Positions 1 to 64,000 of a stretch of DNA of 64,000 bases are shown one piece after another. The notes beneath the pieces were generated by a model, which did no database searches, was not told where the DNA came from, and worked only from the letters and a program-made list of their open reading frames with translations. Position numbers and translations under genes: made by a program. Every line of letters begins with the position of its first letter. The first letter of the stretch is position 1. This DNA comes from an uncultured Eubacteriales bacterium. Lineage in GTDB: Bacteria; Bacillota; Clostridia; Christensenellales; CAG-138. The stretch covers positions 141,058-205,057 of the forward strand of contig CACWYB010000002.1 of the NCBI GenBank assembly GCA_902765005.1, given 5' to 3'.

Positions 1-663
1 GTTGTGGAGGAGACCCCGGTTGAGGAGATTCCCGCCGAGGACCCCGAGCAGGTTGTCGAAGAGCCCGTCGTGATCCCTGCAGCCCCCGTTGTGGAAGAGA
101 TTCCGGATGAAGAGATTCCCCTTGCAGCGCCTGAGCTGATCGTCGAAGAGCCTGCCGTGATCCCTGCAGCCCCCGTTGTGGAAGAGATCCCGGATGAAGA
201 GATCCCTCTTGCAGCGCCTGAGCTGATCGTCGAAGAGTCTGCTGAAATCCCGGCCCCCGAAGTGGTTGAGATCCCGGATGAAGAGATCCCTCTTGCAGCG
301 CTCGAGCTGACCGCGGAAGAGTCCGCTGCGATCCCGGCCTCCGGAGCCGCGTGGGCGCTGGTCAATCTGATCGCGTGCCTGCTGACCGTGCTGCTGGCGG
401 TGATCAAACTGGTCGGTCGTCATGAGAAAGAAGACAACAACGAAGAAAAGAAAACCCGCATCAACCTGAGCTTCGTCATTCCCGCCGTCGCCTCCGTAAT
501 CCTCTTTATCCTGACCGAAAACATGCGTAACCCCATGGTTATGTTCGATAGCTGGACGCCCGTGATGCTGGCCCTTCTTGCGGCAAACTGCCTGTTGACC
601 CTGGTTTCCTCCCTCCGGAGCAACAGAGAGTACAAAACGGACCTGTCTTGGAAAATCGGGTAA
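1..663 (+). CDS. repeat-rich acidic/proline-rich membrane-anchored protein, C-terminal part (5' end outside window)
   Basis: Frame is open from base 1 to TAA 661-663. It contains 29-aa units (PAAPVVEEIPDEEIPLAAPELIVEEPAVI). The C-terminal third has hydrophobic helices (AAWALVNLIACLLTVLLAVI, FVIPAVASVILFILT, PVMLALLAANCLLTLV). A hairpin terminator follows. Confidence 0.55.
   Translation, partial: VVEETPVEEIPAEDPEQVVEEPVVIPAAPVVEEIPDEEIPLAAPELIVEEPAVIPAAPVVEEIPDEEIPLAAPELIVEESAEIPAPEVVEIPDEEIPLAALELTAEESAAIPASGAAWALVNLIACLLTVLLAVIKLVGRHEKEDNNEEKKTRINLSFVIPAVASVILFILTENMRNPMVMFDSWTPVMLALLAANCLLTLVSSLRSNREYKTDLSWKIG
70..330 (+). repeat. in-frame 87-nt (29-codon) tandem repeat: two near-identical copies plus a diverged third
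   Basis: The unit beginning gtgatccctgcagcccccgttgtggaagag at 70 recurs at 157 (offset 87). A third, diverged copy starts at about 241. Confidence 0.85.
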
Positions 664-729
664 TGAAACAGCTTCATGATGATTCCGTAACTTAGCGTTC
701 TTGTATCGAACAAACCAAAATAGACTAAA

Positions 730-765
730 CTGCATCCCTTCTGACAAAAGGGATGCAGTTTTTTT
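730..765. terminator. bidirectional rho-independent terminator between convergent genes
   Basis: Stem ctgcatccctt (730-740) pairs with aagggatgcag (748-758), followed by T7. The flank on the opposite strand is also T-rich. Confidence 0.8.
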
Positions 766-860
766 CGGTAGGCTTTGTTTGCCGATCAAGACCTTGCTGC
801 GGATGCAGAAATTGCATACCGCTGACAATACTGCCGTTGCTTCTCTCTTCTCTTCAGCCA

Positions 861-2072
861 TCAGGCATTGAACACATACTTGTCCAGCCGACGGAAGGCT
901 TCCGCCACCCGGTCATGGGGCAGGGCCAGGTTCATGCGGATGTGGCAGGGGCCGTGGAACATGGTGCCGTCCTGTACCACCACGCCCACATCCCAGCAGG
1001 CCTTTTCCAGCTCCTGGATGGTCTTGCCATGGGCTTGGCACCACTCGGTGCAGTCCACAAAGAGCATGTAGGTGGCTTCGGAGCGGAAGGTCTTCACGCC
1101 CTCAAAGTGTGCCTCGATATAGTCGCAGGCGTAGTTGATGTTGCCGGAAAGGACTTTCAGCAGCTGATCCACCCACTCCTGGCCCTCGGGCTTGTAGGCC
1201 CCGATGAGGGCGTGCATGGACAGCACGTTCATGCTGTTGTAATGGCTCAGGGAGGACTCCTTGTCCATCCGATCCCGCCACCACTTGTTGTACACGATGT
1301 GGTAGCTGCCCACCAAGCCCGCCAGGCTGAAGGTCTTGCTGGGGGCATAGAAGGCGGCGGTCCGCTGCCGGGCGTCCGGGCTCACGGACTGGGTGGGGGT
1401 GTGCTTGTGGCCGTTCATCATCAGATCGGACCAGATCTCATCGGAGATCACGTACACGTCGTATCGTTTGAACAGCTCCATGGCCTGCTCCAACTCCCCC
1501 CGTTCCCAAGCCCGGCCGCAGGGGTTGTGGGGGTTGCACAGGATGGCGGCGTGGATGTTCTGCGCCTTGAGTTTTTGCTCCATGTCCGCAAAGTCCATGC
1601 GCCACACGCCCTTTTCATCCTGAACGAGGGGGCTGTGGACCAGGTCGTAGCCGTTGTTGGTCAGGGCCATGGTGAAGCCGATGTAGGTGGGGGAATGGAC
1701 CAGCACCTTGTCGCCCCGGGAGCAGACCACGTTCAGCGCCGTGATAACGCCCCCCAGGACGCCGTTCTCATAGCCGATGTGCTCCTTATGAAGGCCCGTA
1801 ACGCCGTTGCGGGTCTCCTGCCAGCGGATGATGCTCTCGAAATACTCCTCCCGGGGGGAGAAGTAGCCGAAGCAGGGGTGCTGCGTCCGCTCGATGATGG
1901 CCTGTTGCACCGTGGGCACCACGGCGAAGTTCATGTCCGCCACCCACATGGGGATGGAGTCAAAGCCTTCCCGGGGGGCGTCCGGGGCAAAGCCCGGCAT
2001 GGTCCCCAGGGCATCCACGGCCAGGGCATCCTTCCCCCGCCGGTCAATGATGGAGGTAAAGTCGTAGGTCAT
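861..2072 (-). CDS. PatB/MalY-type class I/II aminotransferase (cystathionine beta-lyase-like C-S lyase)
   Basis: 403 aa. The N-terminus MTYDFTSIIDRRGKDALAVD and the PLP-lysine context YAPSKTFSLAG are typical of this family. The overlapping 448-aa plus-strand ORF is a GC shadow. Confidence 0.8.
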   Translation of the reverse strand: MTYDFTSIIDRRGKDALAVDALGTMPGFAPDAPREGFDSIPMWVADMNFAVVPTVQQAIIERTQHPCFGYFSPREEYFESIIRWQETRNGVTGLHKEHIGYENGVLGGVITALNVVCSRGDKVLVHSPTYIGFTMALTNNGYDLVHSPLVQDEKGVWRMDFADMEQKLKAQNIHAAILCNPHNPCGRAWERGELEQAMELFKRYDVYVISDEIWSDLMMNGHKHTPTQSVSPDARQRTAAFYAPSKTFSLAGLVGSYHIVYNKWWRDRMDKESSLSHYNSMNVLSMHALIGAYKPEGQEWVDQLLKVLSGNINYACDYIEAHFEGVKTFRSEATYMLFVDCTEWCQAHGKTIQELEKACWDVGVVVQDGTMFHGPCHIRMNLALPHDRVAEAFRRLDKYVFNA

Positions 2073-2135
2073 GTCGAGAAAGTTCTCCTTTATACATAAA
2101 ATGCAGGATTGCCGTTTGTCCCCTCACAAGGCCCG

Positions 2136-4589
2136 TCAGGAGCCGGATTCGGTGGCGTCCACCCAGTAGGCGGAGGTGGTGCCTTCGTCGTAGTAGGCCA
2201 CCTCGTCCACCCGGTCAAAGGCGCTGACCAGGGCGTCCAGGGCGGCCATGTGGGCGTCGATGGTCTCCTTGGGGAAGAAGACCTGCCGCACATAGGCGCT
2301 GGCGAAGGTGCCCACATCCCACTGGCTGGGGAACTGGGCGGGGTCGGTGAGCCAGTTCATGTACACGTAGCCGATCATGCCGCAGAAGGCGCCGTAACCC
2401 GTCTTCTGCAGGGTGGAGGGCACGTAGACCTTGATGAAGTTGTCGAAGGGCGGGGTACCGTTGGGCGTGACCTCCGGGTGCTCCGCGGCCTCCTCCGGGG
2501 TGTAGAGGTAGTAGGTCCAGAACTTTACCTGGTACCGGCGGCCGGCTTCGCCGAAGGCGAACTCGCCCAGCTCCTCCACGCCCTCCTCCAGGGTGATGGA
2601 GAGCACGTCCTCGCAGTTGGAGAAGCAGCTGTTGGGCACCACCTTCACCGTGCCGGGGACTACGATGTCCACCAGGCCCGTGTAGGAGAGGGCGCCCTCC
2701 CCCAGCTCCTCCACGTTCTTGAGGTCGAGAGAAGTCAACCCCCGCCGGCCGGAGATGGCGTACCGGGGGATCACCTTCAAAGAGGCGGGGAGGGTGAGGG
2801 ACTGCAAGGTGGTGTCGTCCCAGTCAGTGTCGCCCAGGAAGTCCTCGCCCAGGGCCACGCAGCCCTCGCCGATGGTCACGCTGCCCACGGCCGCGTTATA
2901 CAGGATGGACCGGGCGGACAAATCCGCGTTGGGGCCGAAGGTCACCTGGCTGAATCGGGCGCCGTTGAGCACGCTGTAGCCATAGACCACCCCGTCCGCC
3001 GGGCTGAGGAACCGGCCCGCGCCGGCGCCCGCGTTCATAAAGGCGTTGTTGCCGATCTTCCGAACGGTTTCGGGCAGGAGCACGTCCCCCAGGGCGGCGC
3101 AGCCCCGAAAGGCGTCGGTGTCGATAACCTGCAGGCCGTTTCCGAAGGTGACGGATTCCAGGGCCGTGCAGCCCTCGAAGGCGTAGCTGTTGATGTAGGT
3201 CAGAGAGTTGGGGAGGACCACTTCCTTCAGGCTGGTGCAGCCCTGGAAGGTGGCGTAGCCGATCCGCTGAATCCCCTCGGCAAGCACCACCTTGGTGATG
3301 GCGGTGTTGTCCTTGAAGACCTCGGTGTTGATGCCAGTAATCTGCGTTTGGCCGATCTGGGCGGGGATCAGTATCTCCGTGGCGTCGCCGGTGTAGGCGG
3401 AGATCTCGTTCACGTTGTTGCACTCAAAGCCTTCCGCGTCCTTGAGATCGTCCTCCGGGTTGTGGAAGCTCTCCGGCTCCAGCACCACGCTCTCCATGAT
3501 GCGCCGGAAGGTGTCCCCCTCCGCGTAGGCCCAGAGGGCCTCGTCATCGATGCAGTTCAGGATGGACAGGCGCACATAGGCCGCGTGGTATGCGGTGAAG
3601 TCCGTGTACAGCTCCAGGCGTTTGCTGGTCTCCCCGGACAGGGTGGCGGTGATCACGCCGCCGTACCACGACCTGCCGTTGAAGGTCAGGGTCCGGTAGT
3701 CCGGGGTGATGTATCCCGCCGCCACCTTGGGATCGGCGGAGGGATAGGTGCCGAAGTAGATGGAGCCCTTCTCCTCCCCGTAGAGGGTGGCCCACAGGGT
3801 GTCCCTGTCGTTGGTGCCGGGCTGCCAGCGGGCGGGGAAGCTGACCTTCATGCCCGCAAAGGCGATGTCCGCGGAGGCGACGCGGGTCTCAAAGGTATTC
3901 TTGTGCAGGAGGATGTTCAGATCTTCGTCCCCCAGGATGGTGTCCAAAGGATCCATGGACCCTGCGGGCAGGGCCACATCCACCTCAAGACCGCTCCAAT
4001 CCTTCACCATCAGGTTGCCGAAGTCAAAGAACAGAATCAGGTGTCCCTCCTTGAAGGAGGAGTAGACCTGGGCGGAATCGTCCCATGCCGGGTTCCGCTC
4101 AAAGGCCAGGCTGCTGACGCGGATGCTCTCGTCCGCGTAGACGCCGGTTTGATCCTCCGCCACCGCGTTCCGGTAGAAGGCCGAGCCCTGGACGCTGGCG
4201 GCGATCTTCTCCAGCTCGATCAGCCGCTGCTCCGTCCGGCGCAGGGACAGGGGGGTGAAGGTGGCCGTCCAGGCCCCCTCGGGATCGGTGAACAGGAGCG
4301 ATTCCCCCTGATCCGCCGGGCCCTCGGCCATGGCCTTGCTGACGGTGATCTTCATGCCGCCGTATTCGTATTCGTAGGTCCAGAAGGGAACCAGGTCCAC
4401 CTTGGCAGGGGCCTTCGGTTCCGCTGTGGGGGCGGTGGTTTCGGCGGGTTTAACGGTGGCGGCGGGTGCCTCCGTTTCCACGGGCGCAACCGTGGGCAGA
4501 GGCTTTTCGTCGGGCTTGGCGCAGGCAAGAGCGCCCAGCAGCAGGCACAGGGCCAGGGTCGCGGCCAACCATTTTTTCCTTTTCTCCAT
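2136..4589 (-). CDS. BspA-type leucine-rich-repeat surface (lipo)protein
   Basis: 817 aa. It has a signal/lipobox-like N-terminus (MEKRKKWLAATLALCLLLGALAC). A run of ~23-aa LRRs is present (IGYATFQGCTSLKEVVLPNSLTYINSYAFEGCTALESVTFGNGLQVIDTDAFRGCAAL). AGGAGG lies upstream of the ATG. Confidence 0.8.
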   Translation of the reverse strand: MEKRKKWLAATLALCLLLGALACAKPDEKPLPTVAPVETEAPAATVKPAETTAPTAEPKAPAKVDLVPFWTYEYEYGGMKITVSKAMAEGPADQGESLLFTDPEGAWTATFTPLSLRRTEQRLIELEKIAASVQGSAFYRNAVAEDQTGVYADESIRVSSLAFERNPAWDDSAQVYSSFKEGHLILFFDFGNLMVKDWSGLEVDVALPAGSMDPLDTILGDEDLNILLHKNTFETRVASADIAFAGMKVSFPARWQPGTNDRDTLWATLYGEEKGSIYFGTYPSADPKVAAGYITPDYRTLTFNGRSWYGGVITATLSGETSKRLELYTDFTAYHAAYVRLSILNCIDDEALWAYAEGDTFRRIMESVVLEPESFHNPEDDLKDAEGFECNNVNEISAYTGDATEILIPAQIGQTQITGINTEVFKDNTAITKVVLAEGIQRIGYATFQGCTSLKEVVLPNSLTYINSYAFEGCTALESVTFGNGLQVIDTDAFRGCAALGDVLLPETVRKIGNNAFMNAGAGAGRFLSPADGVVYGYSVLNGARFSQVTFGPNADLSARSILYNAAVGSVTIGEGCVALGEDFLGDTDWDDTTLQSLTLPASLKVIPRYAISGRRGLTSLDLKNVEELGEGALSYTGLVDIVVPGTVKVVPNSCFSNCEDVLSITLEEGVEELGEFAFGEAGRRYQVKFWTYYLYTPEEAAEHPEVTPNGTPPFDNFIKVYVPSTLQKTGYGAFCGMIGYVYMNWLTDPAQFPSQWDVGTFASAYVRQVFFPKETIDAHMAALDALVSAFDRVDEVAYYDEGTTSAYWVDATESGS

Positions 4590-4799
4590 GGGGGCCTCCT
4601 CCTTTGTGTGGATTCAGGTTCAGTATATCAATTCTTGCCGGCCTTTGCAATTCTCTTGGCGCCGAATGCCCCGTTTTTTCCGCGCCGCCCTTGCACCCAT
4701 TCACAAATTAACCTTTTGTTAAACCTGCCGCGGGGCCCTTGCGCCGGGCGGGGAATGTGGCTACAATAGCCATGGACCACGAAGAGGGAGGCCAACGTC

Positions 4800-4910
4800 A
4801 TGGAAGATCAAACCACCCAGCAGACCCAGCAGAACGACCAGCCCTACGAAGAGGAGCCCATGACCGGCACCATCCCCTTTGAGGAGCTCATCCGGGAGCT
4901 GCGGTACTAA
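4800..4910 (+). CDS. possible 36-aa acidic/Gln-rich small protein (MEDQTTQQTQQNDQPYEEEPMTGTIPFEELIRELRY)
   Basis: GAGGGAGG lies 7-8 nt upstream of the ATG. A possible TTGCGC-17-TACAAT promoter sits at about 4737-4766. The shared terminator at 5004-5035 lies downstream. I recognise no homology. Confidence 0.3.
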   Translation: MEDQTTQQTQQNDQPYEEEPMTGTIPFEELIRELRY

Positions 4911-5003
4911 GTTTCGTTTTTCGGAAACAAGCCCGGTTGCCCCACTCGCCCACACCTTTGAAGGGCGAAGGATTCGTGCCCCCTTTTATTATCCCCCCAA
5001 AAA

Positions 5004-5035
5004 CCAAAAAGGCCCGATGTTTCGGGCCTTTTTAC
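5004..5035. terminator. bidirectional rho-independent terminator (end of the met operon)
   Basis: ggcccga (5011-5017) pairs with tcgggcc (5022-5028). An A-run lies 5' and a T-run 3'. Confidence 0.75.
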
Positions 5036-5049
5036 TGTATTTGGAAAGC

Positions 5050-5871
5050 TTAGAAAATGGGGACCACGGCGCCCTGGTAGGTGGCGTTGATGAAGGTGCG
5101 GACCTCCTCGCTGGTCAGGGCCTTGAAGAGGGCCTGGATGGCGGCGTCGTTCTCCCGGCCTTCCTTCACGCAGAGCACGTTGGCGTAGGTCTGGGCGCCG
5201 GAGCCGGAGGCGTCCTCCAGGGCCAGGGCGTCGGTGCTGGCGTTGAGGCCGGCCTGCAGGGCGTAGTTGCCGTTGATGACGCCGAAGTCAAGGTCGCTGA
5301 GGGCCTTGGGGATCTGGGCGGCCTCCATCTCCACGATGTCTACGTTCTTGGGGTTCTCGGCGATGTCCAGGATGGTGGCGTTGGAGGAGGCGTCGATGCC
5401 CTCCTTCAGGGTGATGATGCCCTCCTGCTGCAGCAGGAGCAGGGCCCGGGTCTCGTTGCTGCCGTCGTTGGGCACGCCGATGCGGGCGCCGTCGGGCAGG
5501 TCGCTGAGGGCCTTCACCTTGCCGGCGTAGATGCCGAAGGGCTCATAGTGGACCAGGCCCACGGACACCAGGTGGGTCTTATTCTCGGCGTTGAAGGTGT
5601 TCAGATACGGCGTGTGCTGGAAGTAGTTGGCGTCCAGGCTCCCGTCCTCCACGGCGGTGTTGGGCTGGACATAGTCGGTGTATTCGATCACGTTCAGGGT
5701 GATGCCCTCTTTCTCCAGGAGCTTGGCGGCCTCCCGCAGGATCTCCGCGTGGGGGGTGATGCTGGCACCCACCTTCAGGGTGGTGGCGGTGGCTTCTTCG
5801 GCCTTCTTGCCGCAGGCGGCAAAGGAGAGGATGAGAACGAGGGTCAGGATGATGGCGATGGTCTTTTTCAT
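5050..5871 (-). CDS. metQ: methionine ABC transporter substrate-binding lipoprotein (NlpA/MetQ family)
   Basis: 273 aa with lipobox LILSFAAC. The NlpA-family pattern is present (LKVGASITPHAEIL, IEYTDYVQPNTAVEDGSLDANYFQH). It is the last gene of metN-metI-metQ. Confidence 0.9.
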   Translation of the reverse strand: MKKTIAIILTLVLILSFAACGKKAEEATATTLKVGASITPHAEILREAAKLLEKEGITLNVIEYTDYVQPNTAVEDGSLDANYFQHTPYLNTFNAENKTHLVSVGLVHYEPFGIYAGKVKALSDLPDGARIGVPNDGSNETRALLLLQQEGIITLKEGIDASSNATILDIAENPKNVDIVEMEAAQIPKALSDLDFGVINGNYALQAGLNASTDALALEDASGSGAQTYANVLCVKEGRENDAAIQALFKALTSEEVRTFINATYQGAVVPIF

Positions 5872-5900
5872 GGGTGTATTCTCCTTATAATTTTTCTAAT

Positions 5901-6572
5901 TCAGTCTTTTTCCCGGATGCGTCTGTCGGTGCGGTGGGCGATCCGGCTGCCCACCTCCTGGAATATCTGCACGATGAGGACCAGCAGGATGACCATGATG
6001 AGCATGATCTGGCTGTTGCTCCTGTAGTAGCCGTAGTTGATGGCGATGGCCCCCAGGCCGCCGCCGCCCACGATGCCGGCCATGGCCGAGTAGCCCAGGA
6101 TGGTGGTGAGGGCGATGGCGCCGCCGGTGATGAGGGAGGGCTTGGCCTCGGGCAGGATCACCCGCAGCAGGATCTGCCGGGGGGAGGCGCCCATGGACAG
6201 GGCCGCTTCGATAACGCCCCGGTCCACCTCACGGGCGGAGGATTCCACCATCCGGGCGATGAAGGGCGCCGCGGCGATGGTGAGGGGGGAGAGGGTGGCC
6301 TTGGAGCCGATGGTGGTGCCCATGATGGCCCGGGTCACGGGCATGACCCACACCAGCAGGATGATGAAAGGCACGGACCGCAGCAGGTTGATGACCACCC
6401 CCAGCACCCGGTTGAACACCGGCATGGGCTTTAATCCCTGAGGATCCGTGAGGATCAGCAGCAATCCGAGGGGCAGCCCGATGGCGTAGGCCACCAGGGT
6501 GGAGCCCAGGGTCATATAGAGGGTCTCCCAAAATCCCTTCACAATGAGGGAAAGCATTTCGGTCAACTGCAC
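5901..6572 (-). CDS. metI: methionine ABC transporter permease
   Basis: 223 aa, polytopic, with an EAA-type loop (EAALSMGASPRQILLRVILPEAKPSL). It abuts the metN stop. Confidence 0.9.
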   Translation of the reverse strand: MQLTEMLSLIVKGFWETLYMTLGSTLVAYAIGLPLGLLLILTDPQGLKPMPVFNRVLGVVINLLRSVPFIILLVWVMPVTRAIMGTTIGSKATLSPLTIAAAPFIARMVESSAREVDRGVIEAALSMGASPRQILLRVILPEAKPSLITGGAIALTTILGYSAMAGIVGGGGLGAIAINYGYYRSNSQIMLIMVILLVLIVQIFQEVGSRIAHRTDRRIREKD

Positions 6573-7583
6573 TTAGATCACCTCCTCAAAGGAAACCTCC
6601 GCCTGACGGAGAAATCCCAGCATGTTTTCTATGATCGTTTCGTCCTCCGGCAGCTGAAGGATCATCTGTCCGTAAAGACGGCCGTTCAAACTTCTTGTAT
6701 CGGCAAAAACAATGCTCACCGGAGCGCCGGTGTGGAGCACCATCTGCGCCACCAAGGGCTTATCGGTCCGCTCCCGCCCGTCGAAGGTGATGCGGAGGAA
6801 CCGGCCGGCGCCGAAGGTCTCCCGGGCGGGGGACTGGCTGCCGGGGACGATGAGCTGCCGGGCCGCCAGGCTCTTGGGCTGGCGGAAGATCTCCTCCACC
6901 GTGCCCAGCTCCTCGATCTTATTGTCCGCCAGGATGGCCACCCGGTGGCAGACCGCCTCCACTACCTTCATCTCATGGGTGATGATGACCACGGTCACGT
7001 TCAGCTCCCGGTTCAGCTCCTTCAAAAGGTCCAGGATGGAGAGGGTGGTGGTGGGGTCCAGGGCCGAGGTGGCTTCGTCGCACAGGAGCACCTTGGGGTC
7101 CGTGGAGAGGGCCCGGGCGATGGCCACCCGCTGGCACTGGCCGCCGGAGAGCTGGGCGGGATAGGCGTCCGTCTTGTCGGAAAGGCCCACCCGGTCCAGG
7201 AGCTTTTCCGCCTTTTTCCGGGCTTCCTTCCGGGGCGTTCCCGCCAGCAGCAGGGGGAAGCACACGTTGTCCAGCACGGTCTTCTGCATGAGCAGGTTGA
7301 AGCCCTGAAAAATCATGCCGATGCTCCGCCGCTCCAGCCTAAGGTCCTTTTCGCTCAGGGCGGTGAGCTCCCGCCCGTTGACGATCACCGTGCCCGCCGT
7401 GGGCTTCTCCAGCAGGTTGATGCAGCGCACCAGGGTGCTCTTGCCCGCCCCGGAGAGGCCGATGACCCCGAAGATCTCGCCCTCGTAGATGGTGAGGTCC
7501 ACGTCCTTGAGGGCCGTGACGGCGGTGCTCCCGGTGCCGAAAATCTTGGTAATGCCCTTCAATTCAATGATTGGCTTTGCCAT
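6573..7583 (-). CDS. metN: methionine ABC transporter ATP-binding protein with C-terminal NIL domain
   Basis: Start taken at MAKPIIELKGITKIF (ATG 7583-7581) with a GGAAGGAA RBS. Walker A is GLSGAGKST, the signature is LSGGQCQRV, and Walker B is LLCDEATSALD. The 75-codon upstream extension in the ORF track overlaps the T-box leader. Confidence 0.9.
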   Translation of the reverse strand: MAKPIIELKGITKIFGTGSTAVTALKDVDLTIYEGEIFGVIGLSGAGKSTLVRCINLLEKPTAGTVIVNGRELTALSEKDLRLERRSIGMIFQGFNLLMQKTVLDNVCFPLLLAGTPRKEARKKAEKLLDRVGLSDKTDAYPAQLSGGQCQRVAIARALSTDPKVLLCDEATSALDPTTTLSILDLLKELNRELNVTVVIITHEMKVVEAVCHRVAILADNKIEELGTVEEIFRQPKSLAARQLIVPGSQSPARETFGAGRFLRITFDGRERTDKPLVAQMVLHTGAPVSIVFADTRSLNGRLYGQMILQLPEDETIIENMLGFLRQAEVSFEEVI

Positions 7584-7875
7584 AACGCCTTTTGTTCCTT
7601 CCTTCTCTCCAACAAAATACCCCTGACTAAGCATAGTCAGGGGCGAATATATCGCGGTACCACCTTGATTTCGCGCCGGCCTCGCGGCCAACGCCTCACG
7701 AAGAGCCATCACTCTTCTGCGCGATGACGGGCGCACCCGTCGTGGACTACATCTCGCCCACGCGGCTCCGGGACCATGTTCCCCGATCCATCCGCACCCC
7801 GCTTCCACCTTATCGGGGCTCTCTTGGCCGTACCTGATCGAGTACTCTTCCCTTCACAGCCTTTTCATATAGGAT
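7584..7875 (-). promoter_or_regulatory. T-box leader (probable Met specifier) with terminator/antiterminator
   Basis: On the minus strand I see AGAGAG, then a GGUGGAA distal-loop motif (GNUGGNA). A stem ccccgat/atcgggg closes on GAAC-AUG-G (AUG = 7777-7775). The T-box AAUCAAGGUGGUACCGCG lies at 7670-7653. The terminator cccctgac...gtcagggg (7643-7621) is followed by UAUUUUGUU. Confidence 0.75.
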
Positions 7876-7882
7876 TGGGTGC

Positions 7883-7911
7883 AGTTTACTCCAATTTTAC
7901 CCGCTTGTCAA
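7883..7911 (-). promoter_or_regulatory. sigma-A-type promoter of the T-box/metNIQ transcript
   Basis: On the minus strand, TTGACA (7911-7906) is separated by 17 nt from TAAACT (7888-7883). Confidence 0.55.
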
Positions 7912-8009
7912 GGGAGAATATACTATTTTTTCGTCGATGGGCCCAGGCCGTTGCAAATCCGGCGCAGGTGGGGTAAACTGTTGAAAACGGGCGCAGGGAG
8001 GGAAGGCCT

Positions 8010-8750
8010 ATGCGGTACAAGGAATTTGGCCCGGCCGGGGCAAAGCCCCTGGTGCTGCTCCATGGCGGCGGCCTGAACTGGTGGAATTTTCGGGAAGCGG
8101 CCCGGGCGCTGGCAGGGACGTATCATGTGGTGCTGCCCATCCTGGACGGCCACGGCGGGAGCGATCGGCCCTTCACCTCCATCGAGGACAACGCCCGGGA
8201 GATTTTGTCCTGGATGGATGAGCGCCTGGGCGGCCGGGTGGCCCTGCTGGGAGGCCTGTCCCTGGGGGCCCAGGTGGCGGTGGAGATGCTCCATCAGCGG
8301 CCGGACCTTTGCGACGCTGCCCTGGTGGAGAGCGCCGCCCTTATCCCGGATCGGCTCACCCATGCTCTGGTGGGACCCGCTTTCGGCAGCAGCTATGGCC
8401 TCATCAAAAAGCCCTGGTTCGCCCGCCTGCAGTTTCGATCCCTTCATATGGACCCGGCCCTGTTTGAGGACTACTATGGGGACACCTGCGCTTTGGAGAA
8501 GCGGGACATGATCGCCTTTCTCCGGGCCAGCGCCGCCTATGCCCTGCCGGATTTATCCGCGGTGACGGCCCGGGTGGCCGTCTATGTGGGGGAGAAGGAG
8601 AACGGCCGGATGCAGCAATCCGCCCGCCGGCTCACGGCGGCCCTGCCCCAGGCGACCCTCCACACCCTGCCCGGCCTCTATCACGGGGAATTCTCCCTGA
8701 ACCACGGGCTGGAGTACGCCCGGGCGGTGGAGACCCTTTTGGAACGCTGA
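8010..8750 (+). CDS. alpha/beta-fold hydrolase
   Basis: 246 aa with the oxyanion-type LLHGGG and the nucleophile elbow GLSLG. Confidence 0.75.
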   Translation: MRYKEFGPAGAKPLVLLHGGGLNWWNFREAARALAGTYHVVLPILDGHGGSDRPFTSIEDNAREILSWMDERLGGRVALLGGLSLGAQVAVEMLHQRPDLCDAALVESAALIPDRLTHALVGPAFGSSYGLIKKPWFARLQFRSLHMDPALFEDYYGDTCALEKRDMIAFLRASAAYALPDLSAVTARVAVYVGEKENGRMQQSARRLTAALPQATLHTLPGLYHGEFSLNHGLEYARAVETLLER

Positions 8751-8754
8751 TACG

Positions 8755-9147
8755 ATGCGGATGGACAAAACGAATAACAACCGAACACGGCGAAACGACC
8801 TGCTCCTGTTGACCGGCTGCCTGCTGGCGGCCCTGGTCCTGGGGGGCCTTTGGCTCCTGCTCAGGCAGGGGGGCCGGTTCGTGGTGGTGGAGCAGAACGG
8901 CCGGGAGACCGCCCGCTACCCGCTCTCGGAGAACAGGACCGAGCGGATCGAAACCGAAGGGGGCTACAACCTCCTGGTCATCGAAGGGGGCGAGGCCTTT
9001 CTCCGGGCGGCGGACTGCCCCAACCTTCTCTGCGTGAAGACGGGGAAGATCCGCTATGCCGGGCAGAGCATCGTGTGTCTGCCCCACAAGCTGGCGGTAC
9101 GGATCGTGGGAGGGGCGTCCGGTCTGGACGCTGTGACCGGCGGATGA
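8755..9147 (+). CDS. NusG domain II-containing small membrane-anchored protein
   Basis: 130 aa with an N-terminal TM segment (LLLLTGCLLAALVLGGLWLLL). The core YNLLVIEGGEAFLRAADCPNLLCVKTGKIRYAGQSIVCLPHKLAVRIVG matches the family. It shows the typical ATGA overlap with a Gx-transporter gene. Confidence 0.7.
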   Translation: MRMDKTNNNRTRRNDLLLLTGCLLAALVLGGLWLLLRQGGRFVVVEQNGRETARYPLSENRTERIETEGGYNLLVIEGGEAFLRAADCPNLLCVKTGKIRYAGQSIVCLPHKLAVRIVGGASGLDAVTGG

Positions 9148-9632
9148 AGACGAAGAAGCTGACGACCCTGGGCCTCTCTGTGGCCCTGGCCCTCATCCTT
9201 TCCTATGTGGAGAGCCTGCTGCCGCCCCTCTTGGCCGTGCCCGGGGTGAAGGTGGGCCTGCCCAATATCGTAATATTGTTTCTCCTCTATCGCTATGGAT
9301 GGAAGGAGGCGGGGGCGGTGTCCCTTGTGCGCCTGCTGCTGTCCGCCGCCCTGTTCTCCGGCTTCGCCGCCTTCTTCTACGGCCTCAGTGGGGCGGCGGT
9401 GAGCCTTTTGGGCTCCGCCCTGCTGAAACAGACGGACCGCTTCTCCCCTCTGGGGGTCAGCGTGGCGGGGGGCGTCCTCCACAACCTGGGGCAGATCGCC
9501 CTGGCCGCCCTCATCCTGGACAGCGGGTATATCTTCGCCTATCTCCCCCTTCTGCTCCTGTCCGGCACCCTGGCCGGGGCCCTGGTGGGCCTGCTGGCGG
9601 GCATCCTCATCCGACGCACCGACGTCAAATAA
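9144..9632 (+). CDS. Gx transporter family protein (heptaprenyl-diphosphate-synthase-component-I-like membrane protein)
   Basis: Start taken at MKTKKLTTLGLSVALALILSYVESLLP (ATG 9144, overlapping the upstream stop). It is polytopic. The longer ORF in the track (8850) has a GC-artefact N-terminus. Confidence 0.75.
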   Translation: MKTKKLTTLGLSVALALILSYVESLLPPLLAVPGVKVGLPNIVILFLLYRYGWKEAGAVSLVRLLLSAALFSGFAAFFYGLSGAAVSLLGSALLKQTDRFSPLGVSVAGGVLHNLGQIALAALILDSGYIFAYLPLLLLSGTLAGALVGLLAGILIRRTDVK

Positions 9633-10386
9633 GCTTCGTATACCGGGGCAGGCTGGTGATAAAGCCGGGCCCCTTTTTTGTGTCGATCTCATACCAGCCC
9701 GAGGGGGCCACGGCCAGGAAGGGGAACCGGTCGCCCTTATGGGCCACAAAGAGCTTCTTTCCCTTGGTGCTGTCCCCCTTTCGGACCCAGACGGATTGGC
9801 CCAAAACCTCCACCTGCTGTTCAGGGGCCGGGGCGGGCTCCGGCAGGGGCGCGGGCTCCGGCAACGGCGACAACTCTTTCTCGAATACCTTGGGGATGCC
9901 CCAGCAGGCCCAGTCCTTCGCTTTGAACTTTGTTTTGACCACCCCGTACTTGCGGCCTTTGGCCTCGATGAGATACTGATCGTCGATCATGTAGCCGATG
10001 TGGCTGGCCCGCTTCCCGTTCAGCCGGAACACCCACCAGCCCCTTTGGGGCGGCTCCGGTTTTAGGTTGCAGCGGCCCATCATGGTGTTGGCGTTCACGT
10101 CGCATTTGTACAGATGGGTCAAATTGCACAGCCAGTAGCACCCCAGGCCCGAGCAGTCGTAAGCGTAGAGGACCTTCGCTCCGGCCTGAAACTTCTTCCG
10201 GCAGAATTCGATGGCGGCCTGGGCGTAGCTTTCCCCGTCTCTGTAGCCGCCCCGGCCCGCCTCCTTTTTCTCGATGAGGGAGACGTAATTTTCCGGCGTC
10301 AGCCGGGTGTGCTGGCCGCCCCAGAGATAGGGCTGGCCCACCTGGGCCCTGAGATAGTCAATGAATCCATTCACGGTTTTGTCCAT
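9625..10386 (-). CDS. NlpC/P60 cysteine peptidase with C-terminal SH3-like domain (cell-wall hydrolase, no signal peptide)
   Basis: 253 aa. It has GQPYLWGG, the catalytic Cys context YDCSGL and the His context ASHIGYM. A PEPAPLPEPAPAPE linker precedes an SH3-like tail. A GGAGGGAA RBS is present. Confidence 0.8.
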   Translation of the reverse strand: MDKTVNGFIDYLRAQVGQPYLWGGQHTRLTPENYVSLIEKKEAGRGGYRDGESYAQAAIEFCRKKFQAGAKVLYAYDCSGLGCYWLCNLTHLYKCDVNANTMMGRCNLKPEPPQRGWWVFRLNGKRASHIGYMIDDQYLIEAKGRKYGVVKTKFKAKDWACWGIPKVFEKELSPLPEPAPLPEPAPAPEQQVEVLGQSVWVRKGDSTKGKKLFVAHKGDRFPFLAVAPSGWYEIDTKKGPGFITSLPRYTKLI

Positions 10387-10560
10387 ATATGTTCCCTCCT
10401 TATGGCATCAGCATATCGCCGAAAGGCGCCCTTGGTTTCCGATAATCCGTTCATATATATCCTATGCATGCCCATCACGGCCCGTGTCCGTCCCAAAGCT
10501 GACCGACGGATACGGAGGATATAATAGATTCTGTTTTTTGCCCTTCACCGGTTGAAGGGG

Positions 10561-10600
10561 GCCGCCTGTCCATACGGCCGGCGACGGCGGCGTTTTTTGT
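10561..10600 (+). terminator. orphan plus-strand intrinsic-terminator-like hairpin upstream of the GNAT gene
   Basis: gccgcc-t-gtc (10561-10570) pairs with gac-ggcggc (10583-10591), then G + T6. No plus-strand ORF ends nearby. Confidence 0.45.
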
Positions 10601-10661
10601 TGCTTGTCAAAAGAATCTGTGGTACGATGAGTCAAACAAATCGGAATTTGCGGAGAAGCAG

Positions 10662-11147
10662 ATGAAACTTGAAAAATATCAAGAAGCAGATGAAACGTTG
10701 TATTCCCGATTGGTTTTCAACAGGGAAACGATGAGCATGAATTACGGTCGAATCTTTACCGAAGAAGAATCCAAGTTGCTTTTTCAAATAATGCTTGACA
10801 TCAACGCTTCAGAGTCAAAACTTGGTTTTTACAAAGTGTTTATCTCACATGAAAACAAGGATACTTTCATCGGAATGGGAGCATTGACCCTGAATGCTGA
10901 ATATGATGCCATTGAAATCGAATACATGTTGCTGCCTCCGTATTGGAATCATGGATACGGCTCGGAACTGGTTGGCACTTTAATCCAGATGGCGACGGAT
11001 ACGCATGTTTCTCCAGTACTCATTGCTTTAACTGATCCCTCAAATCTGTATTCAAAGAGGATTCTTTGGAAATACGGATTTACATTAGAGAAACAGTATC
11101 TGAATGACGATGGAGACCCTGTTGAGCTGTATCGCAGAGGGATTTGA
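10662..11147 (+). CDS. GNAT-family N-acetyltransferase (AT-rich single-gene islet)
   Basis: 161 aa. The GNAT core pattern is present (EIEYMLLPPYWNHGYGSELVGTLIQMA, YSKRILWKYGF). A spot GC count at 10681 gives 42%. Confidence 0.7.
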   Translation: MKLEKYQEADETLYSRLVFNRETMSMNYGRIFTEEESKLLFQIMLDINASESKLGFYKVFISHENKDTFIGMGALTLNAEYDAIEIEYMLLPPYWNHGYGSELVGTLIQMATDTHVSPVLIALTDPSNLYSKRILWKYGFTLEKQYLNDDGDPVELYRRGI

Positions 11148-11308
11148 ATGTGTCAGCCAACTTCTCATTTGTCGGAAAAACAACTCTGGCCGACATCTCA
11201 ACGGCCGGCTTTTGAATCATCCCTCCTGCTGGCTGTTTGCAGGAGAAAACAGGTTGAAATATCCTTTGAATCAGGGTACAATGAACAAAACCCTATGGAG
11301 GTACGACC

Positions 11309-12049
11309 ATGGCATTTGACGCATACAAAGTGAAGGATGAGCTCATCCGATGGATCCGGGACTGGTTCGAGGAGAACGGCCCGGGCTGCAACGCCGTCAT
11401 CGGCATCTCCGGCGGCAAGGACAGCTCCGTGGTGGCGGCCCTGTGCGTGGAGGCGTTGGGGAAGGACCGGGTCATCGGCGTGCTCATGCCCAACGGGGAG
11501 CAGCCGGACATCGACATGTCCCATCTGCTGGTACAGACCCTGGGCATCCGCCACTACACCCTGAACATCCACGACACCTTCGAAGCCTGCCTCGCCGAGA
11601 TCGAGAACACCGGCGTGGAGATCAGCAACCAGACCCGGGTGAACCTGGCCCCCCGCATCCGCATGAGCGTGGAGTACGCCTTGAGCCAGTCCCTGAACGG
11701 CCGGGTGGCCAACACCTGCAACTGGTCCGAGGACTACGTGGGCTATTCTACCCGCTACGGCGACGGGGCCGGGGACTTCGCGCCCCTGGGGAAGCTGGTG
11801 GTCCGGGAGGTGAAGGCCATCGGCCATGCCCTGGGCCTGCCCGAGGTGCTGGTGGAGAAGGTGCCCAGCGACGGCCTGTGCGGCAAGACGGACGAGGACA
11901 ACCTGGGCTTCACCTACGCGGCTCTCGACCGCTACATCCGGGAGGGCGTCTGCGAAGACGAAGCGGTGAAGGCCCGGATCGACCGGCTCCACAAGCTGAA
12001 CCTGTTCAAACTGAAACCCATTCCCTATTTCCCGTTTGGCGAAGAATAA
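11309..12049 (+). CDS. nadE: NH3-dependent NAD+ synthetase
   Basis: 246 aa with the PP-loop GISGGKDSSVVAAL and DYVGYSTRYGDGAGDFAPLG. Confidence 0.9.
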   Translation: MAFDAYKVKDELIRWIRDWFEENGPGCNAVIGISGGKDSSVVAALCVEALGKDRVIGVLMPNGEQPDIDMSHLLVQTLGIRHYTLNIHDTFEACLAEIENTGVEISNQTRVNLAPRIRMSVEYALSQSLNGRVANTCNWSEDYVGYSTRYGDGAGDFAPLGKLVVREVKAIGHALGLPEVLVEKVPSDGLCGKTDEDNLGFTYAALDRYIREGVCEDEAVKARIDRLHKLNLFKLKPIPYFPFGEE

Positions 12050-12069
12050 TAACAACAAGGAGAGAGATA

Positions 12070-13082
12070 TGAAGGTATTGGTCACCGGCGGCGCCGGATA
12101 CATCGGGTCCCACACGTGCCTGGCTCTGCTGGAGCTGGGCTACGAGGTGGTGGCGGTCGACAATTTCTGCAACAGCTCCGCGGAGTCCCTCCGGCGGGTG
12201 GAGGAGCTGACGGGGAAGAAAGTGCCCCTGTACGGCATCGACGTGCGGGATGAGGCGGCGCTGGACCGGGTGTTCCAGGAGCACGACATCGGCTGCGTCA
12301 TCCACTTTGCGGGCCTGAAGGCCGTGGGCGAGAGCGTGCAGAAGCCCCTTGCCTACTATGAAAACAACCTCTTGTCCACCATGACGCTGCTGAAGGTCAT
12401 GGGGAAGAACGACGTGAAGCGGATCATCTTCTCCTCCTCCGCCACGGTCTACAGCACCGAGAACACCATGCCCCTCAACGAGACCGGGCGCATGGGCTGC
12501 ACCAACCCCTACGGCTGGACCAAGTTCATGTGCGAGGAGATCATTCAGGACGCGGTGAAGGCCGATCCGGAATGGTCCGCCGTGCTGCTTCGGTACTTCA
12601 ATCCCGTGGGAGCCCACCCCTCGGGCCGCATCGGGGAGGCGCCCAACGGCATCCCCAACAACCTGATGCCCTTCATCACCCAAACCGCCTGCGGCGTCCG
12701 CAAGGAGCTGGTGGTCTTCGGCAACGATTATCCCACCCCCGACGGGACCTGCGTGCGGGACTATATCCATGTGATGGACCTGGCGGAGGGCCACGCGGCA
12801 GCCATCGACTATTTGATGGCCCACACCGGCACGGAGATCTTCAACCTGGGCACGGGCCAGGGCTATTCCGTGCTGGACATGGTGAAGGCCTTTGAAGAAG
12901 TCAACCACCTCACCCTACCCCACAGGATCGGGCCCCGGCGGCCCGGGGACATCGCCACCTGCTATGCGGATCCCCAAAAGAGCCGGGAACTGCTGCATTG
13001 GACCGCCAAGCGCACATTGAAGGACATGTGCGCCGATGCCTGGAACTGGCAGCAGAAGAACCCCAGGGGATATGAATCGTAA
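12070..13082 (+). CDS. galE: UDP-glucose 4-epimerase
   Basis: Start taken at MKVLVTGGAGYIGSH (ATG 12070). It has FSSSATVYS and PYGWTKFMCE (YxxxK). Confidence 0.9.
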
Positions 13083-13111
13083 CCCGTGGCCATGAGAGAG
13101 GGACGATAAGG

Positions 13112-13645
13112 ATGGCCTGGTATTGCCTGTTCTGCAAGGGCGGACAGGAGCAAAGCGTCATGCAGATGCTGCGGCAAAGGGGCGCCCTGCCCCTTTCGCC
13201 CCTGGTGGTGCGGCCGCGGCCGGGGCAGAAAGGGCTGGAGCGAGCCCAGGCCAGGCTCCTGCCCGGCTATGTCTTCTTTGAGCAGGAGGGGCCGGTGGAC
13301 TGGCCCGGGCTCCTGCGCTTTTCCGCCGTGCTGCGGGTGCTCCATTACCAGGATGAGGACCCGGTGCTGCGGGGGGCTGACCTTGCCTTCGTGGAGTGGC
13401 TCCAGCGATACGAGGGGCTCATCGACGTGTCGGAGGTTATGAAGGTGGGCACCAAGATCGCCTTCGTCAGCGGGCCGCTGGTGGGCATGGAGGCGAAGGT
13501 GCTGCAGGTGAACAAGAGTCGCAAAGCGGTGCAGATCGCCGTGGGGGACCAGGACTCCCTGCTGCAGGCGGTGTGGTGCTCCATCGAGTATGTGCAGGAG
13601 CATGTGGACCTGGAGCAGATGACCCATTCGGAGGGAAAGGAATAA
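13112..13645 (+). CDS. NusG-family specialised paralog (LoaP-like processive antiterminator)
   Basis: 177 aa. The NGN-like N-terminus reads MAWYCLFCKGGQEQSVMQML...LLPGYVFF. The KOW-like segment reads VGTKIAFVSGPLVGMEAKVLQVNKSRKAVQIAV. It sits at the head of the polysaccharide locus. Confidence 0.75.
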   Translation: MAWYCLFCKGGQEQSVMQMLRQRGALPLSPLVVRPRPGQKGLERAQARLLPGYVFFEQEGPVDWPGLLRFSAVLRVLHYQDEDPVLRGADLAFVEWLQRYEGLIDVSEVMKVGTKIAFVSGPLVGMEAKVLQVNKSRKAVQIAVGDQDSLLQAVWCSIEYVQEHVDLEQMTHSEGKE

Positions 13646-13654
13646 GGAAAAGAT

Positions 13655-13693
13655 GGACCCGGCAAAATCCTTGCCGGGTCCGTTTTTTGTTTT
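13655..13693 (+). terminator. rho-independent terminator directly after the NusG-paralog gene
   Basis: ggacccggcaa (13655-13665) pairs with ttgccgggtcc (13671-13681), followed by gTTTTTTgTTTT. Confidence 0.85.
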
Positions 13694-13736
13694 ATGTGGG
13701 AAAAGATGGCAGGCGAATATATAGAACCTGCTGTTG

Positions 13737-13765
13737 TTGACTTTTACGGTCGATTCTCTTATAAT
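13737..13765 (+). promoter_or_regulatory. near-consensus sigma-A promoter of the polysaccharide operon
   Basis: TTGACT (13737-13742) is separated by 17 nt from TATAAT (13760-13765). The palindrome AGCATAATGCT (13772-13782) lies just downstream. Confidence 0.7.
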
Positions 13766-13982
13766 GTAAAAAGCATAATGCTATTACTATGCCTATCCAT
13801 ATAGATGATCGTATAGGATAGATGTGCGGCCCCTGGGCTTGAACAGGGGCGGCGAATGAGCTGGAAAAGACATCGCAACGGACGGCGCGCGGCCATAGCC
13901 GCCCCGGGACCGGACGATCGACACAAGGGACAGAGCCCATCGAAGCGGAATTACCCGCTCCGCATGCCGAAGGCATGGCCTG

Positions 13983-15587
13983 ATGCCCGCAAATATATGG
14001 AGGAATACATTGGAACAGAATATGATGCCCGAACAGGGTAAGAACAAAAGGAACAAGGGAAAGAAGAAATCCATCATCCTGGGCGCGGTCCTGGGGGTGG
14101 TGGCAGTGGTGCTGCTGGTGGGCGGTTTCGTGATCCATACGGCCCTGAACCGGCCCCATACCCTGTTTGAGCCCACGGAACAGCGGACGGCGGAGATCAC
14201 TTCCGAGGCAACGCCTGCGTTCGATATCCAGGCCTACCTGTCCACGGAGGAGGAGCCGGAGGACGGGGAGGAGACCATTCCCCCTGAGTTGCTGGCTGCG
14301 CCTACCGCGACGCCCGCTCAGGCCCCGGCCGCAACCGCTGCGTCCCAGGAGGGAGAGCCGCAGCTCTCCGGCATCGTGAACGTGGCCCTCTTCGGCATCG
14401 ACGCCAAGGAGAACGGAGGCACCACCAGCGGCTCCATGCCCCATACGGATGTGAACATGGCGGTGGCGATCAATTTCGACACCAAGGAGGTCAGCCTTAT
14501 TTCCATCGCGCGGGACGTGCTGACCACGGCCCCGGGGCACTCCGGATTCTATAAGTTCAACGGCGTCTTCAATGTGGGCGGCGGCATGGACGATCCCAAG
14601 GCGGGCTTTGCCCTCTCCAGCCGAGCCATGGAGGAGTGGCTGGGGGGCGTGTCCGTTCCTTACTACTATGGTCTGGACTTTCAGGCGGTCATCGACCTGG
14701 TGGACGCCATCGGCGGGATCGACTTTGAGCTAGATATCGATTTGTATGATTTAAACAAAAACAGAATAGCATCAAAAGGGCAACAGCACCTGGATGGGGA
14801 AAAGGTTTTGGCCTACCTGCGCATGCGGAAGACGGCGGGCGGCTTGGACTATCTGCGCACTGGCCGTCAGCGGGAGATGATGGTGGCCATCTTCCGCAAG
14901 CTGAAGGACGAAGGTAAGCTCTCCATGGTGCCGGATCTGCTGAAGGCCATGGGGGACAACCTCTACACCAACACCACCCTGGAGCAGACGGCGGCCCTGG
15001 CCAACTTTGCCCGGAGCATCGATCCGGACAGCATCCAGAGCTACAGCATCTACGGAAACATGGCGGAGAATTACCTCTGGCGGTACTCCATGATTGATCA
15101 GCAGGCCCGGCTGGACATCCTGAAGAAGGTGTACGGCATCGACGCCAAGCCCATGGGGGTGGATACCCAGCGGTATGAACACTTTTTGTACGACAGCGGC
15201 TTTAAGGCTATTCAGTACCTGAACATCACCAAAAAGCTCTTTGAGGAAGCGAACGCAACCTATTCCGAAAGTACCATGACGGAAGCCCAGAAGCGGGCCT
15301 ACGCGGACTGCTGGAAGAAATATACGGATCTGCAGACCGCGTTCAACGCGGTGAACGAGTGGATGCTGACCCTGTGGGATGACAACAAGGCCCTGACCAC
15401 CGGGGAGAAGAATCAGCAGAACAGCTATTATAAAGCACTAATGTCCCTGGAGAATAAGCTCCAGCCCGCGGCGGATGCCATGAAGAAGGCTTTTGGCCTG
15501 AAGACGGAAACGGACTGGAAGCGGGATATAAACCAATGGTTCGCCAGAGGCAGTGTGATCAACGACGTGTATGTGGATTTCCGGTGA
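13983..15587 (+). CDS. LytR-CpsA-Psr (LCP) family glycopolymer ligase with long C-terminal extension, copy 1
   Basis: It has an N-terminal Lys-rich tail plus a TM segment (ILGAVLGVVAVVLLVGGFVI). The LCP core is present (NVALFGIDAKE...HTDVNMAVAINFDTKEVSLISIARD, LAYLRMRKTAGGLDYLRTGRQREMM). The start is uncertain: 13983, TTG 14010 or ATG 14022. Confidence 0.85.
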   Translation: MPANIWRNTLEQNMMPEQGKNKRNKGKKKSIILGAVLGVVAVVLLVGGFVIHTALNRPHTLFEPTEQRTAEITSEATPAFDIQAYLSTEEEPEDGEETIPPELLAAPTATPAQAPAATAASQEGEPQLSGIVNVALFGIDAKENGGTTSGSMPHTDVNMAVAINFDTKEVSLISIARDVLTTAPGHSGFYKFNGVFNVGGGMDDPKAGFALSSRAMEEWLGGVSVPYYYGLDFQAVIDLVDAIGGIDFELDIDLYDLNKNRIASKGQQHLDGEKVLAYLRMRKTAGGLDYLRTGRQREMMVAIFRKLKDEGKLSMVPDLLKAMGDNLYTNTTLEQTAALANFARSIDPDSIQSYSIYGNMAENYLWRYSMIDQQARLDILKKVYGIDAKPMGVDTQRYEHFLYDSGFKAIQYLNITKKLFEEANATYSESTMTEAQKRAYADCWKKYTDLQTAFNAVNEWMLTLWDDNKALTTGEKNQQNSYYKALMSLENKLQPAADAMKKAFGLKTETDWKRDINQWFARGSVINDVYVDFR

Positions 15588-15660
15588 TCGGGAAGCAGCA
15601 TACCTGTATCCAGTCGAATCACGCAACACATACGGACATATGGGGAAAGGAGAATAACAG

Positions 15661-17172
15661 ATGAAACAGGCAGCCAATAAAAGAACGTACCGTCAATTGT
15701 TTTGGATCGTTTTACTCGTCGCCTGCATGGTGATGGCCATGGGCGCTTACCGGATTATCAAGTTGCCGGGCAAGCTGTTTGAGCAGGCGGTGCGGGTCGC
15801 TCCGGCAGCTACAGCAGCCCCTACGCCCCTCATCGACGTAGACAGCTACTTGCCTGCGACCAAGGCGAATACGACCCCCGTTCCCACATTGCCCCCGCAA
15901 GAGGAGGAGGTCGCGGAAACCGACCCGGATCCTTTGGGGGAGGACAAGCCCCTCTCCGGCATCGTGAACATTGCCCTCTTCGGGCTGGATGCGTTTGAGA
16001 CCGGTGGCACGACCAGCGGCACCATGGTCCATACAGATGTGAATATGATCGTGGCCATCAACTTTGATACCGATGAGGTCAGCCTTATCTCCGTTGCCCG
16101 GGATATCTTTACCGACATACCCTGTCATGATGGCTTCTATAAGCTCAATTGCGCATTTAATGTGGGCGGCGGCTTATCGGATCCCAAGGCGGGGATGGAG
16201 CTGGCCTGCCGGGAGCTGGAGCAATGGCTGGGGGGCGTGTCCGTACCCTATTATTTCGGCTTGGATTACAAGGCAGCGTTCGATGTAGTGGATGCCATCG
16301 GCGGCATTGATTTTGATACGGAAATCGATCTCTATGATCTTAACGGAAGCAGAATCGCTAACGCAGGACAGAATCATCTCAATGGCCGAGGCGTGCTTGC
16401 TTATTTGCGTATGCGCAAAACTGCCGGCGGCTTAGATGCTCTGCGCACGGCCCGCCAGCGGAAGATGATGGTCGCTATCTTTAGAAAGCTGAAGGAAGCA
16501 GGTCAGCTGTCCCAGATACCGGATATCCTGAGCGCCATCGGCGATGATATCTATACGAATGTGACCATTCCCCAGATTACCGCCCTGGTCAACTACGCGG
16601 CAAATATCGATCCGGATTCTATTCAAACCTACAGCATTCAGGGAGACATGGTGGAGCAGTACCTCTGGCGGTATTGCTTTGTCAACCAGGAGGATCGGAT
16701 CAACATTTTGAGGACAGTATACGGCATCGAAGCGGCGCCCATGCCGGTGAACTCCGCTTCGTATGAGCGGTTTTTGTATGACAGTGGGTTCATGGCCCTT
16801 CAGCACATCGGGTACGCGAGGGAGCTTTTCAAGTGGATCCACAGCAACACCACGGCGGAGGAAATGACCGAGGCGCAGAAAAAGGCCTACGCTCTCTGCT
16901 GGCGGGAGTATATGGATCTAATTGCCTATTTCGATCAGGTCGACGCCTGGACAAAGGAGCGATTCGATCAAAAGAAGCTCTCCAACCAAGATCAGGATCT
17001 GCGGACCAAGCAGTATCAGGCGTTGGGCAGACTGGAGCGGGCGCTGCGCACCGCTGGGGACGATCTGAACAAAACCTTCGGCAACCCGGTTGAGCTGAAC
17101 TGGACCAGAAACGTGAACCAGTGGTTCTCCAAGGAGAGCGTCATCAACGAGGTATACGTCGACTTCCGATAA
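15661..17172 (+). CDS. LCP family glycopolymer ligase with long C-terminal extension, copy 2
   Basis: 503 aa with an AGGAG RBS. It is collinear with copy 1 throughout, down to the shared C-terminus (SVINEVYVDFR versus SVINDVYVDFR). Confidence 0.85.
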   Translation: MKQAANKRTYRQLFWIVLLVACMVMAMGAYRIIKLPGKLFEQAVRVAPAATAAPTPLIDVDSYLPATKANTTPVPTLPPQEEEVAETDPDPLGEDKPLSGIVNIALFGLDAFETGGTTSGTMVHTDVNMIVAINFDTDEVSLISVARDIFTDIPCHDGFYKLNCAFNVGGGLSDPKAGMELACRELEQWLGGVSVPYYFGLDYKAAFDVVDAIGGIDFDTEIDLYDLNGSRIANAGQNHLNGRGVLAYLRMRKTAGGLDALRTARQRKMMVAIFRKLKEAGQLSQIPDILSAIGDDIYTNVTIPQITALVNYAANIDPDSIQTYSIQGDMVEQYLWRYCFVNQEDRINILRTVYGIEAAPMPVNSASYERFLYDSGFMALQHIGYARELFKWIHSNTTAEEMTEAQKKAYALCWREYMDLIAYFDQVDAWTKERFDQKKLSNQDQDLRTKQYQALGRLERALRTAGDDLNKTFGNPVELNWTRNVNQWFSKESVINEVYVDFR

Positions 17173-17244
17173 AGCACAGCGGTCGTGAAGATTTGATACG
17201 CCCCATCAGAACGGGGCAGCATGGATAGATGAGTGAGGGTATAT

Positions 17245-19278
17245 ATGCAAACCGGTCATAGGACAGATAGAAGGGTGCACCTGCAATGGCGGGCTTTATC
17301 CCTGCTGATGGGGATCTATGATTTCATAACGGTGGCAGCAGCCTGGTTCCTGGCGCTGCTGGTCCGTTTTGACTTTTCCTTTTCATTGACCATAAGCACT
17401 TCCTACTTTGAGGCATACCAGAAGTTCATCCTGCCCTACACCCTGTTCACCGTACTGATTCTGTTGATGTTTCGGTTGTATCGCAGCATGTGGCAGTATG
17501 CCAGCTTCACGGAGCTGGTGCGGACCCTGGGGGCGTCTTTGCTCACATCCATCGTGCATGTTGTCGGCATTACGCTTCTCTTTCGAGAATATTATCCGGG
17601 CAGCCGCATGCCTGTTACCTACTATTTAGGCGGGGCCATGGCCCAAACGTTCTTCTTGGTGGCGATCCGATTCTTCTATCGCTTCATCCGTCACGAGCGG
17701 CAGCGGCGCACTCTGAACCGGGAATCCTTGGGCCGGGTCATGCTCATCGGCGCAGGTGACGCGGGACAGATGATCCTGCGGGACGTCAATCTGGCGGAAA
17801 AGCCGGAAAACAAGGTGGTCTGCATCATCGACGACGATCCCAACAAGTGGGGCCGCTATATGGACGGGGTCCTTGTGGTGGGCGGCCGGGACGATATCCT
17901 GGTCAACGTGAAAAAATACCATGTGAACAAGATATTCCTTGCCATTCCCAGCGCCAATGCGGAGGATAAGCGGGATATTCTGAACATCTGCAGCAGCACC
18001 GACTGCGAGCTCAAGCAGCTGCCCGGCATGTACCAGCTGATCTCCGGCCAGCTGTCCGTCAGCGCCATGAAGGACGTGTCCGTGGAGGACCTGCTGGGCC
18101 GAGCCCCCATTCAGGCCGATATGCGGGAGGTGTTCTCGTTCATCAACGGCAAAACGGTGCTGGTCACCGGCGGCGGCGGCTCCATCGGCAGCGAGCTCTG
18201 CCGGCAGATCGCGGCCCATAACCCCAAGGAGCTCATCATCCTCGATATCTACGAAAACAACGCCTATGATATCCAGTTCGAGCTCAAATCCTCTTTCCCC
18301 GGATTGAAGCTGACCACCCTCATCGGCTCCGTGCGGGACAGCCGGCGGATCTTCCAGGTGTTCGACCAGTATCGCCCCCAGATCGTCTATCACGCGGCGG
18401 CCCATAAGCACGTGCCCCTCATGGAGGACAGCCCCTGCGAGGCCATCAAGAACAACGCTATCGGCACCTATAAGACCGCCTATGCGGCCATGGTCCACGG
18501 CTGCGAGCGATTCGTGCTCATCTCCACGGACAAGGCCGTGAACCCCACCAACGTCATGGGCGCCAGCAAGCGGCTCTGCGAGATGATCATCCAGTGCTTC
18601 GACGCCAAGATCAAAGAGGGGAAGGCCAAGGAGCTGCCCCAGATCTTCACCCATCTGGGGGAGGAAAACGCGGATAAGGACGGCACCGGCCGGGTGTTCC
18701 AGAACATCAAAACCGAGTTCGTGGCGGTCCGCTTCGGCAACGTGCTGGGCAGCAACGGCTCCGTGATCCCTCTGTTCAAAAAGCAGATCGCCAATGGCGG
18801 CCCGGTCACCGTGACCCATCCGGACATCATCCGCTACTTCATGACCATTCCCGAAGCGGTGAGCCTGGTGATGCTGGCAGGGACCTATGCTCATGGCGGC
18901 GAGATCTTCGTTCTGGACATGGGTCGGCCCGTGAAAATCGATACCCTGGCTCGGAACCTGATCAAGCTGGCTGGATTCAAGCCCGGGGAGGATATCAAGA
19001 TCGTGTACACCGGCCTGCGGCCCGGCGAAAAGCTGTATGAGGAAAAGCTCATGTCGGAGGAGGGCCTGCGCAAGACGGACAACGATCTTATCCACATCGG
19101 CAACCCCATCCCCTTCGACCACGATCTGTTCCTGGTTCAGCTGGAGGGGCTCATGGAAACGGCCTACGCCAATAAGGCGAACATCCGGGAGAAGCTGATG
19201 GAAATGGTGTCCACCTATCACCCGGCCAACATCAGCGCCACCCAACCCGCCCCCGAAGAGCAGAAGGCGGTAGGCTGA
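17245..19278 (+). CDS. membrane-bound nucleotide-sugar 4,6-dehydratase (CapD/PglF/WbpM family)
   Basis: Four N-terminal TM helices precede two Rossmann regions (MLIGAGDAGQ, VLVTGGGGSIGSELCRQI). An ATG at 17245 follows GAGGG. The GTG at 17233 in the track is less likely. Confidence 0.85.
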   Translation: MQTGHRTDRRVHLQWRALSLLMGIYDFITVAAAWFLALLVRFDFSFSLTISTSYFEAYQKFILPYTLFTVLILLMFRLYRSMWQYASFTELVRTLGASLLTSIVHVVGITLLFREYYPGSRMPVTYYLGGAMAQTFFLVAIRFFYRFIRHERQRRTLNRESLGRVMLIGAGDAGQMILRDVNLAEKPENKVVCIIDDDPNKWGRYMDGVLVVGGRDDILVNVKKYHVNKIFLAIPSANAEDKRDILNICSSTDCELKQLPGMYQLISGQLSVSAMKDVSVEDLLGRAPIQADMREVFSFINGKTVLVTGGGGSIGSELCRQIAAHNPKELIILDIYENNAYDIQFELKSSFPGLKLTTLIGSVRDSRRIFQVFDQYRPQIVYHAAAHKHVPLMEDSPCEAIKNNAIGTYKTAYAAMVHGCERFVLISTDKAVNPTNVMGASKRLCEMIIQCFDAKIKEGKAKELPQIFTHLGEENADKDGTGRVFQNIKTEFVAVRFGNVLGSNGSVIPLFKKQIANGGPVTVTHPDIIRYFMTIPEAVSLVMLAGTYAHGGEIFVLDMGRPVKIDTLARNLIKLAGFKPGEDIKIVYTGLRPGEKLYEEKLMSEEGLRKTDNDLIHIGNPIPFDHDLFLVQLEGLMETAYANKANIREKLMEMVSTYHPANISATQPAPEEQKAVG

Positions 19279-19363
19279 AGGGCACCCGCTGTCCAAGCGG
19301 CATGAAGGATAAACGCCTTGCCAAGCAGGGCAACCAAAAGGATACAACACAAGGAAGGAACCC

Positions 19364-20674
19364 ATGAACGATTTTCTAACCGATCCCAGATTCGCGGGGA
19401 TCAAGCCCTTTGAAAGCAAGCTCTGGCTCTCCTCCCCCACCATGCATGGGGATGAGCAGAGGTGGGTGGACGATGCCATCCGAACCAACTGGGTGTCCAC
19501 CGTCGGCGCAAACATCAACGAGGTGGAGCGGCAGATCGCCGAATACATCGGCGTGAAGTACGCGGTGGGCCTGTCTGCCGGCACGGCGGCCCTACACCTG
19601 GCCACGAAGCTGGCCGGCGAAAAGCTCTACGGCCAGGCACGGCCGAACCAGGGCACGCTGCAGGGGCACCGGGTGTTTTGCTCGGATATGACCTTCGACG
19701 CTTCCATCAACCCCGTGGCCTATGAGGACGGGGAAGCCGTGTTCATCGACACGGAGCCTGACACCTGGAACATGAGCCCGGAAGCCCTGGAGAAGGCGTT
19801 CGAGCTGTATCCAGACACCAAGCTGGTGGTGGTGGCTCATCTCTACGGCACCCCCGGAAAGATGGACCGGATCAAATCCATCTGCGACAGCCACGGCGCG
19901 CTGATCGTGGAGGACGCCGCTGAGAGCCTGGGCGCAAAGTATAAGCTGAACGGCACCTGGGTGGAGACCGGCACCCTGGGCAACTACAACTGCATCAGCT
20001 TTAACGGCAACAAGATCATCACCGGCAGCGCCGGTGGCATGTTCCTGACCGATTCCAAGGCAGATGCGGACAAGGCCCGCAAGTGGTCCACCCAGAGCCG
20101 GGAGGCCGCCCCCTGGTATCAGCATGAGGAGATCGGCTATAACTACCGCATGAGCAACATCATCGCGGGGATCGTCCGAGGCCAGATGCCCTATCTGGAT
20201 GAGCATATCGCTCAGAAGAAGGCCATCTACGAGCGCTACAAGGCAGGGCTCGCCGATCTGCCGGTCCGGATGAATCCCTTCGATGAAGAGAATTCACAGC
20301 CGAACTTCTGGCTTTCCTGCCTGATCATCGATGAGGACGCCATGGCGCCCATGGTCCGCGGAGAGCAGGACTACCTGTACAAGTCCGAGCCGGGGAAGAG
20401 CTCGCCCCATGAGATCCTGGATGCCCTGGCTGCCTTCAACGCGGAAGGCCGCCCCATCTGGAAGCCCATGCATATGCAGCCGATATATAGGACGAATGCG
20501 TTCGTGACGGTCGAGGGTAACGGTAGGGGCCGTACAAATGCCTATATTTCAGGCTCTGGAATTGACGTCGGAGCGGATATTTTCAGGAGAGGGTTATGCC
20601 TTCCCAGCGATAACAAGATGACTCCGGAGCAGCAGGATAGGATTATTGAGATCATCCATCGGTGCTTCCTCTAA
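19364..20674 (+). CDS. DegT/DnrJ/EryC1/StrS-family PLP aminotransferase (PglE-like sugar 4-aminotransferase)
   Basis: 436 aa with LSAGTAALHLA, IVEDAAESLGA and the PLP-Lys context SFNGNKIITGSAGG. It is the last GC-rich gene before the AT-rich cassette. Confidence 0.85.
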   Translation: MNDFLTDPRFAGIKPFESKLWLSSPTMHGDEQRWVDDAIRTNWVSTVGANINEVERQIAEYIGVKYAVGLSAGTAALHLATKLAGEKLYGQARPNQGTLQGHRVFCSDMTFDASINPVAYEDGEAVFIDTEPDTWNMSPEALEKAFELYPDTKLVVVAHLYGTPGKMDRIKSICDSHGALIVEDAAESLGAKYKLNGTWVETGTLGNYNCISFNGNKIITGSAGGMFLTDSKADADKARKWSTQSREAAPWYQHEEIGYNYRMSNIIAGIVRGQMPYLDEHIAQKKAIYERYKAGLADLPVRMNPFDEENSQPNFWLSCLIIDEDAMAPMVRGEQDYLYKSEPGKSSPHEILDALAAFNAEGRPIWKPMHMQPIYRTNAFVTVEGNGRGRTNAYISGSGIDVGADIFRRGLCLPSDNKMTPEQQDRIIEIIHRCFL

Positions 20675-20884
20675 ATCGGTTGGATGTGCATAAGGTAGTT
20701 GCATCGGTATCGGCTGAATGTGCATTGGGTGGTCAGATAGGGCGACAACGCATCTGCTGGACGTGCATGAGGTAACTATATCGGCATCTGCTGCATATGC
20801 ATTAGGGGTCAAATGTGCATCGGCTGAATATGACTGAGGTAGCCATATTGGAAAAATCGCATCTGCTGAATATGCATAAGGTAG
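20675..20884 (+). repeat. array of six degenerate direct repeats (24-nt core ATCKGCTGAATRTGCATWAGGTAG)
   Basis: Cores lie at 20675, 20709, 20752, 20786, 20819 and 20861 (spacings 34, 43, 34, 33, 42 nt). The stretch is non-coding, with stops in all frames. It sits exactly at the GC-to-AT switch. Confidence 0.85.
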
Positions 20885-20906
20885 TCAGATTTGAAAGGAA
20901 CCGAAG

Positions 20907-21338
20907 ATGAATAAGCGACTATGGCATTCGCTGCGGATCTCTTGGATGATGAGTTCGGGGAAGAGAGTCGAGTACTTAAGAAAACATAATGTTTTCGGTC
21001 ATATTGGGAAGAACTCTATCTGGCGTGGTAGATTGGTTCCTTTATATGCCGACAGGATATTTCTGGGCGATAACGTGCGTTGCGGATCCAGAGTCTATTT
21101 CATTACGCATGACGTTATTCATGACATGCTGAATCACCGAGAGGGAAATGACTTTGGATTCAAGGAGTTTATTGGGGATATACTGTTCATAGGATCGAAT
21201 TCTACAATTCTCGGTGGTGCAAATATTGGCTCAAACGTGATCGTTGGTGCAGGAAGCCTGGTGAATAAAGACATACCCTCAAATTCTGTTGTGGGGAGGT
21301 ACCGGCCAAGTACATATGTTCGTTTGATGACTTTGTAG
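20907..21338 (+). CDS. hexapeptide-repeat (LbH) acetyltransferase, C-terminus apparently frameshifted
   Basis: LbH repeats are present (IGSNSTILGGANIGSNVIVGAGSLVNKDIPSNSVVG). After the G4 run at 21293-21296 the family-typical tail VPAKYICSFDDFVEKRK continues in another frame, ending at TGA 21365-21367. Confidence 0.7.
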   Translation: MNKRLWHSLRISWMMSSGKRVEYLRKHNVFGHIGKNSIWRGRLVPLYADRIFLGDNVRCGSRVYFITHDVIHDMLNHREGNDFGFKEFIGDILFIGSNSTILGGANIGSNVIVGAGSLVNKDIPSNSVVGRYRPSTYVRLMTL

Positions 21339-21363
21339 AAAAAAGAAAAAGCGCATCTCAGGA

Positions 21364-22020
21364 ATGAGTGACTGGCGGGAAGAGTATATGAAACATAAAC
21401 CTTATGGGCCATATGAAAGATTTATTAAACGACCACAGGATTTTCTGTGTGCATTACTAGCCACGATTGTTCTTTCTCCAGTGTTGCTTATTGTAGCATT
21501 TCTGGTTCGCATAAAGTTGGGTAGTCCCATTTTATTTACCCAGGAACGGCCGGGAAGAAACGGAAGGATATTCAAACTATATAAGTTTCGCACCATGCTT
21601 CCTCCGAAGGACGGTGTGATTGATCCTAAACAGGATGCCGCAAGGTTGACGCCATTCGGTAAGAAATTGCGTAGCACTAGCCTAGACGAGCTCCCTGAAC
21701 TTTTCAACATGTTAAAGGGCGATATGGCAGTGGTTGGTCCTCGGCCTTTGCTTGTCCAGTATCTTGATAGATATGACGAGCATCAAGCGCGTCGTCACGA
21801 GGTAAGACCAGGATTTACAGGACTTGCACAGGTGCATGGCCGGAATGCTATCTCATGGGAAGAAAAGTTTGAATGGGATGTGAAGTATGTGGATCATGTC
21901 ACGTTTCTAGGCGACTGGAAGATCATTTTTGAGACAGTACGAACTGTTTTAAGACGTGACGGAATCAGTGCCGCTGGAGAAGCCACCATGGGGGAGTTTA
22001 TGGGGACGGAGAAGAATTGA
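21364..22020 (+). CDS. small priming phosphoglycosyl transferase (Bac_transf family, PglC/WbaP-C-like)
   Basis: It has one N-terminal TM segment. Family motifs are present (SPILFTQERPGRNGRIFKLYKFRTM, LDELPELFNMLKGDMAVVGPRP). An alternative start is ATG 21391. Confidence 0.85.
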   Translation: MSDWREEYMKHKPYGPYERFIKRPQDFLCALLATIVLSPVLLIVAFLVRIKLGSPILFTQERPGRNGRIFKLYKFRTMLPPKDGVIDPKQDAARLTPFGKKLRSTSLDELPELFNMLKGDMAVVGPRPLLVQYLDRYDEHQARRHEVRPGFTGLAQVHGRNAISWEEKFEWDVKYVDHVTFLGDWKIIFETVRTVLRRDGISAAGEATMGEFMGTEKN

Positions 22021-23594
22021 TGAGAATACTTTTTACAGGTGTTGGAAGACGAATAGAGCTACTCCAGTCTTTTCGCAACGCCGCGTTAGTTTTGAATAAA
22101 GAACTGAGAATCTACGGCGCTGATATGGCCGGAACGGCTCCTGCACTGGCGTATTGTGACTTTACAAGAAAAGTCGTCGCTATGAAGGATCCAAGGTACA
22201 TAGATAATCTTTTGTCTATTTGTGCTGATGATCACATCGATCTGCTCATTCCGACCATTGATACTGATCTGTTGGTGTTATCCGAAAATCAGAAAAAGTT
22301 TGAAGCTATCGGAACGAAAGTAATGATCAGCGCACCCGATAAGATTCGTATATGCCGGGATAAAAACAATACAAGCCAGTTCTTTGTGGATTGTGGCTTG
22401 CATGCACCGATGCCGGTGAATGATTGGAAAGAGTACAAGAGCGGCTATCCGGCCTTTATTAAGCCGAAGGACGGTAGCAGCTCTATTAACGCATTTAAGG
22501 TAGAGAATCAGGAAGAACTGGAAGTATATGCCGGACAGATTGAGGATTATATTGTCCAGCCGTTCGTGAGCGGACATGAATACACTATTGATATCTTCTG
22601 TGATTGGGAGGGTGAGCCGATAAGTATCGTGCCCCGTGAAAGGCTTCAAGTAAGAGCAGGAGAAGTCCTCAAAACCCAGATTTGTATGGACAAAACCATG
22701 ATTGAGGAGTCGAAGGCGTTGTGTAAGGCATTCAAGCCTTGCGGTCCGATGACTGTTCAACTGATTAGGGATGAAGCTGGCATCGACTGGTACATAGAGA
22801 TCAATCCCCGTTTTGGTGGCGGTGCACCTCTGTCCATGAAGGCTGGAGCAAGGAGTGCGGAAGCGATTCTTAAATTGTTAGATGGAGAAGAGGTAAAGGA
22901 ACCAAAGCTAGCCGATGGTGCTATATACAGCCGTTTCGATCAGTCCGTGTGCATCACGGAAGGCAAGGGTCAGATCAAAGGTGTTATTTTCGATCTGGAT
23001 GACACGCTTTACTCAGAGAAAGATTATGTCAAGAGCGGTTATAAGGCCGTAAGTGGTTACCTTGGTGGCGAATATGAAGAAAAGCTCTGGAGTTTCTTTG
23101 AAGAAGGAAAGCCAACCATAGATGAGTTACTGAAAGAACTGGGGCATGAAGACAAGAAGGCAGAAGTGCTGGAGATCTATCGTTCCCACAAGCCCGATAT
23201 TCATCTCTATCCTGGTGTGGCTGAGATGATAGAAACGCTGAAAAAAAAAGGAATAAAAGTCGGTATTATCACCGACGGAAGACCTGAAGGACAGCGGAAG
23301 AAACTGGAAGCACTAGGATTGGATGTTGATGATGTGATCATTACAGATGAGCTCGGAGGCGTTCAATTCCGTAAGCCTTGTGATATAGCATTTCGTATTC
23401 TGGTAACTCGGTGGCGGCTTAATCCAGCTGATGTTGTGTATATAGGCGACAATCCAACAAAGGATTTTCAGGCTCCACAGCAACTCGGAATGAAAAGTCT
23501 ATGGTTTATGAATGAAGATGGGTTGTATGCAGATGCGACTGGCTTCGATAGATGGAAGATTTCTTCATTGGATGAGTTGTTTTCAATAATCTGA
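22020..23594 (+). CDS. ATP-grasp enzyme fused to a C-terminal HAD-superfamily hydrolase domain
   Basis: The N-terminal ~300 aa are ATP-grasp-like (YPAFIKPKDGSSSINAFKV, YIVQPFVSGHEYTIDIF, WYIEINPRFGGG). The C-terminal ~210 aa carry HAD motifs (VIFDLDDTLY, ITDGRPEGQRKKL, YIGDNPTKDF). The ATG overlaps the upstream TGA. Confidence 0.75.
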   Translation: MRILFTGVGRRIELLQSFRNAALVLNKELRIYGADMAGTAPALAYCDFTRKVVAMKDPRYIDNLLSICADDHIDLLIPTIDTDLLVLSENQKKFEAIGTKVMISAPDKIRICRDKNNTSQFFVDCGLHAPMPVNDWKEYKSGYPAFIKPKDGSSSINAFKVENQEELEVYAGQIEDYIVQPFVSGHEYTIDIFCDWEGEPISIVPRERLQVRAGEVLKTQICMDKTMIEESKALCKAFKPCGPMTVQLIRDEAGIDWYIEINPRFGGGAPLSMKAGARSAEAILKLLDGEEVKEPKLADGAIYSRFDQSVCITEGKGQIKGVIFDLDDTLYSEKDYVKSGYKAVSGYLGGEYEEKLWSFFEEGKPTIDELLKELGHEDKKAEVLEIYRSHKPDIHLYPGVAEMIETLKKKGIKVGIITDGRPEGQRKKLEALGLDVDDVIITDELGGVQFRKPCDIAFRILVTRWRLNPADVVYIGDNPTKDFQAPQQLGMKSLWFMNEDGLYADATGFDRWKISSLDELFSII

Positions 23595-23615
23595 GAAAAA
23601 AAGGAACAGGCTAAG

Positions 23616-24461
23616 ATGAGTGAAGAAAATATAATACTATCCCAAATGCAGGGAAAACAGCTTGAAATGCTTCATGAACTTGATAGGGTGTGCAAAAAAA
23701 ACAATTTAAAGTATGCCCTCTCAAGTGGGACTTGCCTCGGTGCAGTAAGACATGGTGGATTTATTCCCTGGGATGATGATATTGATGTTTATATGTCTTG
23801 GTCAGATGCAGAGAAGCTTGTGAAGTGTCAAGGCGATTTCGCATCAAAATATTTCGTTCAAAGCTATAAAACGGATCCACAGTTTCCTTCTACTCATTAT
23901 AGACTTTGTGATTCGTCTACTTCCTGTTTTCTGGAGGAAACACGGGGCCTAGACGTTAATCACGGAATTTTCATTGATATCTACATCTATTATCCCTATC
24001 CGGATAAGAAGCTATTAGCTCAGAAAATCATTTTAGATTCTTTTGTATATCGTGTTCTCGTAGCTGGAAATGGCCCACAGAATCATGGAAAGGCTGCAAA
24101 AGTTTTAGGGAAGATTGTATCGAACCTTTATAGTGGAGCAAGCAGAAAGAAGAAAATCGAAAAAATAGAAAATGAGTATAAGAATAACGGTGGTACTCAT
24201 TACGTAGCAACATACTTCGGCAGGGATGTTACTCTCACAAAGTCCATTCTGTATCCTGTTGAATGGTTCAAAAACCCCTGTTACCTAAAATTTGAGGATA
24301 TGGTAGTGCCATGTCCAGGGAATCCGCAGGAGTATTGTAAATTACAGTATGGCGATACTTTTATGCAGCTTCCACCAGAGGATAAACGCCACCCTCATCA
24401 TGATTTTATATATTTTAGTGTTGATGAGCCCTATACAAAATTCAAGGGGCAGTATTACTGA
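23616..24461 (+). CDS. LicD-family phosphotransferase (alditol-phosphate/phosphocholine transferase)
   Basis: 281 aa with the family motif SSGTCLGAVRHGGFIPWDDDIDVYM. Confidence 0.8.
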   Translation: MSEENIILSQMQGKQLEMLHELDRVCKKNNLKYALSSGTCLGAVRHGGFIPWDDDIDVYMSWSDAEKLVKCQGDFASKYFVQSYKTDPQFPSTHYRLCDSSTSCFLEETRGLDVNHGIFIDIYIYYPYPDKKLLAQKIILDSFVYRVLVAGNGPQNHGKAAKVLGKIVSNLYSGASRKKKIEKIENEYKNNGGTHYVATYFGRDVTLTKSILYPVEWFKNPCYLKFEDMVVPCPGNPQEYCKLQYGDTFMQLPPEDKRHPHHDFIYFSVDEPYTKFKGQYY

Positions 24462-24510
24462 TTCCTGCTTTTAGAAATGATGAAACGAGTAGACGATTGG
24501 AGAAAAGCCT

Positions 24511-25242
24511 ATGAATTACGGATTAATCCTAGCCGGTGGGGTCGGACAAAGAATGAGAAGAACTGGAATGCCCAAGCAGTTCTTGGAAGTGTTTTCTAAA
24601 CCTATCATAATCTATACCCTTCAGAAATTTGAGTATTGTGAGGATATAGATGAAGTCGTGATTGCATGCCATTCCTCTTATAAGGATTACATGGAATCAC
24701 TTCTTCAGAGATATGGCATCAAAAAAGTTAAAGCAGTTATCTCAGGTGGCAGAGACAGACAGGATAGTGTGTTAAACGGTCTAAAGTACATTCAGTCCAG
24801 CGGTGCATCAGATGAAGATGTCGTAGTTATTCATGATGGTGTGCGTCCGCTCATTCAGGAGAGTATCCTAAGTGAAAATGTTCGAGTGGCAAAAAAGTAC
24901 GGCAATGCCATGACGGTAAGGCCTGTTATTGAGTCTGTTGTGATTACAAGTAATGATGAAGCTGGGTTTGAAGACTTCAAGAAACGTGACGATACATATA
25001 GTTTGACTGCGCCTCAGTCTTTCCAATTGGGCGTTCTGACGAAAGCCTACAAGGACATTGAAGGTAAAGAGACTCCTATGCCCCTGCTGGACTCAGCGCT
25101 AGTATTTACCTACCTAGGTAATAAAGTACATATTATCAAGGAAAATAATAACAATATCAAGGTTACCACACCGGAAGATTATTACATCCTTAAGGCCATG
25201 CTGGAACTTGAAGAGAACCGGTATGTATTTGGAATTAATTGA
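24511..25242 (+). CDS. IspD/TarI-family cytidylyltransferase (CDP-alditol synthesis)
   Basis: 243 aa with the N-terminus MNYGLILAGGVGQRM...PKQFL and VIHDGVRPL. Confidence 0.8.
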   Translation: MNYGLILAGGVGQRMRRTGMPKQFLEVFSKPIIIYTLQKFEYCEDIDEVVIACHSSYKDYMESLLQRYGIKKVKAVISGGRDRQDSVLNGLKYIQSSGASDEDVVVIHDGVRPLIQESILSENVRVAKKYGNAMTVRPVIESVVITSNDEAGFEDFKKRDDTYSLTAPQSFQLGVLTKAYKDIEGKETPMPLLDSALVFTYLGNKVHIIKENNNNIKVTTPEDYYILKAMLELEENRYVFGIN

Positions 25243-25254
25243 GGAGATGCCATA

Positions 25255-26274
25255 ATGGAAAAAAGAGACTTAGATATCATTACAAACAGCGCGGTAAATT
25301 GGAGGATGTACCTTAATTGCACAGCCCTCATCACTGGAGCGACGGGAAGACTTGGCCGTTATATCCTGGAGACCCTTGCCGACGTGGATCTTCGCTATAA
25401 CCTCAATATGAGAATAATTGGATTAGCTCGCAGCGAAGAGAAGGCAAGAGCTGTCTTTGACAATTTACTTGATCTTCCCAATATTGAGTTCCTTTACCAG
25501 GATGTGAATACACCCATAGAATATGACGGAAAAATTGACTATATATTCCACACTGCCGGTCCCGCTGCACCAAAGGATTACGACACTCCTACTGAGACAT
25601 TATGGGCGCATGTCAATGGTACGCATAATGTCATGGAGTGCGCCAGGACACATAAGACCAAGAGAGTCTTCTATACATCTACAGTTGAGATCTATGGTGA
25701 GTGGAAGAATGATGAACATATTAAAGAGTCCGACATGGGCATCATGCGTCATTTGAATTCCAGAGCATGCTATCCGGAGGCAAAAAGGCTCTGCGAAACC
25801 ATGCTGACTACCTATAAGCAGGAATATGGAATCTCCTACTGCGGTGTCCGTATGTGCCATACGCTTGGCCCTGGTGTATCCCTTACGGATGGTCGTGGGT
25901 TTGCTGAATTCATGGATTGTGTTCTGAAGAATGAGGATATTGTTCTTCACTCCGACGGCGGAGCAATGAGAACTTATACCTATGTCGCTGATGCGGTGAA
26001 CGCGATGTTCCTCGTTATGGATAAGGGCGAGGATATGCTTTACAACGTTGCGAATGAAGATAACTTGATAAGCATTCGCGATCTTGCAGAAACAATGGTG
26101 ACTCTGCTTCCCGATAGAACCTGCAAGGTAAGATTTGCCCCGGAAGCTGCTAAATTACAGTATTTACCCTTCAAGCTCGCTATCTTGGATACGAGCAAGG
26201 TGAGAGATCTTGGGTGGAAACCGGTTACTGATATAAGAACAATGTTTAAATGGACGATGGAGTCGTTTCTGTAA
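25255..26274 (+). CDS. NAD(P)-dependent SDR (epimerase/dehydratase/reductase fold), probable partner reductase of the cytidylyltransferase
   Basis: 339 aa with ITGATGRLGRYI and YPEAKRLCE (YxxxK). Confidence 0.65.
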   Translation: MEKRDLDIITNSAVNWRMYLNCTALITGATGRLGRYILETLADVDLRYNLNMRIIGLARSEEKARAVFDNLLDLPNIEFLYQDVNTPIEYDGKIDYIFHTAGPAAPKDYDTPTETLWAHVNGTHNVMECARTHKTKRVFYTSTVEIYGEWKNDEHIKESDMGIMRHLNSRACYPEAKRLCETMLTTYKQEYGISYCGVRMCHTLGPGVSLTDGRGFAEFMDCVLKNEDIVLHSDGGAMRTYTYVADAVNAMFLVMDKGEDMLYNVANEDNLISIRDLAETMVTLLPDRTCKVRFAPEAAKLQYLPFKLAILDTSKVRDLGWKPVTDIRTMFKWTMESFL

Positions 26275-26298
26275 TCATTGAAATTTGAGGATGATAAA

Positions 26299-27237
26299 AT
26301 GATCAATCAAATGCCTACTGTGGCCGTTCTGATGAGCACATATAATGGAGAGAAGTTTCTTCGAGAGCAACTTGACAGTATCTTCAACCAGGATAATGTA
26401 GCGGTCAAGCTGTTTGTTCGTGATGATGGCTCAACTGATGGTACAGTGGGTATTTTGAGGAAGTATGCGCAGCGGTTTCCTGTCGAAATTATTCTTGATG
26501 GAGAAAATGTTCGACCAGGTGAAAGTTTTATGAGACTGGTGTACAGATATGCTGATGAGCCAGGAATCGATTATTACGCATTTGCCGATCAGGACGATGT
26601 GTGGCTTCCAGAGAAGCTTAGCGTTGCGATTACGAAGATAGAAGATAGCGACGCGAGTTTTCCAATGCTATATGGGTCAAATCAATACATCTATACTGAC
26701 GGAGAGAATAAAGGAGACAGATATAAAGAACCCCAGAGAATTGACCTTATTTCTCACATGACGAAGAATACAATTGCGGGATGTACTTTTGTATTTAATA
26801 AAGCACTTGCTCAGTTGGTAACTGAAGCAGGTAGACCGGATCCTCGGATTTTAAGATATCGACTTCATGATGCTTGGATGATGCTTGTGGCGATCACGTG
26901 TGGAAGAGCTATATACGATAAAAACTCACATATGTTATACCGTATTCATTCGGAAAATGTGGTTGGTATAAAAAAAACATCATTTTCAGATAAGATTAAT
27001 CGCTTGAAAAGGATGCTTAACAACAATAGTTCAAATATTCGTATGGTGACTGCAAGAGAACTTATCTCGCTATTCCCACAGATGAAAGAGGATTGTAGAA
27101 TTACTCTGCATTTGTATGCAGATTATAAGGAAAGTGTTAAAGACAGGATTGCGTTGTTGTCTAATAACAAAATAGTTTTGGAATGTCAGGAGAACCCGAT
27201 TGTGTTTAGAGTTAAGGTTTTACTGGGCTTGTTGTGA
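26299..27237 (+). CDS. family-2 glycosyltransferase
   Basis: It has VAVLMSTYNGEKFLREQLDSI, VRDDGSTDGT and ADQDDVW (DxD). GAGGA lies 7 nt before ATG 26299. Confidence 0.8.
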   Translation: MINQMPTVAVLMSTYNGEKFLREQLDSIFNQDNVAVKLFVRDDGSTDGTVGILRKYAQRFPVEIILDGENVRPGESFMRLVYRYADEPGIDYYAFADQDDVWLPEKLSVAITKIEDSDASFPMLYGSNQYIYTDGENKGDRYKEPQRIDLISHMTKNTIAGCTFVFNKALAQLVTEAGRPDPRILRYRLHDAWMMLVAITCGRAIYDKNSHMLYRIHSENVVGIKKTSFSDKINRLKRMLNNNSSNIRMVTARELISLFPQMKEDCRITLHLYADYKESVKDRIALLSNNKIVLECQENPIVFRVKVLLGLL

Positions 27238-27246
27238 GGGAGAGGC

Positions 27247-28248
27247 ATGAAATCAAAATTTATTTTTTCTTATATTGATAGAGATAGTAATGGGATCTAT
27301 AAAGACATGACGTCAGATGCGGCGATAGGAAAAATTGATTTTTTGCCATCTCACAAAGTATTCAAAGGAAAGCTCGCTACTACTATTGAAAAGGCCTTGC
27401 TGAGTAGCCGATTCCAGAATAGTGTCATCGGGGCTGTTTTTCAGGGGGTGTTTGCTAATTTGGATGCATATCCTTATGATCCAGACATAAATTATTATAT
27501 TTTAATCCCCTCAACTAGCGTAGGGAAACTTTCTATTACATATTTGAATAGATTCACAAAACGGCATAGTAATGTGAAGCTGTTCCCTGTTCTTACTGAT
27601 TCTATGCACGCTAGTTCTCCGCATATGAATTTTGTAAGACCTAAATTGAACTCGCAGGTTTGGGAAAGAGTGCTAACGTTTGACAAAAATGACGCTGAGG
27701 AATTTGGATTTACATGGTTTGGCTATTCATGGTATTCAAGTTTTGAAGAGGTTGAAGCATCAAAAGAGCAAGCCGATCTTTTCTACGTAGGCTTTAAAAA
27801 AGGGAACCGGGAAAAAATGATTGCTGACATCTATGATGCAGCAATTGAATGTCAAGTAGACTGTGATTTTCGAGTGGTTTCTTCTGAGGAATGTGCTGTT
27901 AAACCTGGTAGTAACTTAAAATATACAAATAGAAGATTTGCATATCCAGAGTTAGTGTCTAGCATAAAATCAACAAATTGCATATTGGAAGTATTACAAG
28001 AAGGTCAAGATACACAAACAATAAAATACTATGAAGCTGTATGCTACGGAAAGAAACTATTAACAAATAATAGACATATTAAAGAGTTGCCTTATTATAG
28101 CGATGACAATATGAAATTCTTTGAAGGTGTAAGCGATATAGATTGGGAATGGATAAAAGAGAGACGCCCAGTTGAGTATAACTATCAAGGGGAGTTTTCT
28201 CCACTAAAAATCATTGATTTCTTAAAAGAACTCTATAACATCGAATAG
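27247..28248 (+). CDS. hypothetical protein, possibly a transferase (function unknown)
   Basis: 333 aa, soluble, with AT-rich codon usage like its neighbours and a GAGGGAGAGG RBS. I recognise no diagnostic motif. Confidence 0.5.
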   Translation: MKSKFIFSYIDRDSNGIYKDMTSDAAIGKIDFLPSHKVFKGKLATTIEKALLSSRFQNSVIGAVFQGVFANLDAYPYDPDINYYILIPSTSVGKLSITYLNRFTKRHSNVKLFPVLTDSMHASSPHMNFVRPKLNSQVWERVLTFDKNDAEEFGFTWFGYSWYSSFEEVEASKEQADLFYVGFKKGNREKMIADIYDAAIECQVDCDFRVVSSEECAVKPGSNLKYTNRRFAYPELVSSIKSTNCILEVLQEGQDTQTIKYYEAVCYGKKLLTNNRHIKELPYYSDDNMKFFEGVSDIDWEWIKERRPVEYNYQGEFSPLKIIDFLKELYNIE

Positions 28249-28257
28249 GTATAAAAA

Positions 28258-28884
28258 ATGACAATCCAGAAAATGATATTTGACTTGATTCACATGTATA
28301 TTGTAAGGGATTTAGTTGGGCCTATTGAAAAGTCTCGATATGCCTGCTTTGGAAGTGAATCACGGATTTATAAACCTTTAATTCACGATAAATATAGGAA
28401 TCGGGTTTCGATCGGGAAAGACACTGTAATAGGTAAATATAGTCGTATTCAGTGCTATCCCAATGAAAATATGGAGATCGGCCGTCTAGTAATTGGAGAT
28501 GGTTGCAGAATTGGGAATAGGTGTAGTTTTCTTTGTGGTGGAGATATAACAATTGGAAATGGTGTCCTCATGGCCTCGGATATATTGATATCAAGCGAGA
28601 ATCATTCTATTAATCCTGAGAGTCAGGTGTGGTATATGTCGCAACCATTGCGGTGTGACAAAATTATTATAAAAGACGGATGCTGGATAGGAGAGAAGGT
28701 CTGCATTCTGCCTGGAGTATCAATTGGCACTAAGTCGGTCATTGGTGCAGGTAGTATTGTAACAAAAAACATTCCTGATTATAGCATAGCAGTTGGGAAT
28801 CCAGCTAAGGTAATTAAGAAATACGATTTTGAAAAGAGTAAGTGGATGAGCATATATAAAGAAGCAAATTATGATGGGAGGTAA
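28258..28884 (+). CDS. hexapeptide-repeat (LbH) O-acetyltransferase
   Basis: It has LbH repeats and the family tail (IGEKVCILPGVSIGTKSVIGAGSIVTKNIPDYSIAVGNPAKVIKKY). Confidence 0.8.
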   Translation: MTIQKMIFDLIHMYIVRDLVGPIEKSRYACFGSESRIYKPLIHDKYRNRVSIGKDTVIGKYSRIQCYPNENMEIGRLVIGDGCRIGNRCSFLCGGDITIGNGVLMASDILISSENHSINPESQVWYMSQPLRCDKIIIKDGCWIGEKVCILPGVSIGTKSVIGAGSIVTKNIPDYSIAVGNPAKVIKKYDFEKSKWMSIYKEANYDGR

Positions 28885-29796
28885 ATGACTGTGATTGATG
28901 AAAGACTAGATAGGCAGTTGGTTGCCTTTAATGAAAGATATCAAAAATGCTTCTACTCTTCCTCGAATGCAGATGATATTAAGAAGAACAGGTATTTTTC
29001 AAATATTCGATCCTTGGATTTTAAACGCGTTGTTGAAGACCTTAAGTACCGTAAATATGCAAAAAAGCATTTTTCAACGGAAGGAAACATTGTTAGTCAA
29101 ATTCCACATGCAATTAATCCTTCCGGTCTCAAAATTGCCGTTTATTGTTGTATAGTTGGTCAATATGACAGCATTATTGAGCCTATCTATAACGAAGATA
29201 ACATTGATTATTTGGTTTATACTGACCAAGATTTGCCAGTGAACTCATCCTGGAGGAAAAGAGAAATACGGAATTTTCCAGAGTACACACAACTAAAGGC
29301 TGCACAGTTAAACCGCAAAATAAAAATATTACAGACAGATGAGCTGTTACGATATGACTTTACAATCTATGTTGATGGTAATATTGAAATCGTATCAGGG
29401 CTAAGTCCAATTATTGCGAATATGGGCCAATATGGACTGGGCGTACATTATCATAGGCGAAGAGATTGCATCTATGACGAAGTGGTAGCTGTTAAGCACT
29501 TAAAGAGGTTATCAGGAGAAGACATGGATGAGCAAATTAATACGTATAGAAGAGATGGCTTTCCAACACATTTTGGAATGTATGAAAACTCCATTTTGAT
29601 CAGAAATAATAGAGATGAGGAAACCATAGATCTAATGCAAGAATGGTGGAATGAATACATGCGGTTTCCGACCAGAGATCAGTTATCTCTTCCTTATGTC
29701 GTTTGGAAGACGGGGTACAACAAGAATAAGGTGTATATCTTAGGAAATGATGTTGAACGGAATCCTAGGTTTAATAGGCTCTATAATCATAAGTAG
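28885..29796 (+). CDS. DUF616-type (TOD1/MUCI70-like) putative glycosyltransferase
   Basis: 303 aa with IAVYCCIVGQYDSIIEP...IDYLVYTDQDL and FTIYVDGNIEI. The start is adjacent to the upstream TAA. Confidence 0.6.
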   Translation: MTVIDERLDRQLVAFNERYQKCFYSSSNADDIKKNRYFSNIRSLDFKRVVEDLKYRKYAKKHFSTEGNIVSQIPHAINPSGLKIAVYCCIVGQYDSIIEPIYNEDNIDYLVYTDQDLPVNSSWRKREIRNFPEYTQLKAAQLNRKIKILQTDELLRYDFTIYVDGNIEIVSGLSPIIANMGQYGLGVHYHRRRDCIYDEVVAVKHLKRLSGEDMDEQINTYRRDGFPTHFGMYENSILIRNNRDEETIDLMQEWWNEYMRFPTRDQLSLPYVVWKTGYNKNKVYILGNDVERNPRFNRLYNHK

Positions 29797-29898
29797 GAGA
29801 ATTCCAACTTTAGTAAACACATGACAATTGCAATTTGGACAAGTGAGTTTGAATTATAAAACAGTCATTTGTTTTGAGTTGAAGAAGGAGATTAGTCG

Positions 29899-30753
29899 AT
29901 GAAGGTTCTAGTCACAGGAGCAAATGGATATCTTGGCCGAGGAATTGTAAAACATCTGCTAGATATAAACTGTTCAGTTGTTGCAACGGATAGAGATTTA
30001 TCGCGAGTCGATGATAGAGCGCAGAAAGTGGCGTGTGACCTTTTTTCTGTAAATGATCCATACAAATTTTTTAACAAACCTGACGTCCTTTTACATTTAG
30101 CATGGAGAGATGGATTTGTACATTACTCAGATGTTCATATAGATGATCTGCCAAAACACTATAGGTTTTTGAAGGCGTTCGCAGAGTCTGATGTAAAATT
30201 GATTGCTGGTATGGGTTCTATGCACGAAATTGGTTTTTATGAGGGATGCATACACGAGGACACACCATGCAAACCAACTACTCCGTATGGGATAAGCAAA
30301 AATGCTTTACGTATGCTTACACAATTGCTCTGTGAACAGAATAACAAGGAATATATGTGGCTTAGAGGTTACTATATTGTGGGCAATTCTGAATTTGGTT
30401 CTTCCATATTTTCAAAAATCACATCTGCCGTTAAAGATGGGAAACAAGATTTTCCCTTTACTATGGGGCAAAACCAGTTTGATTTTATAGATTACGATTT
30501 GTTTTGTGAACAGGTTGCACGAGCTGTCACACAAGACAAAACCCTTGGGATAATTAATATTTGTTCTGGCTATCCAGAGAAACTTGCTGATCGGGTTGAG
30601 AGATTCATACAAGAGAATGGATATAAAATACAATTGAAATATGGAGCATTCCCAGATCGCCCATATGATTCAAAGGCTGTATGGGGTGATGCATGCAAGA
30701 TTAAAAGAATCATAGAAAATACTGAAAGATTTGAATATGATAATCAGAATTAA
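29899..30753 (+). CDS. NAD-dependent epimerase/dehydratase-family SDR
   Basis: 284 aa with MKVLVTGANGYLGRGIV and PYGISKNALR (YxxxK). A GAAGGAG RBS is present. Confidence 0.7.
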   Translation: MKVLVTGANGYLGRGIVKHLLDINCSVVATDRDLSRVDDRAQKVACDLFSVNDPYKFFNKPDVLLHLAWRDGFVHYSDVHIDDLPKHYRFLKAFAESDVKLIAGMGSMHEIGFYEGCIHEDTPCKPTTPYGISKNALRMLTQLLCEQNNKEYMWLRGYYIVGNSEFGSSIFSKITSAVKDGKQDFPFTMGQNQFDFIDYDLFCEQVARAVTQDKTLGIINICSGYPEKLADRVERFIQENGYKIQLKYGAFPDRPYDSKAVWGDACKIKRIIENTERFEYDNQN

Positions 30754-31873
30754 TAAGAGAAAATACAAGTATCTTCTAATGATTATCTTTGCACTGATTA
30801 TGGGGTTCATGTTCCATCTCGATCGTAGTGTGAACATGGACTTCAATAGATGGCAGGAGATAATGGATACAGTGCGAAGTTCGGGAATGAGTTTGTCTGA
30901 TTTCTTGGCAGACAAAACTCATATGCTGAAATGGCTGAATATTACACTGCCCTACATGTACTCATTTGATATCTTATTGTATTTTACAAGTAGGCTTTTT
31001 AATAATAACTATGTATTGGTGTGGGTTTCGGTATTAATTGATTATACTATTATTGCCCATATTGCGTATGATTGGAGAAAAGATAGTAAATACAGTCAGA
31101 TGGAAGTAATTCTATCTATACTGATTTGCTTTGGCTTTCTTCCTGCCATTCATGTTTGTTCCGGTCTTAGAACCGCAACTTCTGCATGCTTTATGGCATT
31201 AGCGGTTTACAAATATCTTTACAGAGACAAGGGAATACTATTGTTTATATTATTGGCTGGAGTCTCTATTACATTCCATCCTTTTTCTATTTTTGCGGTT
31301 CCTATAGCCCTGGTTATTAAGTTAACTACGAGGAAGATCGTATTTTACATAACAGCTTTGGGGTGCTTGTTTATTTCACGAATCGCGGATATCTTTTCAA
31401 GGTCAGGAATTGCTTTTTTGAGATCACTAGCAACAAAATATGTTACCTATACAGCTGAAGGGCAATTTAGGGCGTACAGGTTCGCAATGTATGGAATAAT
31501 AGTTTTTGCGGTTCTTGTTATTGGATACTACCTTATGGTGTATCAAAAAACAGCAGCTAAGAAGGCCGGAAAAAGAAACGCTTTGTTAAATATCCTCACG
31601 GGTTCTAGACATATTTACGCGGATAAAGAGAGACTGTTTTTATTTCTTTCAAGTTATTTGGCTCTCCTTATTGGAAATGCAGGAAGTTATGAAATGGTAT
31701 GCCGAGGTGGATACATTATTGGCGCATCTGCTCCTATATTGACTGATTTGTTGCTCGGTACAGAAAGTGCTAGTAACAGAAGCATAGCCACTATGATAAG
31801 GTTTGCTATCGTTATATTGCTCCTCTATATGTGCTTTAGTTGGATCAGATATTATTATCCATATTTCATATAG
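30737..31873 (+). CDS. wzy: polytopic membrane protein, EpsG/Wzy-like repeat-unit polymerase
   Basis: It has roughly 10 predicted TM helices, no other family motifs, and sits in a Wzx-containing locus. The start is uncertain: TTG 30731, ATG 30737 or ATG 30779. Confidence 0.6.
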   Translation: MIIRINKRKYKYLLMIIFALIMGFMFHLDRSVNMDFNRWQEIMDTVRSSGMSLSDFLADKTHMLKWLNITLPYMYSFDILLYFTSRLFNNNYVLVWVSVLIDYTIIAHIAYDWRKDSKYSQMEVILSILICFGFLPAIHVCSGLRTATSACFMALAVYKYLYRDKGILLFILLAGVSITFHPFSIFAVPIALVIKLTTRKIVFYITALGCLFISRIADIFSRSGIAFLRSLATKYVTYTAEGQFRAYRFAMYGIIVFAVLVIGYYLMVYQKTAAKKAGKRNALLNILTGSRHIYADKERLFLFLSSYLALLIGNAGSYEMVCRGGYIIGASAPILTDLLLGTESASNRSIATMIRFAIVILLLYMCFSWIRYYYPYFI

Positions 31874-31926
31874 TTTTGTGAAATATGGGCACATAGAAAC
31901 ACGATTTTTTAGGAAAGGGGTACCTT

Positions 31927-32814
31927 ATGAAAGGAATCATCTTAGCAGGCGGAGCTGGAACCCGTCTTTACCCACTTACTATGGTAACGAGCAAACAGCT
32001 CTTACCGGTCTATGACAAGCCGATGATCTACTATCCGCTGTCAACATTAATGCTTGCCGGGATAAAAGATATCCTGATCATCAGTACTCCGGATGATACG
32101 CCGAGGTTTGAGGCATTGCTGGGTGATGGATCGCAGTTCGGTATCCGTCTTTCCTATAAGGTACAGCCGAGCCCTGATGGCCTTGCCCAGGCGTTTATCC
32201 TTGGTGAAGAGTTCATCGGTGATGATGCGTGCGCCATGGTGTTAGGTGACAATATCTTCTATGGGAATGGCTTCAAACGAATCCTCCGAGCAGCGGTGGA
32301 GGATGCGGAGGTGAACTCTCGTGCCACTGTGTTTGGATACTATGTGAATGACCCAGAGCGTTTCGGTGTGGTTGCCTTCGACGAGAATGGTAAGGCCACA
32401 TCCATTGAGGAGAAACCGAGGGAGCCGAAATCAAACTATGCGGTTACGGGGCTTTATTTCTACCCGTCGGGGGTTTCGGTTCGAGCAAACAAAGTTAAAC
32501 CCTCTGCCCGTGGAGAGTTGGAGATCACTACCCTTAATGAGATGTATCTCAAAGATGAGCTTTTAGATGTCCAGCTTCTGGGCCGTGGTTTCGCCTGGCT
32601 TGATACGGGTACAATGGACAGCCTTGTGGAAGCAGCTGATTTCGTCCAGATGATTTCTCAGCGGCAAGGGATTACAATTTCTGCCCCTGAAGAAATTGCT
32701 TACATAAACAACTGGATCGATAGGAACAAGTTGATGGAATCTGCGACCCGGTATGGCAAATCTCCTTACGGTGCTCACCTTAAGGCTGTGGCTGAAGGAA
32801 AAGTCAGATATTGA
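31927..32814 (+). CDS. rmlA: glucose-1-phosphate thymidylyltransferase
   Basis: 295 aa with [18 protein letters not shown]...[18 protein letters not shown]. Confidence 0.95.
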
Positions 32815-32845
32815 TGCCGAATAGAATGATGAGAGGAATCTAGAA

Positions 32846-33913
32846 ATGAAAAAGTATCTAATCACAGGTTGCGCCGGATTCATCGGTTCAAACTTCGTGT
32901 ACTACATGCTAAAGAAGTACCAGGATATTCTTCTGGTGAATCTTGATGCACTGACCTATGCAGGCAATCTGGAAAACCTGAAAGGCGTAGAGGGCGATCC
33001 CAGGCATGTTTTCGTGCAGGGAGATATCTGCGATAAAGAACTGGTGACAAAGCTTTTCAGTCAATACGACTTCGATTATGTGATTAACTTTGCTGCGGAA
33101 TCGCATGTTGACCGCTCTATCGCCAACCCGGAAATCTTTGTGCAGACGAATGTTATGGGTACGGTAAATCTGCTGCAGAGAGCGAAGGAAGCATGGTACG
33201 ATGCTGAGAAGAAGACCTGGAAGGAAGGAAAGAAGTATCTCCAGGTATCTACGGATGAGGTCTATGGCGCGCTTGGAGCAGAAGGCTTCTTTATGGAGAC
33301 CACGCCGATTAATCCGCACAGTCCTTACAGTTCCTCTAAAGCCTCTGCTGATCACTTTGTAAAGGCTTTCCACGATACTTATGGTATGCCGATTAATATC
33401 ACCCGTTGCAGCAACAACTACGGGCCTTACCAGTTCCCGGAGAAGCTGATTCCGTTGATGATCAATAATGTGAAGCATCATAAGCAGCTCCCGGTTTATG
33501 GTGACGGCATGCAGATCCGTGACTGGCTGTATGTTGAGGATCATTGCAAGGCAATCGATATGGTTGCTAACGGCGGAAAGATCGGCGACGTCTACAACGT
33601 TGGTGGCCACAATGAGCGCCCGAATATTTTTATCGTAAAGACCATCATTGAGCAGCTCCATGATAGGCTGAAGGATGACGGTATTTCTGGGGCTCTCATC
33701 AAGCATGTGGAAGATCGTCTCGGTCATGACCGTCGCTACGGTATTGATCCGACTAAGATAAAAGAGGATCTTGGCTGGTATCCGGAAACGCCATTTGAGG
33801 TCGGGATCGTGAAGACCATAGACTGGTACCTCGAAAACGAGGAATGGATGAACCGGGTAACATCCGGCGCATATCAGAGCTACTACGCTGAGATGTATAA
33901 GAATAGGCAGTAA
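32846..33913 (+). CDS. rmlB: dTDP-glucose 4,6-dehydratase
   Basis: 355 aa with ITGCAGFIGSNF, STDEVYG and PYSSSKASADH. Confidence 0.95.
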   Translation: MKKYLITGCAGFIGSNFVYYMLKKYQDILLVNLDALTYAGNLENLKGVEGDPRHVFVQGDICDKELVTKLFSQYDFDYVINFAAESHVDRSIANPEIFVQTNVMGTVNLLQRAKEAWYDAEKKTWKEGKKYLQVSTDEVYGALGAEGFFMETTPINPHSPYSSSKASADHFVKAFHDTYGMPINITRCSNNYGPYQFPEKLIPLMINNVKHHKQLPVYGDGMQIRDWLYVEDHCKAIDMVANGGKIGDVYNVGGHNERPNIFIVKTIIEQLHDRLKDDGISGALIKHVEDRLGHDRRYGIDPTKIKEDLGWYPETPFEVGIVKTIDWYLENEEWMNRVTSGAYQSYYAEMYKNRQ

Positions 33914-33983
33914 TCCGCAGTAGGTAAAAGAAGAAAACTCGTTAAGAGCAGTGGTATAAGGAGCCGGATCACGGCAGGGTAAT

Positions 33984-34097
33984 GAGATTAAGGTTTTCGT
34001 AACAGGAGTAACTGGGCAGCTTGGACATGACGTTGTGATCGAAGCTGTTAAGCGTGGTCATGATGTCATCGGCTCTGGAAGCCGAAAGGGTGAAGAC
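33984..34097 (+). pseudogene. orphan 5' fragment of a second rmlD allele, fused in frame ahead of the intact rmlD
   Basis: It translates as EIKVFVTGVTGQLGHDVVIEAVKRGHDVIGSGSR, compared with the real N-terminus MKVFVTGVGGQLGHDVVNELDRR. The only nearby ATG (33982) is out of frame. Confidence 0.7.
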
Positions 34098-35012
34098 ATG
34101 AAGGTATTCGTAACAGGCGTTGGCGGACAGCTTGGCCATGACGTGGTTAATGAGCTGGATCGGAGAGCCCATGAAAGCATAGGTTCTGATATTCAGGCTG
34201 CATATAGCGGTGTGGATGACGGAAGCGCAGTAGTTACTGCAGCTTATATTCAGTTGGATATAACTGATGGAGCTGCGGTAAGCAAGATGATTGAGGAATT
34301 GAAACCCGATGTAATCATCCACTGCGCAGCATGGACAAACGTCGATGGAGCAGAAGTACCGGAAAACCAGGTAAAGGTACATCAGATCAACGCAGTCGGC
34401 ACAGAGAATATTGCCAAGGCTGCCAAAGCGGTTGACGCCAAGATGGTCTATATCAGCACGGACTATGTTTTTGACGGTCAAGGTGAGCGACCGTGGGAAC
34501 CGGATGATAAGTGCTATGCACCGCTGAACGTGTACGGGCAGAGTAAACTGGATGGAGAAAAAGCCGTAACTGAGATGCTAGAGAAATACTTCATCGTCCG
34601 AATTGCGTGGGCCTTCGGTTTGAACGGAAAGAACTTCATCAAGACAATGATCAATGTGGGTAGGACCCATGATACAGTTCGCGTTGTGAACGACCAGATT
34701 GGCACTCCGACTTATACGCTGGATCTGGCTCGGCTGCTGGTCGACATGATTGAGACCGAAAAGTATGGTTACTATCATGCTACCAACGAGGGTGGCTACA
34801 TCAGCTGGTATGACTTCTGTTGCGAATTCTATAAGCAGTATGGTCTGAAGACGAAAGTAATCCCGGTTACAACAGAAGAGTACGGGCTCTCTGTTGCAGC
34901 CAGACCTTTCAACAGCAGGTTAGAGAAAAAGAAACTGGTAGAAGCTGGTTTTGATCCTCTTCCTACATGGCAGGATGCAGTAAGTAGATATTTGAAGGAG
35001 GCGGAGCTGTGA
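34098..35012 (+). CDS. rmlD: dTDP-4-dehydrorhamnose reductase
   Basis: Start taken at MKVFVTGVGGQLG (ATG 34098). It has DVIIHCAAWTNVDGAE, YISTDYVFDG and YGQSKLDGE. Confidence 0.9.
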   Translation: MKVFVTGVGGQLGHDVVNELDRRAHESIGSDIQAAYSGVDDGSAVVTAAYIQLDITDGAAVSKMIEELKPDVIIHCAAWTNVDGAEVPENQVKVHQINAVGTENIAKAAKAVDAKMVYISTDYVFDGQGERPWEPDDKCYAPLNVYGQSKLDGEKAVTEMLEKYFIVRIAWAFGLNGKNFIKTMINVGRTHDTVRVVNDQIGTPTYTLDLARLLVDMIETEKYGYYHATNEGGYISWYDFCCEFYKQYGLKTKVIPVTTEEYGLSVAARPFNSRLEKKKLVEAGFDPLPTWQDAVSRYLKEAEL

Positions 35013-35013
35013 C

Positions 35014-35619
35014 ATGGGACAGATAACAGTTGAGAAGAACCTCGACGGAATTGAGGGATTGTGCCTTATCACACCTGCAGTTCACGGCGACAATCGTGGC
35101 TATTTCATGGAAACGTACAGCCAGCGTGACATGGCTGAAGCGGGATTAGGTATTCTGTTTGTCCAGGACAATCAAAGCATGAGCACGAAAGGTGTTCTTC
35201 GCGGACTGCATTTTCAGAAGCAGTATCCGCAGACCAAACTCGTTCGTGTGATCAGGGGTGCTGTCTTTGACGTCGCAGTAGACCTGAGAAGCGGGTCTGC
35301 TACATATGGCAAGTGGCATGGCGAGCTGTTGACGGAAGAGAATAAGAAACAGTTCTTGATCCCCCGCGGATTTGCGCATGGTTTTCTGGTACTCTCGGAC
35401 ACAGCAGAGTTTTGCTATAAATGCGATGATTTCTATCATCCTAACGATGAGGGCGGTATGGCTTGGAATGACCCGGAGATCGGTATTGTGTGGCCGAAGT
35501 TGGAAGGTGAGCATAAAGGGACGGCAAGTTCTGATGGATACACAGTGGATGGCGTTCCGCTGAATCTTTCTGAGAAAGATCAGAAATGGCTTGGTATAAA
35601 GGATACGTTTAAATTCTAA
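35014..35619 (+). CDS. rmlC: dTDP-4-dehydrorhamnose 3,5-epimerase
   Basis: 201 aa with HGDNRGYFMETY, GVLRGLHFQ, KLVRVIRGAVFDVAVDLR and IPRGFAHGF. Confidence 0.95.
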   Translation: MGQITVEKNLDGIEGLCLITPAVHGDNRGYFMETYSQRDMAEAGLGILFVQDNQSMSTKGVLRGLHFQKQYPQTKLVRVIRGAVFDVAVDLRSGSATYGKWHGELLTEENKKQFLIPRGFAHGFLVLSDTAEFCYKCDDFYHPNDEGGMAWNDPEIGIVWPKLEGEHKGTASSDGYTVDGVPLNLSEKDQKWLGIKDTFKF

Positions 35620-35640
35620 TTTTGATTTTCGGTGAAAGAA

Positions 35641-36564
35641 ATGGATAAAGGAAAAAAGATAATAAAATATATCACAGACAAAGACTATAGGTTTGCGGTT
35701 AACGCTGCACATGGTCTTTATCATTCAATGTCCGATGAAGAATACCTAAAACGGATGTTTAAATCTATCATGGGATATGATTTAGACTTAGATAATCCCA
35801 GGACATTCAATGAAAAGTTAAACTGGCTCAAGCTTCATGACAGAAAGCCAATTTATACTACAATGGTTGACAAATATGAAGCAAAGTCGTTTATTGCAGA
35901 TCGAGTTGGAGAAAAGTATGTGATTCCGACATTAGGAGTTTGGGAGCGATTTGAGGATATAAATTTTGAGGAGTTACCTGATCAGTTTGTTTTAAAAACC
36001 ACTCATGACAGTGGCGGAGTTGTAGTATGTAAAGATAAAATATCTTTTGATACTGAAAAGGCAAAGAAGATTATTAAGAAATCTTTAAAACGCAAATACT
36101 ATTATCTATTTAGGGAGTGGCCATATAAGGATGTGAAGCCTCGAATTATAGCCGAAAAGTATTTGCATGATGATGTATTATATGATCTACGCGACTATAA
36201 GTTTTTCACTTTTGATGGAGTTGCAAAAGCATTATATATTACTACAAATCGGGAAGTAGATCGAAGAACTGATTTTTTCGATATGGATTTCAAACATCTT
36301 GATATAAGAGATGACGATTTGAACGCTATCAAACCACCTCAGAGGCCCAAACGATTTGAGGAAATGAGGGATATAGCAGAACGAATCTCAAAAGGGATCC
36401 CTCAGCTGAGAGTTGATTTCTACGAAGTAAATGGGGAAGCCTATGTAGGAGAGCTTACATTGTTCTACTCTGCAGGATTCGTTCCTTTTGAGCCCAAGGA
36501 ATGGGATCAGAAGTTTGGGGACTGGATTAAACTCCCAGAAAGAGATGGGGGGGGTATCTGTTAA
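35641..36564 (+). CDS. TupA-like ATP-grasp amidoligase
   Basis: It has NPRTFNEKLNWLKLHDRKP, KYEAKSFIADRVGEKYVIPTLGVW, FVLKTTHDSGGVVVC, LRDYKFFTFDG and LRVDFYEVNGEAYVGELTLF. Confidence 0.8.
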   Translation: MDKGKKIIKYITDKDYRFAVNAAHGLYHSMSDEEYLKRMFKSIMGYDLDLDNPRTFNEKLNWLKLHDRKPIYTTMVDKYEAKSFIADRVGEKYVIPTLGVWERFEDINFEELPDQFVLKTTHDSGGVVVCKDKISFDTEKAKKIIKKSLKRKYYYLFREWPYKDVKPRIIAEKYLHDDVLYDLRDYKFFTFDGVAKALYITTNREVDRRTDFFDMDFKHLDIRDDDLNAIKPPQRPKRFEEMRDIAERISKGIPQLRVDFYEVNGEAYVGELTLFYSAGFVPFEPKEWDQKFGDWIKLPERDGGGIC

Positions 36565-36989
36565 TCGGTGATGGATATATTATCCATTTAATATGTAAAG
36601 AAGATAAAACAGGACTGAGAGATTACAAATTCTACACATTTAATGGGGAACCCAAATTATTCTGTATCAATACAAATCGTGGTGGAGAAGGTGGGTTAAA
36701 GGTTAGCTACTTTAGCATGGATTTCAATGAACATGATTTCACATGGGGTTTCCCACACCCTGAGAAAAGACCTGCTATTCCACATACTGTGGGGAAAATG
36801 ATTGAACTGGCGAGATTGTTGGCAAAAGACACATATCAGTTAAGAGTAGATTTTTATGAATCAGGGGGATCTGTTTATTGTGGTGAGTTGACCTTATTTG
36901 ATGGGGCAGGATTTGAAAAACTAAAACCTGTTGAGTGGGACATGAAACTTGGAACTCTTATGCAGTTACCGACAGATTCTGGATTGTAA
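36561..36989 (+). pseudogene. 5'-truncated remnant of a second TupA-like ATP-grasp gene (C-terminal ~140 codons)
   Basis: The open frame reads ...LRDYKFYTFNGEPKLFCINTNR...YFSMDFNEHD...LRVDFYESGGSVYCGELTLFDGAGFEKL. It is collinear with the C-terminal half of the intact upstream copy. The N-terminal ATP-grasp half is absent. Confidence 0.75.
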
Positions 36990-37004
36990 GCAAGGAATGA
37001 TGGA

Positions 37005-38510
37005 ATGCGAAAAAAAAGGTTGGCGTGGAATACATTATCTTCGTTGATGCTACAAGTTACATCAATTGTTTGTGGTTTTATACTTCCCAGAGTAATCATT
37101 GGGGCATACGGGTCAGAAGTTAATGGCCTCGTTAACTCAATAACTCAATTCCTTGGCTTTATCACATTTCTCGAATTAGGGATTGGTGCAGTCGTACAAT
37201 CAGGATTATATGAACCTTTAGCATTAAAAGATAATAATAAAATCAGTGAGATAATAGTTTCTGGTCAGAAGTTTTTTAGTTTAATTGCAAGAATTCTTGT
37301 TGCCTATGTAATCATATTGATGTTTGCCTATCCCAGAATTGTTAATCAGAGTTTTGGGTGGGCGTATACAGCGTCACTAATAGCGATTATATCAATAAGC
37401 TCATTCGCACAGTATTATTTTGGCATAGTAAACGCATTATTACTCACAGCCGATCAAAAAGGCTATATTCAGTATTTGCTTAGTATAGTTACTATTTTTG
37501 CGAATACTATGGCAAGTGTAATTCTTATAGGTTTAGGTTGCGGTATACATATAGTAAAAATATCTACTGCGATTATTTATATTATCCGTCCTATATTCCT
37601 GAAAGTTTATGTTGACAAGCATTATCAGGTGAATCGTAAGATAACCTATGAAACTGAACCGATTGCTCAAAAGTGGAATGGTATAGCTCAGCATGTAGCA
37701 TCCATAGTGCTAGAAAATACAGACATAGTCGTACTGTCTCTATTCTCGACACTTTCGAATGTTTCAGTATACTCAATCTATCACTTGGTTATATATGGAG
37801 TAAAAAGGATATTCGATACCATTACAAATGGTGTAATGTCATTAATGGGTGAATTATGGGCAAAACAGGAAATTGAAGCGCTGAAGAAAGTTTTCTCTTA
37901 TACAGAATGGATTATCCATACATCGACTGTGTTTTTATTTGGTTGTGTTGCAGTTTTAATTTGCCCATTCATTTCAATATATACGAAAGGCATAAACGAT
38001 GCGAACTATATTGTGCCCTCATTTGCGATAGTATTAACCATAGCGCATGCTGCGCATTGCTTAAGAATGCCTTATAATATTATGATACTTGCAGGAAACC
38101 ATTATAAGCAGACTCAGATAAACTATATCATCGCTGCTATTTTAAATCTTGGTATTTCGATTATTACAGTTCACTTTTGGGGACTTATTGGAGTCGCTAT
38201 TGGAACGTTAGTTGCAATGATATTCCAGACATTCTGGATGGCAATTTATATCTCTCGAAATCTTGTGAAGTGGCCAATAAGGAACTTTATAAAACAGATT
38301 TGTGTCGATTGCGTTTCATTTATCTGTGCTTACTTTTTGACAAAAGGGTTTGAAATGCATGTTATTTCATACTATGCATGGGTTGTTTTGGCTCTAAAGA
38401 CTGCAATCATTTGGTTTGTTATTATTTTTGCTTTTAATTTTTTGATTTACCGTCAGAATCTGATGACGGTACTTAATAAGGCTATCAAACCTATAAGTAT
38501 TAGACGATAA
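37005..38510 (+). CDS. wzx: Wzx-type oligosaccharide flippase (MOP superfamily)
   Basis: 501 aa with roughly 12-14 TM helices. The N-terminus MRKKRLAWNTLSSLMLQVTSIVCGFILPRVII is typical. An AAGGAA RBS is present. Confidence 0.8.
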   Translation: MRKKRLAWNTLSSLMLQVTSIVCGFILPRVIIGAYGSEVNGLVNSITQFLGFITFLELGIGAVVQSGLYEPLALKDNNKISEIIVSGQKFFSLIARILVAYVIILMFAYPRIVNQSFGWAYTASLIAIISISSFAQYYFGIVNALLLTADQKGYIQYLLSIVTIFANTMASVILIGLGCGIHIVKISTAIIYIIRPIFLKVYVDKHYQVNRKITYETEPIAQKWNGIAQHVASIVLENTDIVVLSLFSTLSNVSVYSIYHLVIYGVKRIFDTITNGVMSLMGELWAKQEIEALKKVFSYTEWIIHTSTVFLFGCVAVLICPFISIYTKGINDANYIVPSFAIVLTIAHAAHCLRMPYNIMILAGNHYKQTQINYIIAAILNLGISIITVHFWGLIGVAIGTLVAMIFQTFWMAIYISRNLVKWPIRNFIKQICVDCVSFICAYFLTKGFEMHVISYYAWVVLALKTAIIWFVIIFAFNFLIYRQNLMTVLNKAIKPISIRR

Positions 38511-38675
38511 GGAGGACCAATATGATAACTCGAAATGGCTTGTTCGCTGATGTATTGGAATAAGAGTGGAATAATTGGCATTGGCAAGTTGCGCATAGAT
38601 TGACAACTGTATACATGATTGAAATTCTCCGATTATGACTTTACAAAGTTTTATGGGTAAGGTGGGATACAAGCT

Positions 38676-39710
38676 ATGAATAAGAATCGTTTAGACAACT
38701 GTTTTCCGATAAAAACAATATTGATGCTACTTATTATTCTTTATCATAGCTGTGTTTTTTGGACAGGTACATGGTGGGATTCCGATCCGGCTTTTCCCTC
38801 TCAGGTTCTAGGTTCTTTTGCCAAATGGCTAAATTCTTTTCATATTTATGCTTTTGCTCTTATATCGGGTTACATCTTTGCCTATAAAGTTATTAAGGGA
38901 GGGTACAGCGAGTACGGTTTATTCCTACGGAATAAGGCAAAAAGACTACTGATGCCTTATGTATTTGTAGCGTTTATATGGGTGACACCAATTTCGGAAT
39001 ATATGTTTAAATGGGATATTGGTTATTTGGCAAAGAAGTATCTACTTGCAATTGATCCAAGTCAACTATGGTTTCTTTGGATGCTATTCGGCGTGTTTGT
39101 AATTGTGTGGCCTATGCGGAAATTATTGCTGGAAAAACCATTAGTTGGTTGGGTCATATCATTAGGTTTCTATGGAATTGGGCTTATTGGAAGACATATA
39201 ATCCCCAACTTTTTCTGCGTCTGGACCGCATGCCAGTATGTTTTGCTTTTCTTTGTTGGCATGAGAATAAGGGAAAAAGAAGAAAAACAGGAGAGGCTGA
39301 TAACAGAAGCTTTGCCTTGGTATGGTTGGATCATTGCAGATTTGCTTCTATTTGCAGGAACGATGATAGTTGGCCGGAATAGTGGAACAGTGTGGAGCTT
39401 GATTGCGATAGCATTAAATCTGACCCTACATGTTGTCGGTGCAGTTATGGCTTGGACGACCTTACAGTCTTTAGCAAATAAGGTAAACTGGAAGGATAGC
39501 AAAGCATTCAAAACACTTTCATCCTATTCCATGCCGATGTATCTTTTCCATCAACAAATAATCTATTTCACAATAATATGGCTTAATGGGAAGGTAAATC
39601 CCTGGATTAATGCAGGAGTGAATTTTGCAGTTGCGCTTATAGGTTCATTCTTGATTTCTGCATTTTTAATGCATTGGAAAACCACAAGATTCCTGATCGG
39701 AGAAAAATAA
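38676..39710 (+). CDS. acyltransferase-3 family membrane O-acyltransferase (OafA-like)
   Basis: 344 aa, about 10 TM helices, with the N-terminal motif IKTILMLLIILYHSCVFW. Confidence 0.75.
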   Translation: MNKNRLDNCFPIKTILMLLIILYHSCVFWTGTWWDSDPAFPSQVLGSFAKWLNSFHIYAFALISGYIFAYKVIKGGYSEYGLFLRNKAKRLLMPYVFVAFIWVTPISEYMFKWDIGYLAKKYLLAIDPSQLWFLWMLFGVFVIVWPMRKLLLEKPLVGWVISLGFYGIGLIGRHIIPNFFCVWTACQYVLLFFVGMRIREKEEKQERLITEALPWYGWIIADLLLFAGTMIVGRNSGTVWSLIAIALNLTLHVVGAVMAWTTLQSLANKVNWKDSKAFKTLSSYSMPMYLFHQQIIYFTIIWLNGKVNPWINAGVNFAVALIGSFLISAFLMHWKTTRFLIGEK

Positions 39711-39731
39711 TACATCTGGGGAAAGACAATA

Positions 39732-40796
39732 ATGAAACACACAATAGACCTTAACAACAAAATTATCCTAGTAACCGGATCTCCGGGATTCATCGGAGCA
39801 AATCTTGTGATCAGGCTGCTATCCACGCTCACATCAGGAACAATCGTTTCCTTTGACAATATGAACGATTATTACGATGTGAGCCTTAAGGAGTGGAGGC
39901 TTCAGCGGATAGAGAAGGCTTCTGAAGTCTCGCCGGTCAAGCATGTGTTTGTTAAGGGATCTATTGGAGATAAGAGCCTCATCGATGAATTGTTCGAAAA
40001 ATATCAATTTGACGTCGTGGTAAACCTGGCTGCGCAGGCTGGTGTGCGATATTCTATCGACCATCCGGATGTGTATATCGAGAGCAATATTATCGGTTTC
40101 TACAACATTCTTGAAGCCTGCCGCCACAATCCTGTGGAGCACTTGGTGTATGCATCTAGTTCATCTGTTTATGGCGGGAATAAGAAGGTGCCGTTCTCCA
40201 CAGATGATAAAGTGGACAACCCGGTTAGTCTCTATGCCGCCACGAAGAAAAGCGACGAACTGCTGGCGCATGCCTACAGTAAGCTTTACAATATCCCGTC
40301 TACTGGGCTCCGATTCTTCACGGTCTATGGGCCAGCCGGCCGCCCGGATATGTTCTACTTTTCAGCCACAAACAAACTGGCTAGAGGCGAGAAGATTCAG
40401 ATCTTTAATTTTGGCAACATGAAGCGGGATTTCACCTACATCGACGATATTGTGGAGGGAATCGTCCGTGTCATGGGGGGAGCACCGGAGAAGGCTACAG
40501 GAGAAGATGGCCTGCCCATTCCGCCCTATGCCGTGTATAACATCGGTGGCGGGCAGCCGGAGAACCTGCTGGATTACATATCCACTCTCCAAGAGGAGCT
40601 GGTTCGGGCCGGCGTTCTTCCTGCTGACTATGACTTCGAGGGACACCGAGAGCTTGTGGGCATGCAGGCAGGAGATGTGCCCGTGACCTATGCCGATAGT
40701 GCTGCGCTGGAAAGAGATTATGGTTTCACCCCGAAGATCGGCATAAGAGATGGACTTCGGGCTTTTGCTAAGTGGTATAAGGAATATTACAGATAA
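39732..40796 (+). CDS. NAD-dependent nucleotide-sugar epimerase, UDP-glucuronate 4-epimerase (CapI/Gla-like)
   Basis: 354 aa with VTGSPGFIGANL, NDYYDVSLKEWRL, ASSSSVYG and LYAATKKSDELL. Confidence 0.75.
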   Translation: MKHTIDLNNKIILVTGSPGFIGANLVIRLLSTLTSGTIVSFDNMNDYYDVSLKEWRLQRIEKASEVSPVKHVFVKGSIGDKSLIDELFEKYQFDVVVNLAAQAGVRYSIDHPDVYIESNIIGFYNILEACRHNPVEHLVYASSSSVYGGNKKVPFSTDDKVDNPVSLYAATKKSDELLAHAYSKLYNIPSTGLRFFTVYGPAGRPDMFYFSATNKLARGEKIQIFNFGNMKRDFTYIDDIVEGIVRVMGGAPEKATGEDGLPIPPYAVYNIGGGQPENLLDYISTLQEELVRAGVLPADYDFEGHRELVGMQAGDVPVTYADSAALERDYGFTPKIGIRDGLRAFAKWYKEYYR

Positions 40797-40814
40797 TAGA
40801 AAGCTGAGAAATGT

Positions 40815-41999
40815 ATGCGTTGCGAGGAAAAATACAGAGAATTATATGAGAAGGATCCGGAAGCGGTCGCTTTCTGTCCATATCGTATTGCACCTCTTGG
40901 TGCGCATATTGATCATCAGCTTGGAGCGATTAATGGATTTGCCATTGATAAAGGGATATATATCGCTTATGGAAAAAAAGAATCTGGCATCTGTGAAATA
41001 AGGAGTCTTCAGTTCTCAAAACGGGCACAGTTCCATGTTAATGATGTACCAGAGGAGAAAGTAGGAGATTGGGCGGATCATTGCCGCGCTGCCTGTAAGA
41101 TGCTCGGAGAGAAGTATAATCTCAGATATGGCATCAGTGCTGTTATAGAGGGAACGCTGCCGATTGGTGGACTGAGTTCTTCAGCTTCGGTTATCATTGC
41201 TTTCTTATCCGCTTTGGCGAAGGTGAATAAGCTTTCTTTAGAACCTTGGGAAACCATAATGATGGCGAAGAAGGCAGAGAATAAATATGTCGGTGTAAAC
41301 TGCGGCAAGCTCGATCAGAGTTGTGAGGTTTTGTGCAGGAAAGATCAGCTTTTGTATTTGGATTGTCTGGATGATTCTTATTCTCTCATAAAGAAACCTG
41401 ATAATATGAAGCCCTTCAAATTCATCGTGTTTTTTAGCGGATTAGAAAGAAGCCTGGCATCAAGTGCATATAATCTCCGGCAGGACGAGTGCAAGGCAGC
41501 GGCATACTATCTTCTTGCATATGCTGGAATGGATTATGGAAAGTTTAAGGATACGGTGCTGAGATCTGTTCCGAGAGCGGTATTTGACGAGTATAAGGAT
41601 CGATTGCCTGTTTCATTCAAGCGCCGTGCTGCACATTTCTTTACAGAATATGAGAGAGCTCAGAAAGGGTTGGAAGCGTGGAAATCCGGAGATATAGAGG
41701 CGTATGGGCAGTTGGTGTTTGAGTCGGGCAGAAGCAGTATCGAGAACTACGAATGTGGCTGCCCGGAGCTGATCACGCTTTACAACATCATGAGAGAAAC
41801 GAAAGGGATATACGGCGGGCGTTTCTCAGGCGCTGGGTTCAAAGGATGCTGTATGGCAATCGTAGATCCTGATAAGGCTGATGAGGTGATTGAGGGCGTC
41901 ACGACAGCCTATTTGAAAGTCTATCCACAGCTTGAAGGCAAGTATGTGGCAGCAATATGTGATAGCGCTAATGGGGTTGACCTGGGAGGCGGAAGATGA
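40815..41999 (+). CDS. GHMP-family sugar-1-kinase (galactokinase/galacturonokinase-like)
   Basis: 394 aa. It carries the galactokinase-type signature variant APLGAHIDHQLG, the GHMP motif PIGGLSSSASV, and the C-terminal GGRFSGAGFKGCCMAIV. Confidence 0.7.
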   Translation: MRCEEKYRELYEKDPEAVAFCPYRIAPLGAHIDHQLGAINGFAIDKGIYIAYGKKESGICEIRSLQFSKRAQFHVNDVPEEKVGDWADHCRAACKMLGEKYNLRYGISAVIEGTLPIGGLSSSASVIIAFLSALAKVNKLSLEPWETIMMAKKAENKYVGVNCGKLDQSCEVLCRKDQLLYLDCLDDSYSLIKKPDNMKPFKFIVFFSGLERSLASSAYNLRQDECKAAAYYLLAYAGMDYGKFKDTVLRSVPRAVFDEYKDRLPVSFKRRAAHFFTEYERAQKGLEAWKSGDIEAYGQLVFESGRSSIENYECGCPELITLYNIMRETKGIYGGRFSGAGFKGCCMAIVDPDKADEVIEGVTTAYLKVYPQLEGKYVAAICDSANGVDLGGGR

Positions 42000-42721
42000 A
42001 GGCGATAATTTTAGCTGCCGGGTATGCCACACGGCTTTATCCTTTGACGGAGAACTATCCCAAGCCGCTGCTCCCCGTCGGAGGAAAGCCAATTTTGGAT
42101 TGGCTGATCGAAGACATAGGCGATGCTGTTGATGAGTTCATCGTTGTGACAAATCATAAGTTCGCTGGTACATTTGAAGAATGGAGCGCAAAGCGATCAG
42201 AGAGAATAACGATCATTGACGATAGAACCAGCACGAATGAGACAAGATTGGGAGCGGTGAAAGATATACAGGTTGCGGTTCCCGGGGTAAAGGAAAGCAC
42301 GGATTATTTCGTCATGGCCGGAGATAATATGCTGGATTTCAGCCTGCGAGGTTTTATCGAGTATGCCAAGAAGAAAAAAGCAAGCTGTATTATGTGTCAT
42401 GAAGAACATAGGCTGGAAGCGCTGCAGAAGACGGCCGTGATCACCATAGAGGAATCAGGACTCATTACCACATATGAGGAAAAGCCGAAGGCGCCGAAAG
42501 GAACGCTTGCAGTTCCGCCGTTTTATATCTACCGTGCAGAAGATATAAGTCGAATTCAGGAAGCTATTGACGGTGGGTGTGGCTTCGACGCACCCGGTTC
42601 CTTTGCGGCGTGGCTGAGCACGAAGGTCGCAATGTATGCATACCTCATGCCCGGCCATAGATATGATATTGGAGATATCGCCTCCTATGAGGCGGTGAAA
42701 GAAAAGTTTAATACTATATAG
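41996..42721 (+). CDS. sugar-1-phosphate nucleotidylyltransferase
   Basis: 241 aa with MKAIILAAGYATRLYPLTENYPKPLLPVGGKPIL. The ATGA start/stop overlaps the kinase gene. Confidence 0.75.
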   Translation: MKAIILAAGYATRLYPLTENYPKPLLPVGGKPILDWLIEDIGDAVDEFIVVTNHKFAGTFEEWSAKRSERITIIDDRTSTNETRLGAVKDIQVAVPGVKESTDYFVMAGDNMLDFSLRGFIEYAKKKKASCIMCHEEHRLEALQKTAVITIEESGLITTYEEKPKAPKGTLAVPPFYIYRAEDISRIQEAIDGGCGFDAPGSFAAWLSTKVAMYAYLMPGHRYDIGDIASYEAVKEKFNTI

Positions 42722-42796
42722 CAGGAATGCTTTTTTATTGTGCGCCGGCCAGTGAAGCAACGAAAAATGCAGCCTGGGAATGGGAGATATAATAGT

Positions 42797-44029
42797 ATGA
42801 ACATTGCAGTAGCAGGAACAGGATATGTAGGTCTTTCATTGGCAGTGCTTTTGAGTCAGCACAATCATGTGACCGCCGTTGATATCCTGCCTGAGAAAGT
42901 TGAAAAGATCAATACTTGGAAAAGCCCGATCCAGGATGACTTTATTGAGAAGTATTTAGCGGAACATAAGGAACGGAAACTCGACCTGTCTGCAACAACA
43001 AATGCCGTTAGTGCCTATGCATCTGCAGATTATGTGGTCATCGCTGCTCCGACAAACTATGATCCGCAGAAAAACTTTTTTGATTGTTCTGCCGTAGAGA
43101 GCGTCATTGAGCTGGTGCTTCAATCTTCGGACACAGCCATAATGGTCATAAAATCCACCATTCCAGTTGGCTACACAGAGCGTGTGAGGGAAAAGTATCA
43201 CACGGATCGCATCCTGTTCAGCCCGGAGTTCTTGAGAGAGTCAAAAGCACTGTATGATAACCTTTATCCGAGTCGAATTATAGTAGGCTGCGATGAGGCA
43301 TCTAAACCCGCAGCTGAAGTATTCGCTCGTCTTCTGCAGGAAGGCGCTGAAAAACCGGATATCGATACGCTCTTTATGGGGTTTACAGAGGCAGAGGCGG
43401 TCAAGCTCTTCGCCAATACGTATCTAGCCCTTCGAGTCAGCTATTTTAATGAACTGGACACCTATGCCGAGATGAAGGGGCTGAATACTAAGGATATAAT
43501 CGATGGTGTATGCCTCGATCCTCGAATCGGTTCTCATTATAACAATCCGTCCTTTGGATACGGCGGATACTGCCTGCCGAAGGATACAAAGCAGCTTCTG
43601 GCAAACTATGCGGATGTACCGGAAAATCTGATTCAGGCGATTGTTGAGAGCAATAGAACAAGGAAAGACTTTATTGCTGACCGCGTCCTGGATAAGGCTG
43701 GGTATTACACGGCCTCCAGCATGTGGAATGCCGAGAAAGAGCGACCGCTGATCGTTGGCGTTTATCGGCTGACGATGAAGGCGAACTCCGATAACTTCCG
43801 ACAGAGCAGCATCCAAGGCGTCATGAAGCGTATAAAAGCCAAAGGTGCAACCGTCATCATTTACGAACCGACTCTCCAAGATGGAACGACCTTCTTCGGA
43901 AGCCTTGTAGTGAATGACATCGAGAAGTTTAAAAACGGATCAGATGCAATAATAGCAAACAGATATGACTCCATATTGGATGACGTGGGAGAGAAGGTTT
44001 ACACGAGAGACCTGTTCCGAAGAGATTAA
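42797..44029 (+). CDS. ugd: UDP-glucose 6-dehydrogenase
   Basis: Start taken at [14 protein letters not shown] (ATG 42797). It has SPEFLRE and the catalytic Cys context [10 protein letters not shown]. It is the last gene of the AT-rich cassette. Confidence 0.9.
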
Positions 44030-44216
44030 GACCTTCATACTTACGCCTCAAGTAAGCTAGAAGTATATGTGAAGGAGACAACCGTGAGATTGTTGTGCCG
44101 GTATTTTCAATGGATTGTTTTTTCTCTAAATCGAGATTCGTTTTATACTGAAGCTTCGGCAACAACACGATAGCTGACATCCAGTACTTATACTTTTTCA
44201 TATTCTCAATGGGCAC

Positions 44217-45767
44217 TTACCCAAACGCCACGATCACCTCTTCGATGTCGGGGTCGGTGTACCAGCGGCCGGAGAGGGACCAGGTGAGGTTTTGGTAACG
44301 GATGGAACTGGCCAGGGCCTGGGTGGCCTCGTGAGCCGATTCGGATAGAGACAACAGATTGGATTTGATCTCCGCCTCCTGGGCGGAGATTTTTTTATTC
44401 TCCGCCTTCTGGGCGCTGGTACGGCTGCCTTTCTTTTTCTCCCGCCAAGGGTTGGCGGCGTACAGGTGGGCCAGGGTGTCGGAGCCGTCCTCAAAGGTGC
44501 GGTAGAGGGCCAGATAGCTGTTGTAGCAGCTGGCGTACAGGGCTATTTGCTCCTCGGAGAAGGCGGTGCCGGCATCCTTCAGCTCCTGGACCCGGGTCAG
44601 GACCTTTTCTATTTGGCGAAGCCGCTTTAGTGTGAGAAAGCCTACGCTGAAGAGCCACCGTTCATACTGACGACTACAGGTGCCCATGGTGTCCGCATCA
44701 AAGCCGTAGACCTGCCGGATGACGTCCAGCCGGTTCTGCTGATCCACATAGGCAAAGCGCCAGTAGAATTCGATCTTGCCGATCTCCCCATACAGAGAAT
44801 GGGTGCGGATGTCCTCCGGGGCAAGGTTGGCGGCATAGTTCACCAGGGCCGTGGTTTGGATCAGGGTGGTGTTGGTGTAGATGCCGCTGTTGGCGGCGCT
44901 GATGAGCGCGGGGATCTGGGACAGCTTTCCCTCCGTTTTCAGCTTGTTGAAGATGGCCACCATCATGCGCCGCTGGCGGGCGGTGCGGGAGCTGTCCAGG
45001 CCGTCCGCGCTGCGACGAATGCGCAGGTAGCCCATGACCGCGTCCCCGTCCAGGTGCTGCATGCCCTTTTTGTAGGAATGCTTGCCGCTCATGGAGGTGA
45101 AGGCCTGGTCCACGTCGTAGTCGATGCCGCCGATGGCATCCACCACGTCCATGACCGCCTGAAAGTCCAACGCGTAGTAGTAGGGGATGGAAACGCCGCC
45201 CAGCCACATCTCCCCGGCCCGGCAGGTCAGCTCAAAGCCGTCCTTCAGATCGTTCGCCTGGCCGGTGGTTTTAAATTGGCCGCCCAGGCCCACGTTGAAC
45301 ACGCCGTTGAGCTTATAGAAGCCATAGTGGCCCGGAACCGTGGTCAGCAGATCCCGGGGCAGGGTGATCAGATCCACCGAATTCGTGTCGAAGTTCACGG
45401 CGACCACCATCATCACGTCCGTGTGGGGCATGGTGCCGCTGGTGGTGCTGCCGTCCTCACGGGCGTCGATGCCCATGAGCAGGATGTTCAGGATGTTGCC
45501 CTGGACCTGCGGGGCGGAGGCGGCGGCGGGAACGTCCTCCTGTTCAGGCTCATCGGGGACAGGCAGAGCCGGAGTCAGAGCGGTCTGCTTCGGCAGGACA
45601 AGGATGTCCGTGGGGGCAAAAAGGGAAGCGGGTCGAGAAAGGATCCGCCAGGCGAAAAACGCCGCAACCGCCAGGACTATGAGCGCCAGGGCCAGGATCA
45701 CCCGGCTGACGCGCCGTTTCGGCTTTGTATTCTGTTGAAAAGCGGCGTGCCGCTGCGCTTTTTCCAT
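44217..45767 (-). CDS. LCP family glycopolymer ligase with long C-terminal extension, copy 3
   Basis: 516 aa, GC-rich, with an AAGGAGG RBS. It has NILLMGIDARE...HTDVMMVVAVNFDTNSVDLITLPRD and MGYLRIRRSADGLDSSRTARQRRMM. It is collinear with copies 1 and 2. Confidence 0.85.
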   Translation of the reverse strand: MEKAQRHAAFQQNTKPKRRVSRVILALALIVLAVAAFFAWRILSRPASLFAPTDILVLPKQTALTPALPVPDEPEQEDVPAAASAPQVQGNILNILLMGIDAREDGSTTSGTMPHTDVMMVVAVNFDTNSVDLITLPRDLLTTVPGHYGFYKLNGVFNVGLGGQFKTTGQANDLKDGFELTCRAGEMWLGGVSIPYYYALDFQAVMDVVDAIGGIDYDVDQAFTSMSGKHSYKKGMQHLDGDAVMGYLRIRRSADGLDSSRTARQRRMMVAIFNKLKTEGKLSQIPALISAANSGIYTNTTLIQTTALVNYAANLAPEDIRTHSLYGEIGKIEFYWRFAYVDQQNRLDVIRQVYGFDADTMGTCSRQYERWLFSVGFLTLKRLRQIEKVLTRVQELKDAGTAFSEEQIALYASCYNSYLALYRTFEDGSDTLAHLYAANPWREKKKGSRTSAQKAENKKISAQEAEIKSNLLSLSESAHEATQALASSIRYQNLTWSLSGRWYTDPDIEEVIVAFG

Positions 45768-45899
45768 GAAACCTCCTTGGACGCCCGGGTTAGCGGGCGC
45801 GGCCTGTGGTCACATTGTACGCATGTCCCTCCCGGAAGGCAACCGACTTCACAGACTTGTTACATAGGGTATACATTTTTACCGCATTGGAAAACACTG

Positions 45900-45940
45900 C
45901 CAAAACAAAAACAAGCCTCTTCCCGCCGGAAGAGGCTTGC
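45900..45940 (-). terminator. rho-independent terminator after the Wzz-like gene
   Basis: aagcctcttcc (45913-45923) pairs with ggaagaggctt (45928-45938). On the minus strand it is followed by GTTTTTGTTTTG. Confidence 0.75.
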
Positions 45941-45951
45941 TGCGTTTTTTC

Positions 45952-47412
45952 TTATGCCAGCACGATGCCCAGGATCTCCTTGCCCAGAGCTTTGGCGCGC
46001 AGGACCTCCGCGTCGATGAGGTCCACCCGGGACTTGCCCCGCTGCTCCACCAGCACGATGCCCTCGAAGTCGCTGAGCTCCTTGACGGATTCCGCGTTGT
46101 CGATGATGCTGCCCAAGACCTGCACCTGATCGTTGGTGTAAGAAGACAGCTTTTCGGCGATGGCGGGGCTGTCCGAGGAGATAAGGCACACCTTCTTTTC
46201 GCCGATGCGGCCAAGAAGACTCTGAGCCGTGGCCTGGGCCGTGGCTTCAAAGTTGCCCACCGGTTCCCCTTCCAGACGCCGGATGGCCTTGTCGAACCAA
46301 ACCTTCTTGGTGCGGGGCAGCACGCCGATGAGCGGGAAGGCGTACCGGCTCATGACCTCGCTCTGATTCTGGATCTTGCCACCGAACAGGCCCTTCACCA
46401 GGGCTATGCCGCAGCCGACGACCAGGCCCAGCACCAGGCCGATGGCGCCGTTCTTCGCGGCCTTGACGGCCACGTTCTTGGCGTTGATCTGAGAGCTTTC
46501 AAAGGTGGAGCGGGTTTCATCCAGTTCCTTTTGCTTATCCTCCAGGTTTTCCTTGGCGTCCTCAATGGCCTGTTCCTTATCGGCCACGCCGTCCTTCAGG
46601 CTCTGCAAGGATTCCTCGGCGCTGGTGACGGCCCGCTCTGCGGACAGGAGGCTGTCCTCATTGGAGGTGTGGCTGTCGTTCATGCCCCAATCCACCTCAT
46701 AGCCGGTGAAGGTGCCGATGATGTTGGCGGAGTGATCCGCCACGGTGCCCTTCAAGCGGTTGAGCATGGTCTGGTACAGGTAGTTGACCACTTTCTCAGC
46801 CAGCTGGGCGTCGTCGTTGATGACTCGGATCTGCACGAAGCGGTTGGAGATATTGGTGACGGAGATCAGCTCCTCGATGTACTGCTTTTCCGCGTTAGTC
46901 CCCAGGATCTTCTTCACGTTCTCCAGGATCTCGGAGTCGAAGGGATAGATCTGGGTGTAAGCCAGCACGATGCTGGTCCGGGGATCCTCCACCAAACTGG
47001 CCACATCCGGATCCACGGTGAAATCCGTCTCCACATAGAAGGTCAGGCGGGACACACCCCGCTCAAAGGGGTTCATGGCGTAGTAGATGCTGTTGTTCAG
47101 GTAGTCCTGCCGCCGCTTCACCAGCAGCTGCGCCCGCTCCAGCTTCCGCTCCGCATCCGGGATCTCGATCTCATTCCGGCGGGTCAGGGCCTTTTCTGCA
47201 TTGGTGATGGCCTTTTCAGCGGATTCCACCGCCTTCTCCGCCTTATCCACGTCCTCTTGGGTGACGGTGGGGTCCGCCGTCATCACGGTATAGGCGCCGT
47301 AGGCACCGCCCAGCAGGGCGCACACCAGCACCAGGCAGAGGATGGGCTTGGCCGCTTTGAGCAGCATGGCGAACAGATCGGCGATCCTCAATTCGATTTC
47401 TTTATTATTCAT
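45952..47412 (-). CDS. Wzz/CpsC-like chain-length-regulator protein with coiled-coil ectodomain and a degenerate CpsD-like C-terminal domain
   Basis: 486 aa. TM1 is ILCLVLVCALLGGAYGAY. A long helical/coiled-coil region precedes TM2 (GLVLGLVVGCGIALV), followed by FPLIGVLP. The ~130-aa tail (KKVCLISSDSPAIAEKL...GIVLVEQRGKS...LGKEILGIVLA) lacks a GKS/T Walker A and a Tyr cluster. Confidence 0.7.
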   Translation of the reverse strand: MNNKEIELRIADLFAMLLKAAKPILCLVLVCALLGGAYGAYTVMTADPTVTQEDVDKAEKAVESAEKAITNAEKALTRRNEIEIPDAERKLERAQLLVKRRQDYLNNSIYYAMNPFERGVSRLTFYVETDFTVDPDVASLVEDPRTSIVLAYTQIYPFDSEILENVKKILGTNAEKQYIEELISVTNISNRFVQIRVINDDAQLAEKVVNYLYQTMLNRLKGTVADHSANIIGTFTGYEVDWGMNDSHTSNEDSLLSAERAVTSAEESLQSLKDGVADKEQAIEDAKENLEDKQKELDETRSTFESSQINAKNVAVKAAKNGAIGLVLGLVVGCGIALVKGLFGGKIQNQSEVMSRYAFPLIGVLPRTKKVWFDKAIRRLEGEPVGNFEATAQATAQSLLGRIGEKKVCLISSDSPAIAEKLSSYTNDQVQVLGSIIDNAESVKELSDFEGIVLVEQRGKSRVDLIDAEVLRAKALGKEILGIVLA

Positions 47413-47492
47413 GGCTACATCCTTCCATAATAATACAATAAGTATATCAGTCTTTTATCCAATATACAAGGGGGAAAATGCTTTTGGGCGCG

Positions 47493-49556
47493 TCAGGGCA
47501 ACAGACCATCCCGCTCCATCTGGACCACGGCGTCGTAGTTGAAGGGGTCCGTGGCGATGGGGGGGAAGTTCTCTTCATGGAAGCGCCAAAAGTAGGGTTT
47601 CACCTTGCACTGCTGATTGGTCCACATGAAGCAGCGGTGCCGATGGGCGGAGCTGATCAAGGGGTCAAAGTGGTACCAGCCGGTGCCGATGTTGACGATG
47701 ACCCAGAAATGGCGGGAAGAGGAGCTCTTCCGGGTCACGCTCATGTAGGGGATGCCCAGCTCGTCCAGCAGGGCCCGGGTGGTGGAGTAAACGGTGAAGC
47801 AGTCGCCCCGGCCCTCCTCAAAGCCCCGGATGGCTTCCTTGCGCCAGTCGGTCTTGTCGGAGTTTCCGGTGTAGTGGACCCTGGCGCGCACGTAGTCGAA
47901 GACGGCCTTCAGCTTCTCGGCGGTGACCATGTCCGGGGTGATGATGTCGGACAGGACCTGCCGGGCGGCTTCCCTGACCCGCTCGTCGGACACCGTGGGG
48001 GCCACCAGAGTATAGGTGCAGCTCTTGGAGACGGTGTTGCCGCTTGCGTCCGCGGCGGTGAAGATGACGGTGTACTTGCCCCGTTGGGACAGGATCACGC
48101 TGCTTTCCACCTGCACGTCCACCCGGCCGTCGATGTCGTCCTGGGCGTAGACCTCCTTCAGATACACGATGGGCTCCCCCACGTAACCGCTCCGGTTCAC
48201 CACCCCATAGAGCACGGGGGGGTCGCTATCCACCAGCAGCGTCAGGGGGAAGGCGGCCTCCGCTTCGTTGCCGGCAGCGTCCACTGCCTTGACCCGGAAG
48301 GTCTGCGGTTCGGCGCTGGTTTGGTCCGGAGCCTCCAGGAAACAAAGGGTCACCTCCGTCACGTCCTCCACGGAGACAAGATCCTCCGGGGACAGGTCGT
48401 GATGGGTGTAGAAGGGGCCCTCCCGCAGGGCGAGGGCGGGGGCGGTGGTGTCCACCAGGGTCACCATGGCGATCTGCTCCTCGTCCCCCAGCCGGACCCG
48501 GACGGCGTAGGTCCCGGGTTCGTTTGCCAAAAACGCTTCCGGCTCCGCCGCCGGCACGCCCAAGTCTGCGCCGGTGAGGGGGCCGTTCTTCGCCTCCACC
48601 GTCACCCGGCCGATGGCGGAATAGAGGACCTGGGCGGGCACCTGGGCGGCGTTGCCCCCGGCGTCCGTCACCTCAATGAGAATATTCTGGATCTCCCGGC
48701 TCAGAGGATCCGGGGCCTGGGCAAAGGAATAGGTAAGCTGGGTCTCGTCCGCCGCCTCCGTAACAAAGCGCTCCGGCGCGGCCGCCTCCCCCGGCTGCAG
48801 CACCAGCAGCGTGCCCGCGGCGGTGGGGGATACGGTGTCCCGGATGGACAGGATGGAGGGGAAGATCTTTCCGTTCTCCACGCATTTGAGCTGGAGAGCG
48901 TACTCCCCCGGCTGGCGCATCATATCGGCGGAGAGGGGGGTGAGGAGCTCCCCGTGAAAGCCGGGGGTGCAAAAATCTTCCGCGGTAGGCACGGGGCTGC
49001 CGGCCTCCAAGGTCAGCTTCTCCACCGTGGCGCGGACGGTGGCGGTGGCGCTGATCTGGCACTGATTGCCGCTCATGTCCTCCAGCAGGATGGCGACCTG
49101 GTGGATGCCGGTGTCGGAAAAATCATAGGCCTGGGCAAAGCTGACGCCCACCAGGTCCGCGTCCTGCAGATCGGTGATGAACTCCTGTGGGGCAGGCACA
49201 TAGCCGGAGGGGAACTCCAGGGCCACGGGAACGGCGGTGGGGGCGGTGGTGTCCCTCACGATCAGAAGGCAGGGCACCACCCGGAACCGGGTCTGCACGT
49301 TCACCACATGGGCGCCTATGGCCCGGCAGGCTTCGTCGGGGTAGTAGGCCGCGTCCGGGGCGGAGCAGAAGGAGTCCGCCGGGGGGAAGTCCATGCCGTA
49401 TTCCCCGTGGATCACGGGGGAAATGCCGTGGTACATCCACAGCAAAAAGGCCCCCAGGGCGAGCAGCAGGGCCAGCAGATATAGCAGGATCGTCCGGCCC
49501 AGAGGGGCCGGGGCGCGGCGTTGGTTGTCGTTCGGTTGAGAAGGGGTCTTGCTCAT
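47493..49556 (-). CDS. membrane-anchored multi-Ig-like-domain protein with C-terminal transglutaminase-like cysteine-protease core
   Basis: Start taken at MSKTPSQ (ATG 49556). The TM segment is ILLYLLALLLALGAFLLW. Domain boundaries recur (DTTAPT, DTVSPT, DTTAPA, DSDPPV). The Cys/His/Asp core reads GRGDCFTVYSTT...RHFWVIVNIGTGWYHFDP. The 205-codon upstream extension in the track crosses a terminator and is GC-artefact-like. Confidence 0.8.
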   Translation of the reverse strand: MSKTPSQPNDNQRRAPAPLGRTILLYLLALLLALGAFLLWMYHGISPVIHGEYGMDFPPADSFCSAPDAAYYPDEACRAIGAHVVNVQTRFRVVPCLLIVRDTTAPTAVPVALEFPSGYVPAPQEFITDLQDADLVGVSFAQAYDFSDTGIHQVAILLEDMSGNQCQISATATVRATVEKLTLEAGSPVPTAEDFCTPGFHGELLTPLSADMMRQPGEYALQLKCVENGKIFPSILSIRDTVSPTAAGTLLVLQPGEAAAPERFVTEAADETQLTYSFAQAPDPLSREIQNILIEVTDAGGNAAQVPAQVLYSAIGRVTVEAKNGPLTGADLGVPAAEPEAFLANEPGTYAVRVRLGDEEQIAMVTLVDTTAPALALREGPFYTHHDLSPEDLVSVEDVTEVTLCFLEAPDQTSAEPQTFRVKAVDAAGNEAEAAFPLTLLVDSDPPVLYGVVNRSGYVGEPIVYLKEVYAQDDIDGRVDVQVESSVILSQRGKYTVIFTAADASGNTVSKSCTYTLVAPTVSDERVREAARQVLSDIITPDMVTAEKLKAVFDYVRARVHYTGNSDKTDWRKEAIRGFEEGRGDCFTVYSTTRALLDELGIPYMSVTRKSSSSRHFWVIVNIGTGWYHFDPLISSAHRHRCFMWTNQQCKVKPYFWRFHEENFPPIATDPFNYDAVVQMERDGLLP

Positions 49557-49562
49557 GGGGCT

Positions 49563-49571
49563 ATCATAGCA
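49563..49571 (-). promoter_or_regulatory. extended -10 element (TGcTATGAT) placed for a leaderless transcript of the transglutaminase gene
   Basis: On the minus strand, TGCTATGAT ends 6 nt before the A of ATG 49556. No Shine-Dalgarno sequence lies in between. Confidence 0.4.
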
Positions 49572-49632
49572 CGTTCCGGAGCGATCGGAACGCAAAAAGG
49601 GGAAGAATTCACAATTTCGCAACGGATTTTGT

Positions 49633-49665
49633 ACAAAAACGCGGGGCGAAAAACCTCGCCCCGCA
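49633..49665 (-). terminator. rho-independent terminator after the 195-aa membrane-protein gene
   Basis: gcggggcga (49641-49649) pairs with tcgccccgc (49656-49664). On the minus strand it is followed by GTTTTTGT. Confidence 0.8.
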
Positions 49666-49684
49666 AAAAGCTGGAAAACGATGG

Positions 49685-50272
49685 TTATTGCAGGGCGTCC
49701 GCCTTCCCCAGTCCGGCTTTGCGCAGCATCAGGGCGCCGATGAACAGCAGGCCCTGGCCCAGGGCGTTCACGCTCTGGGCGATCCAGTGCATGGAGGCCT
49801 GGGCGAAGTCGCGGCTGGACAGATACCCCATCATCATGGAGAACACGAAGGCCACGATGAACAGGGGGATGGCGGCCTTCTTCACCTTCCGGGCGACGTA
49901 GACAAGGCCCGCCGACATGCCCAGATTCCCCAGCACGGTGAGCATGACGTAGACCATGGTCAGCGACCGTGCCTCCCCTCTGCGCTTGCCGTACATGAGG
50001 CAGAGCATGCCCACGCCCAGGAGCAGAAAGCCGATGGACTGGGTGGGGAAGAAGGCCTTGTTGAACAGCTCCACCGGGGCCGCGCCCAGGGCGTTCTGCA
50101 GCTTCCACACCGCCTTGAAGAGCCCGGCCGCGAACACCGCCGCCGCCCCCAGGGGCAGCAGGAGGCCTGCGCACAGGTTCAGCTTGTTTTTCAGATCCCG
50201 ATACAGGATCAGCCAGGCCGCCCCGAAGAACAGCACCGGCACAAAGTCCATCAATGCCATAGGCAGAGTCAT
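49685..50272 (-). CDS. polytopic membrane protein of unknown function
   Basis: 195 aa with about 6 hydrophobic helices (FVPVLFFGAAWLILY, LLLPLGAAAVFAAGLF, IGFLLLGVGMLCLMY and others). A terminator lies downstream. Confidence 0.6.
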   Translation of the reverse strand: MTLPMALMDFVPVLFFGAAWLILYRDLKNKLNLCAGLLLPLGAAAVFAAGLFKAVWKLQNALGAAPVELFNKAFFPTQSIGFLLLGVGMLCLMYGKRRGEARSLTMVYVMLTVLGNLGMSAGLVYVARKVKKAAIPLFIVAFVFSMMMGYLSSRDFAQASMHWIAQSVNALGQGLLFIGALMLRKAGLGKADALQ

Positions 50273-50309
50273 GTTCGTTTCCTCCTCGCAGGTTGTTCTT
50301 GTGGATACC

Positions 50310-50936
50310 TCACACCGGCATGACCACCTGGCGGAAGAAGGCCTTGGCCCCCTCCCGGCCCAGGGTCCGGGTCAGCGCTGCGGTGGAGGGGTTGCCCTCC
50401 TCTATCATCCGCTTCTGGAAGGCTTGCAGGCCCGGCAGGTTCTCCGCCTTCACGGGGGCCTGGGCGGCCTGCTCCGCGTAGGCGGTCAGGGCGTCCCGGG
50501 CCATCCGGGCCAACCGTTCCCTGTCCCCGGCCTTGATGAGGGAGCCGGCCATGCGCTCGGACACATACCAGGCGGGCTTTTCGGCGTAGTTTTCCACATC
50601 GGCGTAGGGCGCGCCGGCGGCCAGGAGCAGGTCCTTGTCCGCCCCGGCTGCCGTGCAGTCGTAATACTCCACGTAGCACAGGTGCTTTTTGCCCATGTCC
50701 ATGGTGTCGATGAGCAGGAAGGGCACGTTTTTGCCGGTGTTGGGGGTGACGACCACGGTGGTCAGCTTCATGAGCCCCAGCATGGCTTTGGTGCGCAAAA
50801 CGCACAGATTCCCCAGGCCCTCCGCCTCATACTGCTCCAGATGAAAGCGCATCAAAAGGCCGCCCATGGTTTTATACCGGGCGGGAGTGATCTCCTTGAG
50901 AGGGAACCGTTCCTTCAAAATCGCCGCTGCGTCCAT
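50310..50936 (-). CDS. hypothetical soluble protein
   Basis: 208 aa with a non-repetitive, balanced composition, unlike the overlapping shadow ORFs. It is in an operon position downstream of bioY. I recognise no family. Confidence 0.55.
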   Translation of the reverse strand: MDAAAILKERFPLKEITPARYKTMGGLLMRFHLEQYEAEGLGNLCVLRTKAMLGLMKLTTVVVTPNTGKNVPFLLIDTMDMGKKHLCYVEYYDCTAAGADKDLLLAAGAPYADVENYAEKPAWYVSERMAGSLIKAGDRERLARMARDALTAYAEQAAQAPVKAENLPGLQAFQKRMIEEGNPSTAALTRTLGREGAKAFFRQVVMPV

Positions 50937-51006
50937 GCCTTCACCTCCCTATGATTCGATCATAGTATACTCGCCATACCGTTTGTTTGCAAGCGCTGCC
51001 CTCGAT

Positions 51007-51558
51007 TCAAAGATGCAGCGCCCGGCGCAGCTTATCCGACAGGAAAACGGCCAAAGCCAGCTTTGCCAGATCCGGCAGAATGAAGGGGATCACGCACCAG
51101 GCAAGGGCCGTGCCCAGGCCTACAGCGCCGCTCTGCCTGGCGTATACGAACATGAACCAGGCCGTTCCAAAGGCATAGCACAACGCCAGGCCAAGGACCA
51201 TGGCGCCGATCAGAACCACCCGGCTGCCCTTCCCCAGACGCTCCCCCAGCCAATAGACCAGCCCCATGAGAATGAACCCCAGCAGATACCCGCCGGTGGT
51301 TCCGATGAGGACGCCGATCCCGCCGCTGAAGCCCGCGAACACCGGCACGCCCAGAGCCCCCAGCAGCAGATACACCACGATGGCCGCGGTGCCCCGCTTG
51401 CCGCCGATGAGCCCCAGGGTGCAGAAGACGGCGAAGGTCTGCAGGGTGAAGGGCACCGTCGCCGGGATGCTGATCCAGGAGCACACCGCCATCAGCACGG
51501 CGCACACCGCCACATACGCAAGATCCTTCGTCTGAAATCCCTTATTCCTCTTTTCCAT
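51007..51558 (-). CDS. bioY: biotin transporter S-component
   Basis: 183 aa with the BioY pattern (ISIPATVPFTLQTFAVFCTLGLIGGKRGTAAIVVYLLLGALGVPVFAGFSGG, GYLLGF). Confidence 0.9.
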   Translation of the reverse strand: MEKRNKGFQTKDLAYVAVCAVLMAVCSWISIPATVPFTLQTFAVFCTLGLIGGKRGTAAIVVYLLLGALGVPVFAGFSGGIGVLIGTTGGYLLGFILMGLVYWLGERLGKGSRVVLIGAMVLGLALCYAFGTAWFMFVYARQSGAVGLGTALAWCVIPFILPDLAKLALAVFLSDKLRRALHL

Positions 51559-51943
51559 CTATCCATCCCTCCCGCGTGGCCCTGCACAGCTCGATCCACT
51601 GGCAGTCCCCGCAAATCTCCTCGCTTTTTTTCGTTTGAAATATCCGTTTTCCGGCAGCGTCGGCAAGGGCGCGCCAGCTGTCGGCCTGCCCATACGAACG
51701 GGCGCAGGCCGACAAGACGCCCCGGTCCATGCGGTTCACTTTTTCTTCGGAAGCGCATCTGCCGTCAACCATATGGGGACAGGCGGCGCAGACATCGTCC
51801 CGGCCCTCCACAAGCTGGATCAGCTGGCCCGGGTCGGCCTGCAAACGCCGGATGATCTTTTCCATGTTGGCCGCAAAGGGAGCATCGTAACCCTTGCCGG
51901 TGTATTTCTGTATGCACAGCAGGTGGTGGGGCCGCAGCTTCAT
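51542..51943 (-). CDS. DUF1284-family Cys-rich protein
   Basis: Start taken at MKLRPHHLLCIQKYTGKGYD (ATG 51943, overlapping the birA stop). A conserved Cys cluster is present (CAACPH, CGDCQW). Confidence 0.7.
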   Translation of the reverse strand: MKLRPHHLLCIQKYTGKGYDAPFAANMEKIIRRLQADPGQLIQLVEGRDDVCAACPHMVDGRCASEEKVNRMDRGVLSACARSYGQADSWRALADAAGKRIFQTKKSEEICGDCQWIELCRATREGWIDGKEE

Positions 51944-52935
51944 GAAATCGGCCTCACGCTCACCTCGCCGGAGGCCAGGGCCTCCGTGGAGCCGTCCGCA
52001 TAGCGGACCAGCAGGCGGCATTCCCCGTCGATGTCGCAGGCCGTGGCCGGGCGGGTGGAGCTGCCGCGGATGACGGTGATGGGCTGGCCGATCAAAAAGC
52101 TCCGCCGCTTGTATTCCTCGGCAAAGCCGCCGCTTTCAAGATCGACGCACACCTGATGAAAGTTCTTCAAAAACGCGGCGGCGATCCGGCTTCGCAGGTC
52201 CCGCTGGCGCTTTGGCGCGATGGGCCCGGCGATGGATTGTAGTTCCTCGGGGAAGCCTCCCTCCGGCTCATACACGTTGAACCCGATACCCATGATGGCC
52301 CAATCCAGGCCCCCGCTTTCCAGGTCTATGGACGCCTCCGTCAGAATGCCGCAGGTCTTCTTGCCGTCGATCAGGATATCGTTGACCCATTTGATCTTCG
52401 GCTGCCGGTCGGTGCAATCTTCAATGGCGCGGCAGGCCGCCACCGCCGCCGCCGTGGTGATCCGCACGGCCTGCTGGGCGGAGAGCCGGGGCGTTAAGAA
52501 CACGCTCAAATACACGCCGCTGCCCGCAGGGGAAACGAAGGTCCGGCCCATGCGGCCCCGGCCGGCGTTTTGGCTGGAGGCCACCACCGCTCGCCAGGGG
52601 CCGTCCCCATCGCCCTTGGCTGCCTTCAGCTCATGGGCCATGCGCTTGAGATAGGTGTTGGTGGAGTCTACCGTGGAGAGCACCTCCACCTCGTACAGCC
52701 TGGATGCATCCCCCAGATAGCGGCGGAGATTGTTTTCGCTGAGGGCGTCGCTGTCCTCGCTCAGGCGATAGCCCTTTCGGGTCACCTCAAAGCGATAGCC
52801 CTCCGCCTCCATCTGGCGGATGCATTTCCACACCGCCGCCCGGGTGATGCCCAGCTCTGTGGCGATGGCGTTCCCGGAAACGTATTCGGTCCCGGCGTTC
52901 TCCAGTAGCGTCGCAACCTGCTGTCTGGCATTCAT
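51940..52935 (-). CDS. birA: bifunctional biotin-protein ligase / biotin-operon repressor
   Basis: 331 aa. The N-terminal wHTH reads VSGNAIATELGITRAAVWKCIRQMEAEGY. The ligase core has QNAGRGRMGRTF and KWVNDILIDGKKTCGIL. Confidence 0.9.
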   Translation of the reverse strand: MNARQQVATLLENAGTEYVSGNAIATELGITRAAVWKCIRQMEAEGYRFEVTRKGYRLSEDSDALSENNLRRYLGDASRLYEVEVLSTVDSTNTYLKRMAHELKAAKGDGDGPWRAVVASSQNAGRGRMGRTFVSPAGSGVYLSVFLTPRLSAQQAVRITTAAAVAACRAIEDCTDRQPKIKWVNDILIDGKKTCGILTEASIDLESGGLDWAIMGIGFNVYEPEGGFPEELQSIAGPIAPKRQRDLRSRIAAAFLKNFHQVCVDLESGGFAEEYKRRSFLIGQPITVIRGSSTRPATACDIDGECRLLVRYADGSTEALASGEVSVRPIS

Positions 52936-52997
52936 GGGCGTGCCTCCCTTCCTGTTGATCGCTCTTCCATGCCCCGTAGCATAGCATACAAAAAGAA

Positions 52998-53034
52998 ATA
53001 CGTCAACTTTTTACTTAATAAAAAGTTGACGTAT
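52998..53034 (-). promoter_or_regulatory. perfect 16-5-16 palindrome: candidate BirA operator overlapping the birA promoter -35, and possible terminator of mrp
   Basis: The palindrome is ATACGTCAACTTTTTA-cttaa-TAAAAAGTTGACGTAT. On the minus strand its right arm supplies TTGACG, then 17 nt, then TATGCT. The hairpin is also followed by UUUCUUUUUGU. Confidence 0.55.
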
Positions 53035-53054
53035 ATTGGATCTGTGTATGCGGC

Positions 53055-53891
53055 TCAGTCCTTCACATCCTTGAGGAGGGATTCCGTGAGCTTATCCAGC
53101 CAGGGCCCTTCATAAAGCTCGATGAGCCCCGCGTCCACAGCGGCGGAGAGCTTGGGGTTGATGGGGATCCGGGCGGTCTCGGGGATGCTGTTCTTCTCGG
53201 CGACCTCCTCCAGATGGCTCTCGCCGAAGAGGAAGTGCTTCTTGCCGCAATCGGGGCACTCAAAGTAGCTCAGGTTCTCCACGATGCCCACGATGGGCAC
53301 GTTCATGAGCCCCGCCATCTTCACGGCCTTTTCCACGATCATGCCCACCAGCTCCTGGGGAGAGGTGACCACCACGATGCCGTCCACGGGGATGGACTGC
53401 ATGACGGTCAGGGGCACATCGCCGGTGCCCGGCGGCATGTCCACGTAGAGCACGTCCACGTCCTTCCAGACCACATCGGTCCAGAACTGCTTCACCGCCC
53501 CGGCGATGACCGGGCCCCGCCATACCACGGGGGAGGTCTCGTCCGGCAGGAGCAGGTTGATGCTCATCATCTGGATGCCCGTCTTGGATTCGGAGGCGAA
53601 CAGAGCGTCCTCGGTGCCCGTGGCCTTGTCATGGATGCCGAAGGCCTGGGGAATGGAGGGGCCGGTCACGTCCGCGTCCAGGATGGCGGCCCGGTAGCCC
53701 GCCCGCTGGGTGTTCACCGCCAGCAGGGAGGTGACCAGGGATTTGCCCACGCCGCCCTTGCCGCTGAGGACCGCGATGACCTTTTTCACCTTGGACAGGG
53801 GGTTGGGGGCTTCCAGAAAGCTCTTGGGGTCCCGACTGGGGCAGTTGAGGCCGCAACTGGAGCAGTCATGATTGCATTCTTCCATTATCAA
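53055..53891 (-). CDS. Mrp/NBP35/ApbC-family Fe-S cluster carrier ATPase
   Basis: 278 aa with an N-terminal Cys motif (CNHDCSSCGLNC), the deviant Walker A LSGKGGVGKS, and CPDCGK. Confidence 0.85.
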   Translation of the reverse strand: MIMEECNHDCSSCGLNCPSRDPKSFLEAPNPLSKVKKVIAVLSGKGGVGKSLVTSLLAVNTQRAGYRAAILDADVTGPSIPQAFGIHDKATGTEDALFASESKTGIQMMSINLLLPDETSPVVWRGPVIAGAVKQFWTDVVWKDVDVLYVDMPPGTGDVPLTVMQSIPVDGIVVVTSPQELVGMIVEKAVKMAGLMNVPIVGIVENLSYFECPDCGKKHFLFGESHLEEVAEKNSIPETARIPINPKLSAAVDAGLIELYEGPWLDKLTESLLKDVKD

Positions 53892-53917
53892 TACCCTTTC
53901 GTTTTATTTGTTCCGTT

Positions 53918-54646
53918 CTATTGATCTTCCTCCAGGAGGAAGGACAATGCTTCGCCGATCTTCTCGTGGACGCAGAGGGTGGCCTGGTCGTCCCGGTCCG
54001 TTTTGCTCAGGTTGATGAGCACCAGCTCCTTGCCCGAGAAGTAGTCGATAAGGCCCGCCGCCGGGTAGACCACCAGGGAGGTGCCCCCCACGATCAGGGT
54101 GTCCGCCCGCTGGATGTGGGTCACGGCGGAAATGAGAGTGTTGGTGTCCAGCCCCTCGCCGTAGAGGACCACGTCGGGCTTGATGATGCCGCCGCAAGTG
54201 CAGGTGGGCACGCCTTGGCTCTGCTGGATATATTCCATAGGGTAGAACTTGCGGCACTTGGTGCAGTAGTTCCTGTGAACGCTGCCATGGAGCTCCAGCA
54301 CGCTTCGGCTCCCCGCGTCCTGGTGGAGCCCGTCGATGTTCTGGGTGATGACGGCGGTGAGCTTGCCCTGCCGCTCCAGCTTCGCCAGGGCCCGGTGGGC
54401 CTTGTTGGGCCGGGCGTCGGGATACAGGAGGTATTTTTTGTAGTAATCGTAAAAGATATCCGTGTGGCGCCAGAAGAAATCGTGGCTCAGGAGCACCTCC
54501 GGGGTGTGCCCGTAGGCGGTCTGGGCTTTGTAGATGCCGTCGGCGCTGCGAAAGTCGGGGATGCCGCTTTCCGTGGACAGGCCGGCCCCGCCTAAAAAGG
54601 CGATGCGCCGGCTGTTTTCGATCACTTGTTTCAATCGCTCGTTCAT
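53918..54646 (-). CDS. NAD-dependent protein deacylase (Sir2 family)
   Basis: 242 aa with GAGLSTESGIPDFRS, ITQNIDGLH and the Zn ribbon CTKC...CTCGG. Confidence 0.85.
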   Translation of the reverse strand: MNERLKQVIENSRRIAFLGGAGLSTESGIPDFRSADGIYKAQTAYGHTPEVLLSHDFFWRHTDIFYDYYKKYLLYPDARPNKAHRALAKLERQGKLTAVITQNIDGLHQDAGSRSVLELHGSVHRNYCTKCRKFYPMEYIQQSQGVPTCTCGGIIKPDVVLYGEGLDTNTLISAVTHIQRADTLIVGGTSLVVYPAAGLIDYFSGKELVLINLSKTDRDDQATLCVHEKIGEALSFLLEEDQ

Positions 54647-54724
54647 AGGGGCAGTATACCATATCCGCCGGAAAGGGTCAACGGCTCTTTACCGAAAGGC
54701 CCGTTTGCGGTATACTTCTCCTAT

Positions 54725-56191
54725 ATGGAACACGGGTGGAACAAGCGGCGGTTTTTCAACGAACGGCCCATGCTCTGGGGCATTTTGGGCACCCTGCTGG
54801 GGGCCCTTTTGGCCGTGCGCCTGGGGGCCGCTCTCCTGTGGGGCCTGGGCCTTTTGGCGGTGGGGCTGGGCGCCTTTCTCCTTTGGCGGGGGAAGATCGT
54901 CTACGCCCTGCCGCTCCTGTTGGGCCTGCTGCTCCTGCGGGGCGCGGTGCTCCCCGGGGTGCGGGTGGTTCCGGGGGAATACGAGGTTTGCGGCACCCTC
55001 ATCGACGATCCGGAGCGGGAGAAGGGGGAGACCCGGGCGGTCCTTGGCCGGGTGACCCTGGACGGCCGGCGGGTGCCGGGAGCGCTGGCCCTGCGCATCC
55101 CCTATGACGCGGCCCTTGCCTATGGGGACGCCCTTGCCCTCAGGGCCCAGGTGGCGCCGGAGGAAGGCGGGGCGGCCGTGGGCCTTTCCACGGTGCTGTA
55201 TGGGGCCGAGGCCAGGGGCAGCATTCGGGTGAGCGAGGGGCGGGCGGATCCGCTGTACGGCTGGGCCCTTTTCTGCCGGCAGCGGCTGGAAGCGGCGGCG
55301 GACGCCCTGTTTTCCGATCAGGCCGGGCCGGCCAAGGGCATGCTCTTCGGGGACAAGGACGACATCCATTATCTGACCTTCCGAGCCTATCAGCGCAGCG
55401 GCCTCTTGCATCTGCTGACCGTGTCGGGCCTCCATGTGGGGGTGGTGTGCGGGGCGGCCCTGCAGCTGATCCGGGGCCGGCGCAAGTGGCTGCGCTTTGG
55501 CCTCTCCCTGGCGGTGGTGGGGCTTTTCTGCCTGCTCACGGGCCTTTCGCCCTCCTCCCTGCGGGCAGCCATCATGCTGCTCATCGTGCGCTTCTCCCAC
55601 CTGCTGGACCGGCAGGACGACCCCATCAGCCAGATCGGCTTTGCCCTCTGGGCGCTGCTGATGGTGAACCCCTATCTGCTGACTTCCATGGGCTTCTGTT
55701 TGTCCTTTGGGTCGGTTTGGAGCCTTGCCTGCCTCACCAAGCCTCTGCTGGACCTCCTGGGCGGCCGGCGGGAGAGCCTGCGGGGGCTGCTGGCGGGGTC
55801 CCTGAGCGTGTGTTTGGGGATCGCACCCCTTCTGTCCCGGGCGGACGGGGTGGTGTCCCTCATGGGGGTGCCCCTGTCGTTGCTGGCCCTGCCGGCGGCG
55901 CCCCTGTTCCTGATCCCCGGGTGGATCGCCGTGCTGCTCTATTTGGTGTTCCCCGGCGCGGCACGGGTGGTGGCCCTGCTTCCCCAGGGGGTGCTCTACT
56001 ATCTGGACGCCCTCTCCCGGCTGGCCCCGGTGTCGGGGCTCACGGTGCCCCCGGCCGGCGGCGTCGCCCTGGGGCTGTGGTTCACAGGGATGCTGTTCGT
56101 GTCGGAATATTTCCTGCCCAACGGCCGCAGGCCCGCCTATCTGGGCTGGGGTTTGCTCATGGCCGGGACGCTGGTCTGGTTTTTAGCATAG
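54725..56191 (+). CDS. comEC: ComEC/Rec2-family membrane protein (no metallo-beta-lactamase domain)
   Basis: Start taken at MEHGWNKRRFF (ATG 54725). The competence-domain motif YQRSGLLHLLTVSGLHVGVV is present and the protein is polytopic. Confidence 0.75.
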   Translation: MEHGWNKRRFFNERPMLWGILGTLLGALLAVRLGAALLWGLGLLAVGLGAFLLWRGKIVYALPLLLGLLLLRGAVLPGVRVVPGEYEVCGTLIDDPEREKGETRAVLGRVTLDGRRVPGALALRIPYDAALAYGDALALRAQVAPEEGGAAVGLSTVLYGAEARGSIRVSEGRADPLYGWALFCRQRLEAAADALFSDQAGPAKGMLFGDKDDIHYLTFRAYQRSGLLHLLTVSGLHVGVVCGAALQLIRGRRKWLRFGLSLAVVGLFCLLTGLSPSSLRAAIMLLIVRFSHLLDRQDDPISQIGFALWALLMVNPYLLTSMGFCLSFGSVWSLACLTKPLLDLLGGRRESLRGLLAGSLSVCLGIAPLLSRADGVVSLMGVPLSLLALPAAPLFLIPGWIAVLLYLVFPGAARVVALLPQGVLYYLDALSRLAPVSGLTVPPAGGVALGLWFTGMLFVSEYFLPNGRRPAYLGWGLLMAGTLVWFLA

Positions 56192-56194
56192 GAG

Positions 56195-57160
56195 GTGCCC
56201 ATGTTTTACGCGCAGTATGAAAGCCCCCTGGGACCCTTGACCCTTGCCTCCGACGGACAGGCCTTGACGGGCCTTGCCTTCGGCCCCGCTCCGGCGCCGG
56301 CCGGCGGGCTGCCCCTGTTCGCGGAGGCGGCTGCCTGGCTGGACACCTATTTTGCCGGCCGTGACCCGGAGAGGATCCCGCCCATTGCCCCGGCGGGCAC
56401 GGCCTTCCAGCAGAAGGTGTGGCAGGCCCTGCTCGCCATCCCCTTTGGGCAGACCGCCAGCTACGGCCAGATCGCCGGTTGGGTGGGCTGCCGCTCCGCC
56501 CGAGCCGTGGGCCAGGCCGTCCACAACAACCCCATCAGCCTGATCATTCCTTGCCATCGGGTGATCGGCGCCGGCGGGAGCCTGACGGGCTACGCCGGAG
56601 GCCTGGACGTCAAGCGGCGGCTGCTCGCGATGGAGGAGAGCCGCATGCGGCTGCTGTTCACCCTGGACGCGGGGGACTACCCGGAGGGCCAAAAGGCCTT
56701 TTCCCGGCCATCCGCCCGGGCCATCGTGATCGAAAAGGGCCGGGTGGCCATGGTCTACAGCCAGAAGTTCGGCCATTACAAGTTCCCCGGCGGCGGCATC
56801 GACGAGGGGGAGAGCCGGGAGGCGGCCCTCATCCGGGAGGCCCGGGAGGAGGCGGGGCTTGCCCTGCGCCCGGACAGCATCCGACCCTACGGCTTCGTCC
56901 ACCGCATCGAAAAAGGGGACAGGGAGCCCCTCTTCATCCAGGACAATTTCTACTATCTGGCCGAGGCGGAGGCCATCGTCCCCCAGCAGCTGGACGGCTA
57001 CGAGGCGGAGGAGGGCTACACCCTCCGGTGGATGGATCCCCAGGAGGCCATCGAGGCCAACCGGGCCCGGATTCTCACCGTGGAGCCCGACCATCGGCCC
57101 ATGCTTCTGCGGGAAGCCATGGTTCTGGAACGCCTGCAGGCGGAGGGGTTGTTGCAATAA
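56195..57160 (+). CDS. methylated-DNA-protein-cysteine methyltransferase (Ogt/MGMT) fused to a NUDIX hydrolase domain
   Basis: The N-terminal ~155 aa carry the active site IIPCHRVIG. The C-terminal ~165 aa carry the Nudix box GGGIDEGESREAALIREAREEAGL. Confidence 0.8.
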   Translation: MPMFYAQYESPLGPLTLASDGQALTGLAFGPAPAPAGGLPLFAEAAAWLDTYFAGRDPERIPPIAPAGTAFQQKVWQALLAIPFGQTASYGQIAGWVGCRSARAVGQAVHNNPISLIIPCHRVIGAGGSLTGYAGGLDVKRRLLAMEESRMRLLFTLDAGDYPEGQKAFSRPSARAIVIEKGRVAMVYSQKFGHYKFPGGGIDEGESREAALIREAREEAGLALRPDSIRPYGFVHRIEKGDREPLFIQDNFYYLAEAEAIVPQQLDGYEAEEGYTLRWMDPQEAIEANRARILTVEPDHRPMLLREAMVLERLQAEGLLQ

Positions 57161-57326
57161 TTTCACAAGTCGGCGGCAAAATATTTGCCGAAAGCCCAAT
57201 TTGAGCCCGGTTTTTTGTTGCACTTGCAGGTCCGGTTGTGCTATAATTCCATCTGTATAGATATGGATGGGGTATCCCGTGTTGTTTCGTGTGCGCGGAA
57301 TCCCGATGAGAAAGCGTGGAGGAAGC

Positions 57327-58523
57327 ATGAAACCCGCAACGATACTGGATGTGGGCAGTTCCAAAGTGGTGTGCCTGTGCGGCAGCATGGTCGACAAGGA
57401 TGGTATTGTCGTCCATGGGGCCGGCATCAGCGCATACGCCGGCTTTCGGGACGGGGCTTTCCTTGACAAGCAGAGCCTGCACAACGCCGTGGTGGAATGC
57501 GTGCAGAAGACGGAGCAGGAGAGCCGGGTCCGGATCCGGGATGTGGCCCTCACCGTGCCCGCCGCCTTCGCCCGGCTGGAGCTGTGCGACGCCACCATCG
57601 CCCTGGGCACTTCCCGCCTGGTGGAGAGCAGCGACGTGGACAAGCTCATCCACCTCTCCCTGCAGAAGGCCAAGAAGGAGGAGGGCTGGACCCTTATGCA
57701 CTCCACCCCCGTCTTCTTCATGGTGGACGGGGTCTCCTCCACGGAGATGCCCGACGGGGTCACCGCCGAGGAGGTTTCTGCCCTGGTGAGCCACATGTTC
57801 GTCAGGGACGAGTACATCCGCACCGTGCAGGACGCCCTGGACGATCTGGGCGTGGAGATCAGCATGTGCGTCAGCGCCCAGCTGGGCGAGGCGGTCATGC
57901 TCATCCCCGACAACGAGCGGGTGCGCCCCGCGGTCCTCATCGACGTGGGCTACATGCAGACGGACGTGGCCGTGGTGGAAAACGCGGCCCTGACCGGCCT
58001 TGCCACTTTGCCCGTGGGCGGATATCAGTTCGCCTCGGATCTTTCCTTTGGGCTGGATGTGCCCATGGACGCCGCCGAGCAGGCCAAGCGCCGCTTCGTC
58101 TTCTCCCTGGACTACAAGGACAAGACCGAGATCCTGCGCACGGCCGCCGGCTCCAAGAAGGTTTCTCACCAGGCCATCTCCTATATCATCGAGGCCCGGG
58201 CCGGTGAGCTGGCGGGGATGATCCGCCGGGAAATGGAAGAATTGGGCGTCAATCTGGACGCCCGCCCCGCCGTGTATGTGTCCGGCGGCGGACTCCTCAT
58301 GATGCGCGGAGGGCTCGACTTTTTGCGGAACGCCCTGAACATGCCCCTGAAGCGGGACATGCCCTGGACGCCTCGCCTCTCCTCGCCCAACTACTGCAGC
58401 GCCTTCGGCGCGCTGGACTTCGTGTTGAAGGCCAACAACCCGCCGGAGGAATCCATGGCCAAGCAGCAGGACGATCGCCTGTCCCGGCTGCTTCAGAAAA
58501 TAAAAGATTTCTTCATGAAATAA
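57327..58523 (+). CDS. ftsA: cell-division protein FtsA (actin-fold ATPase)
   Basis: Start taken at MKPATILDVGSSKVVCL (ATG 57327, GGAGGAAG RBS). It has LIDVGYMQTDVAVV and lies immediately upstream of ftsZ. Confidence 0.85.
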   Translation: MKPATILDVGSSKVVCLCGSMVDKDGIVVHGAGISAYAGFRDGAFLDKQSLHNAVVECVQKTEQESRVRIRDVALTVPAAFARLELCDATIALGTSRLVESSDVDKLIHLSLQKAKKEEGWTLMHSTPVFFMVDGVSSTEMPDGVTAEEVSALVSHMFVRDEYIRTVQDALDDLGVEISMCVSAQLGEAVMLIPDNERVRPAVLIDVGYMQTDVAVVENAALTGLATLPVGGYQFASDLSFGLDVPMDAAEQAKRRFVFSLDYKDKTEILRTAAGSKKVSHQAISYIIEARAGELAGMIRREMEELGVNLDARPAVYVSGGGLLMMRGGLDFLRNALNMPLKRDMPWTPRLSSPNYCSAFGALDFVLKANNPPEESMAKQQDDRLSRLLQKIKDFFMK

Positions 58524-58538
58524 CAAGGGGGACTCAAG

Positions 58539-59756
58539 ATGTTTGAACAGGATTTAGAAGGAGCATCCTTTGCTCAGATCAAGGTCATTGGTGTGGGCGG
58601 CGCCGGCTGCAACGCGGTGAACCGCATGGTCCAGTACGGCCTGCAGGGCGTGGAATTTATTGCCGTGAACACGGATAAGCAGGCCCTTTCCATGAATAAG
58701 GGCGACAGCAAGATCCAGATCGGCGAGAAGCTGACCAAGGGCCTGGGCGCCGGTGCGGACCCCGAGATCGGCCGCAAGGCTGCCGACGAGAGCCGGGATC
58801 TCATTCAGGAAGCCCTGCGCGGGGCGGATATGGTGTTCATCACCGCCGGTATGGGCGGCGGCACCGGCACGGGCGCGGCACCCATCGTGGCTCAGTGCGC
58901 CAAGGAGATGGGCATCCTCACCGTGGGCGTGGTCACCAAGCCCTTCACCTTTGAGGGCCGGGTCCGCATGCGCAACGCCGAAGCGGGCATCGAGAACCTG
59001 AAGCCTGCGGTGGACACCCTCATCACCATCCCCAACGATAAGCTCATCGCCCTGGTGGGCAAGGCGTCCCTGCCCGACGCCCTCCGGGTGGCCGACGATG
59101 TGCTCCGTCAGGGCATCCAGGGCATCTCCGATCTCATCGCCGTGCCCGCCATGATCAACCTTGACTTCGCCGATGTGAAGACCATCATGAAGGAAAAGGG
59201 CATGGCTCACATGGGCATCGGCACCGCCTGCGGCGAGAAGCGGGCCAGCGAAGCGGCCAAGCAGGCCGTGGAGAGCCCCTTGCTGGAGACCAGCATCGAC
59301 GGCGCCAAGGGCATCCTCATGAACATCACCGGCGGCCCGGATCTGAGCCTGCTGGAGGTCAACGAGGCTGCCGAGCTCATCCAGCAGTCCGCCGACCCCG
59401 ACGCCAACATCATCTTCGGCGCCGACATCGACGAGTCCATGGGCGACGCCCTTCGGATCACCGTCATCGCCACCGGGTTCGACAAGGCCGAGGTGGGCAA
59501 GTCCGCCCAGCAGCCCCTGGTGTTCGGCAGCCGTCCCGCTGCGGCGCCTCGGGCCTACACCGCGCCCCAGGCTGTGCCCGTGTCCGCGGAGAACGCCTTC
59601 TCCGCCCGTCCCTATGCCCAGCTCAAGGATGACGACGTGCCCGCCGCCGAGCCCGAGCAGAAGAAGGAGAGCACCTTCACCGAGCAGGACATCCGCCGGG
59701 AGTACACCAACCGTCCCGCCAACAAGCTGGACATCCCCGCCTTCCTGCGCAAATAA
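58539..59756 (+). CDS. ftsZ: cell-division GTPase FtsZ
   Basis: 405 aa with [17 protein letters not shown], the tubulin signature [12 protein letters not shown], and the C-terminal peptide LDIPAFLRK. Confidence 0.97.
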
Positions 59757-59773
59757 ACCTGATCCGACCCATG

Positions 59774-59804
59774 ACACCGGGAGAAAACGCCCGGTGTTTT
59801 TTTG
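59774..59804 (+). terminator. rho-independent terminator after ftsZ
   Basis: acaccggg (59774-59781) pairs with cccggtgt (59790-59797), followed by T7. Confidence 0.85.
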
Positions 59805-59894
59805 TCGGCTTGACATGAATTTTGCGGCATAGTATAGTGAACTATACACCCGCTGCGAACCCGGAAACGGCCCGGCAGCAAAAGGAGGACCCCC

Positions 59895-61334
59895 ATGAAA
59901 CGCTTCTTTTCCCTGACCCTTGCCCTGCTCATGGCGGCGCTGCTCTTTGCCCCCGCCCCCGCCGTCCGGGCGGAAGATGAGGCTTCGGAGAACCCCTATG
60001 TGGGCCTGTGGCGCGTGATCCGGCTGCAGAGCGGCGACACCGACATTGCGCCGGAAGACGCGGGCTTGGCCGTGTATTTTGACTTCCGCCCCAGCGGCGC
60101 CATCTATGCCATACGGGTCCAAAACGGCAAGGCGGAGGAGAACTATTTTGCCTACTCCGTCAGCGGCGAGAACACCCTGTATCTGTTTGAGGACGACGAG
60201 TATGTCGCTGCCGTCTACGACCCGGCCGCCGGCACCATCGTCACCGAAAAATCAGAGGGAGCCGTGGCGTTTACCCTCCAGCGGGTGACGGAGGACCCCC
60301 TGCCTGACCTGGCCTCAATGGTGGACCGCAGCGGCGAGGCGCAGACCTATTATATCTATCAGATGATGCGGGACGGCCAGACCGTCTACATGCTGGACGC
60401 CCTGACCACCATGGTGCTGGATGTGGACGATTTCTTCATCACCCTCTCCCCGGACGGCACGGGCTATCTCCAATTCGGCGAGGAGGAGGCCGGCGGTGAG
60501 ATCACCTGGGATGAGAGCAGCTTCACCGCGGAAGGGGGGAGCGCGCCCTACACCCGCCAGGGGGACCATATCCTGATGGATATAAACGGCCAGATCGCGG
60601 AGTTTGCCCCCGAAGGCGAGGTGGAAGCTCTGCTGGAGCGGATGGAAGGCCTGAAGAAGATCGCCGAGACCCCCACCGGCAGCTTCCCGGAGAAGCTGAC
60701 CGCGGAGACGCTGGCCGGCCAGTGGGCGTTGACCACCATCACCTATAACGGGGTCACCGTTCCTGTCAGCGCCTTGAATATGGAGATGACCATGGTCTTC
60801 TCTGCGGACGGCTCCATCCAGGCCAGCTACAAGGAGGGGGATGACGCGGAGGAAGCCCCCATGACCTATGAGCTCACCGGGGACACGACCCTGATCATCC
60901 GCAGCGAGGAGGGGGAAGCTCTGGATGCGGTGTACGACCCGGCCACCGGCCGCATCACCATCCTCCAGGAGGATAACAACATGATCCTGGAGCGGGCCGA
61001 CGGCCTTTGGAACAACGCGCCGGAAGCCTCCGCGCCGAAAGCCGATGCCGCCGAAGCGGATCTTCTGGGCGACTGGGAGATGGTCCGGGGCAGCGTGTCG
61101 GGCATCACCGTTCCCGCCAGCCAGATCGGCACCACCATGGCCCTGACATTGAAGGAAGACGGCACCGCCGTGTTCTCCTCCAACGGGTCCGTCAACGACA
61201 TCCAGTGGGATCGCACGGAGGAGGGCGTGGCCCTGCGGGCAGGCACCATCAGCCTGTACACCCTGACCTTTGACGGCGAAACCTTGACCCTGTCCACCAT
61301 GGGCGTGGATCTGATCTTCGAGAAGAAAAACTGA
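59895..61334 (+). CDS. secreted protein of unknown function (paralog A)
   Basis: 479 aa with the signal peptide MKRFFSLTLALLMAALLFAPAPAVRA. It has internally repeated modules and a terminator downstream. Confidence 0.7.
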   Translation: MKRFFSLTLALLMAALLFAPAPAVRAEDEASENPYVGLWRVIRLQSGDTDIAPEDAGLAVYFDFRPSGAIYAIRVQNGKAEENYFAYSVSGENTLYLFEDDEYVAAVYDPAAGTIVTEKSEGAVAFTLQRVTEDPLPDLASMVDRSGEAQTYYIYQMMRDGQTVYMLDALTTMVLDVDDFFITLSPDGTGYLQFGEEEAGGEITWDESSFTAEGGSAPYTRQGDHILMDINGQIAEFAPEGEVEALLERMEGLKKIAETPTGSFPEKLTAETLAGQWALTTITYNGVTVPVSALNMEMTMVFSADGSIQASYKEGDDAEEAPMTYELTGDTTLIIRSEEGEALDAVYDPATGRITILQEDNNMILERADGLWNNAPEASAPKADAAEADLLGDWEMVRGSVSGITVPASQIGTTMALTLKEDGTAVFSSNGSVNDIQWDRTEEGVALRAGTISLYTLTFDGETLTLSTMGVDLIFEKKN

Positions 61335-61347
61335 CCCGCATGAAAGA

Positions 61348-61376
61348 AAGCCTCCTGCCCGGGAGGCTTTTTTGTT
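61348..61376 (+). terminator. rho-independent terminator
   Basis: aagcctcc (61348-61355) pairs with ggaggctt (61362-61369), followed by a T-run. Confidence 0.8.
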
Positions 61377-61446
61377 TCCTTGCCTTGACCGGGGTTTGCT
61401 CCAAGGGTATACTGGTGGTATCGTATTCTGAAGCAAGGAGGCCCCC

Positions 61447-62514
61447 TTGAAACCCATCCTCTGCGCCCTTTTGACGGCCCTGCTGCTGCTTTTCCCCCTG
61501 GCCCCGGTTCGCGCCGCGGAGCATGAGCCCCTGGTCCGAGCAGCCGCGGACATCACCGAGCCTACCCTCTATTACTGCTATGCTATGATCGTAGCCGGCG
61601 AGGGCCTGAATGCCCGGGGGCTTTGGGAGCGGCAGATGGACCCCCGCGCCTATTCCCTGCTGCTGCGGCCCGACGGCACGGGCAGCATCCGGCTGGGGGA
61701 TGAAAACACCTTCGACATTCAATGGACCGAGGACACCATCACCGTCGTTGATATCGATACCCTTCCCTACACCTGGCAGGGCAGCCACATTCTGCTGACG
61801 ATCAAGGGCGTCACCACCATTGAGTTTGCCCCGGCGGCGGAGGTGGAGGCTTTGCTGGCGGAAAAAACGGAGGGGCTGTCCGCCTTTTCGGCCTTCGATA
61901 TCCCCGCGTTTTCCCCCGAAGCGGTGGCGGACGCCTGGTCCCGCCTGGATTCGGACCAGGGGACCGGCGGCATCCGGGTGATCGAGATCGACCTTGCCGG
62001 GGGCTGCACCGCCTTCTATCCCCGGGAGGACGGCACGCTGGCGCCCCGAGCCATGACCTATTCGATCCAAGGGGACGATCTGCTGGTCAGCGACGAGGCA
62101 GAAACCCTGATCTTCCGCTATGACATGGAGAGCGATCGGCTCCTGCTCGCCACGGAGGCGGGGGAGGCGGCCTTTGTTCGGGATCCCCGGGCCATGCTGC
62201 CCCTTATAGACACCGCTCCATATATGGGCACCTGGCAGGCAGCAAAGATGCGGTTTGAGGAATATGTTTACCCCATGCCTGAGAATAGCCCCCGGCTCAG
62301 GATCACCCTGAACGCCGACGGTTCCGCCGCATACGAATACAACGGCACCACGGAGGGCCTGTCCTGGGGCGTTGCCAACGATAGGATCACCCTCTTTGCT
62401 CCCAACGGCGCCCCCCTTGAGCTGCAGTTTTTCTTCGCGGAGGGCATCGTCCAGCTCTCCATGAACTTGGGCGGCACCCTCGCCACCGTTCTTTTCGAGC
62501 GGACGGCGAACTGA
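61447..62514 (+). CDS. secreted protein of unknown function (paralog B)
   Basis: 355 aa with a TTG start after AAGGAGG. The signal peptide is KPILCALLTALLLLFPLAPVRA. It shares a module with paralog A (PYTWQGSHILLTIKGVTTIEFAPAAEVEALLAEKTEGL versus PYTRQGDHILMDINGQIAEFAPEGEVEALLERMEGL). Confidence 0.7.
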   Translation: MKPILCALLTALLLLFPLAPVRAAEHEPLVRAAADITEPTLYYCYAMIVAGEGLNARGLWERQMDPRAYSLLLRPDGTGSIRLGDENTFDIQWTEDTITVVDIDTLPYTWQGSHILLTIKGVTTIEFAPAAEVEALLAEKTEGLSAFSAFDIPAFSPEAVADAWSRLDSDQGTGGIRVIEIDLAGGCTAFYPREDGTLAPRAMTYSIQGDDLLVSDEAETLIFRYDMESDRLLLATEAGEAAFVRDPRAMLPLIDTAPYMGTWQAAKMRFEEYVYPMPENSPRLRITLNADGSAAYEYNGTTEGLSWGVANDRITLFAPNGAPLELQFFFAEGIVQLSMNLGGTLATVLFERTAN

Positions 62515-62528
62515 GCCCAAAACCAAAA

Positions 62529-62553
62529 AGGAGCCTCAAGCAGGCTCCTTTTT
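62529..62553 (+). terminator. rho-independent terminator
   Basis: aggagcct (62529-62536) pairs with aggctcct (62542-62549), followed by TTTTT. Confidence 0.8.
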
Positions 62554-62705
62554 GAGTGGCTAACTATTCTGTTTCGGTGAGGGCGGAGAAGGCGCTGAGC
62601 ATATACGGCTCGTAGGGATTCCAGATGATCACGCCGGGGCGGGGGGGTGACCTCCGGTTCGGATGCGGGGGCAGGGGACTTTGGAAAAACAGGGCCTCTT
62701 TTCGG

Positions 62706-62734
62706 TTGACGGGCGGGGGGTTTGCCGCTATGAT
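62706..62734 (+). promoter_or_regulatory. sigma-A-type promoter of the GH31 gene
   Basis: TTGACG (62706-62711) is separated by 17 nt from TATGAT (62729-62734). Confidence 0.5.
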
Positions 62735-62767
62735 ATTTGATAGAACGCATAGTGAAAGGAGACGGAA

Positions 62768-64000
62768 ATGCTTCGCTCCCAGGTGAAAAAGAATCGCTGG
62801 TCCCTGGACATCGGGGACCTTAGCTACATTGCCCATGGGCCGGATCGGCCCTTTGCCGTGGCCGTCCGCCGGGAGAAGACCTACGAAAGCGACCGGGGCA
62901 CGGTGAAGGAGCGCGTGGTGGAGGCCGAGCGGGTCCCGCTGACGGAGGTCAGCGAGGAGCCGGAGGGGGTCGTCCTCTCTGGCGGCGGGCACAGCCTGGG
63001 CATCCGGATCGAAGGGTGCGAAAACGGCGCCGACCTGCTGCTGACCGGGGAGGAGGGCTGGGCCTATGAGTTCGCTTTGCCGGCCCTTGACCGGGAGGCC
63101 GTCTTCGGCGGCGGGGAGCAGTATCGGCAGACGAACCTGCGGGGCGAGCGGGTGGTGAACTTCGTTTCCGAGCACATCAAGGCCGTCACCATCCTGGAGA
63201 AGGCCCTGCTGCCCCGGCCCCTCTACAAGGAAAAGCCTCACAGCGCCATCGGTAGCTATGCGCCCATGCCCGTGTTCATCACGGATCGGGGCAGGCTGTT
63301 TCTCTTCGACACGGAATCGGACGGCATCTCCCGCTTCGGGCAGGAGAGCTATCTGTTCACCTTCGACCGCTGCCCCCGGAAGCTCACGCTGCTCAAGGGC
63401 GAAAGCTATGAGGCGCTGGCCCTGGCTTTGGCGGCGCGGATGCCCAACCGGCAGTATATCCCCGACTGGTGCCGCGAGGGCATGATCCTCTCCATCCAGG
63501 GGGGCACCGAGACCATCCTCGAAAAGACCGCCGCCATGCTGAAGGCGGGGGCCAAGGTCTGCGGCGTGTGGAGCCAGGACTGGTCCGGGGAGAATCGGAC
63601 CATTATGGGCAAGCAGGTCTGGTGGAACTGGGAGGCGGACGAGAAGCTCTATCCCGATCTGAAGGGGGCCATCCAAAAGCTCAACGCCCAGGGCGTGAAG
63701 TTCTTGGCCTATATCAACCCCTATCTGGTGAAGGACAGCAAGCTTTACACCCACTGCAAGCAGAAGGGCTGGCTCATCACCCATCCGGACGGCTCCGTCT
63801 ATCACATCAAATCCACCACCTTCGACGCCGGCATGCTGGACCTTACGGACCCGGCGGCGGTCCGGTTCATCAAGGACACGCTCATCAAGAAGAACATGCT
63901 GGATCTGGGCGTTTCCGGCTGGATGGCGGACTTCGGGGAGTATCTGCCCGTGGACTGCGTGCTCCATGAGGGGGACCCCAAGCTCCTGCACAACCAGTGG
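62768..64000 (+). CDS. glycoside hydrolase family 31 enzyme, N-terminal 411 codons (3' end outside window)
   Basis: It is missing from the ORF track because no stop falls in the window. The ATG at 62768 follows AAGGAGA. GH31-type motifs are present (GVWSQDWSGENRTIMGKQVWWNWEAD, FLAYINPYL, GWMADFGEYLP). The 475-aa minus-strand ORF over it is a GC shadow. Confidence 0.8.
   Translation, partial: MLRSQVKKNRWSLDIGDLSYIAHGPDRPFAVAVRREKTYESDRGTVKERVVEAERVPLTEVSEEPEGVVLSGGGHSLGIRIEGCENGADLLLTGEEGWAYEFALPALDREAVFGGGEQYRQTNLRGERVVNFVSEHIKAVTILEKALLPRPLYKEKPHSAIGSYAPMPVFITDRGRLFLFDTESDGISRFGQESYLFTFDRCPRKLTLLKGESYEALALALAARMPNRQYIPDWCREGMILSIQGGTETILEKTAAMLKAGAKVCGVWSQDWSGENRTIMGKQVWWNWEADEKLYPDLKGAIQKLNAQGVKFLAYINPYLVKDSKLYTHCKQKGWLITHPDGSVYHIKSTTFDAGMLDLTDPAAVRFIKDTLIKKNMLDLGVSGWMADFGEYLPVDCVLHEGDPKLLHNQW

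Follow-up and report, generated by a model that had tools for sequence, protein, structure and literature searches.

Architecture of the array and its surroundings

The repeat array lies between two groups of genes in the window, meaning the whole 64-kb stretch of DNA analyzed here. The upstream genes encode a LoaP-like NusG paralog (best NCBIfam match LoaP, below its cutoff), two LCP proteins, a CapD-like dehydratase, and a 436-residue sugar aminotransferase of the DegT/DnrJ/EryC1 family (19364–20674, plus strand; Pfam PF01041, E 6.5e-72), the best NCBIfam match of which is a LegC-family aminotransferase, again below cutoff. This DegT gene is the last conserved gene ahead of a low-GC variable cassette, which opens with a hexapeptide-repeat acetyltransferase (20907–21338, plus strand) and continues with a Bac_transf initiating transferase (21364–22020). 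The GC content around the locus is ~62%, and a 23-kb block of 36–48% GC that holds glycan-synthesis genes only begins directly after the array. The original prediction had placed the array on a GC/AT junction, and this placement is borne out by GC fractions of 0.59 upstream and 0.45 downstream of it and of 0.36–0.48 across 21–44 kb.

The array itself occupies the 232-nt gap (20675–20906) between the DegT stop codon and the acetyltransferase open reading frame, as had been described. It consists of six units on the plus strand, given here with their scores on a profile built from 90 units. Unit 1 (20675–20708; 34-nt period, 26.9 bits) directly follows the TAA stop codon of DegT and is succeeded by unit 2 (20709–20751; 43 nt, 36.2 bits), unit 3 (20752–20785; 34 nt, 32.5 bits), unit 4 (20786–20818; 33 nt, 39.2 bits), unit 5 (20819–20860; 42 nt, 35.8 bits), and the last one, unit 6 (20861–20893; 39.7 bits). 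Unit 4 includes TGCATATGCA, a perfect palindrome, and shares 97% identity with one unit of the related locus L152. Directly 3' of unit 6, cassette-specific sequence begins that the window has in common with locus L173. The spacings of 34/43/34/33/42 nt agree with the alternation of ~34 and ~43 nt noticed at first. A consensus search allowing up to three mismatches finds seven sites in the window compared with 0.00 expected from 100 shuffles, and six of them are the predicted plus-strand copies starting at 20675, 20709, 20752, 20786, 20819, and 20861. On the profile, the six units score 27–40 bits, with the 99.99th percentile of the window at 2.4 bits, and only one other site in the 64 kb reaches 8 bits or more. 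The repeating unit is the whole period of 33–43 nt and not just the 24-nt core from which the array had been recognized.

With stops in all six frames, the array is noncoding, as predicted; a coding repeat on either strand is dismissed for the same reason and because the period is divisible by three in only about half of the cases. A consensus scan of positions 19300–22100 returns no promoter-like site (2.5 expected), and neither a terminator nor a tRNA or tmRNA was found at the array. Hence, the weak promoter that had been suggested (TTGGAA, 17 nt, TATGCA) does not emerge from the scan, and its TTGGAA spacer is not conserved between arrays.

Site S and its inverted copies

The decisive clue, which the original prediction missed, is an inverted copy of the repeat inside DegT. 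The core had been described as absent from the rest of the window; the unit profile, however, matches the minus strand at 20461–20484 with 23 bits. This match lies within a 33-nt site, herein called S (20452–20484, plus strand), that reads CCC ATC TGG AAG CCC ATG CAT ATG CAG CCG ATA and encodes P-I-W-K-P-M-H-M-Q-P-I. Each array unit is the reverse complement of these 11 codons, and the similarity spans the entire 33-nt period. In the window, S and the units share exact stretches of 13 nt and match at 18–21 of 24 positions; in L227, 18–19 nt agree at 89%.

The synonymous sites of S (AAG, CAT, CAG, and CCG) are near-invariant in DegT genes that carry an array and variable in array-less ones. Within the units, variability clusters at positions 9, 12, 15, and 18—the third codon positions in the frame of S—with position 12 being almost only A or G and position 6 only C or T. 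Such a pattern is expected if the recognizer of the units evolved to recognize a coding sequence across many alleles, and we read it as probable inheritance from, or shared recognition with, the coding target. The fit to coding-target recognition is imperfect, positions 3, 9, and 15 deviating from it.

Genes followed by inverted copies of a segment of their own are not a general phenomenon. Among 2,343 open reading frames checked in all loci retrieved, three downstream inverted copies occur only in the DegT arrangement itself (one contig, corresponding to L006 and L085), and the two-copy cases are unrelated low-complexity or GC-rich matches. An extra profile match in L270 was discarded as a second S, as it sits in another aminotransferase-like open reading frame.

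Distribution of the array family

The search of related loci that had been proposed alongside the prediction found the repeat in 20 species genomes and on 46 metagenome contigs of gut Clostridia, mostly from the rumen; the genomes were covered by a pattern search with one genome per species, and the contigs come from a separate metagenome scan. The common architecture consists of S on the minus strand, 217–228 nt, and then three to seven units on the plus strand. The hosts are mostly ruminant-associated and include Lachnospiraceae, Oscillospiraceae, Ruminococcus, Eubacterium, [Clostridium] aminophilum KH1P1, Sarcina sp. DSM 11001, and Lachnospiraceae FE2018, among others. Unit 1 begins at the DegT stop, 217–228 nt past S, in 20 of the 20 genome loci, and the spacing is similar in those metagenome contigs that keep S. 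An array next to any gene other than DegT was not found in the 20 genomes and 46 contigs; in cut or rearranged contigs, only an S-to-stop fragment of DegT, or nothing, lies upstream of the array. The periods of the units are bimodal, falling at 32–34 nt (n = 43) and 42–44 nt (n = 23).

Each genome in the pattern scans has one array locus, invariably adjoining DegT, and single pattern matches in other phyla are about as frequent as expected by chance (~80 observed compared with ~69 expected by our estimate). Genome-wide dispersal of the REP type, which had been named as an outcome that would count against the prediction, is thus not seen; with no copy in the window beyond the array and S, a dispersed repeat of the REP, BOX, or MITE kind does not fit. 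The 72,556 plasmid records searched contain no match and none was found in phages, which argues against a plasmid or phage origin of the sequence. Plasmid-type iterons are set aside on the same plasmid result and because the neighbors are DegT and glycan-synthesis genes. The array is an optional feature, being absent from 77 of the 80 closest DegT orthologues, and in array-less orthologues the next gene follows tightly packed, at a median of 15.5 nt after the stop.

These data bear on one of the roles initially proposed, namely that a transcription factor controlling the cassette genes uses the array as its operator or iterons, which we consider hardly probable. The copies follow a phasing of 33/34 and 42/43 nt, or ~3 and ~4 helical turns, and they combine an asymmetric conserved core with purifying selection (see below). 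However, a promoter-like site is missing, the arrays have no regulator gene as a regular neighbor since both upstream and downstream genes differ between loci, the tightly packed array-less operons are the majority among orthologues, and the identity with S is not accounted for.

Selection on the array

Units resemble their counterparts in other species more than their neighbors: 84 of the 90 find their closest match in another species (mean best identity 0.85, up to 100%) and not among the units of their own array (0.71). The collinear arrays of L076 and L155 are 83% identical compared with 44% at the third codon positions of the adjacent DegT segment, and those of L152 and L171 are 79% identical compared with 55%. 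Judged by these comparisons, the array is shown to be under purifying selection. A neutral recombination scar is ruled out herein because the arrays are conserved beyond the adjacent third codon positions and because individual units match across species.

Separate history of the module

The 3' end of DegT that follows S (20485–20674, plus strand; herein D3') travels with the array, and its phylogeny is uncoupled from that of the 5' part of the gene. In the window, the GC content at third codon positions (GC3) of DegT is 0.85, and thus host-like, over codons 1–365 and 0.61 over codons 366–436. Compared across loci, the 5' GC3 tracks the host, falling to 0.27 in L131, and the 3' GC3 stays at 0.52–0.62 throughout. 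Third-position identity among array-bearing DegT genes is 0.40 over codons 20–365, which is a saturated baseline, and 0.57 over the remainder of the gene from codon 366 on. In 24 of 30 strongly mosaic array-bearing pairs, the maximum-likelihood change point lies at codons 360–366; among array-less pairs, 2 of 300 have a strong change point, and neither is near S. The clustering of breakpoints at S could in part be due to homologous recombination, for which S offers the longest stretch of perfect conservation.

Similarity in the 5' part does not predict similarity in the 3' part of array-bearing genes (rho -0.18), as it does in array-less genes (rho 0.59). The 5' parts of array-bearing genes are frequently nearest to array-less genes; that of the window has an identity of 0.83 to the array-less L001. 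Between L076 and L157, the 5' part of DegT is 0.91–0.95 identical and the 3' part 0.69–0.73. This pattern, together with the uncorrelated 5' and 3' matrices, excludes a pure nucleotide-level constraint acting without transfer as the cause of the raised 3' similarity. On the other side of the module, the DNA downstream of the arrays is unrelated in most pairs (mean 0.45) or common independently of the module, as in the window and L173, which are 0.6–0.75 identical upstream of the array and 0.82–0.95 from just past it. Breakpoints map to both edges of the module, the left one being at S. Thus, S, D3', and the array constitute a ~0.45-kb unit that recombines on either side and has a GC3 and a phylogeny of its own.

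RNA and transcription

A structured RNA that serves as a target of the NusG paralog was another role suggested for the array, and the results speak against it. The array alone folds no better than shuffles on either strand (z-scores 0.17 and -0.33), so that a stable RNA structure of the array alone is discarded. No Rfam family matches it at the gathering threshold, and at E < 10 only two archaeal snoRNA models appear, with 11–13 bits. The covariation analysis that had been recommended finds no covarying pair within the units; this includes a hairpin between head and tail of a unit (ATCTGC...GTAGAT), as position 4 (G or T) varies independently of position 27. The link to the NusG paralog is not supported either, since array loci elsewhere have different upstream genes and show no match to the NusG-paralog gene of the window.

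A different RNA-based explanation assumes that the units act in cis by pairing with S in the operon mRNA. The resulting long-range stem of 16–28 bp around the last 70 codons would govern how the transcript is processed, how its 3' end is protected, or how it is translated where conserved genes give way to variable ones, comparable to retroregulation or to an RNase III site. Predicted duplexes of S with the units average -29 kcal/mol (108 units), compared with -15.5 ± 3.9 kcal/mol for shuffled units, and the best duplex per locus reaches -37.7 kcal/mol. In the window, complementarity to S is longest for unit 2, with ~28 bp in the predicted fold and -54.6 kcal/mol with flanks. RNAalifold places a 20-bp stem between S and unit 1 in 13 of 13 loci, unit 1 adjoins the stop codon in all loci, and the near-invariance of the synonymous sites of S is confined to array-bearing genes. 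In addition, rumen RNA contigs from three metatranscriptomes run contiguously from the DegT 3' end into related arrays, which indicates that the array is transcribed, with DNA carry-over being possible. Nonetheless, we regard a cis-acting RNA as unlikely. The stem shows no covariation (term -0.02) because S is invariant, and several unit positions are mismatched to S: A occupies position 19 in 81 of 90 units and T occupies position 4 in 42 of 90, and position 9 pairs with S in only about a third. Pairing-breaking changes from T to C (32) are about as frequent as changes from A to G that keep a G-U pair (38), and the folds are not more stable than shuffles. Furthermore, RNA pairing does not explain why one partner should need six copies, why the module has a phylogeny of its own, or how the recombinase junctions described in the following arose.

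Serine-recombinase elements joined at S

In several metagenome contigs that lack the 5' part of DegT, the DegT homology begins at AAGCCCATG or within ~12 nt of it, with unrelated DNA to the left. At least three junction types meet S in this way, and element DNA abuts S directly ahead of AAGCCCATG in related contigs. In at least five contigs from at least four samples (L227, L249, L276, L277, and L279), S is joined to the end of an element that encodes a large serine recombinase (LSR). In this type b junction, the DegT homology starts where ...CAATTTGCA meets AAGCCCATGCATATGCAGCCGAT; L227, L276, and L277 share exactly the same junction of ...CAATTTGCA with AAGCCCATGCAT..., and those of L279 and L249 are near-identical to it. 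The element terminus reads ...CAATTTGCA followed by AAGCCC....

The DNA left of the type b junction encodes an XRE-type helix-turn-helix protein, an AAA_25 ATPase, a 615-residue LSR (PF00239 and PF07508), and proteins of 221 and 131 residues. The genes are followed by a strong hairpin and then by six to seven direct repeats that resemble the element's own terminal half-site and have periods of 31/32/33/43/43. The LSR gene lies 1.2 kb left of the S junction in L276, L277, and L279; L227 and L249 have the same element end, with the recombinase gene past the contig edge. Left of the recombinase module in L276, a glycan cassette ends with two UDP-glucose dehydrogenases, an epimerase, and an IS3 element, and no DegT 5' part lies within 10 kb of the junction. 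Right of the junction, L277 continues with D3', a six-unit array, a small open reading frame, and a new cassette of Bac_transf, acetyltransferase, ATP-grasp, and glycosyltransferase genes.

A related element in L286, the recombinase of which is 80% identical, has the same end architecture with a homologous hairpin and five direct repeats that copy its own terminal half-site. Its terminus aligns to the same position as that of type b, but the repeat sequence and the target differ, and more target-like repeats lie on the target side. This element likewise separates two cassettes, with a glycan cassette ending on one side of it and the next starting with DegT/Bac_transf on the other. Type a junctions are found in L216, L225, and L246 and also in L274, a Christensenella metagenome-assembled genome with two DegT 3' fragments; no match to a viral contig was found for the type a flank. 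L266 represents a further junction type. A promoter-less orphan arrangement of S, D3', array, and cassette without the DegT 5' part is present in L227, L277, L216, L225, L246, and L266; most array loci have an intact DegT on the left. All insertions observed are at S in array-bearing loci and none is inside an array.

The LSR junctions recovered are right-hand (attR-like) ones, with no attL, attP, or excised circle in the related contigs, and they represent essentially one insertion lineage plus the one related element at a different target. The 64-kb window contains no recombinase gene, element end, second S, or second D3'. A simple integrated element that displaced the native DegT 3' end across the 23-kb cassette is rejected on these grounds.

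The element side has a repeat-array architecture as well, and in the two element–target pairs the sequence of the repeats tracks the terminal or core sequence; both features suggest that the arrays are protein-recognition sites of the recombination system. Among the three roles originally put forward, a recombination hotspot or scar comes closest: breakpoints lie at both module edges and an LSR element is joined at S, but the scar is not a neutral one.

The array as candidate recombinase-recognition repeats

The explanation we prefer, with a confidence that stays somewhat short of even, is that the array consists of recombinase-recognition (pseudo-att) repeats within a cassette-exchange module. 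Herein, S would be the attachment or crossover site for LSR-encoding integrative elements found between the glycan-biosynthesis cassettes of gut Clostridia. Together with the array and the last 70 DegT codons, S would form a portable ~0.45-kb module at the start of an exchangeable cassette. The units most likely act on DNA, as candidate recognition sites for an S-recognizing protein, and could be accessory or pseudo-att sites analogous to the terminal half-site repeats of the element. We infer that the units are a binding target of the recombinase or of a protein partner and that such binding would promote or control cassette exchange. The module in the window would be the remnant of a left junction, because no recombinase is present there.

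Several points weigh against this recombinase-based explanation. As described above, neither a recombinase, an element end, nor a second S is present in the window, and LSR junctions at S come from essentially one lineage and from the attR-like side only. The units are asymmetric and point away from S, which makes the geometry of a complex hard to picture. To our knowledge, characterized LSRs use simple att sites of 40–50 bp without accessory repeats. Moreover, an element integrated at S despite six neighboring repeats, which counts against a simple decoy role of the units.

Such a role has been considered in its own right: the array could be a pseudo-attB decoy or immunity array, in which the host keeps copies of the target to divert or block integration and thereby protects DegT. 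This shares its recognition logic with the preferred explanation, as the units copy the sequence to which elements join, are under selection, and are located in noncoding DNA right beside the real target. However, insertions occur only at S and none within the arrays, although these loci are array-bearing, and the array spreads horizontally with D3' as a module, which looks more element-linked than a host defense. Hence, a decoy function appears quite improbable.

The inverted orientation of S and the units also calls to mind an invertible switch, a partial intergenic inverton with S and the units as inverted repeats. A flip of the DegT 3' end would yield a protein ending in ...QPI* and turn glycan synthesis off. 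One inverted repeat lies in the gene and four to seven lie just outside, with exact matches of 13–18 nt, and the immediate stop codon can be read from the sequence. Partial intergenic and intragenic invertons, with one repeat in coding sequence and inverted copies outside, are documented in gut bacteria, including ones that create premature stops (bioRxiv 10.1101/2023.03.11.532203). Yet the flipped state is seen in 0 of 66 assembled loci, and 11 runs, including an isolate at 275x, contain no strand-change joint, with the assembled contigs being blind to rare variants. The window has no invertase gene, and multiple tandem right-hand repeats are atypical of invertons, so that we give an invertible switch only a very small chance.

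A more far-reaching version of the recombinase-based explanation appears possible but doubtful. Gut Clostridia would exchange glycan cassettes by LSR elements at S, each bringing along a DegT 3' end, and the arrays on both sides—inverted on the host side and direct on the element side—would be accessory recombinase-binding arms that control the reaction. If true, this would represent an undescribed att architecture of serine integrases and would allow serotype switching by the stacking of expressed and silent cassettes.

In gut and rumen communities, the diversity of surface polysaccharides is a driver of phage resistance, of interactions with the host, and of the coexistence of strains, and the swapping of whole glycan cassettes across Firmicutes species is poorly understood. 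The locus offers a testable device for it, with a crossover site inside a gene, a portable adapter made of a gene 3' end, arrays of site copies, and linked LSR elements between cassettes. Accessory recombinase sites of this kind, if that is what the arrays are, would add to the known att architecture of large serine integrases, which are widely used in genome engineering, and would explain the mosaic DegT genes across rumen taxa. Whatever the mechanism, the array is a conserved and selected noncoding element at no fewer than 66 loci, and cultured isolates that carry it exist.

Comparison with known systems

LSR elements that target genes include SPbeta in the Bacillus subtilis polysaccharide gene spsM, skin in sigK, and A118 in comK. 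The related contigs share with these systems a Resolvase- and Recombinase-domain protein of ~600 residues at the element end and a precise meeting of element DNA with conserved coding sequence, here S, which lies in a polysaccharide-synthesis gene. In contrast to them, three to seven inverted copies of the target follow it in tandem, and five to seven repeats of the element's own terminal half-site are present at the element end; we know of no such repeat arrays at characterized LSR att sites. Furthermore, the elements here are not prophages but are located between alternative glycan cassettes, and the window is without a recombinase. The locus is best read as a putative serine-recombinase target site with an unusual tandem array of inverted self-copies in a context of glycan-cassette exchange.

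Phased copies of a recombinase-binding motif beside a crossover site or terminus are found in Tn3/gamma-delta res (subsites I–III), in the direct repeats of Sin site II, and in the subterminal repeats of Tn7 and Mu, where the accessory sites control directionality or target immunity. The array resembles them in having several phased motif copies near a putative crossover site, arranged as direct repeats as in the Sin-type system. However, their arrays are bound by the system's own resolvase or transposase and lie within ~100–150 bp of the crossover, whereas the host-side array starts 217 nt away, past a coding segment, and its units are candidate binding sites.

The family is like partial intergenic invertons in that one repeat lies in coding sequence and inverted copies lie outside, and in the premature stop that an inversion at DegT is predicted to give. 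Unlike invertons and shufflons, the family shows no flipped form (66 loci, 11 runs) and no alternative C-terminal segments, and it has many tandem copies on the right-hand side.

JUMPstart/ops and EAR-type elements within polysaccharide operons are targets for RfaH-type or processive antitermination. The array is similarly a noncoding element within a polysaccharide operon that encodes a NusG paralog; however, it lacks an Rfam match and a conserved structure, and its only constant neighbor is DegT rather than the NusG paralog.

Finally, rhs/cdi orphan toxin modules and the pilE/pilS system have orphan or silent cassettes with a conserved recombination segment. The exchange described here differs in that it seems to be linked to a serine-recombinase element and not to gene conversion by RecA, and in its tandem inverted copies, which have no counterpart there. 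What it has in common with these systems is a short conserved piece of the expressed gene, S–D3', ahead of each alternative module, and the existence of orphan copies.

Spread and mosaicism of the DegT gene

The sugar aminotransferase gene DegT (window 19364-20674, plus strand) shares 65-89% protein identity with its orthologues in the comparison loci L001-L080, as measured on the best tblastn segment. According to the record titles, the hosts of these orthologues are very different rumen taxa, including Clostridia, Selenomonas, and Erysipelotrichaceae, together with MAGs labelled as Bacteroidota, Planctomycetales, and Saccharibacteria. Because such identity extends across so wide a range of taxa, it suggests that the DegT gene itself has often been transferred horizontally, or else that the MAGs concerned are contaminated. 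Mosaicism is seen within the gene as well. The DegT sequences of L076 and L157 are 95% identical as far as codon ~302 and 73% identical beyond it, with the greater divergence in the 3' part. The change at codon ~302 marks a recombination breakpoint, which lies upstream of S, the 33-nt site inside DegT.

Assembly breaks at the module

The module, which comprises S, the 3' end of DegT, and the array of six repeat units, is a systematic assembly breakpoint, since an assembly graph breaks within it and MAG loci often end at it. For the source metagenome (run X1), the graph is broken at S (window 20459-20484) and a second time near the DegT stop (20626-20655), and array loci from public MAGs often terminate at the array or just past it. 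From run X5, a 260-nt unitig spans the array region (20631-20890) with zero differences.

Recombinase contexts and DegT fragments in other loci

In Christensenella sp. UBA4263 (L274, a record with a 59-N gap within S), a pair of DegT 3' fragments with the same orientation is separated by ~2.3 kb (182-280 and 2560-2840, oriented coordinates), and a 530-aa ATPase-like ORF lies between them. One degenerate repeat unit comes after the first fragment, and toxin-antitoxin-like small genes come after the second. In L286, the locus of a related recombinase element, a TCTTAAAGAGACGGTCGGG-like motif occurs several times at 9540-9950, on the target side of the element and upstream of a full-length DegT. 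These copies are similar to the junction sequence, and L286 is a second case of target-like repeats adjoining an element junction. L282 holds the 90%-identical homologue in a non-glycan setting, in which three serine-recombinase genes (500, 403, and 613 aa) occupy about 7 kb (39-6842) and are neighbored by DUF7723, DUF4869, and DUF2442.

Genes surrounding the array

The polysaccharide operon of the window is headed by a NusG paralog (13112-13645). Among NCBIfam families it matches the antiterminator LoaP best, at 66.5 bits and hence under the 125-bit cutoff. This gene had no match in the fetched upstream DNA of array loci from other genomes. The low-GC block (21000-44100) spans 23 kb at 36-48% GC in a genome of roughly 62% GC. 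It contains glycan synthesis genes only—LicD, IspD-like, rhamnose pathway, glycosyltransferase, EpsG-like polymerase, acyltransferase, and UDP-glucose dehydrogenase genes—and no mobility genes. The block ends at 44029, opposite a third LCP gene, which is convergent with it on the minus strand (44217-45767).

One group of array loci carries a conserved small ORF (~75-85 aa) immediately after the last repeat unit. Its protein, which matches no family in Pfam or NCBIfam, follows the pattern MSCFISRKKDKISAVFEAVG.DADEESFIA.FK..YPNDW... The ORF is found at L076:5579-5797, at L133:128-373, from L227:2577 onward, and just past the arrays of L006 and L111.
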